From the NCBI GenBank assembly GCA_002269645.1, contig NIVC01000025.1, positions 1-64,000 of the forward strand: a stretch of DNA of 64,000 bases, given 5' to 3'. Of the stretch, positions 1-64,000 are shown piece by piece. The stretch is from Macrostomum lignano. Its lineage: Eukaryota. The notes under the pieces were generated by a model. It made no database searches and was not told where the DNA came from. It saw only the letters and a program-made list of their open reading frames with translations. Each line of letters begins with the position of its first letter. Positions within the stretch are counted from its first letter, which is position 1. The position numbers and the translations under genes were made by a program.

Positions 1-399
1 TGCTAATTTCCTACGGTCCCAGACTTCCATTGTTCCCAAAATCTTAAACAGCGGCAGGACCTCCTGTGGAGCAGACCCATAGAAATTTTACTAGTTTCCA
101 AGTTAATATTTACTGATTAGGGAATTAACGCATACTGTACGGGCCTAATTTTCGAGCTAAAATCTTAGATATTTAAACAACACCAACGAGCAGCAAGGTC
201 ACAACATAAATTCGAGTAATAGAGGGCATACGTAAATACGGCAAGCGTCTCCAAAGCGACGAACGCACACGAGCAAAATTTCGACACGCGAATCGGGGGG
301 GGAATTAAGCAATCACTGGCTAGCTACCGATCTGTTACTCAGCGGGGGTCGAATGGGAGACTCACACCTAGCAAGTAAACTTTTCTGTTCGATAGTCTA

Positions 400-720
400 T
401 GATAGCATGCGTACTGGCTAGAAAAGCACTACCCAGGAGGGAAACTGCTGCTGAATTGCCAACGACCAGAAAGAGGATTCTCACCTCTTCTAGCCCAATA
501 ACTGCTGTGAGGGTGGCCTGGCCTACATCTCTAATTCATTGCCCGTGTAGGACACGGCCTTCACACATGGGGCTCCAGGGCCTCCACACTCTGTCCGGTA
601 ATTTTAGTAAAGTCTTGACTGTTAGCAAAGACAGCGCACTGCCCCCATCTACCAGGAGGGGGTGGGAACATTCTCAATTGGCAACTCTACAACAATATCT
701 CTCCGCGTTGTCCTCTAGCT
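400..720 (-). pseudogene. Retroviral-type aspartic protease remnant
   Basis: Minus-strand frame reads ...VAN*ECSHPLLVDGGSALSLLTVKTLLK..., with in-frame stops. Confidence 0.6.
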
Positions 721-1090
721 GGTCTTGGCTGATAGAAATCGGTACCTTCTCAAATCTAAACTTCTTGCTGGGCGGACGTGGCAGGTTAAGCTGGGCCCTA
801 GAGAGGGAAGGGGCTGAGTTCGGCCGGCATTCAGCCTCCCACGGGTTTCCGAACCCGGGGGCTCTTCAGGCGTGGGAAGGAGGAGGCATCAGAGCTTGCG
901 CGCGCAGCTGGGCGAGCCTCCTCCTGCTCTCCCTGGTAGCCTCGTCTAACATATCTCTGCCCCATCCTCTAAATCTTGCCTATGGCGATCAGGGTGGCGC
1001 ACGAAGCTGCAATTGCTGCTGCTGCACACCCGGCCGGCGGCGTGGGCGCCTCCTGAATTGCAAGCGGCGGGGCTGGATTGGCGCCAGTTC

Positions 1091-2378
1091 CTACTGTATT
1101 AGAGCCGCCCTGCCCCTGCCTCCAGTTCCTGTTGGGAGTGGCGGGGCGAGGGGCCTCATCTGCTGGGGCAGCTGGGCAACAGACTCTGCTGTCGCCTTCA
1201 TAGTTTCATTGAGCTGCACCAGCTGGTTGCGCAGATCCTTTTGCGTTTGCTCTAGCGCGCCCAACCTCTCTTGCATCTCTGATAGGCCGTCACTGTCCTC
1301 CTCCGTCTCGTCAGCTTCCTGGTTCACCATCCTGACCCTTGCGAGGGGGCCTGGGTGGCTGCTGAGGTTGCAGACGGACTTCGGTGCGGGACTCAGACTT
1401 GGGCGGGCCACTACTGTCCCATTTCCCGGCTAAGTCTGCGGCTTCTAACAGGGCTTGCTGCTGTTCTAACACCTGCTCAATTGTCTGCCAGCGACGGCTC
1501 AACAGATCTTGTCTGACCTGGCGGGGAGCTTAGCGTGTTCCAAGTAGGTGTACACGATTTCTTGTTCTCTCTGCTCACCCTGAATCTGAGGAAACATGGC
1601 CGTTATCTGAGATCTTATCATAGCAGCAAAAGCACTATGTGATTGGCCGGGTTTCTGGCTCAGATTCTTCAGCTTATTTCTCTTAGCCAGGTCAGTGTTG
1701 GCCTCACCTAACTGTTCTCCTAATCTGGCTACGAACTGCTCAAAGGCAAATGCCCGTCCAATCCTAAGGCTAAGTTCTGAAATTCACCTGGGAGGTGCGA
1801 GATGAGCACCTGCTTCCTAGCCTGATCTCCTACAGTTCTCTCCGCGTCCAGCTTGTAGATCATTCTCTCTACCCATTGCACAAAACAGTGTTCGCCGGGA
1901 GAGAACTTTCTACGTAGATTTTCGGCCTCTGGGCGTCTTGGCCCATGTTTAGCTGGTTAAACGCATTGGCTATAGCAGCAACTAAGTCTCCTAGCTGCGG
2001 GACTGCCTGAGGAGGATTCTGGGCTGCGTCCGGGGGAGCAGCGGCGGCTGCTGCGTCACCCTGATTGGGAGCGGGAGCTGCTACTCCTTCGTCTGGTTCC
2101 TCAACTACTACTGCTTCTGGAGGCTGAGGGACCTGGTTACCAGCGGCTGCGGCCATTGCGGCTGCGGGGGCGGCAACTGCTGGGGTGTCAGCGGCCGAGG
2201 GTGGTTGACCAGGGGCGTCTGCGCACACAGCTTCTACGACCCTATCTCCACGCGCCCGTGACATGTGAATGCCGGATAGCTGGGGGAGTACCCACCACCG
2301 GGAAGGAAAAGAAAAGAAAACCGGGGCAACTACAGGTAAAGACCGAAAAGTTGATCCGAAACACACAAACACAGACAA
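1091..2378 (-). pseudogene. gag (capsid-like) of LTR element 1, frameshifted
   Basis: ORFs 2378-1869, 1502-1311 and 1411-1091 join through frameshifts: Ala/Pro-rich N-terminus, then QWVERMIYKLDAE...KLKNLSQKPGQS, typical of retrotransposon gag. Confidence 0.65.
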
Positions 2379-4596
2379 AACTCACACACTTGCGGCGTCG
2401 AAGAAAACAAATTGAAAAACGGGTGGCTCCACATAATTCCATTTAGGCAGTCCTAACGGCTTCACTCGGCAAAGCACACTGACTCAAACTGCGGCTACCA
2501 CTACCAGTTGTCTATGGCACATCCTGACAGGGAAAAATTGGCTATTCAGAGAGACTTGACCTTCATTTTGCGGCCATGCTAGGGAACCCAATGCCGACCG
2601 TAAACGGACTTACGGCACCTGTACAAATTCTCCCCTAGGGTTGCGCGCCGGACCCCATTTCCTTAAGAAAGCTACTACGAAGAAGCGTTGGCGCCTGGAC
2701 CCAAAAACCCAAGTGGCGGGAGCAATCCCCATGGAGGTCCTCCCACTTTACTGCCCTTGCACAGCCGGAAAACCGTCGGAGTCCAGTGGGGCTTCCACCT
2801 CAGGACTACCAATCTTGTACACGCAGCTTCACAAAAGGCGGGAATCCAGCTCCCCTACGTCTAGCAGAATCCACAAAAACCAAGACCTCCCCTTCTGTTC
2901 AGAGCGAAGGCGCGCAGCGGGAGTCCAGACTAAACTGTCCCCGAAGTTTTCAGGTTAGGCGGATTACAAGCCTGAAACTCTCGCCCGCTTTCCTAGGATA
3001 AACAGACCTAAGTGAGTATCTTCCTGAAATGCTTGCCCCTCCGATACTCCACCTTTGCTGCAGCTCGAAATAGCATACTTGGGACCTTTATCTGATGGCG
3101 GAGAAAGTCCTACAGTTGTCAGCCTCTCCACTTTACTGTACTTGAACGCCCGGTTCTACCAGGAGACAGCGGTACCTCCATCTAGGTTATTCCAAGTTGC
3201 CAGAGACGTCAACCCGTCTTATTGACCTTGCGGGGCACTGGGGTGGCACTCTATGTACCGGGGCTTTACATTAGGGGACTGCATGCAACCCTGCGTCTAA
3301 GCGCTTAGTGGGCTGCAGTGGCCAGAGGGGAAAAGAGTTGCGCAATAGCGCCTTCCTGGGCCAGGCTGACAAGTCGGGCAGGAGCGCCGTTCTACCGGGT
3401 CGGGCTGATTGGCACACCCACCTCCCCTATCAGACTGACAGCAGGGGGGGGAGGAATTACTAAAGGAGGAGAATGCAGCAGGAAACATTACGAGATCACT
3501 GGGGGCCACCAGACTTCCAGTACACCATTCCAATACTCACTGAACTCCACTATCAATAGGATACTATGGGATCTACTATTTCCAGCCACTGCACCAGCCC
3601 AAATGCAACCAAAGCAGTTACTACCGGGTCTGCAATACAGTGGGGAGAGTCAGCAGACACGTTGGGATCGAATCCCAGCCATGAAGGCACCAGGGGTTAC
3701 CGCAGAATTCAGGTCCGGGCTGATCGCAGGTATTCCATAGGAGGTGACACTTTTTTTAGCCCGAGATTTTTGAGTCACACTGATACCCTACAGAGATACA
3801 ATCACACCGCTATTCCCATTCCTGCGAGACTTTGGTATCCCCCAATGTTTCCAAGGCCATGACTACTGCTTCCCTTACTATGCATATATAGCGAGTTCCC
3901 CATAGCCCTTGATAGCTGTTCATTCTAATGGACAAACAAAACACGCTCCGGTCTCTACGCATTTCTAGGATTAACTGAGCGATCAGGGAGAGCGACCGTT
4001 ACACTCCCCCGAGTAAAAGAAAGAGGTAGGACAAAGGAAAGAAATGCTTCGCTTCCAGCTTCCCTGTGCTTGCGTGATGAGGCTTCCGTACCTGGCTGGC
4101 TGTCCACCTCAACACTCACACAGTTCTGCTGTAGGCTAGGCGAGAGAAAGAAAGGGAGGGGAAATAAAGCATATTACCATGAAATAGAAAGTGAGTCCGG
4201 AAAATTCACTTTCGCAGTTCTTCACACACTCCGTTACCAGGTAGCTATTCTGATTGTAATCAAATCCGCTCGTCTACCACTTCACACTTCCTAGCGCTGA
4301 AACTGATCGGCTAAATTAATTTTAAATTGAATCAGGGGCTTTTGGCGAATGAATGAATTTGGAAATTTCGAATGAATTGAACGAATTCGCAGCCCGAAAA
4401 ATTTGAAAAGTTACATTAATATTTTTGGATTTTGTTGCCTCACGCCATGGGAGAAGAGAATGACGATTGGCGATTTTTACGATTGGTAGATTTAGACATG
4501 GCACTCTTTGCGCTTCGGCCACCATTCTGAGGGATGCCACAGGTGCGCTTGTCACATCTAAACCACCAGTCCGAAACTCAGCGCTGTTTGCACCAG

Positions 4597-4614
4597 ATCC
4601 CACCGCTGCCACCA
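4597..4614 (-). other. Primer-binding site, tRNA-Leu
   Basis: Minus strand TGGTGGCAGCGGTGGGAT is complementary to the 3' end of tRNA-Leu (ATCCCACCGCTGCCACCA); 6 nt from the LTR end. Confidence 0.85.
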
Positions 4615-4620
4615 TTTTGA

Positions 4621-6818
4621 TGTAACCGCCCTTGTCGCCTGTCCGCTCCGTAGAGAGACGAACGCATGGCTAGAGGGGGCAATGACCGTAGGCTGCCTAT
4701 GACCGGGCAATGACCTGACGGACCTCCAGCACCAGACTGTCCCGCCCACATGATTAGTAGCTTTGGTAGCGCTTCGTGACCAGAGGGCCAAGGACCCACA
4801 TGGACCCCACCTGTAGCCAAGGTGCAATAGTTGGTCACTCGGTCATGGTATGACCGAGTGGCTGCCACCACTCTATGTGACCTGGCGCACCTGGATCTTT
4901 CTACCAGACCTCTCGAGGCTAGAGCCCCGCCTGGATTGGTTACCAGGGGATTTAGGCTAACAGGGGAGACGCATGCAGCCGAGTACAGGGACTCTGCTTG
5001 GGGCATGATCGGGAACTCTGGGCTCAATCCTGGAGGATTTCTCAGCAGGGGATCCTTTGTGGCTGTGAGCGAGGCTGACTTGCGACTTTGATTACTAAGA
5101 GTAGTATGAGGCGAACATGTACTGTCTACAGTTTAGATTGCTCAGGGCGAAGGGACGCGTTAGCATGGGGTTGCAACCTTCCTGCTGCCATTCTGTGCCA
5201 AGACTCGCTAATCCCTCTACTGCACGCACACGCGGCCCCGCAGCACGCACTCACAGGCGGGCTTTGCACGGGGAGAGGCCATTAGCTTACCCAAACTTCC
5301 TTATGCTTTGCCACCCGGGAGAAAGGCTTAGCAAGCCATGAGTGAAATGATGGTGAAAGATTGAATAATGATGAAGTTAGTTAATAGTTAATAATTAGGC
5401 CCTTAGGCAAATAATCAGGCAATTAGGCGGCTTCACTATTGAGTAAAATACAGCAAAAGATACGGTATCACAATTGGCTCAGCTCTCTAATCAGACAATG
5501 GAAAATAGGCAAACCCCGGATAAGCAAAGGCAATTAGAGCACAAATTAGTAACAGGAACTTACCGGCAGCTGCACAGAGAGAGAGAGAGGCGGAGTGACC
5601 GGTGGCGGCTGTAGGCTGCAATCAGGCAGACGGTGAAGCGGCGATGCGCTGGAGCGACGAGGCGCTGATGTAGATCAGGCGATGCTGATGATGCTGGGCG
5701 GTATCAGACCGCTGGCCGATAGGCGAGCTCACTTGGGGAGCTAAGGATAACTTGGCGGTAACAGACCGCGGACCGGCAGGGACTCGTCTTATAGACGAAT
5801 GGGTCAGAACTCAATCTGACGGCAAGTCCAAAGAAGGACGAGGAGAGGAAAAGTTGAGGATTCTCATGCCGAAATCGCTTCCTTTTATAGACCTCACAGC
5901 CGCCTCCTCAATGTCGTTACCATGGCTCCCTCTCTCTGATTGGCTGCCGGCAGAATGACGTCAGAATGAGTCATGATGAGAAGCATGAGACCGGCATAGC
6001 AACATGAGAAATAGGGAAATTGCGCAATCCGGAGGTGGGGTGGGGGGATAATTGGCGCAGCGGGAGGTCGCGAAAGTGTTGCGCAAGCAAACATTGAGAA
6101 CAATAGGGCTGGGGTCGAGAACAAAGGAATTGGAAATCGGGATAATTGGGGAAAACTGAGAACAATGGAAAAGTAAACATTGGAGAAAAGGTGATAATTA
6201 GGTGCGAAAACGAGAACAAAAGAAAGAGAAAATCGGAGAAAATGTGATAATTGGTGGGGTCGAGAGAACAAAAGAATCAAAAACGAGAACAATAGAAGCG
6301 GAGGTGGGGTGGGTGTCGCATGAGAAATTTGGGGAGGAGAACAATAGCATGAGAAAAGGTTGCGCAAGAGAGGGGGATGAGTCATCGATGAGTCATCGGG
6401 GGGAAGAAGGGGTCACACGACTTGCGTCACCGTTTGGGAGTTTGGGAGGGGATGGGGAGACGGTGAGCACACAAAATACTGTAAGTAGACACAGAGAAGG
6501 AGGGGACAGCGCAGGAAAAAAAAAGTGCAGAGAGAGATAAAAAGAGGGGGAAAGGGAAAGTACAGGAAGAATAGGGCGGAAACAGAAGAGATAGGGTAGA
6601 GGGGGAGGTACAGAAAGGGGTAGGGGGCTCCGGAAAGGCAGGTGTGGCGGCAGGAGAGACGGGACCAAGGCAGCAGGAGGGGTGCAGCAGAGCGGGAGTC
6701 TCCAGGCCCGGTCGGAGACCTGGCCGAGTCTCGACAGCTCTGTGCAGAGGGTGCACGGGATAGGAGGCACTTTCGAAAAAGTTCCCATGCCCTATCCCGC
6801 GACCAGAGCGTGGTTACA
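4621..6818 (-). repeat. 5' LTR (~2.2 kb) of element 1
   Basis: Terminal inverted TGTAACC/GGTTACA; adjacent PBS; right end abuts the 34-bp satellite. Confidence 0.7.
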
Positions 6819-7515
6819 TCATACAGGACAACTCTCTTTTGAAGGATTGTACATGTACAGGACAACTCTCTTTTGAAGGGTTTTACATGTACAGGACAAC
6901 TCTCTTTTGAAAGGTTTTACATGTACAGGACAACTCTCTTTTGAAGGGTTTTACATGTACAGGACAACTCTCTTTTGAAGGATTGTACATGTACAGGACA
7001 ACTCTCTTTTGAAGGATTGTACATGTACATCACAACTCGGTTTTGAAGGGTTGTACATGTACAGGACAACTCTCTTTTGAAGGATTGTACATGTACAGGA
7101 CAACTCTCTTTTGAAGGGTCGTACATGTACATCACAACTCGGTTTTGAAGGGTTGTACATGTACAGGACAACTCTCTTTTGAAGGGTTTTAAATGTACAG
7201 GACAACTCTCTTTTGAAGGGTTGTACATGTACAGGACAACTCTCTTTTGAAGGGTTGTACATGTACAGGACAATCCTCTTTAAAGGGCTGTACATGTACA
7301 GAACAACTCTCTTTTGAAGGGTCGTACATGTACAGGACAACTCATTTTTGAATGATCGTACATGTACAGGACAATCCTTTGAAGGGCTGTACATGTACAG
7401 GACAACTCGGTTTTGAAGGGTTGTGCCAGTATATGTACAGGACAACTCTTTTTTTAAAGGGCTGTACGCGTACAGGACAATTGGTTGAAGGGTTGTACAT
7501 GTACAGGACAATTCT
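6819..7515. repeat. 34-bp tandem repeat (CATGTACAGGACAACTCTCTTTTGAAGGGTTGTA) in B4GALT7 intron 1
   Basis: About 20 copies with 34-nt period, decaying at the right end. Confidence 0.95.
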
Positions 7516-7614
7516 TTGCGGGGATGTACTCGTACTGAGCGAGTATACAAGGGGATTATTTTTAGTGGGTATAATTAACCAATTAGCATCAGCACCACAT
7601 TCGCAAGCACCAAC

Positions 7615-8058
7615 CTGAGGATGCAGGTAAGGCGGTGTGACATGCAGCACATCATATCCGCCTTTGTCCGGCGGAAACGGATAGTCAATAGAGGAATGAT
7701 TGGGCAACAGATCCACATCGTGCAGAGCCATATAGTCGCAGTCTGAGCAGCCGTGCTCAAGGAAGCCAACGTTGAGCAGTGCGCCGCGATTGAATCTAAA
7801 CGAGTCGCACTGGTCCACCACAATCACGTGATGCGGCCGGTTCCGGTCGTTTAAAAATTTGTTCATATAAGGCAGGAAAGCAGACAGTTCGCTAAATCTG
7901 TCTCTGAATGGCACTATGATGAGTAGCCGGTGATCTATCATCTGCTTTGACGCCAACCTGTCTTGAACAGACTGGCGCAGTGCAATGCACAACAGAAACA
8001 ATAATACTACTAGAAGCAGCAAATGACAGGATCTCTGTCCCTTTAATTTGAATTGCAT
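7615..8058 (-). CDS. B4GALT7: Xylosylprotein beta-1,4-galactosyltransferase 7 (galactosyltransferase I), coding exon 1
   Basis: Type II TM anchor, then HRLLIIVPFRDRFSEL, FNRGALLNVGF, YMALHDVDLLP (DxD), HVTPPYLHPQ matching B4GALT7; donor CAG|GTTGGT at 7615/7614. Confidence 0.92.
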
Positions 8059-8149
8059 TGTCTGATTTTCGTGCGAAGAAACACCTGAAAACCATAGTGC
8101 AAATTCAACGGTTGTTTTGTTGATTCAGCGAGGCACACACTACCATTTG

Positions 8150-9047
8150 TATACTTCTACTGTCTACTTCTCCCAGTGCTACTGTCTACTTCTCAATGCT
8201 ACTGTCTGCTTCTCCCACTGCTACTATCTACTTCTCCCAGTGCTACTGTCTACTTCTCACAATCCTACTGTCTACTTCTCCCAATCCTACTGTCTACTTC
8301 TCCCAATCCTACTGTCTACTTCTCCCAGTGCTACTGTCTACTTCTGACAGTGCTACTGTCTACTTCTCCCAGTGCTACTGTCTATTCTCCTAATCCTACT
8401 GTCTACTTCTCCCAGTGCTACTGACTACTTCTCCCAGTGCTACTGTCTACTTCTCCTAATCCTACTGTCTACTTCTCCCAGTGCTACTGACTACTTCTCC
8501 CAGTGCTACTGTCTACTTCTCCTAATCCTACTGTCTACTTCTCCCAGTGCTACTGTCTACTTCTCCCAGTGCTACTGTCTACTTCTCCTAATCCTACTGT
8601 CTACTTCTCCCAGTGCTACTGACTACTTCTCCCAGTGCTACTGTCTACTTCTCCTAATCCTACTGTCTACTTCTCCCAGTGCTACTGACTACTTCTCCCA
8701 GTGCTACTGACTACTTCTCCCAGTGCTACTGTCTACTTCTCCCAGTGCTACTGTCTACTTCTTCCAGTGCTACTGACTACTTCTCCCAGTGCTACTGTCT
8801 ACTTCTCCCAGTGCTACTGTCTACTTCTCCCAGTGCTACTGTCTACTTCTCCTAATCCTACTGTCTACTTCTCCCAGTGCTACTGTCTACTTCTCCTAAT
8901 CCTACTGACTACTTCTCCCAATCCTACTGTCTACTTCTCCCAGTGCTACTGACTACTTCTCCCAGTGCTACTGACTACTTCTCCCAGTGCTACTGTCTAC
9001 TTCTCCCAGTGCTACTGTCTACTTCTCCCAGTGCTACTGACTACTTA
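8150..9047. repeat. 22-bp tandem repeat (CTACTGTCTACTTCTCCCAGTG)
   Basis: About 40 copies with 22-nt period and CCCAGTG/CCTAATC variants. Confidence 0.95.
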
Positions 9048-9644
9048 TGCCAATTCTCCGAGTTTCAAAAGCTGAAATCTGTCTGCAAAATATTGGAAAG
9101 CGCAAATTGAAGTGAAAGAATAAAATTCATGCAGTTTTAATAACACAGCAGTGCAACTGTATTTGAAAATTTAAAACAGTTAAAAAAGCATCTCGATTAT
9201 ACAGTAAATCATGAGATTTGAAATTTATTTTCTGGGATTCTTTAGTAGTAGTTGTGGTGGGCTAAACAGTTATAATTGTAACTATCAAGTAAAAAACAAA
9301 CTGCTACAACAACGCAAGGAAATGCAATTGATAATTGAACAAGCTAATTTTTTATATAGTTAGATAAGAAATTTCTACACAACAACTAATAGAAGAAATA
9401 ATAAGACAATAAATAATGCGCTTTATATGCTACTTAAATCCTACCAGTTAGTAGCGCGCAAAGCATTTCTTATGCATTTTAAGCTTATGATAAGAGATAT
9501 CTCAGTTTTAACAACTGACCCGTGAGTTGAGACAGGGCGATTTTAATTTCAAGAAAGGGAAATATCCAACGTCATCGTTAAATAAGAGGGATTTCTCTTT
9601 AACTTAAGTACATTGAAATCTCCATTACTGCTGGGCGCATGCTG

Positions 9645-10794
9645 CTATTTATTAGCTTCGACATCGCTGTCCAGCCCACGCGGACCAGCCAGCAGGTTGT
9701 CATGGTCGTCGCCGAACTCGTGACGCGTTGGGAACACCAAGCCGGAGCCCTGACTGGAAACAGCAATAGGTAGATGCAAATGATCTAATACACATCTAGA
9801 TGCAGATGATCTAATACACATCTAGATGCAGATGATCTAATACACATCTAGATGCAGATGATCTAATACACATCTAGATGCAGATATTCAATGCAGGTAA
9901 AGCCAGAAGCAAACTGTTCGCACTCACCTGGAGAACATCGGCAGCAGCCACATAAGCCGATCATTGCCAAACACCTGCTTGAAATTATTCTTCAAGCCGG
10001 CGTGATAAGCCCGTTTATCCGGCCCGAATTCGAACATGGGAGCCCGGAAGCTCTCCAAAGTAGTGAGATTGAGCAATGTTAAGTACAGGTGGTAGCCGCC
10101 CAGGCCAACTAGAGCGATGAAGAACATCCAGGCCACAAAGAACAGGAACAGGAGGTGGAACCGGACCGCGTGGACATTGCCAATGCCCGCCTGAAGTAAG
10201 CGGTTCAATTATTGTCAGGTGCATTTTAGGGGTCAGTTAAGGTCAAATCTCAGGTGCAGTTTAGGGATCAGTTAAGATAAAATCTCAGGTGAAATTCAGG
10301 GGTCAGTTAAGGTCCAATTTCAGGTGCAGTTTAGAGGTCAGTTAAGGTCAGATCTCAGGTGCAGTTTAGGGGTCAAGTTAAGGTCAAAGTGCAGTTTAGG
10401 GATCATTTAAGGTCAATTCTTAGGTGCAGTTTAGGGGTCAGTTAAGGTCGATTTTCAGGTGCTGTCATGGAAATCAATTCAAGGATGAGCAAAGGTAAGC
10501 AAAGTTCACAAAAAGAATATTACTCACAGTCCAAAACTTGACAAAGTATTTAGCGGTAGTGCAGCCCACATAGAAGCAGTACAGAGAGCCGTACATCAGG
10601 AACTGGACAAAGAATTTATAGTTGTGAAAACCAACGCAGTTGTTCACCCAGGGACAGTGATGGTCCATCTTTAGTAGGCAGCTGCGGTGATTAAGGGGTG
10701 CAGGATTTACGGCTGCTACCAAAGGAGTTCAATCGATTGGTACATTTCACTGGGTATCGATAGAAATAATTTAAGCATGAAGGCACGTAAAAAT

Positions 10795-10835
<41 letters not shown>

Positions 10836-10930
10836 CAGACAGACAGAAAGACAGACAGATAGACAGACAGACAGACAGAAACTGACAGACAGACAGACAC
10901 AGACAGACAGACAGACACAGACAGACAGAC

Positions 10931-10975
<45 letters not shown>

Positions 10976-10998
10976 AACTGACAGACAGACAGACAGAC

Positions 10999-11037
<39 letters not shown>

Positions 11038-11040
11038 CAC

Positions 11041-11091
<51 letters not shown>

Positions 11092-11094
11092 CAC

Positions 11095-11149
<55 letters not shown>

Positions 11150-11158
11150 GGCAGACAC

Positions 11159-11221
<63 letters not shown>

Positions 11222-11230
11222 GGCAGACAC

Positions 11231-11291
<61 letters not shown>

Positions 11292-14200
11292 GACTCAGTG
11301 ACAGGTCCTGACTCAGCGACAGACCAGCTGACAAAGAGATCTCAGAAACCTGTCCTGGCCTATCGCGAGTTTAAATCTCACATTCGGACACACGCAGAAG
11401 CAAAACACGCAAACAAACCATCCGCAGGTGGAGCAGTGGTGCGCCCTGTCCGGTTTGATCAGCCGGCAGTCCTCGCAGATGCGGATGCCGTTGCCATTGG
11501 CCCGGGTGTACACCGGCAGGCCGCGCTGCCGCACCAGGCCCAGCAGGTACTCCGTCTTTCGCTGCCTGCTGCTGCCGACCTCCTCCAGACTGGCCCATTC
11601 CGACGGTGACAGCTCGAACTGCAAGGCCCAAAGCAGCTTAGACACGGCACCTGGGAATTGACCTTAACTGACCCCTAAACTGCACCTGAGATTTGACCTT
11701 AACTGACACCTAAACTGCACCTGAGATTTGACCTTAAATGACCCCTAAACTGCATATGAAAATTGACCTCAATTCTACTCACCTGCCTGGGCGGTCGAAT
11801 AGGCCAAGTCAATGACGCTTGAGCATAGCTCCACAAAAATATGACAAGAAACAGGTGGTAGAACACTATGAGTAGGACTGCAATTAGATTGTAAAATATG
11901 CATACATTATGCTTAGTAATAACTTACTATAATACAAATTAACCAATTGAGAAAGCTTGTAAAACAGAATTACCCTTCTCTCCTGTGCTTGAAGCTGGGA
12001 CAGTTTCTAAAATTTAATGATATAACAACCAATTTGAGCATTACTCATACAAATGCTTAAAATACAAATGAAAATGCACCTCTTGATTCTTCTATTCTCA
12101 TGTATAAAATCAATGTTGACTTCTCTTACTGGCAACTATTTCCAGTAAGACTATGACTATTCAAAAACTCAAAAAAATTAAATATATGTTCTATAAAACG
12201 GTTTTTATATTTAAATTTTCATTTGCATATTATTGTCATAGTTGCCATTTCCATGCTATTGATATAGCAGAATGAAGTACCATAGGCTATCTTTTGATCC
12301 CATAGTCTAAAGGATTATTTGGTCAATACCTTGCTTTGTTTGAGTGATTATTAGCAACATAAAATTGTAACTTGTCTATGGCAAACATTCAAATTATTTT
12401 ATTAAACCATTTGTTAAAACTAACTTAAATTTTTTTTGAATATCTAGGTTTACCTAAATACCTATTAAGAACCCTATATACTTGTACTTCAATGCATGCA
12501 TTTTAAAAGAGAAGATTTCAAGAATATTATTTGAATTATAATACTATATAGTATAAGCCAGTAAAAATGCCTTTTTCATTATGGTATGCCACCTTTTTTG
12601 CATTTGTGACAATAAAGAACCCTATTCGCAGTTGTGACAATTTAAATGATTGAAAAGTTCAATTGAAAAAACATGTTTTAAATTTTTTGAAAAATGTTTT
12701 GTAAACAAATACTTTTTTATACTGTAGTGAGCCGCTAGTTTCGTTAGGCGCCGCACTAGTCAGCTGTTGCCCTCACCTTCGCCCCAGGCTTCTGTCTGCC
12801 GCTGGGCAGTTGCCTGTCCCTCCTCGCCTGTCCTCCCACCTGTCCTTTGCCCGTTTGCCTGTCCGCCTGTTTGTCCTTGTTTGCCTTTTTTGTTTTGTGT
12901 TCCCTTTCTGCAGTGCCCAGACAGCTTGGTCTGGCCTGCCTCTGTTTCATTCTCTGTTTGGCATCTCCAAATTTGGAGTGCCATTCTGTTTTCTGGTCCC
13001 ACGGTCATGAGTGCCTTCACTTGTGGGCCTTTTCCCCTTGTCATGTGAGCCAGTCACATGACAAGGCTTTCTTCCTTCTTTAGTCCAAAGTGCAATGATT
13101 TCATCATTGTACGCTGGGCTCGTGTTTATGGGGAGATCACGTGCGCCCGGACCCCCCTTGCCTCCTCTGAGGCAGGGCCCGCTTGTTTGTTGCTAAAAAT
13201 AGCAACAGAGTCACTCATGACTCTCAGCGGGGGTCTTTCGTGCTATGGTGCAATCGATCCTCCCTATAAATGCAGCCCCTCTCATGGCTTGGCACAGACA
13301 AGCCTTTCTGTGCCCTTGCTCCGTATTCATTTCTCCTTTCCGCTGTTTCGCTCAGCGCGTGTGCTAAAGTTTAAACTCCAAGACTCCCGACTTTGCGCGT
13401 GACTGCCTCTGATTGCTCCTGCTATCAATTAGCAGGCGAGCTCGGATCTCCCGAAGCTAGCACTTTCGCTCTTACACCGCACCAGCCCGGCAGGGACTGC
13501 TGACAGTGGGCACCTCTGCGCGAGAACTGCTAAATCTGAACGGAGTGCGAGTCTCTTTCTCTCGTCTTAGTTATTTGCTTCTACGGGCTCCGCACCTCAC
13601 CGAAGGCTGCGACTCTGCGAAGCTGGTGGCAGCACTACCTACGCTACAAGTATTGTTTCTAAGAAACCGGCAGCTAGAGGTCACTGCCCTGCGCCAGGAG
13701 ACCTACCAGGCCATCTCTAGTCGACATCGCAGAAGCCTGTACTTCACTGGTGGCAACGATTCGATTGAAGGCCTCTAGACAACAACAGGCAAGACACCTA
13801 TACTTCATTGGTGACTCAGCGGTGGGATTCCAGCGTCAAGTCAAGGATCCGACTTCAAAACACCCAAGACAACCGCTCTTTCGAGTAAGAATTCGGCTAT
13901 TCTACTAATTTGAAATGCTTAACGAGAGAGAAGAGAGCCGGTGCAGCAGCCGGTTGAGTCAGCACGAGCATATCAGCAGTTCAAGGCCTGCAGCAGCAGC
14001 GGCTGCCGCAGCAGCAGCAGTCAACAACCTTGGTCAGCAGATGCCGCGGCGAAGTGAGAGAAGCGAAGTGTCCGAAGACCCGCCAGACGAGCTTCTCGAG
14101 CTTTCGAGAACTCCATTGTCTGGAAGGCGCCAAGGAACTGGTGCAGCGCTCTGCTTAACCCCCAGTTCGCATGCTGAACGGGGAGCGCGACGTTGACCCG

Positions 14201-17200
14201 ACGCCATACGCCACCGCTGAAGCTCTCCTGGCTCTGACTGATCTGCTGGAGAAACAGCAGCGACTGCTAGACAACCTGGTGCAGCGTGACCAGCAGCAGA
14301 AGATGAGTCCGCCTTTGAAGGCCATGATCTGCTATGGCTGCGGTCAGCCTGGTCATCGCAATGCACAGTGCCTGCTACGCCAGAACCAGGGAAACGGCGA
14401 GACGGAGAGCGCCGACGGCAACGCCCTCTGCAGAGCCCAAGCCCCGGCTACTTGGCAGACTCCGAACGCTCACCAGAAGAAGAGGATGTCGGCTGCACAG
14501 GCGCCAATGCCCAGCCCGACAATCGCTCATCAGTAAGTGAGGCTGAGTGCGGAGGTTTCGTGGACACCTCCGATGATCAAAAAATCCATGCGTGTGAGGC
14601 TGATCCGTACATCACCGGCCGATTGGCGGGCCGAGAAGTCCCTTTCCTACTAGACAGCGGCAGTCGGAAAAACTTTCTTGGAGCGTCGACCTGGGCCAAT
14701 GTTAGGCGTCGGATGCCTCGTTGTATTATATCGCATGCTATCCCAGATTGCGTGACCATGTACGACGGTACGCAGCTACCTCTTGCGTGTAAGGTGGTCA
14801 TCCCGGTGGAGTTTGGTGATGTCGTCGCGGACACCGAATTCCTGGTCACGGTCACCGTTTGTGAAAATTTGCTTGGTATTAATTTCATGCGTGAGCACTG
14901 CCAGAACTTGGACTTCGCTAAAGGAATGCTAAAGTTCTGCTATAGTGCTATAGCAGGAATGCTATAGTGCCCAAGAAGGACGGCAACATCAGGCTGGTGC
15001 ATGACTTCAGAGCTCTCAACGACAAGTGCGTGTACCACCCGTACCTGCTGCCGCACATTCAAGAGACTTGCGAAGCTGCGTGGTGCCCAGTGGTACTCTA
15101 GCTTGGATCTCGCTCAAGGATTCTGGCAGATCCCGCTGCGCGACTGCGATCAACACCTGACGGCATTCTCTGTGATTGACCGCGGACAATTCTGTTTCAA
15201 TGTTCTACCGATGGGTCTCCACGATAGTCCAGGCAGCTTTCAGCATTGCATCAATAAGCTCCTGGACGGCCTGACGCCAAAGACTGCGCTTGGCTACATG
15301 GACGACATCGTGGTGCACTCAGTGACCTTCGAGGAGCAGCTGGACAACCTGCGGACTGTACTCCAGCGGATTATCGCAGCCAACCTCAAGGTCAAGCCGA
15401 AAAAGTGCCATTTGTTCCTCAAGGAGCTGCATTATCTAGGTCACGTCGTGACTCCTGACGGCCTGAAGACCTGTGAGGACAAGATTGCGCAGATCCGTGA
15501 TTGGCCCGTGCCACAGTCCGTTACTCAACTGAGACAATTCCTAGGCCTTGCCAATTACCACCACAAGTTTGTCAACGGCTACGCTGGATTTGCTGCGCAG
15601 CTGCATGCCCTGACTCGAAAGGACATCGGCAGCCTGCGGCAGCATTGGACTGATGAGCACCAGGTAGCGTTTGACACGTTGAAGAAGAAGTTGTGTTCGA
15701 CTGAAGTTCTCGCTCTGCCTGAGTTTAACTCAGATCCTGATGTGAAGTTTGTCCTAGACACTGATGCCTCAGACATTCGCATAGGCGCTTGTCTTGGACA
15801 ACGGCAATCTGACGGCGTCGAGCGCCCAGTTGTATTCTTTAGCCGGAAACTTCGTGATCCTGAGAAGCGCTACACGGTCACGAAAAAAGAGCTGCTTGCA
15901 ATCGTGGACGCGATGCGACATTTCCGTCATTATTTAATCGACAAGAAGTTTGAAGTTCGTTCTGACCATCGGGCCTTGCTGTGGCTGCTGAACCAGACGC
16001 AGGTCACAGGCATCTTGGGCCGTTGGATTGAGCGATTAAGCGAGTCCCGCTTCCAGCTCCACCATCGCAAAGGCCAGGACCACGCCAACGCTGACGCCCT
16101 GTCAAGACGCCCGGAGACACCACCGGTTGACTTCGAACATGGCCGACTGCTGGAGCACCCCGGTTCTGCAGCCCGACACGGTGATGACACCAGCCGGGAG
16201 CCGCACTTGGACACCACACGTGAGGCCACTGCGAGAGCAGCCCGCACGAAGAAGGTCCACACTCGCAACAAGGAGGCCGAAACTGCCCTGGCCAAAGACC
16301 TGGAGGCCACTGCTCCAGCAGCCCTTCAGCACGATGACCATCGCTGCAGTCAACGCCTGGAGACCAGCCTGGACACCAACCCGGAGGCCACTGATTCCTC
16401 AGCCCTCCGCAGGGATACCCATGCTGCCTGTCGTTACTTGGAGATTCGCCCGGACAAGACCTCGGAGGCCACTGCTGATGTAGACCTCCTTGATGATATC
16501 CAAGACTGGATCTCGGAACCTGGAGACGCCCATGGACTACGACTCAGAGGCCACTGAACAAGCAGCCCTTTTGATGACGGCCCACAACGCAGATCCAGAG
16601 CAGCAATGTAAGTTCAACCCCCGGAGTTTTGCGCTGAGATTTCTCGCCGTGTTGACAGAGGCCAGACTCTCGCGATGGCTGCAAGGTCAACGCTCTGTCC
16701 CCTGAGCCGACAGACAGCTGCTCATCGCCTGTGCGGAAAGTCGAGTCCCCCTTTGCGACACCGCCCAGTGCTGGAGAAGACTCACCCAATGACGACGATG
16801 ATCGAGCCGACGGCTACGGCTGCCTGCGACGAGGCGTGCTTCACGCGTTGCGTCTCGCCCTACAGCCAAGAGTCGCCTGGGCTGTGCAGTGGAGGCAAGT
16901 GCACTGCTCCAGCTGCGGAAATTCCTGTCAAGAGAGCGACGATAAGAACTTCGAAACGAGATCAGCGATCGTACGCCGATGTTGTGAGACAAAGTCCCTC
17001 GGAGCGACCTAATCCTGACGCCGACAAGACGGAGTCGCGTGATCAACTGTGAGTCAAAGCGGAGTCTGCGGGAGTCATGAACCCTCAGCCATGCCGCGCC
17101 GTGCTCACCGATTTTATGAGGTTGCCGATGACGCGGCAACAGTTTGTTGACGCGCAGCGCACCGACCGAGCTATCAGCTACGTGCTCAACTTGGTCGAGA

Positions 17201-20200
17201 ACAAAGCCCCGAAGCCTGAGTTCGACGCCCGGTTGCGACTAACAAAGGAGCAGCGGAATCTGCTCGGATATTATGATAATCTGCTAGAGGACAACGGCCT
17301 GCTGTTGATCGACCTGACCGACGGCTAGCAGTCCCCGAAGGTTGTCCTGTCTAAGTCTCTTGATGCCCAGGTGCTCCAGGAGCTCCACAGTTCGCCACTG
17401 TGTGGACACCTCGGCCAGACGAAGACGTTGAAGCGGCTACGTAAACGATTCTGGAGGCCCGGATTAGCCCGTGTCACCAAGAACTTTATCAGTAAGTGCC
17501 GCGCCTGTCTTGAAAGTAAATCTCGAAGAAGAGACCCAGTACCTGTACAGAGCTTCCCTGTGTGCGAAGTTCTGGGAAGAGTACATTGCGACGTAGTAGG
17601 CCCTATTGCCCAGAAGAGCAAGAGTGGGAACTGCTACATCTTGACGCTATGCGACGCGACGTCGAAGTACCCGTTCGCCTATCCTATGAGGAACCAGAAA
17701 GCCAAGACGGTCATCAAGATCCTGCAGGAGCGCTTGATCCCTGACTTTTGTGTACCATGCTGGATACACACTGATCAAGGAACCAATTTCACGGGCTCAG
17801 CTTTCAAGAAGTTCTGCGACCTGTTTGGCATCCGGCATACGATGACAACACCGTACAATCCAGCTTCTAATGGGCAAGTCGAGAACCTCAACAAGCAGCT
17901 GAAGAGTGTCCTCACCTGCCTCCTCGAGCGCAACCATAACGACTGGGACACCTTTCTCCCAGCCTGTCTGATGGCTCTTCGCTCTAGTGTACACCCGGTG
18001 ACAGGTTTCACGCCTCACTACCTGGTGTTTGGTCGAGACTTCCGACTTCCAATCGACCACGCGATCAAGAAGCTGCCGGTGTATGCCGACCTGCCGGACT
18101 ATGTCAAGGACTTCCAGCGTCGTCTAGACGAAGCGACTGAGCTAGCCAAAGAACGCCTGCACCTGCACCAGCAGCTGCGCGACGAGCACTACTCGAACCT
18201 GCCCGCCGCCAAGAAGCTCAAACCTGGTGACCTGGTCTTCCTCAATAACCTGGTGCTCGAACCGGACGAAGCGGCGAAGTTTCATCGACCTCGCAAAGCG
18301 CTGTACGAGGTAGTCGAACCCAAGGGCGAGGTCGTCTACAAGATTCGCCGTAGAGTGCCAAACCCGCGGGCCAGGCGCGACGAGCTAGTAGTCCATCGCC
18401 GGAATCTGCTACTCGTACCTGATGCCGACTACCAGCTGACTTCGGATCCAGAAGTCGACAAGGCCAAGAAGCGCCGCAGGTCGACTGATGCCCCGGACGG
18501 TGCAGGACCTGCGACCCTGACACCGATCCCGAAGGACGATCCCGATGACGATGATGATGACGATGACGCATGGCCGGCCTTCCGGTGGCACTTCCGGCCG
18601 TTGGCGATCCCGGTCAGGAGGTGGACTGGTCACGACACCAGCGAACCAGGCAAGTGCATTTCGGCGTGAGCCACTGCTGTATGGTGATCGCCATGATGGT
18701 GTGCCTGGTTTGAATGCGTCTGAACCTGTTGCTTCTTTTTCACCTGTCCATGCGTCCCCACTTCCCGAACCTTTTTCTGCGGCCCAGTCTCCTGCACCAC
18801 CTTCTTGCACCACTCCGGTGGAAGCGTCTCCCATACCAGTAGTGGTAGCTAGGCCAGTTAGGGATCGGAGGCCGCCGGAAAGGCTTCTGATTAGCAATCC
18901 TAGGGCCAAAACGTACGTTAGTCGCACCGCCCGCATGCGTGTGCACAAATTAAAACCTTTCAGCGCAGAAATGCACAAACGCCCATACCAAGCGAGCTCG
19001 AGCTCTTCATCCGGCGCTGAGCAAGGTCGGCCCAGCCGTAGCAGGCGCCGGCCCAGTACGCCAGCTTCGCCGGAGACTATGGGAATCCCGCGCCACCCGC
19101 TAGCGACCATTAACCGGCGACTCCTGGACGAGGGCGACAATTTGGCGAGGTCGACGCGCCAGTCTTATAGGCGCCCACGCCGCCGCACTCCGTCACCCGA
19201 GCCCCAGAGTCGAAATGGACGGCCAGTCCGGACATCTGCGCCCAGGCGAAGCCCGTCGCCCGCTCGAGAGGACCGTGTGCCTTAACGCCCTGCTCGTGGT
19301 CGCCGACACCAGGCCGAGGTCATCGCGACTTTACAGGCGACTCGCCGCCACCGGAGGCGGAAGTGCGGCGACTCACGGCTGAACGGCTCGCGGCTGCCCT
19401 GGCATACGCTCAACTCGAGCAGCAAGTAATGCGGGGCTTGGCGGGCGTCCGCCTCCACATCCGGAATTCTCTTGCAGGTAACGTCGGGACTCGGCTGGTT
19501 GCCAGCAGACGAGCCGGGTCGGAGACCCATGGCGATCCCGAAGGAGCAGGATGACACGGAGTAGACCCCGAAGGCTCCAGGCATCCCGAAGCGGCCCCGT
19601 CCCCGATGTCCTGGGCTGACGAGACCCAGGGAGCCGCTGCGTGCTCCGAGGACATTTGGACCGACCTGGCCGTCTCTCTGAGCCGCGCCCTACCAAGAGC
19701 CCCGCCTCCAACGCCAGAGTGCTCAGCGGAGACTGTCAACGCCGGCACTCAAACGGAAACGCCACTCCCGGAGGCTCGAGCCACTGTCATCTTCGCCGGT
19801 GCCAACCTGCTATGTGCCGTGCTCACAAAGGCGGCCCGGAATGGCGAGGAGACCGTCGACCTCCGCGGTCCGATCTGGGCAGAGCTTTGCCGGACTATGG
19901 CCGATGAGCGGCGCCAGCTGTTCAAGGAAGCGATCGGCCTGGCTGGCCCCGAGCTGAAGCGACCGACCTGGCTGTATGCTCTCCATCTGGCGGCCGTCCG
20001 CGTTGCCCGGCTTCTGGGCGGTGGCGAAGAGGACCTGCCGGTGATCCTGCCGGCCCCGCGTATGAGCTACTTTGATTAACTGATGAGCCTGCGCAAATGT
20101 ACGCCCTTGATGATGAAGAAGTTGTACCCCCTTCGCGCACTCCCCAGGAGCCTTGCGTGTGAACCCCGAGTCATGACTCCCTCCTGCTCCCTATTGCCGC

Positions 20201-22219
20201 GCTAATTAAGCGCCCTTGGTGCAGAAGTCCCTGAGCCGTCTGGCTTGTTTATTCAGGTTAGCGCCCTGCTGGGCGCCATTACGGTCCGATTATCCGCAAT
20301 TTTGTGGGACTCGAAGCTATGTTTAGGCGCCACTTCTATGGTGGGCCGGCGCCCCCACGCAATGCTTAGGCGCCATTTTTTCGTGGGCTGGCGTCCCCAT
20401 GTAATGATTAGGCGCATGCTATTAGCGGGCTGGCGCCCCAGCCGTATCAGGCCGCAATCTTTACGACCTGGCCAGTCGCGCAATTTCTCGAGCGCATTTA
20501 AATTTTGTCTTTTACCAGTAAATGCATGTTTATCTTGTTTTAAATAAAGCGCGCGCCGCTTCACTCCGCCTCTTTATTTGAACGGGGAGAGTGTAGTGAG
20601 CCGCTAGTTTTGTTAGGCACCGCACTAGTCAGCTGTTGCCCTCACCTTCGCCCCAGGCTTCTGTCTGCCGCTGGGCAGTTGCCTGTCCCTCCTCGCCTGT
20701 CCTCCCGCCTGTCCTTTGCCCATTTGCCTGTCCGTCTGTTTGTCCTCAGTTTGGTGTCATTTTACTTATAACATTCATGGCTACAACATGTCATGGTTAA
20801 AAATAAGGATTTCAATTTTTTCCTCACTGGACACCAGTGAGGGCTAATTATTATTAGGGCTAATATTATTAGGGCTAATTATATTTATATTATATTTTAG
20901 GCCTGCCCCTACTATTAATTACAACTATATATATGTTGATCTAATCTCTTAGCTAACTAACCTAAATGCTATTTTGGGTTTATGTCGTAGGGGTCTTCCC
21001 GTACGGTACAAAATCCTACCGCTGTAACCAAAGTTGTCCTAGGGCTTGCTTCTGTCCTCCAACTATCCTACTAATTGCCACCAAAGTTGTAACAATGCTA
21101 ATTTACTATTCTCTTAAGTGTTCTTCTTAGGTTGGTAGCTGCCACCAAGATTATTCTATTAATAAGTTATGAGTTTATTAATATTAGAATAATCTGAAAA
21201 ATGTTTCTTAGAATAGGTCTGAATATTTAGTCTGAGTATTATTCTTAGAAAAACTGTTAGCCCTGAAAGGTTTACTCTTCTGATTATTCTGGTAGTGTTC
21301 TATTATTCTGGTAGCCTTCTACTTAATAATGGCCTGAGTGGTATTTTGGCTTACTGGTATATGTATTTCATGTACTTTGCAAGTCCTTGGGTGTTACCGA
21401 GATCAGAGGGTCACAGCCTCCGTTATTCTTACATCTTACTTCAGATCTACTTCGTAACTTCTTATTATTCAACACTTTCCTTCTTAGTAGTATACACAGT
21501 ACACACCTCCGTCTGCTTCACTCTTACTTCTTAAAGGAATGAATACAGAAAACACTTCTTCAATTCTTATTTTCTCGGAACTCTTATTTGCTATCAACTT
21601 GTATTATTGCGAACCATGATGCACGAGGTTGGTTTATAGTTTTGTAAAACATTTTCAGTTTTAACACAAGTTTTTTGAATATTAAAATTTTGCAAGCTTT
21701 TAATATTGGTCATTATTTTGGCACATTTTTGTATGCAATAAAAAGTTCAATGGATATACATTGGCATGCATGAGCTAGGGCCTACAAAAGTAATTTTTGT
21801 TCTGGCATACAGTGGTACACGATCCTGACCCTGGGTATAAGTAAGCCCCTATAACAAAGGCCTAGGCCTAGCCATATCAGTTTTAATTCCTATAGTTCAG
21901 GATAGCTGGATAGGTCTAAGAATCCTGAATAAACTTTAAAAACACAATTTTATTAATTTTTAGCTAGACTAGCCTAGGTTAGAAATAGAACAGCTATTAA
22001 ACTTTTCTTAGGCCTAACTTAAGTCATAACTCTAGCTAGTCAGCAGAAAAAGAAAGCAACAAATATTAAAATTTGAATGCCATTGAATTATAAAAAGTTG
22101 TACTTACCAATACACATAACAATGATGTATGCATAATATGACCAACCGATTATACTTAAAATTACAAGAAGGGGTATTGCTTTACAGACTGTAAAACATA
22201 TTCGAAAAATCTTATTCAT
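9645..22219 (-). CDS. ZDHHC2/15/20: DHHC palmitoyltransferase, 7 coding exons: 22219-22108, 12006-11974, 11877-11783, 11618-11419, 10681-10528, 10190-9928, 9753-9645 (966 nt, 321 aa)
   Basis: [46 protein letters not shown] and TTLESF motifs; all junctions are GT-AG and phase-compatible; exon lengths sum to a multiple of 3. Confidence 0.92.
9771..9885. repeat. 26-bp tandem repeat, about 4 copies
   Basis: GATCTAATACACATCTAGATGCAGAT units. Confidence 0.9.
9928..10190 (-). CDS. ZDHHC2/15/20: ZDHHC exon 6 (TM4, TTxE motif)
   Basis: [14 protein letters not shown]...[11 protein letters not shown]...NFKQVFG..WLLPMFS; donor GTGAGT. Confidence 0.9.
10216..10463 (+). repeat. 35-bp minisatellite (GGGGTCAGTTAAGGTCAAATCTCAGGTGCAGTTTA), ZDHHC intron 5
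   Basis: About 7 degenerate copies. Confidence 0.9.
10528..10681 (-). CDS. ZDHHC2/15/20: ZDHHC exon 5 (DHHC motif)
   Basis: [28 protein letters not shown]; acceptor CCGCAG, donor GTGAGT. Confidence 0.93.
10795..11290. repeat. (CAGA)n microsatellite
   Basis: About 500 bp of AGAC units. Confidence 0.97.
11419..11618 (-). CDS. ZDHHC2/15/20: ZDHHC exon 4 (Cys-rich domain)
   Basis: FELSPSEW...[19 protein letters not shown]; acceptor TTGCAG, donor GTTTGT. Confidence 0.9.
11647..11770 (-). repeat. Inverted copy of the 35-bp minisatellite, ZDHHC intron 3
   Basis: TTGACCTTAACTGACCCCTAAACTGCACCTGAGAT is the reverse complement of the unit at 10216-10463. Confidence 0.9.
11974..12006 (-). CDS. ZDHHC2/15/20: ZDHHC 33-nt micro-exon ([11 protein letters not shown])
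   Basis: TTTTAG|...AAGG|GTAATT, phase 1-1; corresponds to the SMENTGEQ segment of vertebrate ZDHHC2. Confidence 0.7.
12723..13807 (+). repeat. 5' LTR of element 2
   Basis: First 155 bp repeated at 20592; ends in CA before the PBS. Confidence 0.85.
13809..13828 (+). other. PBS, tRNA-Leu-like
   Basis: TGGTGACTCAGCGGTGGGAT, an imperfect match to the tRNA-Leu 3' end. Confidence 0.65.
14171..14536 (+). pseudogene. Short gag with CCHC zinc knuckle
   Basis: [14 protein letters not shown] (CX2CX4HX4C); appears to lack most of the capsid. Confidence 0.75.
14368..14967 (+). pseudogene. Aspartic protease
   Basis: [12 protein letters not shown] and NLLGINF motifs. Confidence 0.85.
15001..16557 (+). 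pseudogene. Reverse transcriptase and RNase H (frameshifted N-terminus)
   Basis: [43 protein letters not shown]. Confidence 0.92.
17077..18669 (+). pseudogene. Integrase (HHCC and DDE)
   Basis: [11 protein letters not shown]...CRAC; VHCDVVGP; HTDQG; NGQVE; stop/frameshift near 17328. Confidence 0.92.
19606..20079 (+). CDS. Additional ORF of unknown function between integrase and PPT
   Basis: 157-aa ATG ORF with a helical amphipathic-looking C-terminal half; same frame as 19363-19554, separated by one TGA. Confidence 0.4.
   Translation: MSWADETQGAAACSEDIWTDLAVSLSRALPRAPPPTPECSAETVNAGTQTETPLPEARATVIFAGANLLCAVLTKAARNGEETVDLRGPIWAELCRTMADERRQLFKEAIGLAGPELKRPTWLYALHLAAVRVARLLGGGEEDLPVILPAPRMSYFD
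20592..20746 (+). repeat. Truncated 3' LTR of element 2
   Basis: Follows purine tract AACGGGGAGAG; matches 12723-12877, then stops abruptly. Confidence 0.9.
22108..22219 (-). CDS. ZDHHC2/15/20: ZDHHC exon 1 ([37 protein letters not shown])
   Basis: ATG at 22219; TM1 with GWSYYAY; donor G|GTAAGT. Confidence 0.85.
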
Positions 22220-24500
22220 TACACTAACACTATGGCCTATGCTATAATGCTACTACTTTTTAGAATTTAGCAGGGATAAATTGTCAATCAAAAGTCTGTG
22301 AATAATCAAATTTTATTTTTGCAAAAAGATTCAAAGTAGTTTCGTTTGCCACTCTAGTTTCTGCTTCAGCTACTAGAGCAACGCTCAGATGCGCTAAACA
22401 TTAAACTGCTTATCTGCACTCTGCAGCCAAACTAACTGGGATCTTAGTCGAATTGAGGTGGGGGTGGAGAAGAAGGGGTTTATCTGGTCGGTTGGTTTTG
22501 AAAATTTGTTGGCACCAATGAGGTGGGGCGGATTCCTTGTTTGAATGGCCGCCGGCGTTGTTGCAACTCGAATAAAGCCGGAAAAACTCGTGCAGATAAT
22601 CTCAATGAATTCCTTCTCCTTTTACTCCGACAGCCGGGTTCTCAAGTCCGGGGGGAGGGTAGTTGTAATCGTAGCGGAGCGGTCGTAGAGCGGCACGGTC
22701 GTTCAGTTGTAGAACACAGGAGATTCTGACTCCGTAAATTAATGCGTCGATGAGTTGAACTTGTTACTTTTAGTAGGGTAGTTGCTGCCACCACCGTAAT
22801 TTACGTATTACGGAACGTTAATGTCTCAGAGCTTCTTGGAGATGAGAACTTGGTTTGTTTTACGCCCCGTGGGCAAATAACTCAAGATAGGCTATGGGCT
22901 TAATAAATTAGTTATGAAACAATATTAGCGAAATATTATTATTATTATTGTTATTGTTTAACTGAATATTATAGTAAGGACGATTATGGTTTAGCAGGCA
23001 GGTAAAGTTAATTAAGCACGACGAAGATAATTTCTCGAGCAGAGCCGCGGTGCACTAAAAGATTAAGATACGACTTATAAAAGTATTACTAAGTCAGTCA
23101 GTCGGTTCGGGAGCCGGGCGGAGGCTTCCTTAAAGAAAAGTTGAGAGTGTTTGAGAGAGGGAGAGCGCGAGCTTGAGCGAGAGTTAGAGTTCGAGCGATC
23201 CTTTTTGAGCGCTTGAAAAGCATGCAAAATAAATAGATAACAAAAACAAACAATAACAGGGGCGAAAGTTGGACTGGCAGCTGGGCAACGGGTTGGGCAA
23301 AAGGGTGGGCACACGGTTGGGCAAAGGCGGTAGCGCAGAAAATAAACCGGGAGAAAAAACAACAAGAGTGGGGAAACATTACTTCAAAGGTGGGACAGAT
23401 GGGAGGAACAAAATTGGGAACGAGAGGACAACCTGTGAAAAAAATGACGAAATATCAACCGTTGACAAATTTACGCAAAAAAATCCGGGTGTTGGGGCGC
23501 ATAATTAAATTCCAAAATTAGTAAGTTGAACGAAAATAATTCATAAACCAAAGTGGCAACCCGACTGCCACAGAATGTCGAATGAGGGAGTCAATTCTTT
23601 CTAAGAATATCTCTATTTGAATTCTGAATATTTTACAAACGAACAAAAGGTCTTGCAGACCTAATGCAGAGTAATCGATTCAACTTAGGGCGTTACAACC
23701 AAGCACTTATAATAAAAAATAGTAAGAAATATATATTAAACACTACTTTGAATTAGATTATTCAGAACAAAGTAGTGCTACCCACAGATACTATAAAACA
23801 CTCAGATAGGGCCTGCAAGGACGACTTAAGTAGGACGGGAAACCTCGTTTCTTAGAAAATTTTAGAAGGCAAGTTTTCCCAAAAAAATACACTACAGAGA
23901 TAGAAAGTTTTTATTTTTTTCAGCACAAAAATTGCTATTGCTTTTGATAGGAGGCAGATCCAGTGTTCATCTTTTGATATGTTGTGCCTTTTCTTATTGC
24001 TCTATCGATATTAATAGACAGACACCCTGTTGCGAATTTCTCCAGTTTCGCTGATCAAGCCTAGACATTGTGGGCAAGCCTCAACTGCTGGACTGCATCC
24101 TCGACAGCTGATCTCCAAGCATTCCGTCATCCCCCTGACGCGGGCGGCAACCTTCAACAGGGTGGAAAGTTTGACGGGTGGAAAAATAACTCGGTTTTCC
24201 TACTGTTAAAATATTCCAGTTAAAAGAAATCAAACACAGTATGGCTCAAAGCCTTTCGTTTCCACTTACCTAGACTAGACAATATTCGGCCAGTCTGGCC
24301 ATTTCTCTTAAGTTTGATTGCATTTTTTGGCATAGTGAAGTCTCGGCAAGTCTGCTTCGTACTTGAGTCCATAATTAGCGATACTACTTGTAGTGTTCTA
24401 CCTCCCACAAAAAAGGCATAAAATTGTTAACGTAAAAGCTTACTCATAGAATGCTACTGTAAGTAGACTAGTGTACACATGCGTACTGAAACTTTAACTA

Positions 24501-24700
24501 TGAATCATGTTACTATTTATAGCAGAGAAATGAATCATGTTACTATTTATAGCAAAGGAACGAGTCATGATACTATCTATAGCAAAGAAGTGAATCACTT
24601 AAGTTTATATTCCAAGATGAATCATGTTACAATTTATAACACAAAGATGAATCATGTTACTTTTTATAGCGCAACACACTAGTCATGTTACTATTTATAG
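24501..24700. repeat. 30-bp tandem repeat (TGAATCATGTTACTATTTATAGCAGAGAAA)
   Basis: About 7 degenerate copies ending at the LTR3 insertion site. Confidence 0.85.
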
Positions 24701-24931
24701 TGTAGGGTTGCGTTTGGTTTGGGCCGTCGGGGATGGGGGCTGCTCTATTGGTATATGTACTTGCATCTCGCTTTCTTCTCTGTGCATGCCCACCACCCCA
24801 GTTGGGTGAGTCACTTTAATGGATCTATCATCGCTGACTATTTAATCGCTCCTAAATTATCGCGCATCAAAATATACGTAGTAAATTAACTCTAAATTAT
24901 CGGCTCTTACATTGGTGGCAGCGAGAACCCA

Positions 24932-25700
24932 GTGCAAGTGCACTCATGGCCCAGAACACCCTTCTACCGCCAAAGTTCAGTGGGAACAGACGGCACTGAC
25001 GTGAGAAAGTGGCTGCGCATCTTTGAGGAATTCGCCAACGATGCGAAATGGGACGACGCAACCTCAGCGTCGAAGGTGAAGCTACTGCTCACGGGAGAAG
25101 CCCAACTTGTCGTCTGGACCTGGCCGAGACAAGACAAAAGAGTTTTAAAAGTATAAAGGAGGACCTCACAAAGTTTTTTGGAGGCGAAGCCGACAGCTTT
25201 AAGGCCATGAGCGACTTCTACGCGAGGAAACGTGGAGATGCCGAGACACTGCGTGAGCTCTGCTTCAACCTGAAGCTGCTACACCAGAAAGCCAGACCAG
25301 AGGACTCAATTGCTCAACAAGACCGCGAGATGTGCGCTTCAAGCTTCTGCAGCTGCTCAAGGCCGACATTCTCGACAACCTGCTTAAGGCAGAGGACGCA
25401 GAGACCTGCAGCCTGGAGACTATGCTGCAGCGGGCGGCCCGGCTGGAGGAGCTGGCTGGGCGACAGTCGGTGGTGGCAGTCGGAGCCGTCAGCGCTACAT
25501 CATCAGCAGAACCAAGCGAGGACCGCCTAGACCGACTGGAGAAACGCATGGAGGAGCTCATCGCGAGGGTCAGCGTACAGTCGGGTACCGACACTCGGCG
25601 TCGCTGTCAACAGCGAGGAGGCGGCTGCTTTAACTGCGGTCAGCTCGGACACGTGCAGCGCAATGTCAGCAGCGAGAGAAACAGCAGGGTCCGATCATCT
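24932..25700 (+). pseudogene. gag with zinc knuckle, frameshifted
   Basis: WLRIFEEFAN...LLLTGEA; CFNCGQLGHVQRN. Confidence 0.8.
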
Positions 25701-28700
25701 GCCACAAGTGCTCTGGGCGGGGGCACAAGGCTTCTGTCTGCCCATCGAAGGCTCTGGGAAACTTTTAAGGGTTGGTGCAACGGGTGCGGGACCCACACAA
25801 ACCCCAAGGAGCAATCCCGTGCTTTATGCTACTTTTATACCTGGAGAGGCAAACGGCAAGCCGTGCCGCTGGCTGCTGGACACCGGAGCGCAGACCTCGC
25901 TGATCAGCGACGTTGCTTTGAGAGAGCTGGACGGTCGCTGCGAGCTGAAGCCGGCAGATGTCAGGCCTGTGTCCGTGGACGGCTCCGTTCTCGAGCTGTT
26001 AGGAAGCGTGAGCATTACGGTGCGACTTAGTCATCAGCTGCGCAGACAAATGGACGTGCTGGTGGTCAGAGGGATTCGCCCAGACTTCATCCTGGGGATG
26101 GATTTCGTGAGCAAGGCGGCCAGATCGCAGTTCAGCATTGACCAGGGTGCCAAGACAGTCGCATTTGATGGTGAGGCGGTTCCGTTCAGTAACTGCGATT
26201 CCAAGCAAGATGGCCCACTGTCTTGTTGCTTGGTACCCACAGTGATCATCGCCAGAGTTCAGGGCGCCGTCGTGGTACCGCCAAGGTCAGTTAAAGTGGT
26301 GGACGTGACGACCGAGACCAAGCAGGCACAGGGCATCTTCGAGCCATCACAGGAATTCATCGACAGAATCGGAGTGCTGCCCGGCCGCGTGTTCGCGGTG
26401 TCTTCAGAGAGCGGTGAGATCCCAGTTCAGGTGTGCAACCTCAGCTGCAGCCCGGTCACGTTGTTCTCCAACCAGAGCATCGGCACCTTCGAGAGCGCAG
26501 TGGTTATCGATGAGGACGAGGACGTGCACGAGTGGCGAGGCCCCGCAGACCAGCTCAACATCAATCCGGAGCTGCCGGAGGAGGACAGCAAGCGTCTAGC
26601 AATGCTGCTGAGGGCATTTGCCGACGTGGTCTCAGTCCATGAATTCGACGTTGGTACGAGCAGCGCAGCGCAGCACAAGATTGAGCTGGACGACGGCGCA
26701 CGCCCAATTCGCCAACGGCCTCGGCGGGTGCCTCACGCTTTCAGGAGGCAAGTGGACGAGAAGCTGGAGCAGATGCGACAACATGGCGTCATCGAGCCCT
26801 CCACCAGCCCGTGGGCAAGCAACCTGATAATCGTCAGAAAGAAGAATAATGACATCCGAGTCTGTGTCGACTGGCGGGCGCTGAACAACCTTACAGTAAA
26901 GGACGCCCACCCGCCGCCGCATTTGCACCAAGCGATCGACTCCTTGGCTGGCTGCTCATGGTTCTCTACGATCGACATGCGCCAAGGCTTCCTTCAGGTG
27001 GAGGTCAGAGAGAAGGATCGGCCGTTGACAGCGTTCTACACTCCGAGCGGCCTGATGCGATTCTGCAAAATGGGATTCGGCATGTGCAACGCGCCTGCGA
27101 CGTACCAGCGAATGATGGAGCTCATCATGACCGGCCTGAGCTGGGAGGAGGTCATCGCGTACATTGATGACCTGATCATCTTCAACAGGGACTTTGAGAA
27201 CCACGTTCAGTCACTGTCCAAGGTGCTGCATCGACTGCGGTCTGCCAAGCTGAAGCTGAACAACCCAGGCAAGAGCTTCTTCGCCTACCGGAGCGTCACG
27301 TACCTGGGTCACCAAGTCTCTGAGAGCGGCATCGCACCTGCCGCGGAGAAGGTCGAGGCGATCAGGCGGATGCCGGAGCCGCAGTCCGAGGAGGATGTTC
27401 GACGCATCATCGGCATGCTCAGCTTCTACCGCAGGTTCGTGCCCAACTTCTCTGAAATTGTCAAGCCGCTACATCACCTGGCTCAGAAAGGCGCGGGCGG
27501 CGGCTTCGTGTGGATGTCAGAGCATGCTGCGGCGCTGAACAAGTTGAAGGACGCGCTGACCCAGGCCCCGGTGCTCCAACTGCCCGACTTCAGCCGGCCT
27601 ATCGTCATCAGCTGTGACAGCAGTGCTGTGGCCTTGGGTGCGGTGCTCAGCCAGGAGCGCGACGGCCAGGAGCTGCCAGTGGCCTACGCTTCCCGGACGC
27701 TGAGCAAGGCAGAGTGCAACTACAGCACCACGGACCGGGAGCAGCTCGTGATTGTTTGGAGCCTCAAGCAGTTCCGCATGTACCTGAGCAACAGCTGTAA
27801 GATCCAAGTGTTCACCGACCACAAGCCGATCACTGGGCTGCTCAACGCGAAGGAGCCAACCGGTCGGCTGGCACGTTGGCTGCAGCTCATTCAGGAGTTC
27901 CCCCTGGAGATCCTGTACCGGCCAAGCCGTGGTCTGTCATGCAGCTCGACATCAAGGGCCCACTGCCAGCCACCGAGTCAGGCAAACGCTACATCCTCTG
28001 CTTTGTCGACACATTTTCAAAGTGGGTGGAGGCGGCGGCCCTCAGCCAGATCGACGCCAAGACGGCAGCCGAGGCTCTGGTGACCTGCGTGGTGCTGCGG
28101 CACGGAGTTCCCGAGGTCGTGCACTCGGACCAAGGTCGCCAGTTTGAGGCCGAAGTTTTCAAGCAGACCTGCGCACTGCTCGGAGCAGAAAAATCGAGGA
28201 CCTCACTGTTTCACCCCAGCGGCAACGGGAACGTCGAGAGGTTCAATAGGACGCTGGGCAACATGCTCTCGGCATTCTGCTCGGAGGACCAGGCCAGCTG
28301 GGACGCCCTACAGCTCCACGGGCGAGTCGCCGTTCAAAGTGCTCCGCGGTATCGAGCCCAGACTGCCGGTCGACTTGGCACTCGGTGGGCAGCGCGACCA
28401 GCCGCAGGACTGCGCGGACCTGCAGGCGAGAATCAGGCGCGGCTTTCAGGTTGTGCGGGCGCACCTGCACACGGCCCAGAAATCGCAGCACGAGTTCTAC
28501 AACCTAGGGGCAGAGACTACCGACTTCAAGACCGGTGAACGAGTGATGCTGACGCACCATACCATGAAGCGCGGCCAGTGCAAGTCGCTGTCGAACCGGT
28601 GGTCCGGCCCGTTCATCGTCCTTAAGAAGGTCAGCCCTGTGAACTACCGGCTGCAGGCTGTGAACGGCAGGCGCCGCTTGCTGGTCCACCACGACCTCTT

Positions 28701-28917
28701 GAAGCGCTTTATCGACCAACTAAATCTGAGCGACAGGCCGCCAGCCAAGCCGGCCACCGAGGACGACTGTCAAAGCATCGAGGACTCCGCGGGCCAGCTG
28801 GCCGGCCCGGACGCCTGGGAGCAGCTGCGCGACCCGTACGCGGCTGAACCCGGCAACGCGGTGCGCCGGTCAGGCAGGCAGCGACGGCGGCCGGACTTTT
28901 ACACGGCGACCTGTTGA
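25663..28917 (+). pseudogene. pol (PR-RT-RH-IN) with deletions and frameshifts
   Basis: LLDTGAQTSLI; YIDD; CDSSAVALGAVLSQ; QLDIKGP/HSDQG/GNVERFNRT; HHCC finger missing. Confidence 0.93.
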
Positions 28918-29928
28918 CGTACTTTCTTTCTGATCGGGACTTTTTCGCGTTGCATGACCTTTTTTGTTTGCTTTTGTTTTATCCCGTTTTTATCCCTTCT
29001 TGTATCTTTCTTGGGGAGAGTGATGTTGGATTGCGTTTGGTTTGGGCCTCGGGGGTGGGGGCTGCTCTATTGGTATATAAGCGAAAGAAAGCGAGAAGAT
29101 GAACTTGCATCTCGGTTTCTTCTCTGTGCATGCCCGCCACTCCAGTTGGGTGAGTCACTTTAATCGATCTATCATCGCTGACTATTTAATCGCTCCTAAA
29201 TTATCGTGCATCAAAATATACGTAGTAAATTAACTCTAAATTATCGCCTCTTACAATAGCTTGCAAAATCGCCTATAAAATATAAGTGGTCCGAACGGAC
29301 CGGAGCTAACAACTTCTGAGAGAGAAGAGAACCTTCCGGAGGGAAGAAGAGCTCCGAAGAGGAATTAGTCGGCGGGGAACTTCCTTCAGACCACTTCAAC
29401 TGAAGACTCGTCTGAGTTATTGCGGTAAGCCTTACTCATTTGCGCCAGGTGTTAGAGTCGACTCGATATTATTGTTACGACTGAGTCTAATTGAGAGACT
29501 CCATTGGTTGTAGTCTCGGGGGGCAAATGGCAACTAAAACCGAGGGACTCTGTGACATCCGCCAGCTTTTCGTTTTTCGAGGAGGCTCTTCCCCCTCCTT
29601 TTCGTTCTGGCCTGGCGTGGAAGCGGCTAGCTTCCTCGTCTTGGTCTGCTGGTGGGGGACGGATCCCCCCTGCTGCTTTTTTGCGGGGCAGGTGGCTGCT
29701 AAGTAGTTGGCTGCTGGCTAAGCGCCAACTACCCATCGGCAGCCCTTAGTTGCAACTGGTACCACACGGGTTCTCGAGGGCCGCTCTTGTGGGGGAGGGC
29801 TCGGGCGTCGGCTGTCAACTCGACCTGGCGCCTGTGTCCCAAGCCCGCAGCCGGCCTCCCGCCCCCTGATCTTGCAGAGTGTGGACCGGGGCCTGCCGGA
29901 GCCTCGCCTGGGAGCAATCCTGGGATAA

Positions 29929-30948
<1,020 letters not shown>

Positions 30949-30971
30949 GGTGAGTCCGTGAGCTCGGATAG

Positions 30972-34801
<3,830 letters not shown>

Positions 34802-36215
34802 TCCTTGTGCTCTTTTACCTTGGGGTTGCGATAGGGGCCTCGCGGCCTATTCGCGGCGCCTGCGCCCCCCGTCAGTAGTAAGTAAGTAGTAAGTGGTTGT
34901 AGTCTCCAGAAGGACTACCTTGATAGTCATCCGAGGACTATCAGCGACTACCATAGAGCTATACCTAGAGTGCATTGAAGCACTGCTAGAAGGAGAAGGC
35001 TTAATTGAAACCGCAGTTTGGCTCAGGGATCCCATTGTTAATTCGAAGCTTCTGATTGGTCCGAACGACAGATACCGGCCGGAAACGACTTCAGTGGAAG
35101 TAAGAAGAACTCGGACCTGATCTACGAACCATAGACGTCTAACAAGTCAAGAAGACCGAGAACTGCGCAAAGGAATTTAAGAGCTCTCCAAATCAGGACT
35201 CAAGGTAATAACTACCTTCATTTGATTACTGGGGTTGCCTAGCAGTAGCTAGAAGTGATTGTTCTTTGATTACTGAGAATGGTCTTAGTAATAAGGAGCA
35301 CATCATACTCAAACATGCTCATACGCTCGTAATGACTGATAAATATATTGACTATTACCGACGTTCCGACGTCGATTACAAAAGTATGTGCTGTTACATT
35401 ACATTGACGGATAACAACGGTATAAGTCAAAACCTGATAGTCGATGTAGCTGATGCAGGTACGACGTCAAAGTGCATGTAGAAGCTACAGCGCTATACTG
35501 TCTCATCCTCTTGTCTCTGTTGTGTTTACATTTTGGGTGAAAACTTATTAAATCGGCCTCTATCAGATTGTTTTGCATTAATCGTTTTTAGTTTTACCGA
35601 CCCTAGTTGCACTTGTACGTAGCCTATGACTTTCCTGTATGAAAGACCCGCGATAGTTCTCCGTTTTCACAACTGTTTGATGTGCTCAGGAACAGCAGCA
35701 CATTGATGTGCTCAGGAACACCAGCACATTGATGTGCTCAGGAAAAGCATCAAAAACGAAGTATGATGAGATGCAAAAGAAAATCTCGCCTACTACATAT
35801 GTTTAGAGAGATACGAAGTAAAACGAATTCAACGCAAAGCAGCACAATGCAACCTTGACTGCGTCACCAGTTCCGGTTGAAGAAAACATAGTAAAATACC
35901 AAACTAGAAAGTTTATTGAAACGGCGAGTGTATCGTAAAAAAATGAATGATTTTTTTAGAATTTTTTCCAACCATTGAATAACTGGGCCAGAAGCGGCCC
36001 TCAAAAAGTGAGCTGGCATTGCGCTGACTCCCGCCTACGCCGCGATCACAAAGGCCCAGCGCGGTGTCATAAAGTCGGCCATAACCCCGAGCAATGTCCG
36101 AGCTAGGGCTTCCGGACTGTCCTGCATTTAAGTAAGTCAATTTCTAGAAAGTCAAGCCATCTGCGACTCTGCAGCTCTCTGAGACTCGACCAACCTCGCT
36201 AGACAAGCCGAAGCC

Positions 36216-36386
36216 ATGCTGAGATTTCTGATGCTCCTCGCCGCTCTGCTTCTGGTGAGCGCCACGCAACAGGCGGCTGCTGCTGATGAATGCAGCTGCC
36301 ACCAGGATGGAATCAGGTGCATTGGAGGAGAGAAGTGCAACGAAGGCTTCTGCAATAAAGACAGCCAGGGCGGCTGCTATTTATGA
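36216..36386 (+). CDS. Small secreted six-cysteine peptide (56 aa), family unknown
   Basis: MLRFLMLLAALLLVSATQQAAAA-DECSCHQDGIRCIGGEKCNEGFCNKDSQGGCYL*; good start context (GCCATG); AATAAA at 36429. Confidence 0.75.
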   Translation: MLRFLMLLAALLLVSATQQAAAADECSCHQDGIRCIGGEKCNEGFCNKDSQGGCYL

Positions 36387-36515
36387 GGAACTTTGGAATG
36401 AACCGGAATCACTGAGCCTTTGAGTCTGAATAAATATGATAGCATTGCAGCTTCTGACCAGCTCTTTGAGCAATGCTTACATCCAATAAGCTGTGTTTGT
36501 ACTGTCTTAATCATT

Positions 36516-36626
36516 TCAGTCAGTCAATCAGTCAGTCAGTCAGTCAGTCAGTCAGTCAGTCAGTCAGTCAGTCAGTCGTCAGTCAGTCAGTCAGTCAGTC
36601 AGTCAGTCAGTCAGTCAGTCAGTCAG
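36516..36626. repeat. (TCAG)n microsatellite
   Basis: Direct inspection. Confidence 0.97.
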
Positions 36627-37484
36627 TGTGTCTGCATGTAGAGGACGTCCGATCTCGCGTTCTGATCGCAGTCGATAACAGCAGGTAACATCAGGTATAT
36701 TGAGCTAACTGCCGTCAGCCTCTACATGTACAGGATGTCCTCTGCCCACCTTAGACGGACCTTGTTTTTCTGGGTTGCACCTTTGCTAGTGTATATCTGT
36801 TATTGAGATTATAGATTCTCAGCAATCCCTCCGCTTAATACCTCTTAGTATATGTACATGCATATGCTTCTTAGAGTTACATGTAGTTTGAATATGCATA
36901 CACAAGCTGAGATGCTGAGATGTCAAGGCTAATGAAGGGAATAGCTGAAATAAATGAAGGGGGTTGCTGAGATGCCTAAAGGCCAAACGTCAAAGTGAGA
37001 TTTGGATTCAGCCAAAGCTCGAAGGGGAGGCTGATATCAAAGGCGACTAAAGTAACAAATACATCTACTTAAGTGGCTGATATCTTAGGCTGGATGGGTG
37101 GCTTTCATAGCCGATGATTTTTGCTATAAAAACATCATTTTCCTTAAGAAACTAACGATAGTAACTCTAGGCTGGATAGGTGGCTTTCATAGCCGATGTA
37201 CGCTCGTACGTATATTAAAGTTAATTCAAAAAATGTTTCCATTTTACTCCAAGTCTGACTGTTATTATTCCGACTACGATTTTACACGATTTAAACAAAA
37301 GCTACATTGAATAATATTTTAGGCAGTATAGTTTGAACAGTAACTCACTATTAATATCATGAACCGGTCAATCAAAAATATTTCTGTTTAAAAAGTTAGC
37401 TTTAAATTTAACCAGCTACTGCATAAGCAGTAGAAAACGCATATTTACAAAAATATGTGAGCATATTTCTTGAGTAGAAGGACG

Positions 37485-38932
37485 TTAACTGGAGCACGAC
37501 CTGGTTAATTTGGATGCTCTGTCTTCCAGCAGCCTCACTCTGGCTTCCTCTGCCGCGGAAATTTCTGAACCAAAAAAGCTTCTTATTCTTTCAGCGCAGA
37601 TTTTCAGGCGGGCGCCGTCTGTGCAAAAATTGCAAAAAGCAAACAGCTCCTCATAGTCGGCATCCACATCAAGGTCGGCGGCCCAGCTGGCCATCTCTGA
37701 CTCTCTATCAACGCTCTCTGCTCGCAAATGCAGGCTTAAACAGCGCCAGAAAGTGTAAAAGTTGACGTAAGTGTGAGAAGCATTGCCTTGCTGGCCGAGG
37801 TGACAAATACAGCAGCTGACGACTGTCTCTGGCAGAAAGTCCACCCCGATACTTCCATGGCTGTAAGTAAAGCAGAACTTCCAGGCCCAATCGCTTTCGC
37901 GAAGTATTTTATAATCGTGCTCTTCAAAGTCGTAGCCTTCGAAGTTGGCGTAATAACCGGACTCATTAAGTGTCTGAGCAGGGTCCCACAGTCGCTTTGT
38001 CTGATGACCCGCCAGCCGCTGTAGCGCCTGACAGGCGGACAACTGGTCGCCGAGTTTCAGATGCGCCAAGGCCTCCAGAACCTGGCGGGCGCACTTCATA
38101 CAGGCCAAGTTATCGGCACTTCTCAGCTTCTCAAAGAAGTCGCTGGCCAGTTCAGGCTGCAGGTGTTGCAGTTCGCACAGTCGCCAGTAGACGAAGCCGT
38201 AGATGTCTGCAAAGTAGCTGAGCTGCAATGTCTCCGGCCGATACGAGGGAATTCCCAACGGCAGCAGAGTGAATGGATAGAAGTAGAAACTCGTGTCCTG
38301 TCCAAGCGGCCTCACGTGACCAGCCAGGTGATGCTCAAATTCGGCCATGTTTAGCAGAACCCGCTTGATCAAAGTGAAAACAGTCAGTTTTGTTTCCGGC
38401 GATCCTACGATGGCGCTTTTGAAGAACAATGGCGCTCCTTCCAAGAAAAAGTGCGGCATGCAGACCTCGGGCTTGGGTTCATTGGCAGTGAGTTGCAGCA
38501 TGAGCAGCAGGGACTCTCGAAACAGCGCAATTAGTCGTTCAGGCTTCCACTCATCCGGGTAATCCTGCTTCTTCTCGAGCATGAAAAACAGCAAAGTCTT
38601 GGCGTGGTAGGTCTTCAGACCGGGCGCGTTCCAGGTTTTCGGGATGAGTCGCTTGAACAGGAACTTCAACAGGATAAACAGCTGGCCTTGCACAGTTGTC
38701 AGGCTGCGGAGGGCTTTCCTTTCCTGGAAGCTGAAGCTCACTCGAAGCTCGGCCGTTTTATCCGGCCTAGTGGCTCTGACCAGGTGCACGTTGCCCTCGC
38801 AATTTACGCTATCATCGCCTAGCAGAATGTTGATCCGGTGAGTATAGAATGAGCTGCAGCACATGTAGGCATAGCAGGTGTCCTGAGCTGGCCGGATTCC
38901 GCAGGGCGGAGCAGCGACTGCGGGCTGGGTGC
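37485..38932 (-). CDS. Mab-21/cGAS-like nucleotidyltransferase (cGLR), last exon: third acidic residue, Mab-21 C-lobe, helical extension
   Basis: QDTCYAYMC, LRVSFSFQE, LFILLKFLFK, LKTYHAKTLLFFMLE, W, PHFF-LF are Mab-21 family hallmarks; acceptor TTGCAG at 38933. Confidence 0.88.
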
Positions 38933-39194
38933 CTGCAATGCAGCGGATGGCGTTTGATTAGCGGATTCAGTAACGATGCATGTGATGGATTTTATTTCTC
39001 CGACACTTCATATATCCGATACTTCATATCTCCGACACGTCATATCTTCGTTAGGGTTAGGCTTACGGTTAAGCTTGTCGGAGGAATAAAGTTTCGAAAA
39101 TATAAATAGGTGCTTTCGGAGATATGAAAGCGTCCCGTTTAAAATAGACTGCAAATACCCCATTGATTCAGGTGACCCCCGGACTTCTACAAAC

Positions 39195-39553
39195 CTGCTT
39201 GAACATCGATCAGACAGTGGCCTTCGACAACTTTTAATAGCAAGCCTCGTCCTCGTCTATCGGAGCACTGGCAGCCGAAGAACAGGTGAAACTTTTCCCC
39301 CTCCTGGATGACGGTCCAATCGATGTCGGAGTCCCTGGCGGTTCTTCCGGTCACCTGCACCAGGCTGTTGCCCCAGCCGTCGGAGAAGCTGCCAGTCATT
39401 TCCCGCATCTCTTCATAATAGGCCTTAACAGCGAGCTTCTGCAAGAACTCGGCCATCTGGCACTGGAACTGAGCTCTCTCCCGGGTGAACCCCGCCTCCA
39501 GGAGCAGTTGGTGCAGGCGCAGGCTCTTCTGGACGTCATCGGCTGGTGACTCA
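39195..39553 (-). CDS. cGLR catalytic exon (GS...DxD)
   Basis: MTGSFSDGWG...DSDIDWTVI; acceptor TCTCAG (39554); donor CAG|GTTTGT (39194), phase-compatible with the next exon. Confidence 0.85.
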
Positions 39554-39639
39554 CTGAGAATTAGGAAGTAATAGTTGTGTCGTGACTATTTAAAGAAACA
39601 AATATATGCTCGCTAGTAGTATATATACTCAGCAACATT

Positions 39640-39925
39640 GAAAAGTCGCTACTCTGTGCCAGTGAGCAATTTCTCTTGGACTATTCTGAAATAAAAGATA
39701 CGAGAAAACCGATCGGGGTAGCTTCAATCCGTCCAACCCTCGCACACCGCTCCCATCACTTCATTCCTCAACTCAAGTCTGCCGCGGCGTAGCTGAGTTG
39801 CGTTACTCGCAAAGATTGAGAGACTTTTTTCCTGAACTCTTAAAAGTGACGATCACAGACGGAATCTTCTGTGATGGCGACTTTTCGATGTTGCGGAGTG
39901 ATATTTTGAACTCCAGTCCAGCCTA
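39640..39925 (+). repeat. Dispersed repeat, copy A (copy B, AT-eroded, at about 49350-49660)
   Basis: Shared blocks GCAATTTCT.TTGGACTATT.TGAAATAAAAGATA, TCAACTCAAGTCT, CAAAGATTGA.AGACTTT. Confidence 0.75.
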
Positions 39926-40154
39926 ATAGCTATATAAATATAACTCTTTACACATCGTTGAAATTTCCAAACAATGCTAGTTTCAGACTTCCTTCAGGCC
40001 CTCCGAGGGGCCCAGTGTGCATACAGTGTATATTGAACACTTACAAAGCGTGGATATCAGTAAGCATGGCCTTGAAGTCCGCAAAAGTGTGAGTATTGTC
40101 GACCGTATATTGGATTTTTCTGAAAATAATTGCAGGCCAAGTTAGAGTTTTAAT

Positions 40155-42203
40155 TTATAAAACCCTTGTACGAGAAAAAGAGGGTGTAAGGCACAACCTT
40201 GACGAGTCTTCTTCCTGATCAGTCTGAGTTGAAAATCTCAGCAGCAGGTCGACAATCACCTGATGCCCAGCGCTCCGAGCAATGTCCAGCGCCGATTGAC
40301 TGGCACTTTTTTGTAGGTCTAGAACTGTCTCCTCGAGATCCGCGCCATTCTCCAGCAGGGCCTTCACGATGTCAGCGTAGCCTCTGCTGGCGGCACGCAT
40401 CAGCAACGTCCAGCCGTCGGTTTCTACCGCTCGGCAGCTCAGGTTAACGAAATTCGCCACAAGCGACAGGCTCAGAGCGATGAAGCCGCCTGCTATGGCT
40501 GCATGGGCGATGCGCTGCGTCTGTTCTGGCGTCAAGTAGCTCAGTATTAACCGGAGCGAGCTGCACGCGTTGTTGGCCGCCTCGCCGTCCAGACAGCGTA
40601 CCAGCCCGTCAGGACTTTGCTTGATTAGCTCTGCAATGTTGAGTCCATTTTCTAGCAGAACAGATACGACTAGCACAGAATTATTTCCAAGAGCGCGCAG
40701 GAGGATCCACTGAGAGTCCGTGATATTCAAATCGGCAGGACGGAATCCCAAACTAATCAAAAGTTGTACAACACGGGATTGTCCGTATCTGGCAGCGTCT
40801 ATCAGACTGTGCCAGATGAGTTGTTTGCGGTCTGCTTCGGATTTAGAGTAAAAATCGAGCAGTTGCTTTGCAATACAGACAGGCGATTCTGTCAGATTAA
40901 CGGCAGGGTTGGTGCCAAGCTGTTGATCATGAACTTCCTCCAACAGAACAGCGGCAACTTGAAAATCGAGCGTTCTGAATGCGCTTTGAACGATCGCTGC
41001 TCGATCTGGAGGATCTAGATCATCTGGGCGGAAAATGCCTAAATTCAGCAGCAGCCGAACAGCCCTCGGATCGCTGGATGTTGCCGCATGGCACAGTGCG
41101 CGTCCTATCAGTTGCTTTCGTTCGTCCACGGTCAGTGAGCAGTGATCAAATCGTTGGCAAAGTTGATGAAAAATTCCTGTAGCGGTTGGATCTTTTGAAG
41201 AAGCCAGCTGGTACAGCACGTGACTTGTTGACTCGTCATTAAAAAAATAATCAACAACCGTAGGAAATTGCAGCAGTTCCCGCAACACAGAATAATTGCG
41301 CGCAGAAGTAGCTGCGTTGGCGCACAGATTCAGCAAGCAGACGTTGCGCTCGTTACCGGAAATGTCTCTGATGGCCGACAGCAGTTTGTTAACAATAGGC
41401 CAAGATGAGCACTCGGCTGCCACGATGACTGCTTGCTTATTGGAACCAGTTTCTACCGGATCTGGATTTGCACCGGCAGTCAAAAGCAGGTCGATAATTT
41501 GTTCTGAGTCGGATTTAGCCGCTAATTGAATCGGTCTGCCCTTCAATCTGGGAAGGCTCGGATCAGCTCCGTGTCCCAGAAGCAGCTCCACAGCTGCGGT
41601 CTGTCCTGAACCAGCAGCTGAGCACAAAGCGTTCGTGAGCGACTGGACGTCTAGAAAGCTCGGGTTAATGTCCGGATTGCAGACTAGCAAACGTACAATG
41701 TCCTCCTGTGTGGAAGCGCCGACTGTACGGTTGAGCGCGCAGTATCTTTCGTCTACTCGATTGTCCCCGGTGGCCCCCGAGCGAAACAGCAGTTCAACAA
41801 TCTGTTTATGACCGAAGCTCGCGGCATAGTAGAGCGGTCGGCAGCCGAACCAGCGCTGCTCCGGCATGTCCGGATCTGCGCCAGCCTTTAGTAGCTCGGC
41901 TACTATGCTCAAATAGCCTCGGCGGGCCGCGAAGCTCAGCGGTGTAGCGTGGATGCGTGGATCCTCGTAGTTGGGATCGGCCGACCAGCGTACGAGAAGG
42001 TGCCGCACCAGAGGTGCCTGGCCGCGAAAGCTGGCCTTTATCAGAGCCTTCTGAATGAGATCCGGCAGTCGAACGTTGGAGTCAATGCTGCCTGCTTGCA
42101 GCAGCAGCTGATCAATCCGTTCTATGCTACCAGCTGCGACTGCACGGTAGATTTCAGTTGCATCTGCTGTGGAAGCTAAAGTTTGCGTTGTCAATATGTA
42201 CAT
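40155..42203 (-). CDS. Ankyrin-repeat protein region, probably the N-terminal part of an ANK-cGLR
   Basis: Multiple ANK repeats (TPLSFAARRGYLSIVAELLKAGAD, PLYYAASFGHKQIVELLF, TLLMRAASRGYADIVKALLENGAD); probable true start is a mini-exon ATGG|GTGAGT at 42660-42657; phase-2 donor AG|GTTGTG at 40198. Confidence 0.85.
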   Translation of the reverse strand: MYILTTQTLASTADATEIYRAVAAGSIERIDQLLLQAGSIDSNVRLPDLIQKALIKASFRGQAPLVRHLLVRWSADPNYEDPRIHATPLSFAARRGYLSIVAELLKAGADPDMPEQRWFGCRPLYYAASFGHKQIVELLFRSGATGDNRVDERYCALNRTVGASTQEDIVRLLVCNPDINPSFLDVQSLTNALCSAAGSGQTAAVELLLGHGADPSLPRLKGRPIQLAAKSDSEQIIDLLLTAGANPDPVETGSNKQAVIVAAECSSWPIVNKLLSAIRDISGNERNVCLLNLCANAATSARNYSVLRELLQFPTVVDYFFNDESTSHVLYQLASSKDPTATGIFHQLCQRFDHCSLTVDERKQLIGRALCHAATSSDPRAVRLLLNLGIFRPDDLDPPDRAAIVQSAFRTLDFQVAAVLLEEVHDQQLGTNPAVNLTESPVCIAKQLLDFYSKSEADRKQLIWHSLIDAARYGQSRVVQLLISLGFRPADLNITDSQWILLRALGNNSVLVVSVLLENGLNIAELIKQSPDGLVRCLDGEAANNACSSLRLILSYLTPEQTQRIAHAAIAGGFIALSLSLVANFVNLSCRAVETDGWTLLMRAASRGYADIVKALLENGADLEETVLDLQKSASQSALDIARSAGHQVIVDLLLRFSTQTDQEEDSSRLCLTPSFSRTRVL

Positions 42204-43058
42204 GTAGACACGCCCGCACTTAATTATACGATTTTAAGAGCTTAATACTTATTCGCAAATGTGTTCACTTTCCCGCCATATGGATGCCTTTTGAAATAAA
42301 AAGCTTCTGGTCTAAAACCTACATGTTATGGTAAGAGCGCATGTAGTCAGTGATGGACGAAACTTTGAATACTGATGGAAAGTATGATTTCATCTGAAAC
42401 TCGACTGCTGTGATGTGATACGGAGAGAGTGAGTGATGAGCAGAGAGTGAGTGATGCGGAGAGTGAGTGATGAGCAGAGAGTGAGTGATTAGCAGTGAGT
42501 GAATAATGAGCGGTGAGTGAGTGATGTAGAGTGTGTGATGCGGAGAGAGTGAGTGATGAGTGACAAGCTATCAGGAGTAATTTTATTTTTAAAAAATTCG
42601 CAATAACATGCTTAGAACGGAAGCACAAAAAATTTTCAATTAAACAATGCACTCACCCATTTGCTGTGATACTTCAGTATGCGGCACTATTAATTAGCAG
42701 CTTTAACCAATATCAAATCAAAATAAGCACAATTTTAAGCGCTGTTTAAGTCAGTTTATGACTGAACAAGAAGAATTAGAAAAAGAAGCAGCCTCATGCC
42801 TATCATAGAAAAAAAAACAATTTTCTTTCAACTAGGAACCATACAGTACTCTAGTGTACATAGGAAATTTGATTGCAGCCAAAAAGCGCGGAAAGGCCTT
42901 TTTGCTTCAGTTTGAATTGTACAGCAATTCAAAGCTATTTTTAGAACAACCGATGAACGATATTAATTGTACAGCTTCCTTTTTCTCGTACATGGAAAGA
43001 TGGAGAGAAAGTACTTGGCACAGTAAGAGACAAACAAAAAGAAATCCTTTAGGTAGCG

Positions 43059-44112
43059 GCTACTCACTAATGACCAGGTGATAATCAGGGAGCGGTTACT
43101 CACTAATGACCAGGTGATAATCAGGGAGCGGCTACTCACTAATGACCAGGTGATAATCAGGGAGCGGCTACTCACTAATGACCAGGTGATAATCAGGGAG
43201 CGGCTACTCACTAATGACCAGGTGATAATCAGGGAGCGGCTACTCACTAATGACCAGGTGATAATCAGGGAGCGGCTACTCACTAATGACCAGGTGATAA
43301 TCAGGGAGCGGCTACTCACTAATGACCAGGTGATAATCAGGGAGCGGTTACTCACTAATGACCAGGTGATAATCAGGGAGCGGTTACTCACTAATGACCA
43401 GGTGATAATTAGGTAGCGGTTACTCACTAATGACCAGGTGATAATTAGGTAGCGGTTACTCACTAATGACCAGGTGATAATCAGGGAGCGGTTACTCACT
43501 AATGACCAGGTGATAATTAGGTAGCGGTTACTCACTAATGACCAGGTGATAATCAGGGAGCGGTTACTCACTAATGACCAGGTGATAATTAGGTAGCGGT
43601 TACTCACTAATGACCAGGTGATAATTAGGTAGCGGTTACTCACTAATGACCAGGTGATAATTAGGTAGCGGTTACTCACTAATGACCAGGTGATAATTAG
43701 GTAGCGGTTACTCACTAATGACCAGGTGATAATTAGGTAGCGGTTACTCACTAATGACCAGGTGATAATTAGGTAGCGGTTACTCACTAATGACCAGGTG
43801 ATAATCAGGGAGCGGTTACTCACTAATGACCAGGTGATAATTAGGTAGCGGTTACTCACTAATGACCAGGTGATAATCAGGGAGCGGTTACTCACTAATG
43901 ACCAGGTGATAATTAGGTAGCGGTTACTCACTAATGACCAGGTGATAATTAGGTAGCGGTTACTCACTAATGACCAGGTGATAATTAGGTAGCGGTTACT
44001 CACTAATGACCAGGTGATAATCAGGGAGCGGTTACTCACTAATGACCAGGTAATAATTAGGGAGCGGTTACTCACTAATGACCAGGTGATAATCAGGGAG
44101 CGGTTACTCATT
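43059..44112. repeat. 36-bp tandem repeat (CTCACTAATGACCAGGTGATAATCAGGGAGCGGTTA)
   Basis: About 29 near-identical copies, two variants. Confidence 0.97.
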
Positions 44113-44564
44113 TAAGAAGTGAGGCGACAATTAAGGAGTCAAAATAAAATTGAAACTATTATTTAATGAACTTTAAGGAATCATTAAGTTGATAAATTAG
44201 ACAAAAGACTTAAATATTTGCTAATTCATATCACACGAAGTTTCGAATGAATTGCATGATCTCTACCAGTACAAAAGTCAATGGATTCTTTGCAAACCGC
44301 GTTTGTATTTTTGCTGTCTTTGGCTAAAGAATTAACTCAAAATTAGCTAATTTTTATTCGGGAAGATAGCGAATAGCTCGTACAACTGATGACGTAATGA
44401 TGTGCAAGATTCCCGACAAATTGTAATGAAAGAAGTCAACATTCTAAATCGTTATGTAGAAAGATTCATAATTTACAAATTAGTGCTTTAAGTAGTCGCA
44501 TTCTGTATTAATGTGGGACTTTGGGCACTAGCTCGTAGAGTGAGTAATAGTGAGCAATGAAACC

Positions 44565-44960
44565 TTGTGAATGAGTGATTAATAACAACACAGCCTTGTG
44601 AATGAATGAATAGCAACAAGGCAATCTTGTGAATGAGTGAAAAGCAACAAGGCAATCCTGTGAATGAGTGAATGGCAACAATGCAGCCTTGTGAATGAGT
44701 GAATGGCAACAACGCAATATTGTGAATGAGTGAATGTCAACAAGGCAATCCTGTGAATGAGTGAATGGCAACAAGGCAATCCTGTGAATGAGTGAATGGC
44801 AACAAGGCAATCTTGTGAATGAGTGAATAGCAACAACGCAATATTGTGAATGAGTGAATGGCAACAACGCAATATTGTGAATGATTGAATAGCAAAAATG
44901 CAGTCTTTTGTCTTTTGAATGAGTGAAAAGCCAAAATTCAGTTTTGTGAATGAGTGAATA
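44565..44960. repeat. 31-bp tandem repeat (TTGTGAATGAGTGAATGGCAACAAGGCAATC)
   Basis: 31-nt period. Confidence 0.93.
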
Positions 44961-45427
44961 AGTACGCACCGTTAATACTATCTACAGATCTACTTACTAC
45001 AAATCTACTGCGGGAAATTCTCTCGCGGGCAAATTGCACTGCGGGCAAATTTCCTGTGGGCAAATCTCGACAGCCAATTCGTCTGCGGGCAATTCTCGTG
45101 TTCCCGTGGTTACTCTCTAGTAGACTTCTGCAAACATGTCCTAAATTTTTTTGCGAGAAATTTTTATTATTATTACTTTCGGGTTTGAGCTCACAATTTG
45201 ACGGCAGTCAAATTTGGACCACGAACTGGCTGGGTGGGCAAGCTGATCCATTTATAGTACTTGATTGAAGATAAACAAGTTATTTTGTTTAGCCAAGCTA
45301 TGCACACTTTTTTGTAAATAAATTAGCTTTAAGTCGGCTCACTGCTCAGTCATTCAAATTCAGGATTGACCTTCCTAGTCTTCTTGGAAATTTATTACCG
45401 TTTCGAATCGAAGCTTAGATTTAAGCA

Positions 45428-46100
45428 ATTTAGCGCCGCAGGCAGGAGTCGAGCGCCAATTTAGCGCCGCAGGCAGCAGTCTAGCGCCAATTTAGCGCCG
45501 CAGGCAGGAGTCTAGCGCCAATTTAGCGCCGCAGGCAGGAGTCTAGCGCTAATTTAGCGCCGCAGGCAGCAGTCTAGCGCCAATTTAGCGCCGCAGGCAG
45601 GAGTCTAGCGCCAATTTGGCGCCGCAGGCAGGAGTCTAGCGCCAATTTGGCGCCGCAGGCAGGAGTCTAGCATCATTGTAGCGCCAATTCAGCTCCACAG
45701 ACAAGAGTCTAGCGCCAATTTAGCGCCGCAGACAATAGTCTAGTGTCATTGTATCGCCAATTTAGCGCCGCAAACAGGAGTCTTGTGCCAATTTAGCGCC
45801 TCAGACAGAAGTCTTGTGCCAATTTAGCGCCTCAGACAGGAGTCTAGCGTCATTGTAGCGCCAATTTAGCGCCTCAGACAGGAGTCTAGCGTCATTGTAG
45901 CGCCAATTTAGCGCCGCAGACAGGAGTCTAGCGCCAATTTAGCGCCGCAGACAGGAGTCTAGCGCCAATTTAGCGCCGCAGACAGGAGTCTAGCGCCAAT
46001 TTAGCGCCGCAGACAGGAGTCTAGCGCCAATTTAGCGTCGCAGACAGGAGTCTAGCGCTAATGTAGCGCCGCAGACAGGAGTCTAGCGCCAGTTTAGCGC
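45428..46100. repeat. 31-bp tandem repeat (AATTTAGCGCCGCAGGCAGGAGTCTAGCGCC)
   Basis: 31-nt period with occasional insertions. Confidence 0.95.
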
Positions 46101-47374
46101 TGTACGTAGCCCGTAGGCAAGAGTCTAGCGCTAATTAAGCGCCATAGAGTCATTGACAGTTTAGCGAAAATTTAACGCCACAAGCGAGATGTTTTGCTGA
46201 AGTCGTGTTAGATCTGCAAGTTTAGATTAAAATTTTTAATTAGTTGAGTGTACGAATAGTTTGGCAACAATTTAGTTGGCCCTTCTGGCCTAAGAATATT
46301 TTACTGTGCCTGCCTTCTCTAGTGGGGGCGGTCGTCTTTCTCTCCCCTTTGGTTGCAGAGCTGTAAGCTCGCAATAACTCGTAATCGTAACTGTAAGATT
46401 TAATTCTATTCTGTACTACGAGCATAGTGCATTGCAAAGATAAAATCGCGAAAAACCCAAGACGCTCTCTTTTCTCTCTGCCCACCAGTAGACTGCTTAC
46501 AATTATAATATATGTATACATATATGCGGCACACCGGGGTCCATTAGAGAACGATTGGACTATAATACAAAAACAGAGCTCTATATTCGCGAAAGATAAG
46601 GGTTATTTTGCTTGGTATGGTTATGATGCCTTACATAGCCATTATTTTATTATTCGAATAAGTACCAGGCGCCAGCATATAAATAGCAAAAAAACAGTAG
46701 CAGCTTCGCTTTGTTTATATTTCTTATATTTGCATTACATTCAGTAGCACCCGCCAGCCAGCCAAGAGATTCTAGAATGCACTGTAAAGTTGCAAAGTAC
46801 AGACAGCACAGAAAGAGAAAAGGGTTTAAATGACTTTCCACAAAGGATTCCACTCCAAAGCTAAAAAATCGTCACTTTAGTAATGTACATCTAAATGTAC
46901 ATCAATTGCCCCCCCCCGCTGATTTGGGTTTAAAAACGGGAAAATCCTACACCAGTTGCCCGCGCATAGTTGACCGACTTTTGTTTTTATGACCCAAACG
47001 AACGAAGTCGGTCAACAAGATTTAATTGGCTGATAGGCAACGGTCCACCCAACTGAAAATTCAGCCAATTACACCCCACCTCTACCCTTGCTTTTATCAG
47101 TCAGCTTATAAAGACAGCCTGACACGTGATTAAAAGGCTAACTTTTTTGCCTAGTTTATTCTACTAGACCATCCTATATACTAAAAATTACTATACTATG
47201 TATCTATGATTCTATTGTGTTTAAGGCACCAGTTTCTTACTGATTTGGATAACGACTTGGCAGAATTTGTGTTATTATTTTAATAGAATATATTCTATAC
47301 TGCTCAATAAAACAGTCAAGATAAGCACTAGAACTGTATAAGGCTAGGAATAAATCGATTCAATATTCGAAACC

Positions 47375-50300
47375 ATGGATTGCAGTATTTTTCTTGATGG
47401 CAAAACCTACTCAAATAATCATAGACTTGTCAAAGAAATAGTAGTGGATGCTACAAGACAATATTTTCCATTGGAAGAATTCCACCCAGATGGAGATAAT
47501 AGACAATATACCATGTTAGACCTTGGCTGTGGAACTTGTGAAAATACAAAATGGTTTGGAAGTCAAGTTGGAGCCAAAAGCATTGTTGGCATTGACTGGG
47601 TAAGTTTTTTAAAGCATATCTTTATCACTAGGCATGCTATGCTTGAATATTTTGAATACTAAAGCAATCTTAAACATAGTAGGCCCTACCATAGTGGCAC
47701 TCTGCCTTGTTTCCTGTCTGAGTTTTGATTTTTTAAGGACCTTATATTTTATAAGTTCAATTCCTTATTTGGCCTCTAAGGAAAATGTTGTAGCTTTAGG
47801 TCTATTTAGCCTAGGCCTATTTTTTAGTTTGAGTTTTGTATATTAAAGGGAAATATAGGCCTAGTTAAGAAGTTCCTAGTTGGGTTTATTATACCTTTTT
47901 AGTTTTTTATGTTTGTTTTTACACAAATAAAGTTAGGCCTATTTTGTTTTAAGGCTATAATATTTTACTTATGAGGCCAAACAAAGAATCTAACTTAAGT
48001 TAGGTCTTTTAAAAGTTAGGATACAATTACGAGGGGTGTCCAAAAAGTAGTGATACTTTTAACCGTAGCTCTCATTCTATAGCTTCCTGTGATTTAAAAT
48101 TTTATGAACTGATAGTGACAAATCTGTTCTACAGACTGCTTTTTTAATTTTTAAAATTGATAATAGAAAACAAAAGTTAGAGGCCTACCCACGAAAGTAA
48201 CAGGACCTGTACCATAGGGTTACACAAACTATATTGAAATTTATAATAGTCGACTTCTGCACTCATTCATTAAGAGGGCATCGATAAATGTCTTGTTTAA
48301 GCAATACCAAAGCCCAATTGTAAAATGATGCAAAATGAAAGAAAAGGACGAGATCATGTGCAGAAAAATAAAGCATTAAATTCATTACTTTACTTGCAAA
48401 CAGAGGAGCTTGCATTTTGCCATTTGTCCATGAGTTCATTGCCCATACTTGACAACACACATGGATGTGCACTCAGTTGTTGCTTAGCAAAGTACCATCT
48501 TCACTCTTTGGGGCGCTAGCCATAGTGCCTCAGAAATTCATGCAAAACTTTGCTCTGCACACGGATCCTTTGTGGTCAGTAAAATGACAGTTTATCGATG
48601 GATTGAGCAGTTCAGCGAGGGAAGGACTGACTTGGCAGATCAGCATCGGATGGGGTGGCCATACATTCATCAACCTGATGTACTGGCGGACTCCATTCTG
48701 AATCTTCTTGACAATGACTCCCAAATGACCAATAGAAAGATTGCTGACAGGTTGGACAAGCCGAAATCTACAATTTATCGAAGCTTACTTGGCATAGATC
48801 TTGTGAAGCTCAGCCTATAATTTGTGTAACTATGGTACATATACTGTTACTTTCATGAGTATAACTTTTGTTCTCTGGTATAAATTTTAAAAATTGAAAA
48901 AGCAGTCTGTAGAAAAGGTTTGCCGCTATCAGTTCATAAAATTTTAAATCACAAGAAGCTATAGAACGAGAGCTACAATTATAAGTATTACTACTTTTTG
49001 GACACCCCTCGTAGTAGTGCTAACAAACTTGAAATGTTAATATTATTTATAGAAAGCAAGTTATTATACTTCATAGCAAGGTAACATTTTATTTGAAATG
49101 TTTGAAAATTGAAAAAAATTGAGAAAAAGGATAGCTAATATTTTTATAGAAGATATAGCAAGTAGGCCTATATCAAATAATTTGATACTAGTAACATAGG
49201 GTTTGTATCATAGAATAAGCCCTACAATAGAATTTTTGGCCTTAAATATATTATAATGATAATAAAGTTTTGCTAACCCCTGATTTAAGTTAGTATTATC
49301 TATAATTAATCAGCATGTTTTATAAGATAAAAATATACTAAGCAGCATTGAAAATTTGCCACTCTACTGTGTATCAATAGGCAATTTCTATTGGACTATT
49401 TTGAAATAAAAGATAAAAGAAAATTGATAAGGATATTTATAGCTTTAATATATCTTATCCTTGTATATTGTTTCCCCATTTCATTCCTTGGCTCAACTCA
49501 AGTCTATTATAGTATAGGCTTAGTTAAGTTACATTACTAACAAAGATTGAAAGACTTTACCTATACTTTCAAAATTGACAACCATAAATAGAATCTTTGT
49601 AATGATAACTTTTTAATGTTTCTAAGTATATTAATCCATTGGCATTAATAGCTCCCAGTTATATAGCTAGGATTCATTAGGGGGTAGGGATAGAGACAAA
49701 AATCTATCTCCAATAGAAACAATGAAAGCAAAATACAAAGGCAAAAAATTTTCCACTTTGGGGAGGAAGGAGGCATGTTCCTAGTGTCCCCCCTTGGCTA
49801 TACCCCTGATAGATCTTTATTAAGCTATTCTTTTTATAAATGTTGTTAGTCTAATTCTAGTGGCATAGTCAGGGGGCCACAGCCCTCCCAATCACCTAGG
49901 GGTGGGGTTGGGCATGGCAAGTACACCATTTTACCCTCGATTTTGAACAAGGAGAACTTCGAAACTGACAAACTCCTCTTCAATATTGACACTCTATGGT
50001 CGGGCACTCAAAATCTACAATCAATATTGACAGATCAAGCTTCATTTTTGACAAACTCTGGTTCAATTTTGACAATGCACGTTTAGTCAACTTCTCCTAG
50101 GAGAATTCGGTAACAAAGTAACCCAATGAAAGCCTGAACGGGGCTGAAGTGAGCTGTGCAAAATCAGCTTATTCTGACTTTGATTTTTGGATCTACAAGT
50201 ATTGATAAAATTTATTTTCTCTATCCTTTACACACAGACTAAAATAGCCTGACTGGTTGGGCTGCAAAGTCTGATTCTATTTTGACAGAGTTGCTTCAAA

Positions 50301-53300
50301 ACTGACACTCTATGGTTTGTGTACCCAAAAAGTCCGCTTCATTTTTGACAACTCTGAATCAATATTGAACAGTTAACAATCGATTTTGACTAAGACATTT
50401 TTTGAAATAGATTTTGACAATTTTTACTAAGATTTCTCTCTTGCGGGGGGGGGTACTTGCTATTTGGGAGAGGGGGTACTGGCTGCATGTATCTACGAGT
50501 ACATGTATGGGAATATTTCTATTTAGGGATGCTTGCTAGAGTCCCTGCTCTCTCAAGGGACTCTAGCAAAAGGCCGGTCATTTAACATCCCAAGACAGCA
50601 AGCATCCACCCAGATAGCAAGCATCCACCCAGATAGCAAGCATCCACCCAGATCGCAAGCATCTACCCAAATAGCAAGCATCCACCCAGACAGCAAGCAT
50701 CCACCCAGATAGCAAGCATCCACCCAGATAGCAAGCATACACCCAGATAGCAAGCGTGTGCACCCAGATAGCAAGCGTGCACCCAGATAGCAAGCATCCC
50801 CCAGATAGCAAGCATCTTGCAGATAGCAAGCATCATCCAGGTAGCAAACATCCACCCAGATAGCAAGCATCCCCAGATAGCAAGCATCTTGCAGATAGCA
50901 AGCATCATCCAGGTAGCAAACATCCACCCAGATAGCAAGCATCCCTGGATAGAAATATTCCCATACATGTACTCGTAGATACATGCAGCCAGTACCCCCT
51001 CTCCCAAATAGCAAGTACCCCCCCCAAGAGAGAAATCTTAGTAAAAATTGTCAAAATCTATTTCAAAAAATGTCTTAGTCAAAATCGATTGTTAACTGTT
51101 CAATATTGATTCGGAGTTGTCAAAAATGAAGCGGACTTTTTGGGTACACAAACCATAGAGTGTCAGTTTTGAAGCAACTCTGTCAAAATAGAATCAGACT
51201 TTGCAGCCCAACCAGTCAGGCTATTTTAGTCTGTGTGTAAAGGATAGAGAAAATAAATTTTATCAATACTTGTAGATCCAAAAAGCAAAGTCAGAATAAG
51301 CTGATTTTGCACAGCTCACTTCAGCCCCGTTCAGGCTTTCATTGGGTTACTTTGTTACCAAATTCTCCCAGGAGAAGTTGACTAAACGTGCATTGTCAAA
51401 ATTGAACCAGAGTTTGTCAAAAATGAAGCTTGATCTGTCAATATTGATTGTAGATTTTGAGTGCCCGACCATAGAGTGTCGATATTGAAGAGGAGTTTGT
51501 CAGTTTCGAAGTTCTCCTTGTTCAAAATCGAGGGTAAAATGGTGTACTAAAAACCTAGCAAAATTTGGAAGGAATGATACAAAACTAGAGAGAACAAGGA
51601 ACCATGATGCAATGCAATGCAATACCATTATAATACCATTATGCACATTGAACATAACATTGGGATTGGGCCATTGGCTATCACTATGGTGTGGCATGCC
51701 TTGTGGCATTAGTGTATGTGCAAAGTGGCAATGGCATGGCATGAGGCATGGCTAGCCAGGCCAACCCACCCCCTAATTGAAATTCCTGGCTACAACACTG
51801 TCTAATTCTGATTTTACCATTAATGTCTAAGATCTCTCTAATAAGCCTTTGATTAAAATGTTATACTTTTATTTATTTAAGGCTTTATTAGCTAATGTTG
51901 TTACTATAAGTAGAAATTTTAGAAAAATTACAATCTAAATACCCTAGGCCTAGTATTAAATATCAAAAAAGCAAAAAGTATATATTGTTTATTTGGTAAA
52001 CTATTTTATATTGGCTTTTGCTACTATTTGTATATATATACATTGCCTATTCATTATAATAAATTATCAATAAATAAAATATAAACCAAATCATACATGC
52101 ATAACCTTGGGAATCACCCAGCCATTTCTATTGGCAATGCATACATGTAAGTCACTATTGGTTAAGGGCAGTCACATGACTACTATTCTATCTATTAGCG
52201 ACTTACATGTGTGTGTTGCCAATAGAAATGGCCGAGTGAATCCCAAGGTTGCGCCTAAGCATGGACCAAATATGAAAATATAACCAAATGTTATTTTTAT
52301 AACAACTATAACTATTTTAGGATTTTATATAATAACTAAGGTTATAATAGCCCTTAAAAGCAACAAAGGAAATATCTTTACCTACTAGTATAGCAGCCTA
52401 GGTAACATGGCCTTTTGTTAATGCTTGATAGCACTTATATAATATGGCCTTTAATTAGAAATCTTGTTATACTTTTTCTAAATCTATCTCTAGAATTTTA
52501 GTTTATCAGAGGTGGCTTTTAGAGTTTCCCATAGTAAAATGAATATTTGGAATAAAATAATTAAGTTTAAAAAGGCCTTTAAAGTCTAAAATGACAAATA
52601 ATCTACTGTTTTCTTTTCAGAATACAAAATTTCTAGAATATGCAGCTAAGCATGTTACCATTACTACTAAAAGTACATCTGGAGATAGCAGCAAAGCTGA
52701 CAACATTAGCTTTGATTTGCATTGTATCAATCTAAATGAAGCTAACTGGCATAACAGTGTACCAAGGCAACACTATGATCTAATCACAAGCTTTCTAACT
52801 CTGCACTGGATTAAAAACTTGACTGCCTGTTTTGATAGTTTCAAGCAGCTAGCCACACCAAGGAAAACACTAATGTTTCATGTGATTGGTATCCGGCCAG
52901 GATGGAACTTTCAAGCCACTATTAAGTCACTTGCTACCACAGATAAATGGGGTCACATTGTTCAGGTAAGTCTATTGAAATATATAGTGATCATTTAGTT
53001 TTTGTAGTGCATATTGCAGCTTTAGTTAGTCAATATTGGTAGGTTTGATATTGATATTGTAAGTTTATGCAAAACCTCTTTGATACATTTATAAAAAATA
53101 TGTGGTATCATTGGTTCCACTTTAAAATGAAGAGTATCTTTCATTTGACTCTAAACCCTATCTTTTGGATATAGAGGGGTATATACAGATCCAGAAAATT
53201 TTGAATAGAGGGCACAAATTACTAAAGTATATATAAAAATAAAAATTCTAACTCAGTGGAAAGCATGCACCCTATGTACTTCCCCCCCTCCTAAATCTGC

Positions 53301-56300
53301 CACAACTTGGATACTTATCCCAAAGTTAATATACCTTAGTGATTAGTGATTGGTGATTGGATTTAAAAGTCAGGACAATTCAGTAAATGATTTATAATGC
53401 ATTCAAAAGATAGGCAATACAAAAAGTATCAATAAATAGACAGATTGACAGAATTGACAGAATGTTTTGAACTAAAGTTTGTTTTTACTGACAGACACTC
53501 TGTAAAAGAAACCCTATACCAAAAATAAATGCAATTTTGAGTAAACAGCAAGAGTAACTATAATTGTATTATTAAGGCTAACTGCCTCATCATCTAATTA
53601 GTACTACATCTGTAGAGTCTAGGTAAGCGTACCTTACCGTATACCTTATCGTAAGGTATACTATTTGAGGAAAGTCAGGAAAATGAAAGCAAAAGTGAAC
53701 TATTTATTTCGTACTATTAAAGATAAAATGCAAATGTTCACTTTTGTTTTTGTTTTCCTGATTTGGCATGTCTGTTATAGTCTGTATTATTTGTGGGTAT
53801 TTTGCGACTTAGGCCTATCCCTAGTCTACCATAATTTATAGTGGCCAGATTGGCCAGCAGTTGCACATTTACAAATAAAACTCTAGATCAAGTATAAAAG
53901 TGAAACAAAAATCTTTGCATACTTGTCAGTTACTTTAAGAATCTTGACAAGATTGAAATATTAAAAAGCAAAATCATATCAACCCTAAACATACAAAGTG
54001 TACATTTCTAGTCTAAGGTTTTAATATCTAATCCTTAGGCCTTGGTTTTCCTATTGACCCTTTGCATTTTGTTTGTTAATTCCCCTCACAAGTATTGGTA
54101 TCCAATGGATGAAATGTCTCTATAAAATTTGTAGCATCTGATATAGAGATAATTATTTTAAGTCACTATATTAATAACTTATAACTTGATACAAAGCCTT
54201 TAACTTTAAGAAGACAAACATATAGGCCTAGTATTCTTAAATAATTTTTGGTGGAAAAAATATTTATAAATATGGGCCTATTTATGTATAGGCCTACTGA
54301 CTATTGTCTACTATCACTGTCATATCACTATCAGAAAAATAAGCATTAGGGGTCTAGTTTGATAATTATTTTGGTAAGAAGGCAAGAGACTTATTATTAA
54401 TTGTAAAATTAAACACATTTTTTTACAATTTAGACCAGATTTAGTAGGTCTACTAGCGTAGTTTATCCTTTGACTTTTAATAGCACATAAGAATATGACC
54501 CCCCCATTTTAATTATGTGGGTGGGAGTAGTTAACCCCTTTAACTTTGCTTAGATTACTCTCTAATGCATTTAGGCAATGACCAGAATATTAAATGGGGT
54601 CCAGTATGCTTTCAAATAAAGTACAAGAAAGTACGACAGTATGACAGACGACAGAGTAAAGTAGAACAGAGTTGTCATGTATGTCGAGTGTCAGTAGTGA
54701 TGATCATTGCTTTCTTATTGATCACTTTTGCATGTTAAACTAATGTTTTGGGTTTAAAAAAACATTGGTCCTTGGTTTCTGCCTAGCCTAGATCTGAATG
54801 ATGCAGTACTCTTGACCTTTAAGTAAGCCTGGCCCGCAAGTTATTAATCTTTAAATTTTCACGTGTAACTCAATTCATTATTTGAATCGTTCTTTCCTGT
54901 CGTATTAAAAAGTTAAGATAAGTTAAATGAGTTTAACAAAAGTTTTTTGATTACTAAAGTTACCCTGCCTTACCAGACAGACCTATGCCATTACTAGGCA
55001 GCTTAAAGCAAATCATTTAAGTGTCGTTCTTTATTTTGTGGTCTGGAAATAAATCCATCTGGAATTGAGTTTGACTCCCGAGGTCTGGTATTCATTTCCC
55101 AATGTTTTCAAGTTCCATTCCGGTTGTTCAGGACTATAATTGATGCCATTAACGGTAACAGAACCCTGCAATTGGAATTCAGCCAGCGGCTATTCAACCT
55201 TCGTGAGCGCAGATAAAGTTTTACTGACCCCAGCCCCGGCCCCCATTCGTACGACACTTACTTAGCTAAAGCTGTATGTGCCCTGAACGTACATTATTAT
55301 TCTTATCTAAATGTCGCTATACCGGCAGGGCTTCCCGTTAATTTTTATGCAAGTTAGCCAGTGAATGGTAAGGATTATTATAACATACAGTGTTACGAAA
55401 TTCTTTACTTGGATCATGATTTCGTGTAAAATTAAACAACCTTGAGGAATTCTCACTTGTTTTTAAAGCTTCCATTCGTATACAGTATATTGACTATTTG
55501 CGACAACTCCAGCATCAATCCAATCAAACTCGTTGATCGAGTTAGTAGCTTTAAATCAAGGGTCGGCAAACTTTTACTTCATGGGCCAGATAGATAATCT
55601 AGCGCATGACTGCAGGTCAAATGAGGAGACAGAGAGAGGAGAGGGAATAGAGATCGAGAGACGAAATAGGTAAGAGGATCGAAGTAAAGAAAGGAGAGGA
55701 GAGGAGAGGAGAGGAGAGGAGAGGAGAGAGGGGAGAAGATCGAGCTTGGCCGAATTGTAGAAGCTTCGTAGGACCCGAGGGCCGGCTTCGCGGCAGAGGC
55801 TTCGCGGGCCCCAAGTGGCCTGCAGGCCGGAGTTTGACGAGCCCTGCTTTAAATATATATTTACTTTTTATTTCGCGCACAGCTAAAGTGTACATAACAA
55901 GCACACTTTGGACGATCCTGATCCCCCATGTTGCTCTTATTCAGGCACGCAAATCCAGTTACGTGTGTGTAACTGACTGAACTAATCCAACCCCACGCAC
56001 CTCCCCTCCCGCATTGTGGACATGCCACTGCACAGGCCTTCATGCACGAAACTCGATGGCAAGACCCGACCATTGCCGACTGGCGCACCGGCCCCGATCC
56101 GGCTGGCGCATTTCGCAACATTCTAACCGCTGCGGGCTTCTCGGTCAGCGTCTGCGACAAGATGGCGTTCACTTACACAACGGAGAGCGAGGCCGAGTGC
56201 CGCGGGCATCTGCAGTGGCTGGTGCCCTTCACTTCCCAGCTACCTGACGGTGACCGAGCGGAACTGATGGACGACTTCATGTCGGTGTACCGCCAGTTCA

Positions 56301-56368
56301 CTCGACAAAAGGGTCCCGGCCAGTACGTGTGGGAGAACGAAGTCCTGGTGGTCTTGGCCAAGGTTTAA
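47375..56368 (+). CDS. Class I SAM-dependent methyltransferase, JHAMT/trans-aconitate MT-like; exons 47375-47599, 52621-52965, 56036-56368 (300 aa)
   Basis: Motif I MLDLGCGT, VGIDW, YDLITSFLTLHWI; donors GTAAGT, acceptors TTTCAG and GCACAG, all phase 0. Confidence 0.85.
48030..49011 (+). mobile_element. Mariner deletion derivative with long (~200 bp) inverted termini
   Basis: TA-CGAGGGGTGTCCAAAAAGTAG...CTACTTTTTGGACACCCCTCG-TA; HTH remnant EIHAKLCSAHG...TVYRWIEQFSEGRTDLADQHRMGWP. Confidence 0.9.
49920..51548. mobile_element. Foldback-like element: ~620-bp near-identical inverted arms around a 19-bp tandem array
   Basis: 49920-50538 is the reverse complement of about 50933-51548; central (ATAGCAAGCATCCACCCAG)n at 50590-50945. 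Confidence 0.85.
55557..55846 (+). mobile_element. hAT (Charlie/Buster-type) MITE
   Basis: Imperfect TIRs CAAGGGTCGGCAAACT / AGTTTGACGAGCCCTG; perfect 8-bp TSD CTTTAAAT. Confidence 0.88.
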
Positions 56369-57439
56369 CTTGAATGCTAAGAGTGATAATTTTACTGGGT
56401 TGTGCGCGTAACTTTTATAAATAATTCAACTATGAATGTCAACATTTTTTATACTGCCAAGTTTTGAGTTTGATGTATGTTTGGTCATAGTAAAATTTTA
56501 GATGACCTAACTTTGGTGAACAACGGCCTTTAAAATGTTATTAGTTGAAGTTATACGAGTATACTTCCGTCTTATAATTCTCAATCTTTTTAAACCTTCA
56601 AAACTATCAGGCAAAAAATCCAAAAGTTTCGCCCTGAGTTAAACCCTTTCTGTTTTTTGAAACATCAGTTTTGTCATCCTTGGTCGAACTCACTTGCATG
56701 TAACAATACGTTTTCGAATCTCTAGGCAGCACACAACTCGATGTAGGCAGGGGGAGCCTTCCCGATGTAAAGTGCCAAGCGTCGCAGGATATTAACCTGA
56801 TTATATATATATATGCTACGAGTATAGAGGCATTGCTTTGACACTAATCATAGTTCGTACTACCTCCAGTGCAGATTCATAAATTTTTATATCTTAGCCA
56901 TGACTTTGAAATCCGACAATTAAATTGTCAATCTACATCGCATTTGTTTTGCTATGAATTTTACTAAAAGGTATCGGTAAAATTTTCTCTATTGCTTGCT
57001 TCTCAAAAGAATGCTTTTGGTACTCTGAGCTTCTGCTTCTTGTCCCATAACGTGATGGCCATTTTTGCGTCAAAAAATCTGCACAGGATTGCAGTTGGTT
57101 CTTCAGTTTCATCGAAATTCTTGATTTGTTTTAATGCGTTAGTGTCCTATTATTAGTTTTTTAGGGTTGTTTCAATTTTTTACAGCAGTTGCATGCGCTC
57201 ATTGTAACGTTTGTCCTAAAAAAGCTTATCCGTCTTAAATGACTTCTGTTCAGCACTTTTACGATCTGATCCCCATTGGCTACGAGAGCTGCAGACCAAA
57301 AGACAAGCATCTGTCAATTTTACCTGTCGAAACCGCATTCTATTAGAACAATGGTTACAGCAGCGCTATAGCCCTTGGAAATGGACAGATGTTGCTTTAA
57401 AAGTGAGACAGCATCTGTGCCTAGCGCCTCACGACCCTC

Positions 57440-57841
57440 ATGAAGCCTCTATCCGGCCCGCGGGTTTTAAGACTTCACAATAGCAAACCATGCAGCCCGC
57501 TCAAGGTCTCTTCTCCACTCAGCTCCCTTGCCTTCTCTCCCTTCTTCTCTCCTCCGCTCCCTTGCCTCCTCTCCCTTCTTCTCTCCTCCGCTCCCTTGCC
57601 TCCTCTCCCTTCTTCTCTCCTCCGCTCCCTTGCCTCCTCTCCCTTCTTCTCTCCTCCGCTTCCGCTCCCTTGTCTCCTCTCCCCCGCTCCCCCTTCTCAC
57701 TCCTCTCCTCTCTCATCTTATCTCTCTCGATCCTCTCATGACTCCTCTCTCCTCTACTCTCATCTTATCTCTCTCGATCCTCTCATGACTCCTCTCTCCT
57801 CTACTCTCATCTTATCTCTCTCGATCCTCTCATGACTCCTC

Positions 57842-57929
<88 letters not shown>

Positions 57930-57995
57930 AGCCCGCAGCCATTAGCTACGCTCGTAGGTTCTTCATCTGGCCGTTAAGGTAAAAAACTTGCCGAT
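57440..57995 (-). repeat. CT-rich tandem/microsatellite tract, possibly inside a decayed hAT MITE
   Basis: CTC/CT repeats and (CT)n; right end AAAACTTGCCGATCCCG resembles a hAT TIR. Confidence 0.6.
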
Positions 57996-58689
57996 CCCGA
58001 ACGTAGAGTAATCCGATCTGAAAGATGCAGCCTATAATTAATTTGCCTGAGTGCCGAACAGGTGTCCATTATTATGGTAGTGATTATTTTTAGACACGCA
58101 TTACTAGTATAGCGTCTTTCTATATTCTTTTTTCTACCCCTTAGCCAAGTGTTTATAGAAATGTCTCGCAGATTTAATTAGCTATCTATATATTTTCTTT
58201 GACTCTATCCCTCAATTATTTAATATTTATTGCTTACATTTCGATATTTCAGTTTCACTTTTATTAAATAAATTCAAGATGCCGGTATTCCTCGTATTCA
58301 TTATTAACTTCCTTTAATTTCTATCTTTAGCACATTAATTAATTAATCAAGTCAGCATTTTTATCGTTCGCCTTAATTATCAATTCGTTATCAATTCTAG
58401 ACTTTATTACCCACAAACCAGTTAGCTAGGTACCGTGTGTGTTCACCTGACAGTTGCTAATATTAATGAACAGAAAATATTCCTTTTTTTATCTTTAAGA
58501 AAAGACGCCAATACCAGATTGGAAGTCATTTGAACACTGAAATGGAATTCATAAAGATTCTATTGTTGCCATTTAAACAAAAAATTTTTTGTTTTATATT
58601 GGCAATGTGTGTAATTGTCTACAAACACACGTAGTTTTACATCTATGTGTAAATTTAGCTAATAACTGTTAATCGTCCTGCACTTTCTC

Positions 58690-59799
58690 AACAGAGTTCC
58701 CACGCACTTGGCCCGGCGCTCTGGTAGCTTCTGCAGAATGCCCACAGCGTGCCAGTCTTCACCCTGGTGTTTGCACCACTGGTTCACCGAAGATGCCAGT
58801 GCAGTCACAGAAACCCAGTGGCGTCCTTGCAGCGAGTTTTTCAGCGCCGGAAACAGCTAGAAGTCCGATGGGGCCAGGTCTGGCGAATGAGCAGGGTGAG
58901 GGAGCTGCTCGAACCCCAGCTCCATCGCGTATGGCAGCCTGCGCCTTGTGATCGAGGTGTTGTCATGGAAAAGCCGGATGCCCCTGGTGACCTTTCCTCG
59001 CCTCTTCTTGATTGCTTCCTTCAGTTGACGCAATGTGGCAACGTAGGAGTCTCCTATGTCCGTCTGCTTCTAAGGCAGCGACTCGATCGGCAGCACCCCT
59101 TTGCTGATCCCAGAAGATGGTGCCCATCCGCTGCTTCATTGATGGAACTATCTTGGCCTTCAGCGGAGTGGTTTCATCGGGGCTCTTCCACTGCATGCTT
59201 TGAGCTTTGGTCTCCGGCTCGTACAGGGAGAACATTGACTCATTCCCCGTCACGATAGAGTCAAGAAACTCCTCAATTGGCGGTGCTGCATCAGGCGGAG
59301 CAGGTGCTGATATGCCTGCATCTGATTGCGCTGCATTTCCGCAGTCAGGAGTTTCGGCACCCATTTGGCACAAACATTCGACATTCCCAGCTGGACCGTC
59401 TGGATGGACTGCGCGCTACCATAACTGATGCAATAGGCCTCTGCTATCTCAACTATAGTCACTCGCGAAACTGTGAATCCAGCGGATGATGGTGCGATAT
59501 GACGGCGCAGAGTCGCCATGTTGCTCACGCAAGCGGGCTTCAATTTCCTGTGCTGCAGTGCCACGCCTCCACTCATAATGGATGACGGCACGTATGGCTT
59601 CGCTTAAATCTGACACAGTCGCTCAAGGGTGGTGAAGAAGAAAAATGCTGTAGATTCTCGAGCTAAGCAAGAGTGGCTTTAGAAATTTATGTTTAGGTAG
59701 GGGACATAATGTGTCTATGGTAACAACTAAAATCAATTGAACAGAAGCCCCGTGTGCAGAATAAATTAAGCAGTGACAGAACTTTTTGATCGTCCTTCG
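58690..59799 (-). mobile_element. Degenerate mariner (DD34D-type) transposon, one TIR visible
   Basis: WVPKLL, VTGNES, YEPETKAQSMQW, TIFWD, HDN, HSPDLAPSDF; TIR ...TTTTTGATCGTCCTTCG-TA at 59799. Confidence 0.88.
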
Positions 59800-60304
59800 T
59801 ATGCTAATATTTCAAAAACATTTCGTGTCCTAAAGTTTATCTCTGTCTTCTTTAGACCACTTTGTACGTCAACAAGTGTTAAAGTTAAAATTTTCTTATC
59901 TAAATGTAGCTAAATGCCAGTATATAGGGCATAAGTGACATGTGCATAGTAGGTTCGACCTCGAAGTTTTAATTAAGTCTTGAAAATTCTCAGTATAACC
60001 CGAATTTGCGTCACCTAAAACGTTTCGTATGCAAATTAATAAGCTGGACAGGCCTTATCTGTCTAGACGTTAAAATTCGATTCACTTGTGGTATGTGTGA
60101 CACTCGTACATGGAGATATGCCAAAGCCACCAAATATTCTCCTACCAGTACCTGTTAACCTGTTTGTCGCTAAACCAGATTTCAAACTGGTCCTTTAAAC
60201 GCAACCGCTGCGCAATTTGTTCAAAAAAGTCGGACCAAAATCGATAAATGGCTTTTCATCAACTGCTAAGACAAGGCTCACTGGGGGGAATCGCTGAAAT
60301 TCTA

Positions 60305-62057
60305 TGGCTCATCGGGAATTGCTAAGATGTCAAGGCTTACTGGGGGAATTGCTGAGATGTCAAGGCTGGAATTGCTGAGATGTCAAGGCTGGAATTGCTG
60401 AGATGTCAAGGCTTACTTGGGGAATTGCTGAGATGTCAAGACTTACTGGGGGAATTGCTGAGATGTCAAGGCTGGAATTGCTGAGATGTCAAGGCTGGAA
60501 TTGCTGAGATGTCAAGGCTGGAATTGCTGAGATGTCAAGGCTGGAATTGCTGAGATGTCAAGGCTGGAATTGCTGAGATGTCAAGGCTGGAATTGCTGAG
60601 ATGTCAAGGCTGGAATTGCTGAGATGTCAAGGCTGGAATTGCTGAGATGTCAAGGCTGGAATTGCTGAGATGTCAAGGCTGGAATTGCTGAGATGTCAAT
60701 GCTGGAATTCCTGAGATGTCAAGGCTTACTTGGGGAATTGCTGAGATGTCAAGGCTTACTGGGGGAATTGCTGAGATGTCATGCAAGGCTTACTGGGAAA
60801 TTTCTGAAATGTCAAGGCTTACTGTGGGAGTGGCTTAGGTGTCAAGGCTTACTCTGGGGGAATGGCTTAGGTGTCAAGGCTTACTGGGGGAATGGCTTAG
60901 GTGTCAAGGCTTACTGGGGGAATGGCTTAGGTGTCAAGGCTTACTGGGGGAATGGCTTAGGTGTCAAGGCTTACTGGGGGAATGGCTTAGGTGTCAAGGC
61001 TTACTGGGGGAATTGCTGAGATGTCAAGGCTGGAATTGCTGAGATGACAAGGCTGGAATTGCTGAGATGTCAAGGCTGGAATTGCTGAGATGTCAAGGCT
61101 GGAATTGCTGAGATGTCAAGGCTGGAATTGCTGAGATGTCAAGGCTGGAATTGCTGAGATGTCAAGGCTGGAATTGCTGAGATGTCAAGGCTGGAATTGC
61201 TGAGATATCAAGGCTGGAATTGCTGAGATGTCAAGGCTGGAATTGCTGAGATGTCAATGCTGGAATTCCTGAGATGTCAAGGCTTACTTGGGGAATTGCT
61301 GAGATGTCAAGGCTTACTGGGGGAATTGCTGAGATGTCATGCAAGGCTTACTGGGAAATTTCTGAAATGTCAAGGCTTACTGTGGGAGTGGCTTAGGTGT
61401 CAAGGCTTACTGGGGGAATGGCTTAGGTGTCAAGGCTTACTGGGGGAATGGCTTAGGTGTCAAGGCTTACTGGGGGAATGGCTTAGGTGTCAAGGCTTAC
61501 TGGGGGAATGGCTTAGGTGTCAAGGCTTACTGGGGGAATGGCTTAGGTGTCAAGGCTTACTGGGGGAATGGCTTAGGTGTCAAGGCTTAATGGGGGAATG
61601 GCTTAGGTGTCAAGGCTTACTGGGGGAATGGCTTAGGTGTCAAGGCTTACTGGGGGAATGGCTTTTGGTGTCAAGGCTTACTGGGGGAATGGCTTAGGTT
61701 TCAAGGCTACTGGGGGAATGGCTTAGGTGTCAAGGCTTACTGGGGGAATGGCTTAGGTGTCAAGGCTTACTGGGGGCATGGCTTAGGTGTCAAGGCTTAC
61801 TGGGGGAATGGCTTAGGTGTCAAGGCTTACTGGGGGAATGGCTTAGGTGTCAAGGCTACTGGGGGAATGGCTTAGGTGTCAAGGCTACTGGGGGAATGGC
61901 TTAGGTGTCAAGGCTACTCGGGAATGGCTTAGGTGTCAAGGCTTACTGGGGGAATGGCTTAGGTGTCAAGGCTACTGGGGGAATGGCTTAGGTGTCAAGG
62001 CTACTCGGGAATTGCTTAGGTGTCAAGGCTTACTGGGGGAATGGCTTAGGTGTCAAG
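60305..62057. repeat. Composite satellite of related 23-bp and 30-bp units with a 558-bp higher-order duplication
   Basis: GGAATTGCTGAGATGTCAAGGCT and GGGGGAATGGCTTAGGTGTCAAGGCTTACT; identical variant block at about 60691 and 61249. Confidence 0.95.
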
Positions 62058-62554
62058 GCAAATAGGATTCACATAAATAATTTTCGTCGCTTGCCTATTA
62101 TGGGCCTTCCGAAGGGGGCACTAGATCGCTAGTAGGATACCAATAGCGTCTGTGTACAAGGTCAAAAGCTACATGAATAGCTAGCTTATTCAAAAAATTA
62201 TTCCTTCAATTCTTTATTGTTGCCTTCCCAGCGGGGCGCATATTGCTAGCCCACTATACTATATAAAATAAGTTGTCTCTATCTATGTACGAAAAAGTTC
62301 TTGAATTGACTTGCAGGCACTCTAACCGATGAGAGGACTTAGCGATTCATCGACCGTCTGCTGGTTGAGACCGGCGCCCCCCGTCCCCCGGTCGGTGGAG
62401 CGCGGCCTGCAATTGCGCCCAGCTAGGCTCAGAGGCGCACCCGGTGACGCTGCTCTCTTCTCAGTGGCGTAGGCAAGAATTTTTACTGGAGGGGGTTGCA
62501 ACCCTAAGGGGGGACAATACTAGGGTCTCTTTAGTTGGCATCCCTGTTTCTTGA

Positions 62555-62945
62555 TGGGCGCCAGCCAGTGTCTCTTGGTGGACGCCCCTGGCCTGTCGCT
62601 TGGTTAGCGACCTTGTCTCTTGGTGGAAGCCCCTGGCCTGTCTCTTGGTTAGCGACCTTGTCTCTTGGTGGACGCCCCTGGCCTGTCTCTTGGTTAGCAC
62701 CCTTGTCTCTTGGTGGACGCCCCTGGCCTGTCTCTTGGTTAGCGCCCTTGTCTCTTGGTGGACGCCCCTGGCCTGTCTCTTGGTTAGCGCCCTTGTCTCT
62801 TGGTGGACGCCCCTGGCCTGTCTCTTGGTTAGCGACCTTGTCTCTTGGTGGACGCCCCTGGCCTGTCTCTTGGTTAGCGACCTTGTCTCTTGGTGGACGC
62901 CCCTGGCCTGTCTCTTGGTTAGCGCCCTTGTCTCTTGGTGGACGC
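62555..62945. repeat. 45-bp tandem repeat
   Basis: TGTCTCTTGGTGGACGCCCCTGGCCTGTCTCTTGGTTAGCGACCT, about 8.5 copies. Confidence 0.93.
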
Positions 62946-63599
62946 ATTTTTTATTTACCACATGCAATTTAACGGTAAAATATACAGAATTACCGTCGCG
63001 TGGGGGGATTTAATCCCATTAAGGGATGCAGGTCATTGAATCCAAAACTGAGCTTCTGGGAGACTTCCCGAGGCTTCTTACTCTGAGGATTCTGATTTAA
63101 AATCATCCTTGATTTGCTTCTCACTGTATTTACTGACTTTGAGGCCGGTTTATTTGCAGCATACAATGAACTACACAACATGGAAGGAGAATTACAGAGG
63201 CTGCATGAAATGCACATCAAAAAGGCTTATTCATTGCTGAGAAATTTGGTCGAACCTAGTTCAGTTTTAAACTGTCATTTCGTATTAATTCGTTTTCAAA
63301 ATACTGCGATTTAAGGCAAAGGATCAAAATACGTAAAGCAAAATGTGGGCATTATACTTGAAAGATGCCAATTAGTCCGATGCATACATATTGCATACAA
63401 GTATGGTCTGAATTTAGTGCAACAGAGTTTAAAAACTTTACGCTATAGAGTGTGGCTGCTGGCGCCCCTCATTGTGCTGGCGCCCCTGGTGCTGGCGCCC
63501 TTGATGCTGGCGCCCCTGGTGCTGGCACCCCTGGTGCTAAAGCTCCTAGTACTAATTAGCCTCTGGTGCTGTTCGCATTAAAATGACGCGACGCCCTAA

Positions 63600-63990
63600 A
63601 ATGATAGAAGAGGAGGGAAAGAGAGAAGGGAGGGGAGAGAGGAGAGGAGAGAATAGAATGAGAGGAGAGAGGAAAGTGGAGAGAGGAGAGGAGAGAATAG
63701 AATGAGAGGAGAGAGGAAAGTGGAGAGAGGAGATCGAGAAGAAAAGGAGAAGGATAGAACAGGAGATTAGGAAAGAAGAGAAGATCGAGGAGAGAGGAGA
63801 GAAGAAGGCGGAGAAGGGTGAGGAGATCAGAGAAGAAAAGAAAAGAAGGAGGGGAGGGGAAGAGAGAGGATAAGGGAAGAGAGAGGATAAGGGAAAGGAG
63901 AGTAGAAAAGAGGAGAGGAGAGAAGAGGAGATCGAGGAGAGAAAAGAGAAGTGCGAGAGGAGATTAGAAAGAAAGGAGCTAAGTAGAGAC
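63600..63990. repeat. Polypurine (GA-rich) low-complexity tract
   Basis: Direct inspection. Confidence 0.9.
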
Positions 63991-64000
63991 ATACATGCAA

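Follow-up and report, generated by a model that had tools for sequence, protein, structure and literature searches.

Animal cGAS-like receptors (cGLRs) in which ankyrin repeats precede the enzyme form a named architecture class, ANK-cGLR, and Macrostomum lignano PAA accessions with Ank_2 are already present in the domain table of the study that defined it (Li et al. 2023). The same study cloned five M. lignano paralogues of the gene described here (PAA68676.1 [P0008], PAA93208.1, PAA86972.1, PAA45980.1 and PAA57558.1) and included them, with the ankyrin arrays removed from the constructs, in a screen of 140 enzymes with poly I:C and ISD45 dsDNA as ligands. None of the five is among the 15 'active cGLR' labels in its Table S3, and the family is thus without demonstrated activity. 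In vitro, many cGLRs seem to be inactive, for which the probable reason is that their activating ligand is not known; dsDNA and dsRNA are the ligands known to activate cGLRs (Li et al. 2023). Among flatworms, neither cGAS nor STING was found in a planarian, and further species are listed as having none.

The window analyzed here, 64,000 nucleotides of M. lignano contig NIVC01000025.1, contains on its minus strand a real four-exon gene that combines a long ankyrin-repeat array with a cGAS-like enzyme (Table 1). Its segments 42660-42657, 42175-40198, 39553-39195 and 38932-37485 join in frame via GT..AG introns to encode 1262 aa. The coordinates and splice contexts given in an earlier sequence-only reading of this DNA were all present, and the junctions are spanned by the UniProt model A0A1I8GDN2 (P0001). 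That reading had allowed two acceptors for intron 1, at 42166 or 42175. Both are indeed in frame, with acag/CAGATG at 42166 giving 3780 nt as it had calculated (1259 aa plus stop codon) and tttag/CTTCC at 42175 giving 3789 nt (1262 aa), but only the 42175 version agrees with A0A1I8GDN2. The N-terminus of this model, MAS..., requires ATGG to be joined to CTTCC at 42175. The exon 2 reading frame additionally holds an in-frame ATG at 42203, an alternative start that would bypass exon 1 and yield 1271 aa, and a GAGT-rich tandem repeat of 18/34 bp lies at 42423-42563 inside intron 1.

Table 1. Features of the M. lignano ANK-cGLR gene, in positions of the window (a slash marks a splice site)
Feature	Position	Strand	Content or evidence
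Exon 1, coding part	42657..42660	-	ATG and base 1 of codon 2, then donor (ATGG/gtgagt); sequence
Intron 1	42176..42656	-	481 nt, gt..ag
Exon 2, ankyrin-repeat array, residues 2-661	40198..42175	-	Ank_2/Ank matches; ORF 40155-42203; donor TCAAG/gttgtg at 40198
Intron 2, separating ankyrin array from NTase	39554..40197	-	644 nt, gt..ag; junction EEDSS/SESPADD in P0001
Exon 3, N-terminal spine helices and first half of NTase N-lobe, residues 661-781	39195..39553	-	carries GS and DID; acceptor ctcag/TGAGTC at 39553, donor AGCAG/gtttgt at 39195
G715-S716	39388-39393	-	exon 3
D737-I738-D739	39319-39327	-	exon 3
Intron 3	38933..39194	-	262 nt, gt..ag; position kept in paralogue PAA68676.1
Exon 4, remaining N-lobe, Mab-21 C-lobe, conserved tail and stop	37485..38932	-	sequence; acceptor tgcag/GCACCC at 38932
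Third catalytic Asp, D798	38880-38882	-	exon 4
Mab-21_C (HhH/H2TH-like) segment, residues 877-950	38424..38645	-	PF20266 score; family profile vs PDB
Family-specific C-terminal domain, residues ~956-1262	37488..38408	-	conserved among paralogues; helical with small beta-sheet
Stop TAA	37487-37485	-	end of exon 4

A0A1I8GDN2 is identical to the product at 953 of 954 residues over the model's entire length (100% for the exon 2 product, residues 1-655) and crosses all three junctions, starting with MASTADATEIY and containing ...EEDSS/SESPADD... and ...DVQAG/TQPAV.... It therefore represents the same gene or an allele. The model is annotated by its ankyrin repeats alone ("ANK_REP_REGION domain-containing protein") and ends, at ...FFKSA, ∼308 aa before the stop found in the window. 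No near-identical NCBI model was present among the matches, the closest being the UniProt-only models P0001 and P0002, and the full 1262-aa product was absent from a collection of 15 billion proteins. The paralogue PAA68676.1 (NIVC01001377.1) matches the gene in exon order and in the protein position of the intron at ...AG/[ST]QPA.... The splice junctions thus appear to be supported by both the public gene model and conservation.

These observations make it highly improbable that the locus comprises two genes, one for an ankyrin-only protein (ORF 42203-40155, 682 aa) and one for an NTase starting in exon 3. With intron 2 retained, the exon 2 reading frame would continue to the stop at 40155, and exon 3 does offer an in-frame ATG at 39456. 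However, A0A1I8GDN2 joins both parts, most of the M. lignano paralogue models returned carry ankyrin and NTase segments together, in PAA68676.1 with the shared exon order, and a start at M39456 would cost the fold its first spine helix. Since the NTase N-lobe is divided between exons 3 and 4, the cGAS-type fold needs both of them.

The N-terminal 660 aa of the product consist of ankyrin repeats, matching Pfam Ank_2 with an E value of 8.7e-61 (nine stretches) and Ank with 5.9e-40; Ank_3, Ank_4 and Ank_5 likewise match, and every ankyrin model scored above its cut-off. As judged by structure prediction, the C-terminal 602 aa adopt the cGAS/Mab21 fold. The AlphaFold2 model of this part (pLDDT 81.4, pTM 0.84) was compared with the PDB by Foldseek, a check that the sequence-only reading had proposed, and the best 50 matches were all cGAS, MB21D2, MAB21L1 or Sp-cGLR1, with a best E value of 4.7e-7, target-normalized TM-scores of 0.46-0.58 and 344-427 aligned columns. 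The Pfam search proposed alongside it was successful for the ankyrin repeats and less so for the enzyme. PF20266 (Mab-21_C) scored 23.9 bits in the product against a cut-off of 24.1, although 13 of the 15 family members examined do match it (E ≤0.01; best, 1.4e-7), and the N-lobe model PF03281 (Mab-21) gave no match at E ≤1 in the product and none at E ≤0.01 in the 15 family members. A profile of the family matches PDB chains of cGAS and Sp-cGLR1 at 1.5e-7 over the Mab-21_C segment; the N-lobe is recognizable by profile-profile and fold comparison only.

The active site predicted from sequence motifs could be placed on this fold. The motifs named in the sequence-only reading, including the acidic triad, were all found (TGS at residue 714, DSDID at 735, QDTC at 797, SFSFQE at 846, LLKF at 868, YHAKT at 889 and PHFF at 940), and in the AlphaFold2 model one strand (residues 50-54 in the numbering of the C-terminal part) precedes GS while another (77-91) bears the two aspartates of DID (D77 and D79). 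Alignment to published cGLRs with hhalign (probability 99%, E value 4e-18), when extended, placed GS on GS, D-I-D on E-f-D and D798 on the conserved vD, so that the triad occupies the catalytic columns of the reference cGLRs. The definition of a cGLR by Li et al. (2023) includes G[S/G] and [E/D]h[E/D]-X50-90-[E/D] together with predicted structural homology to cGAS; the product shows both the sequence pattern, with a spacing of 58 between DxD and the third Asp, and the homology. Together with the Pfam ankyrin matches and fold matches restricted to cGAS/Mab21, this alignment of the catalytic residues bears out the claim of an ankyrin-cGLR fusion. The caution that such fusions might already be known was equally well placed: the fusion type and the flatworm family have been catalogued since 2023, several members having been cloned at that time, and the gene is a further member, with neither its architecture nor its family being new.

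G715, S716, D737 and D739 are unchanged in all 13 paralogues compared (28-49% identity), D798 is kept in 12 of the 13, and of 84 family N-lobes most show an SD[IMLV]D motif; a minority of paralogues are without DxD or the third Asp. This pattern bears on whether the protein could be a catalytically silent scaffold of the Mab21 type, like MAB21L1/2, for which Li et al. (2023) predict no working active site, its ankyrin array and tail binding proteins with no nucleotide signal being produced. Consistent with such a scaffold are the losses in that minority, the presence of MAB21L1 among the fold matches and the position of the five screened paralogues outside the labelled active set. Nevertheless, we consider it unlikely, since retention of GS, DID and D798 across paralogues this divergent is hard to explain without catalysis, a motif scan of MAB21L2 for GS-[D/E]h[D/E] gave no match, unlike that of the product, and in vitro inactivity is common among cGLRs.

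The spacer between GS and DxD, which had been described as long at about 20 aa, is indeed 20 aa; the nine reference cGLRs with a clean motif-scan reading have 10-12 aa there. This length is compatible with activity, because the active Sp-cGLR2 of Stylophora pistillata, which makes 2'3'-cGAMP and carries a GSxFEG motif, has 18 aa in the same loop. Sp-cGLR2 is predicted to have a negatively charged ligand-binding surface (Li et al. 2023), to which the non-basic character of our product may be compared, although its screen construct has no ankyrin array and its sequence similarity to the product is distant. Human and mouse cGAS (PDB 4k9b, 6cta and others), the best Foldseek matches, share the bilobal NTase/Mab21 fold, and their C-lobes align with that of the product at the sequence level. 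At 13-17% identity, however, the product differs from them by its longer activation loop, its extra ankyrin and tail domains and the absence of both marks of cGAS proper: a motif scan found no zinc thumb, H(X5)CC(X6)C, and there is no basic ligand surface (pI >8.5).

The core has a pI of 7.5, which falls to 6.0 once the tail is included and to 5.7 for the entire protein, well under the >8.5 of nucleic-acid-sensing cGLRs (Li et al. 2023). Since the enzyme part is not basic, its activating switch would probably not be a double-stranded nucleic acid. The near-neutral, not strongly acidic core and the known dsDNA and dsRNA ligands of other cGLRs leave some room for a sensor of nucleic acids in the manner of cGAS or Drosophila cGLR1, with the ankyrin array acting as an adaptor or localization module only. 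With the low pI, the missing zinc thumb and paralogues among which poly I:C and ISD45 dsDNA produced no active label, such a sensor appears improbable.

By sequence comparison, the product belongs to a large paralogue family specific to M. lignano. All five cloned paralogues share with it GSxxEGWGNSL...SDID, RVSFSxxE, YHAKT, PHFF and the conserved C-terminal tail, and its cGLR NTase, which contains G[S/G] and the triad [E/D]h[E/D]...[E/D], is preceded by ankyrin repeats as is characteristic of the ANK-cGLR class. PAA68676.1 is 43% identical over NTase and tail, and all matches other than P0001 and P0002, the screened paralogues included, are at most 44% identical over the full length of NTase plus tail. 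The tail had been anticipated as a helical region of about 250 aa; its helices are present, but it is nearer 300 aa in length (residues ∼956-1262) and also contains a small beta-sheet (AlphaFold2 pLDDT, 78). It is conserved in paralogues at 21-30% identity, and its fold gave nothing better than an E value of 0.17 against the PDB. A search of 1.84 billion cluster representatives (50% identity) with a tail profile found 83 relatives at E ≤0.001, of which 51 reached E ≤1e-30. The 10 relatives sampled were all from M. lignano, suggesting that the domain is confined to this flatworm family.

The ankyrin arrays are less alike. Compared with paralogues, the array of the product gave either no match or 23-29% identity across 100-240 aa, whereas NTase plus tail reached 40-53% in the same comparison, and the arrays of the cloned paralogues are likewise unrelated to that of the product. 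Beyond the generic repeat, the arrays are thus essentially unrelated between paralogues, with enzyme and tail being conserved. For this reason the array is likely the variable module, which may bind a protein or other ligand or may keep the enzyme off until a ligand is bound; this sensor or autoinhibitor role is suggested by the divergence pattern and by analogy. Overall, we favor as reasonably probable that the gene encodes a single 1262-aa cytosolic protein with an ankyrin array, a cGLR NTase with a complete active site and a ∼300-aa tail, a putative ligand-switched second-messenger enzyme. Once switched on, the NTase would synthesize a nucleotide second messenger that is probably a cyclic dinucleotide.

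The window supplies the complete product, whereas the public model of this gene is ∼308 aa short; the species is a transgenic laboratory model. Most cGLRs are without a known ligand. One conserved enzyme combined with many unrelated ankyrin arrays makes this family a natural place to seek protein or other non-nucleic-acid ligands. More tentatively, and with the odds rather against it, the M. lignano ANK-cGLRs might constitute a lineage-specific, NLR-like repertoire in which interchangeable ankyrin sensors for non-nucleic-acid ligands sit on a conserved cGLR and tail and signal possibly via a non-STING receptor. If true, signaling of this kind would exist in a phylum otherwise reported to be without cGAS and STING.

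The four exons of the minus-strand ANK-cGLR gene (see table) join into a reading frame of 3789 nt and 1262 codons, interrupted by introns of 481, 644 and 262 nt, all three of which start with GT and end with AG. The splice junctions proposed by the sequence-only reading could all be found in the minus-strand sequence, and its in-frame joining of the separate ORFs was borne out by A0A1I8GDN2 (P0001), an independent M. lignano gene model of 954 aa that passes through the same junctions. This model is identical to the window product at 953 of 954 positions, reads through both EEDSS/SESPADD and DVQAG/TQPAV (the slash marking the junction), and has an N-terminus, MASTADATEIY, that requires ATGG to be spliced to CTTCC at 42175. 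The M. lignano paralogue PAA68676.1 (contig NIVC01001377.1) shows the same order of ankyrin exon, N-lobe exon and last exon, with its last intron at the same protein position (...VGAG/SQPAE...). Moreover, the N-lobe of the nucleotidyltransferase (NTase) is split over exons 3 and 4, so that neither exon alone would make a complete domain. Given the start, junctions and identity of A0A1I8GDN2, the layout of PAA68676.1 and the split N-lobe, the exon chain goes beyond arithmetical coincidence, and we consider the predicted junctions to be supported by a gene model and by conservation.

Two variants of this structure were rejected. The acceptor at 42166, which the earlier reading had offered for intron 1, does keep the frame, yet the public model lends it no support. 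An extra mini-exon in intron 2 (∼40130-40044, between cag and gtaagt) was considered because PAA68676.1 has a mini-exon there, but was left out of the gene model because it is absent from A0A1I8GDN2. At the other end, A0A1I8GDN2 stops at ...FFKSA, and the window ORF runs ∼308 residues further, to its TAA stop codon. Since this extension is conserved in paralogues, the window product is more complete than the public model. The exact 1262-aa product was absent from a collection of 15 billion proteins.

Features of the ANK-cGLR gene and its surroundings
Feature	Positions	Strand	Remarks
Exon 1, coding part	42660-42657	minus	ATGG, then donor
Exon 2	42175-40198	minus	ankyrin exon
Exon 3	39553-39195	minus	first part of NTase N-lobe
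Exon 4	38932-37485	minus	remainder of N-lobe onward; stop TAA 37487-37485
Ty3/gypsy-type pol ORFs	15001-19285	plus	reverse transcriptase, RNase H, integrase core/zinc-binding domains
Ty3/gypsy-type pol ORFs, second set	25663-28917	plus	reverse transcriptase, RNase H, integrase core/zinc-binding and aspartyl protease domains
590-aa ORF	33029-34801	plus	RNase H and partial reverse-transcriptase domains
36-bp minisatellite	43051-44110		29 copies, 97% match; ∼0.4 kb upstream of exon 1
(TCAG)x28 microsatellite	36516-36627		0.9 kb downstream of the stop codon
18/34-bp GAGT-rich tandem repeat	42423-42563		within intron 1
ORF with glycosyltransferase family 7 N-terminal region (beta-1,4-galactosyltransferase type)	7342-8058	minus	E 6e-16

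Within the window, the surroundings of the gene are repeat-rich. The Ty3/gypsy-type calls come from a scan of ORFs only; the 590-aa ORF is probably another retroelement fragment, and the glycosyltransferase ORF presumably represents an exon of a host gene nearby. The 36-bp minisatellite gives rise to spurious long ORFs on both strands, and a 382-aa ORF at 42963-44111 (minus strand) was discarded as a gene, being merely translated minisatellite. On NIVC01001377.1 (positions 1-2773, minus strand), a gypsy-type retrotransposon gene also adjoins the paralogue PAA68676.1, which has a 17-kb intron within its NTase N-lobe.

Profile, fold and hhalign comparisons identify residues 661 to ∼955 as a cGAS-type NTase. 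For the window protein by itself, the sequence evidence for this identity is thin. The Pfam Mab-21_C model scored 23.9 bits, just under its cut-off of 24.1, and the Pfam Mab-21 N-lobe model matched neither this protein nor members of its family, that is, the M. lignano paralogues sharing the NTase and C-terminal tail. When the 602-aa C part (residues 661-1262) was searched against the PDB as a single sequence, only weak C-lobe matches came up, with cGAS chains at E 0.03. A family profile was thus needed, and one built from 15 members retrieved cGAS and Sp-cGLR1 chains from the PDB at 1.5e-7. By hhalign, the family profile aligned with published cGLRs (14 taken from Table S3 of Li et al. 2023) at 99% probability and E 4e-18. 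The AlphaFold2 model of the C part was confident (pLDDT 81.4, pTM 0.84), and its 50 best PDB matches were exclusively cGAS, human MB21D2, MAB21L1 and coral Sp-cGLR1, with 344-427 aligned columns, a best E of 4.7e-7 and target-normalised TM-scores of 0.46-0.58, in agreement with the cGAS-type identity first assigned from sequence. We regard the observation of the ANK-cGLR as confirmed and its identity as supported; its function we infer.

In an extended hhalign alignment, G715-S716 coincide with the GS of the reference cGLRs, D737-I738-D739 with their E-f-D and RVSFSFQE with their WRxSFSxaEk, while D798 lies on the conserved vD, a column already within the local alignment. The acidic triad that had been described as intact (D737, D739 and D798) thus aligns with the catalytic columns. 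The AlphaFold2 secondary structure fits, with one strand ending just before GS, the next carrying D737 and D739 and a later one D798. The spacing from D739 to D798, 58 residues, falls in the 50-90 range by which Li et al. 2023 (PMC9980059) recognised cGLRs whose active sites are complete. None of the 13 aligned paralogues with an N-lobe (28-49% identity) departs from G, S or either DxD aspartate, and 12 of them also keep the third aspartate (D798 column). The SD[IMLV]D motif is present in most of 84 N-lobes of the wider family and lost in a few. Such conservation is to be expected if the enzymes work and a copy degenerates now and then.

The long GS-to-DxD spacer, also pointed out earlier, measures 20 aa family-wide, compared to 10-12 aa in the nine reference cGLRs in which the motif scan was unambiguous. 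This crude scan misplaced GS in two mollusc sequences and picked DLD/DVE in two from M. lignano, and the spacer figures were drawn from clear cases alone. In Sp-cGLR2 the stretch is 18 aa, compared to 20 aa in the window protein, and because Sp-cGLR2 produces 2'3'-cGAMP (Li et al. 2023, PMC9980059), a long activation loop is no argument against activity.

The C-terminal tail, initially taken for ∼250 aa of helices, is indeed mostly helical, but it spans residues ∼956-1262 and includes a three-stranded sheet, forming a folded domain in a separate AlphaFold2 model (pLDDT 78). It matched no Pfam family at E ≤1, and a Foldseek search of this model against the PDB returned nothing better than E 0.17; the TPR-like helical matches were loose, and a TPR-like fold was not adopted. 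Out of 1.84 billion cluster representatives the tail profile matched only 83, and all 10 that were looked up were M. lignano proteins.

Both this kind of receptor and its M. lignano family are already known. Among more than 3,000 animal cGLRs catalogued by Li et al. 2023 (PMC9980059), ankyrin-repeat fusion is one recurrent architecture, as the sequence-only reading had suspected, and the domain table lists Ank_2 for PAA67649, PAA58690, PAA68676, PAA86972 and PAA45980 of M. lignano. The 140-enzyme screen included five cloned M. lignano proteins (Table S3, nos. 89-93: PAA86972, PAA45980, PAA57558, PAA93208 and PAA68676); the constructs started at or just before the NTase and hence were without ankyrin arrays. 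None of the five is among the 15 labelled 'active cGLR' in Table S3, and according to the same study many cGLRs appear inactive in vitro, the probable reason being that the right ligand is missing. Beyond Mab21-like proteins, most platyhelminths lack cGLRs (Li et al. 2023, PMC9980059), and neither cGAS nor STING was found in Schmidtea (2026 planarian study). We found no statement on STING in M. lignano in the literature, and when the human STING cyclic-dinucleotide-binding domain, validated beforehand against the PDB, served as a database query, the 120 best matches listed were all vertebrate STINGs, which is not informative on flatworms.

Of 40 protein matches for the region, 37 are named Macrostomum lignano, and the window is accordingly genomic DNA from this free-living flatworm. 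Leaving aside the gene's own truncated model and a 93%-identical copy, no other model found exceeds 44% identity to the NTase and tail over their full length. That copy, the 898-aa UniProt model P0002, has an internal deletion of ∼50 aa within the ankyrin array and may represent a recent duplicate, a homeologue or a splice variant. Three further M. lignano models (P0003, P0027 and P0041) contain two NTase modules per protein, each with GS...SDID, and could be tandem cGLR fusions, as in other animals, or merged gene models. A 347-aa fragment on a 1065-bp NCBI contig (P0040, 'MAG: Kangiellaceae bacterium') is 32% identical to the family C-lobe and tail and is most likely eukaryotic contamination of a bacterial bin.

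The present analysis contributes one further member of the family, together with its full-length product. The NTase core has a pI of 7.5, core and tail together 6.0 and the whole protein 5.7, and the product has no zinc-thumb motif. Li et al. 2023 (PMC9980059) report a pI above 8.5 for cGLRs that sense dsDNA or dsRNA and consider other ligands probable for acidic ones; a nucleic-acid ligand thus appears less likely for the ANK-cGLR. Residues 1-660 are ankyrin repeats, as proposed (Pfam Ank_2, E 8.7e-61 in nine stretches; Ank, E 5.9e-40). Divergence between the domains is very uneven: against the best paralogues, NTase and tail are 40-53% identical over 300-600 residues, whereas the ankyrin array shows either no match or a resemblance no closer than that of ankyrin repeats in general (23-29% over 100-240 residues). 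By analogy with immune receptors of other kinds that contain repeats, the pairing of one conserved signalling module with many unrelated arrays suggests that the ankyrin array may be what determines specificity; it would bind a ligand or partner, or act as a lid on the enzyme.
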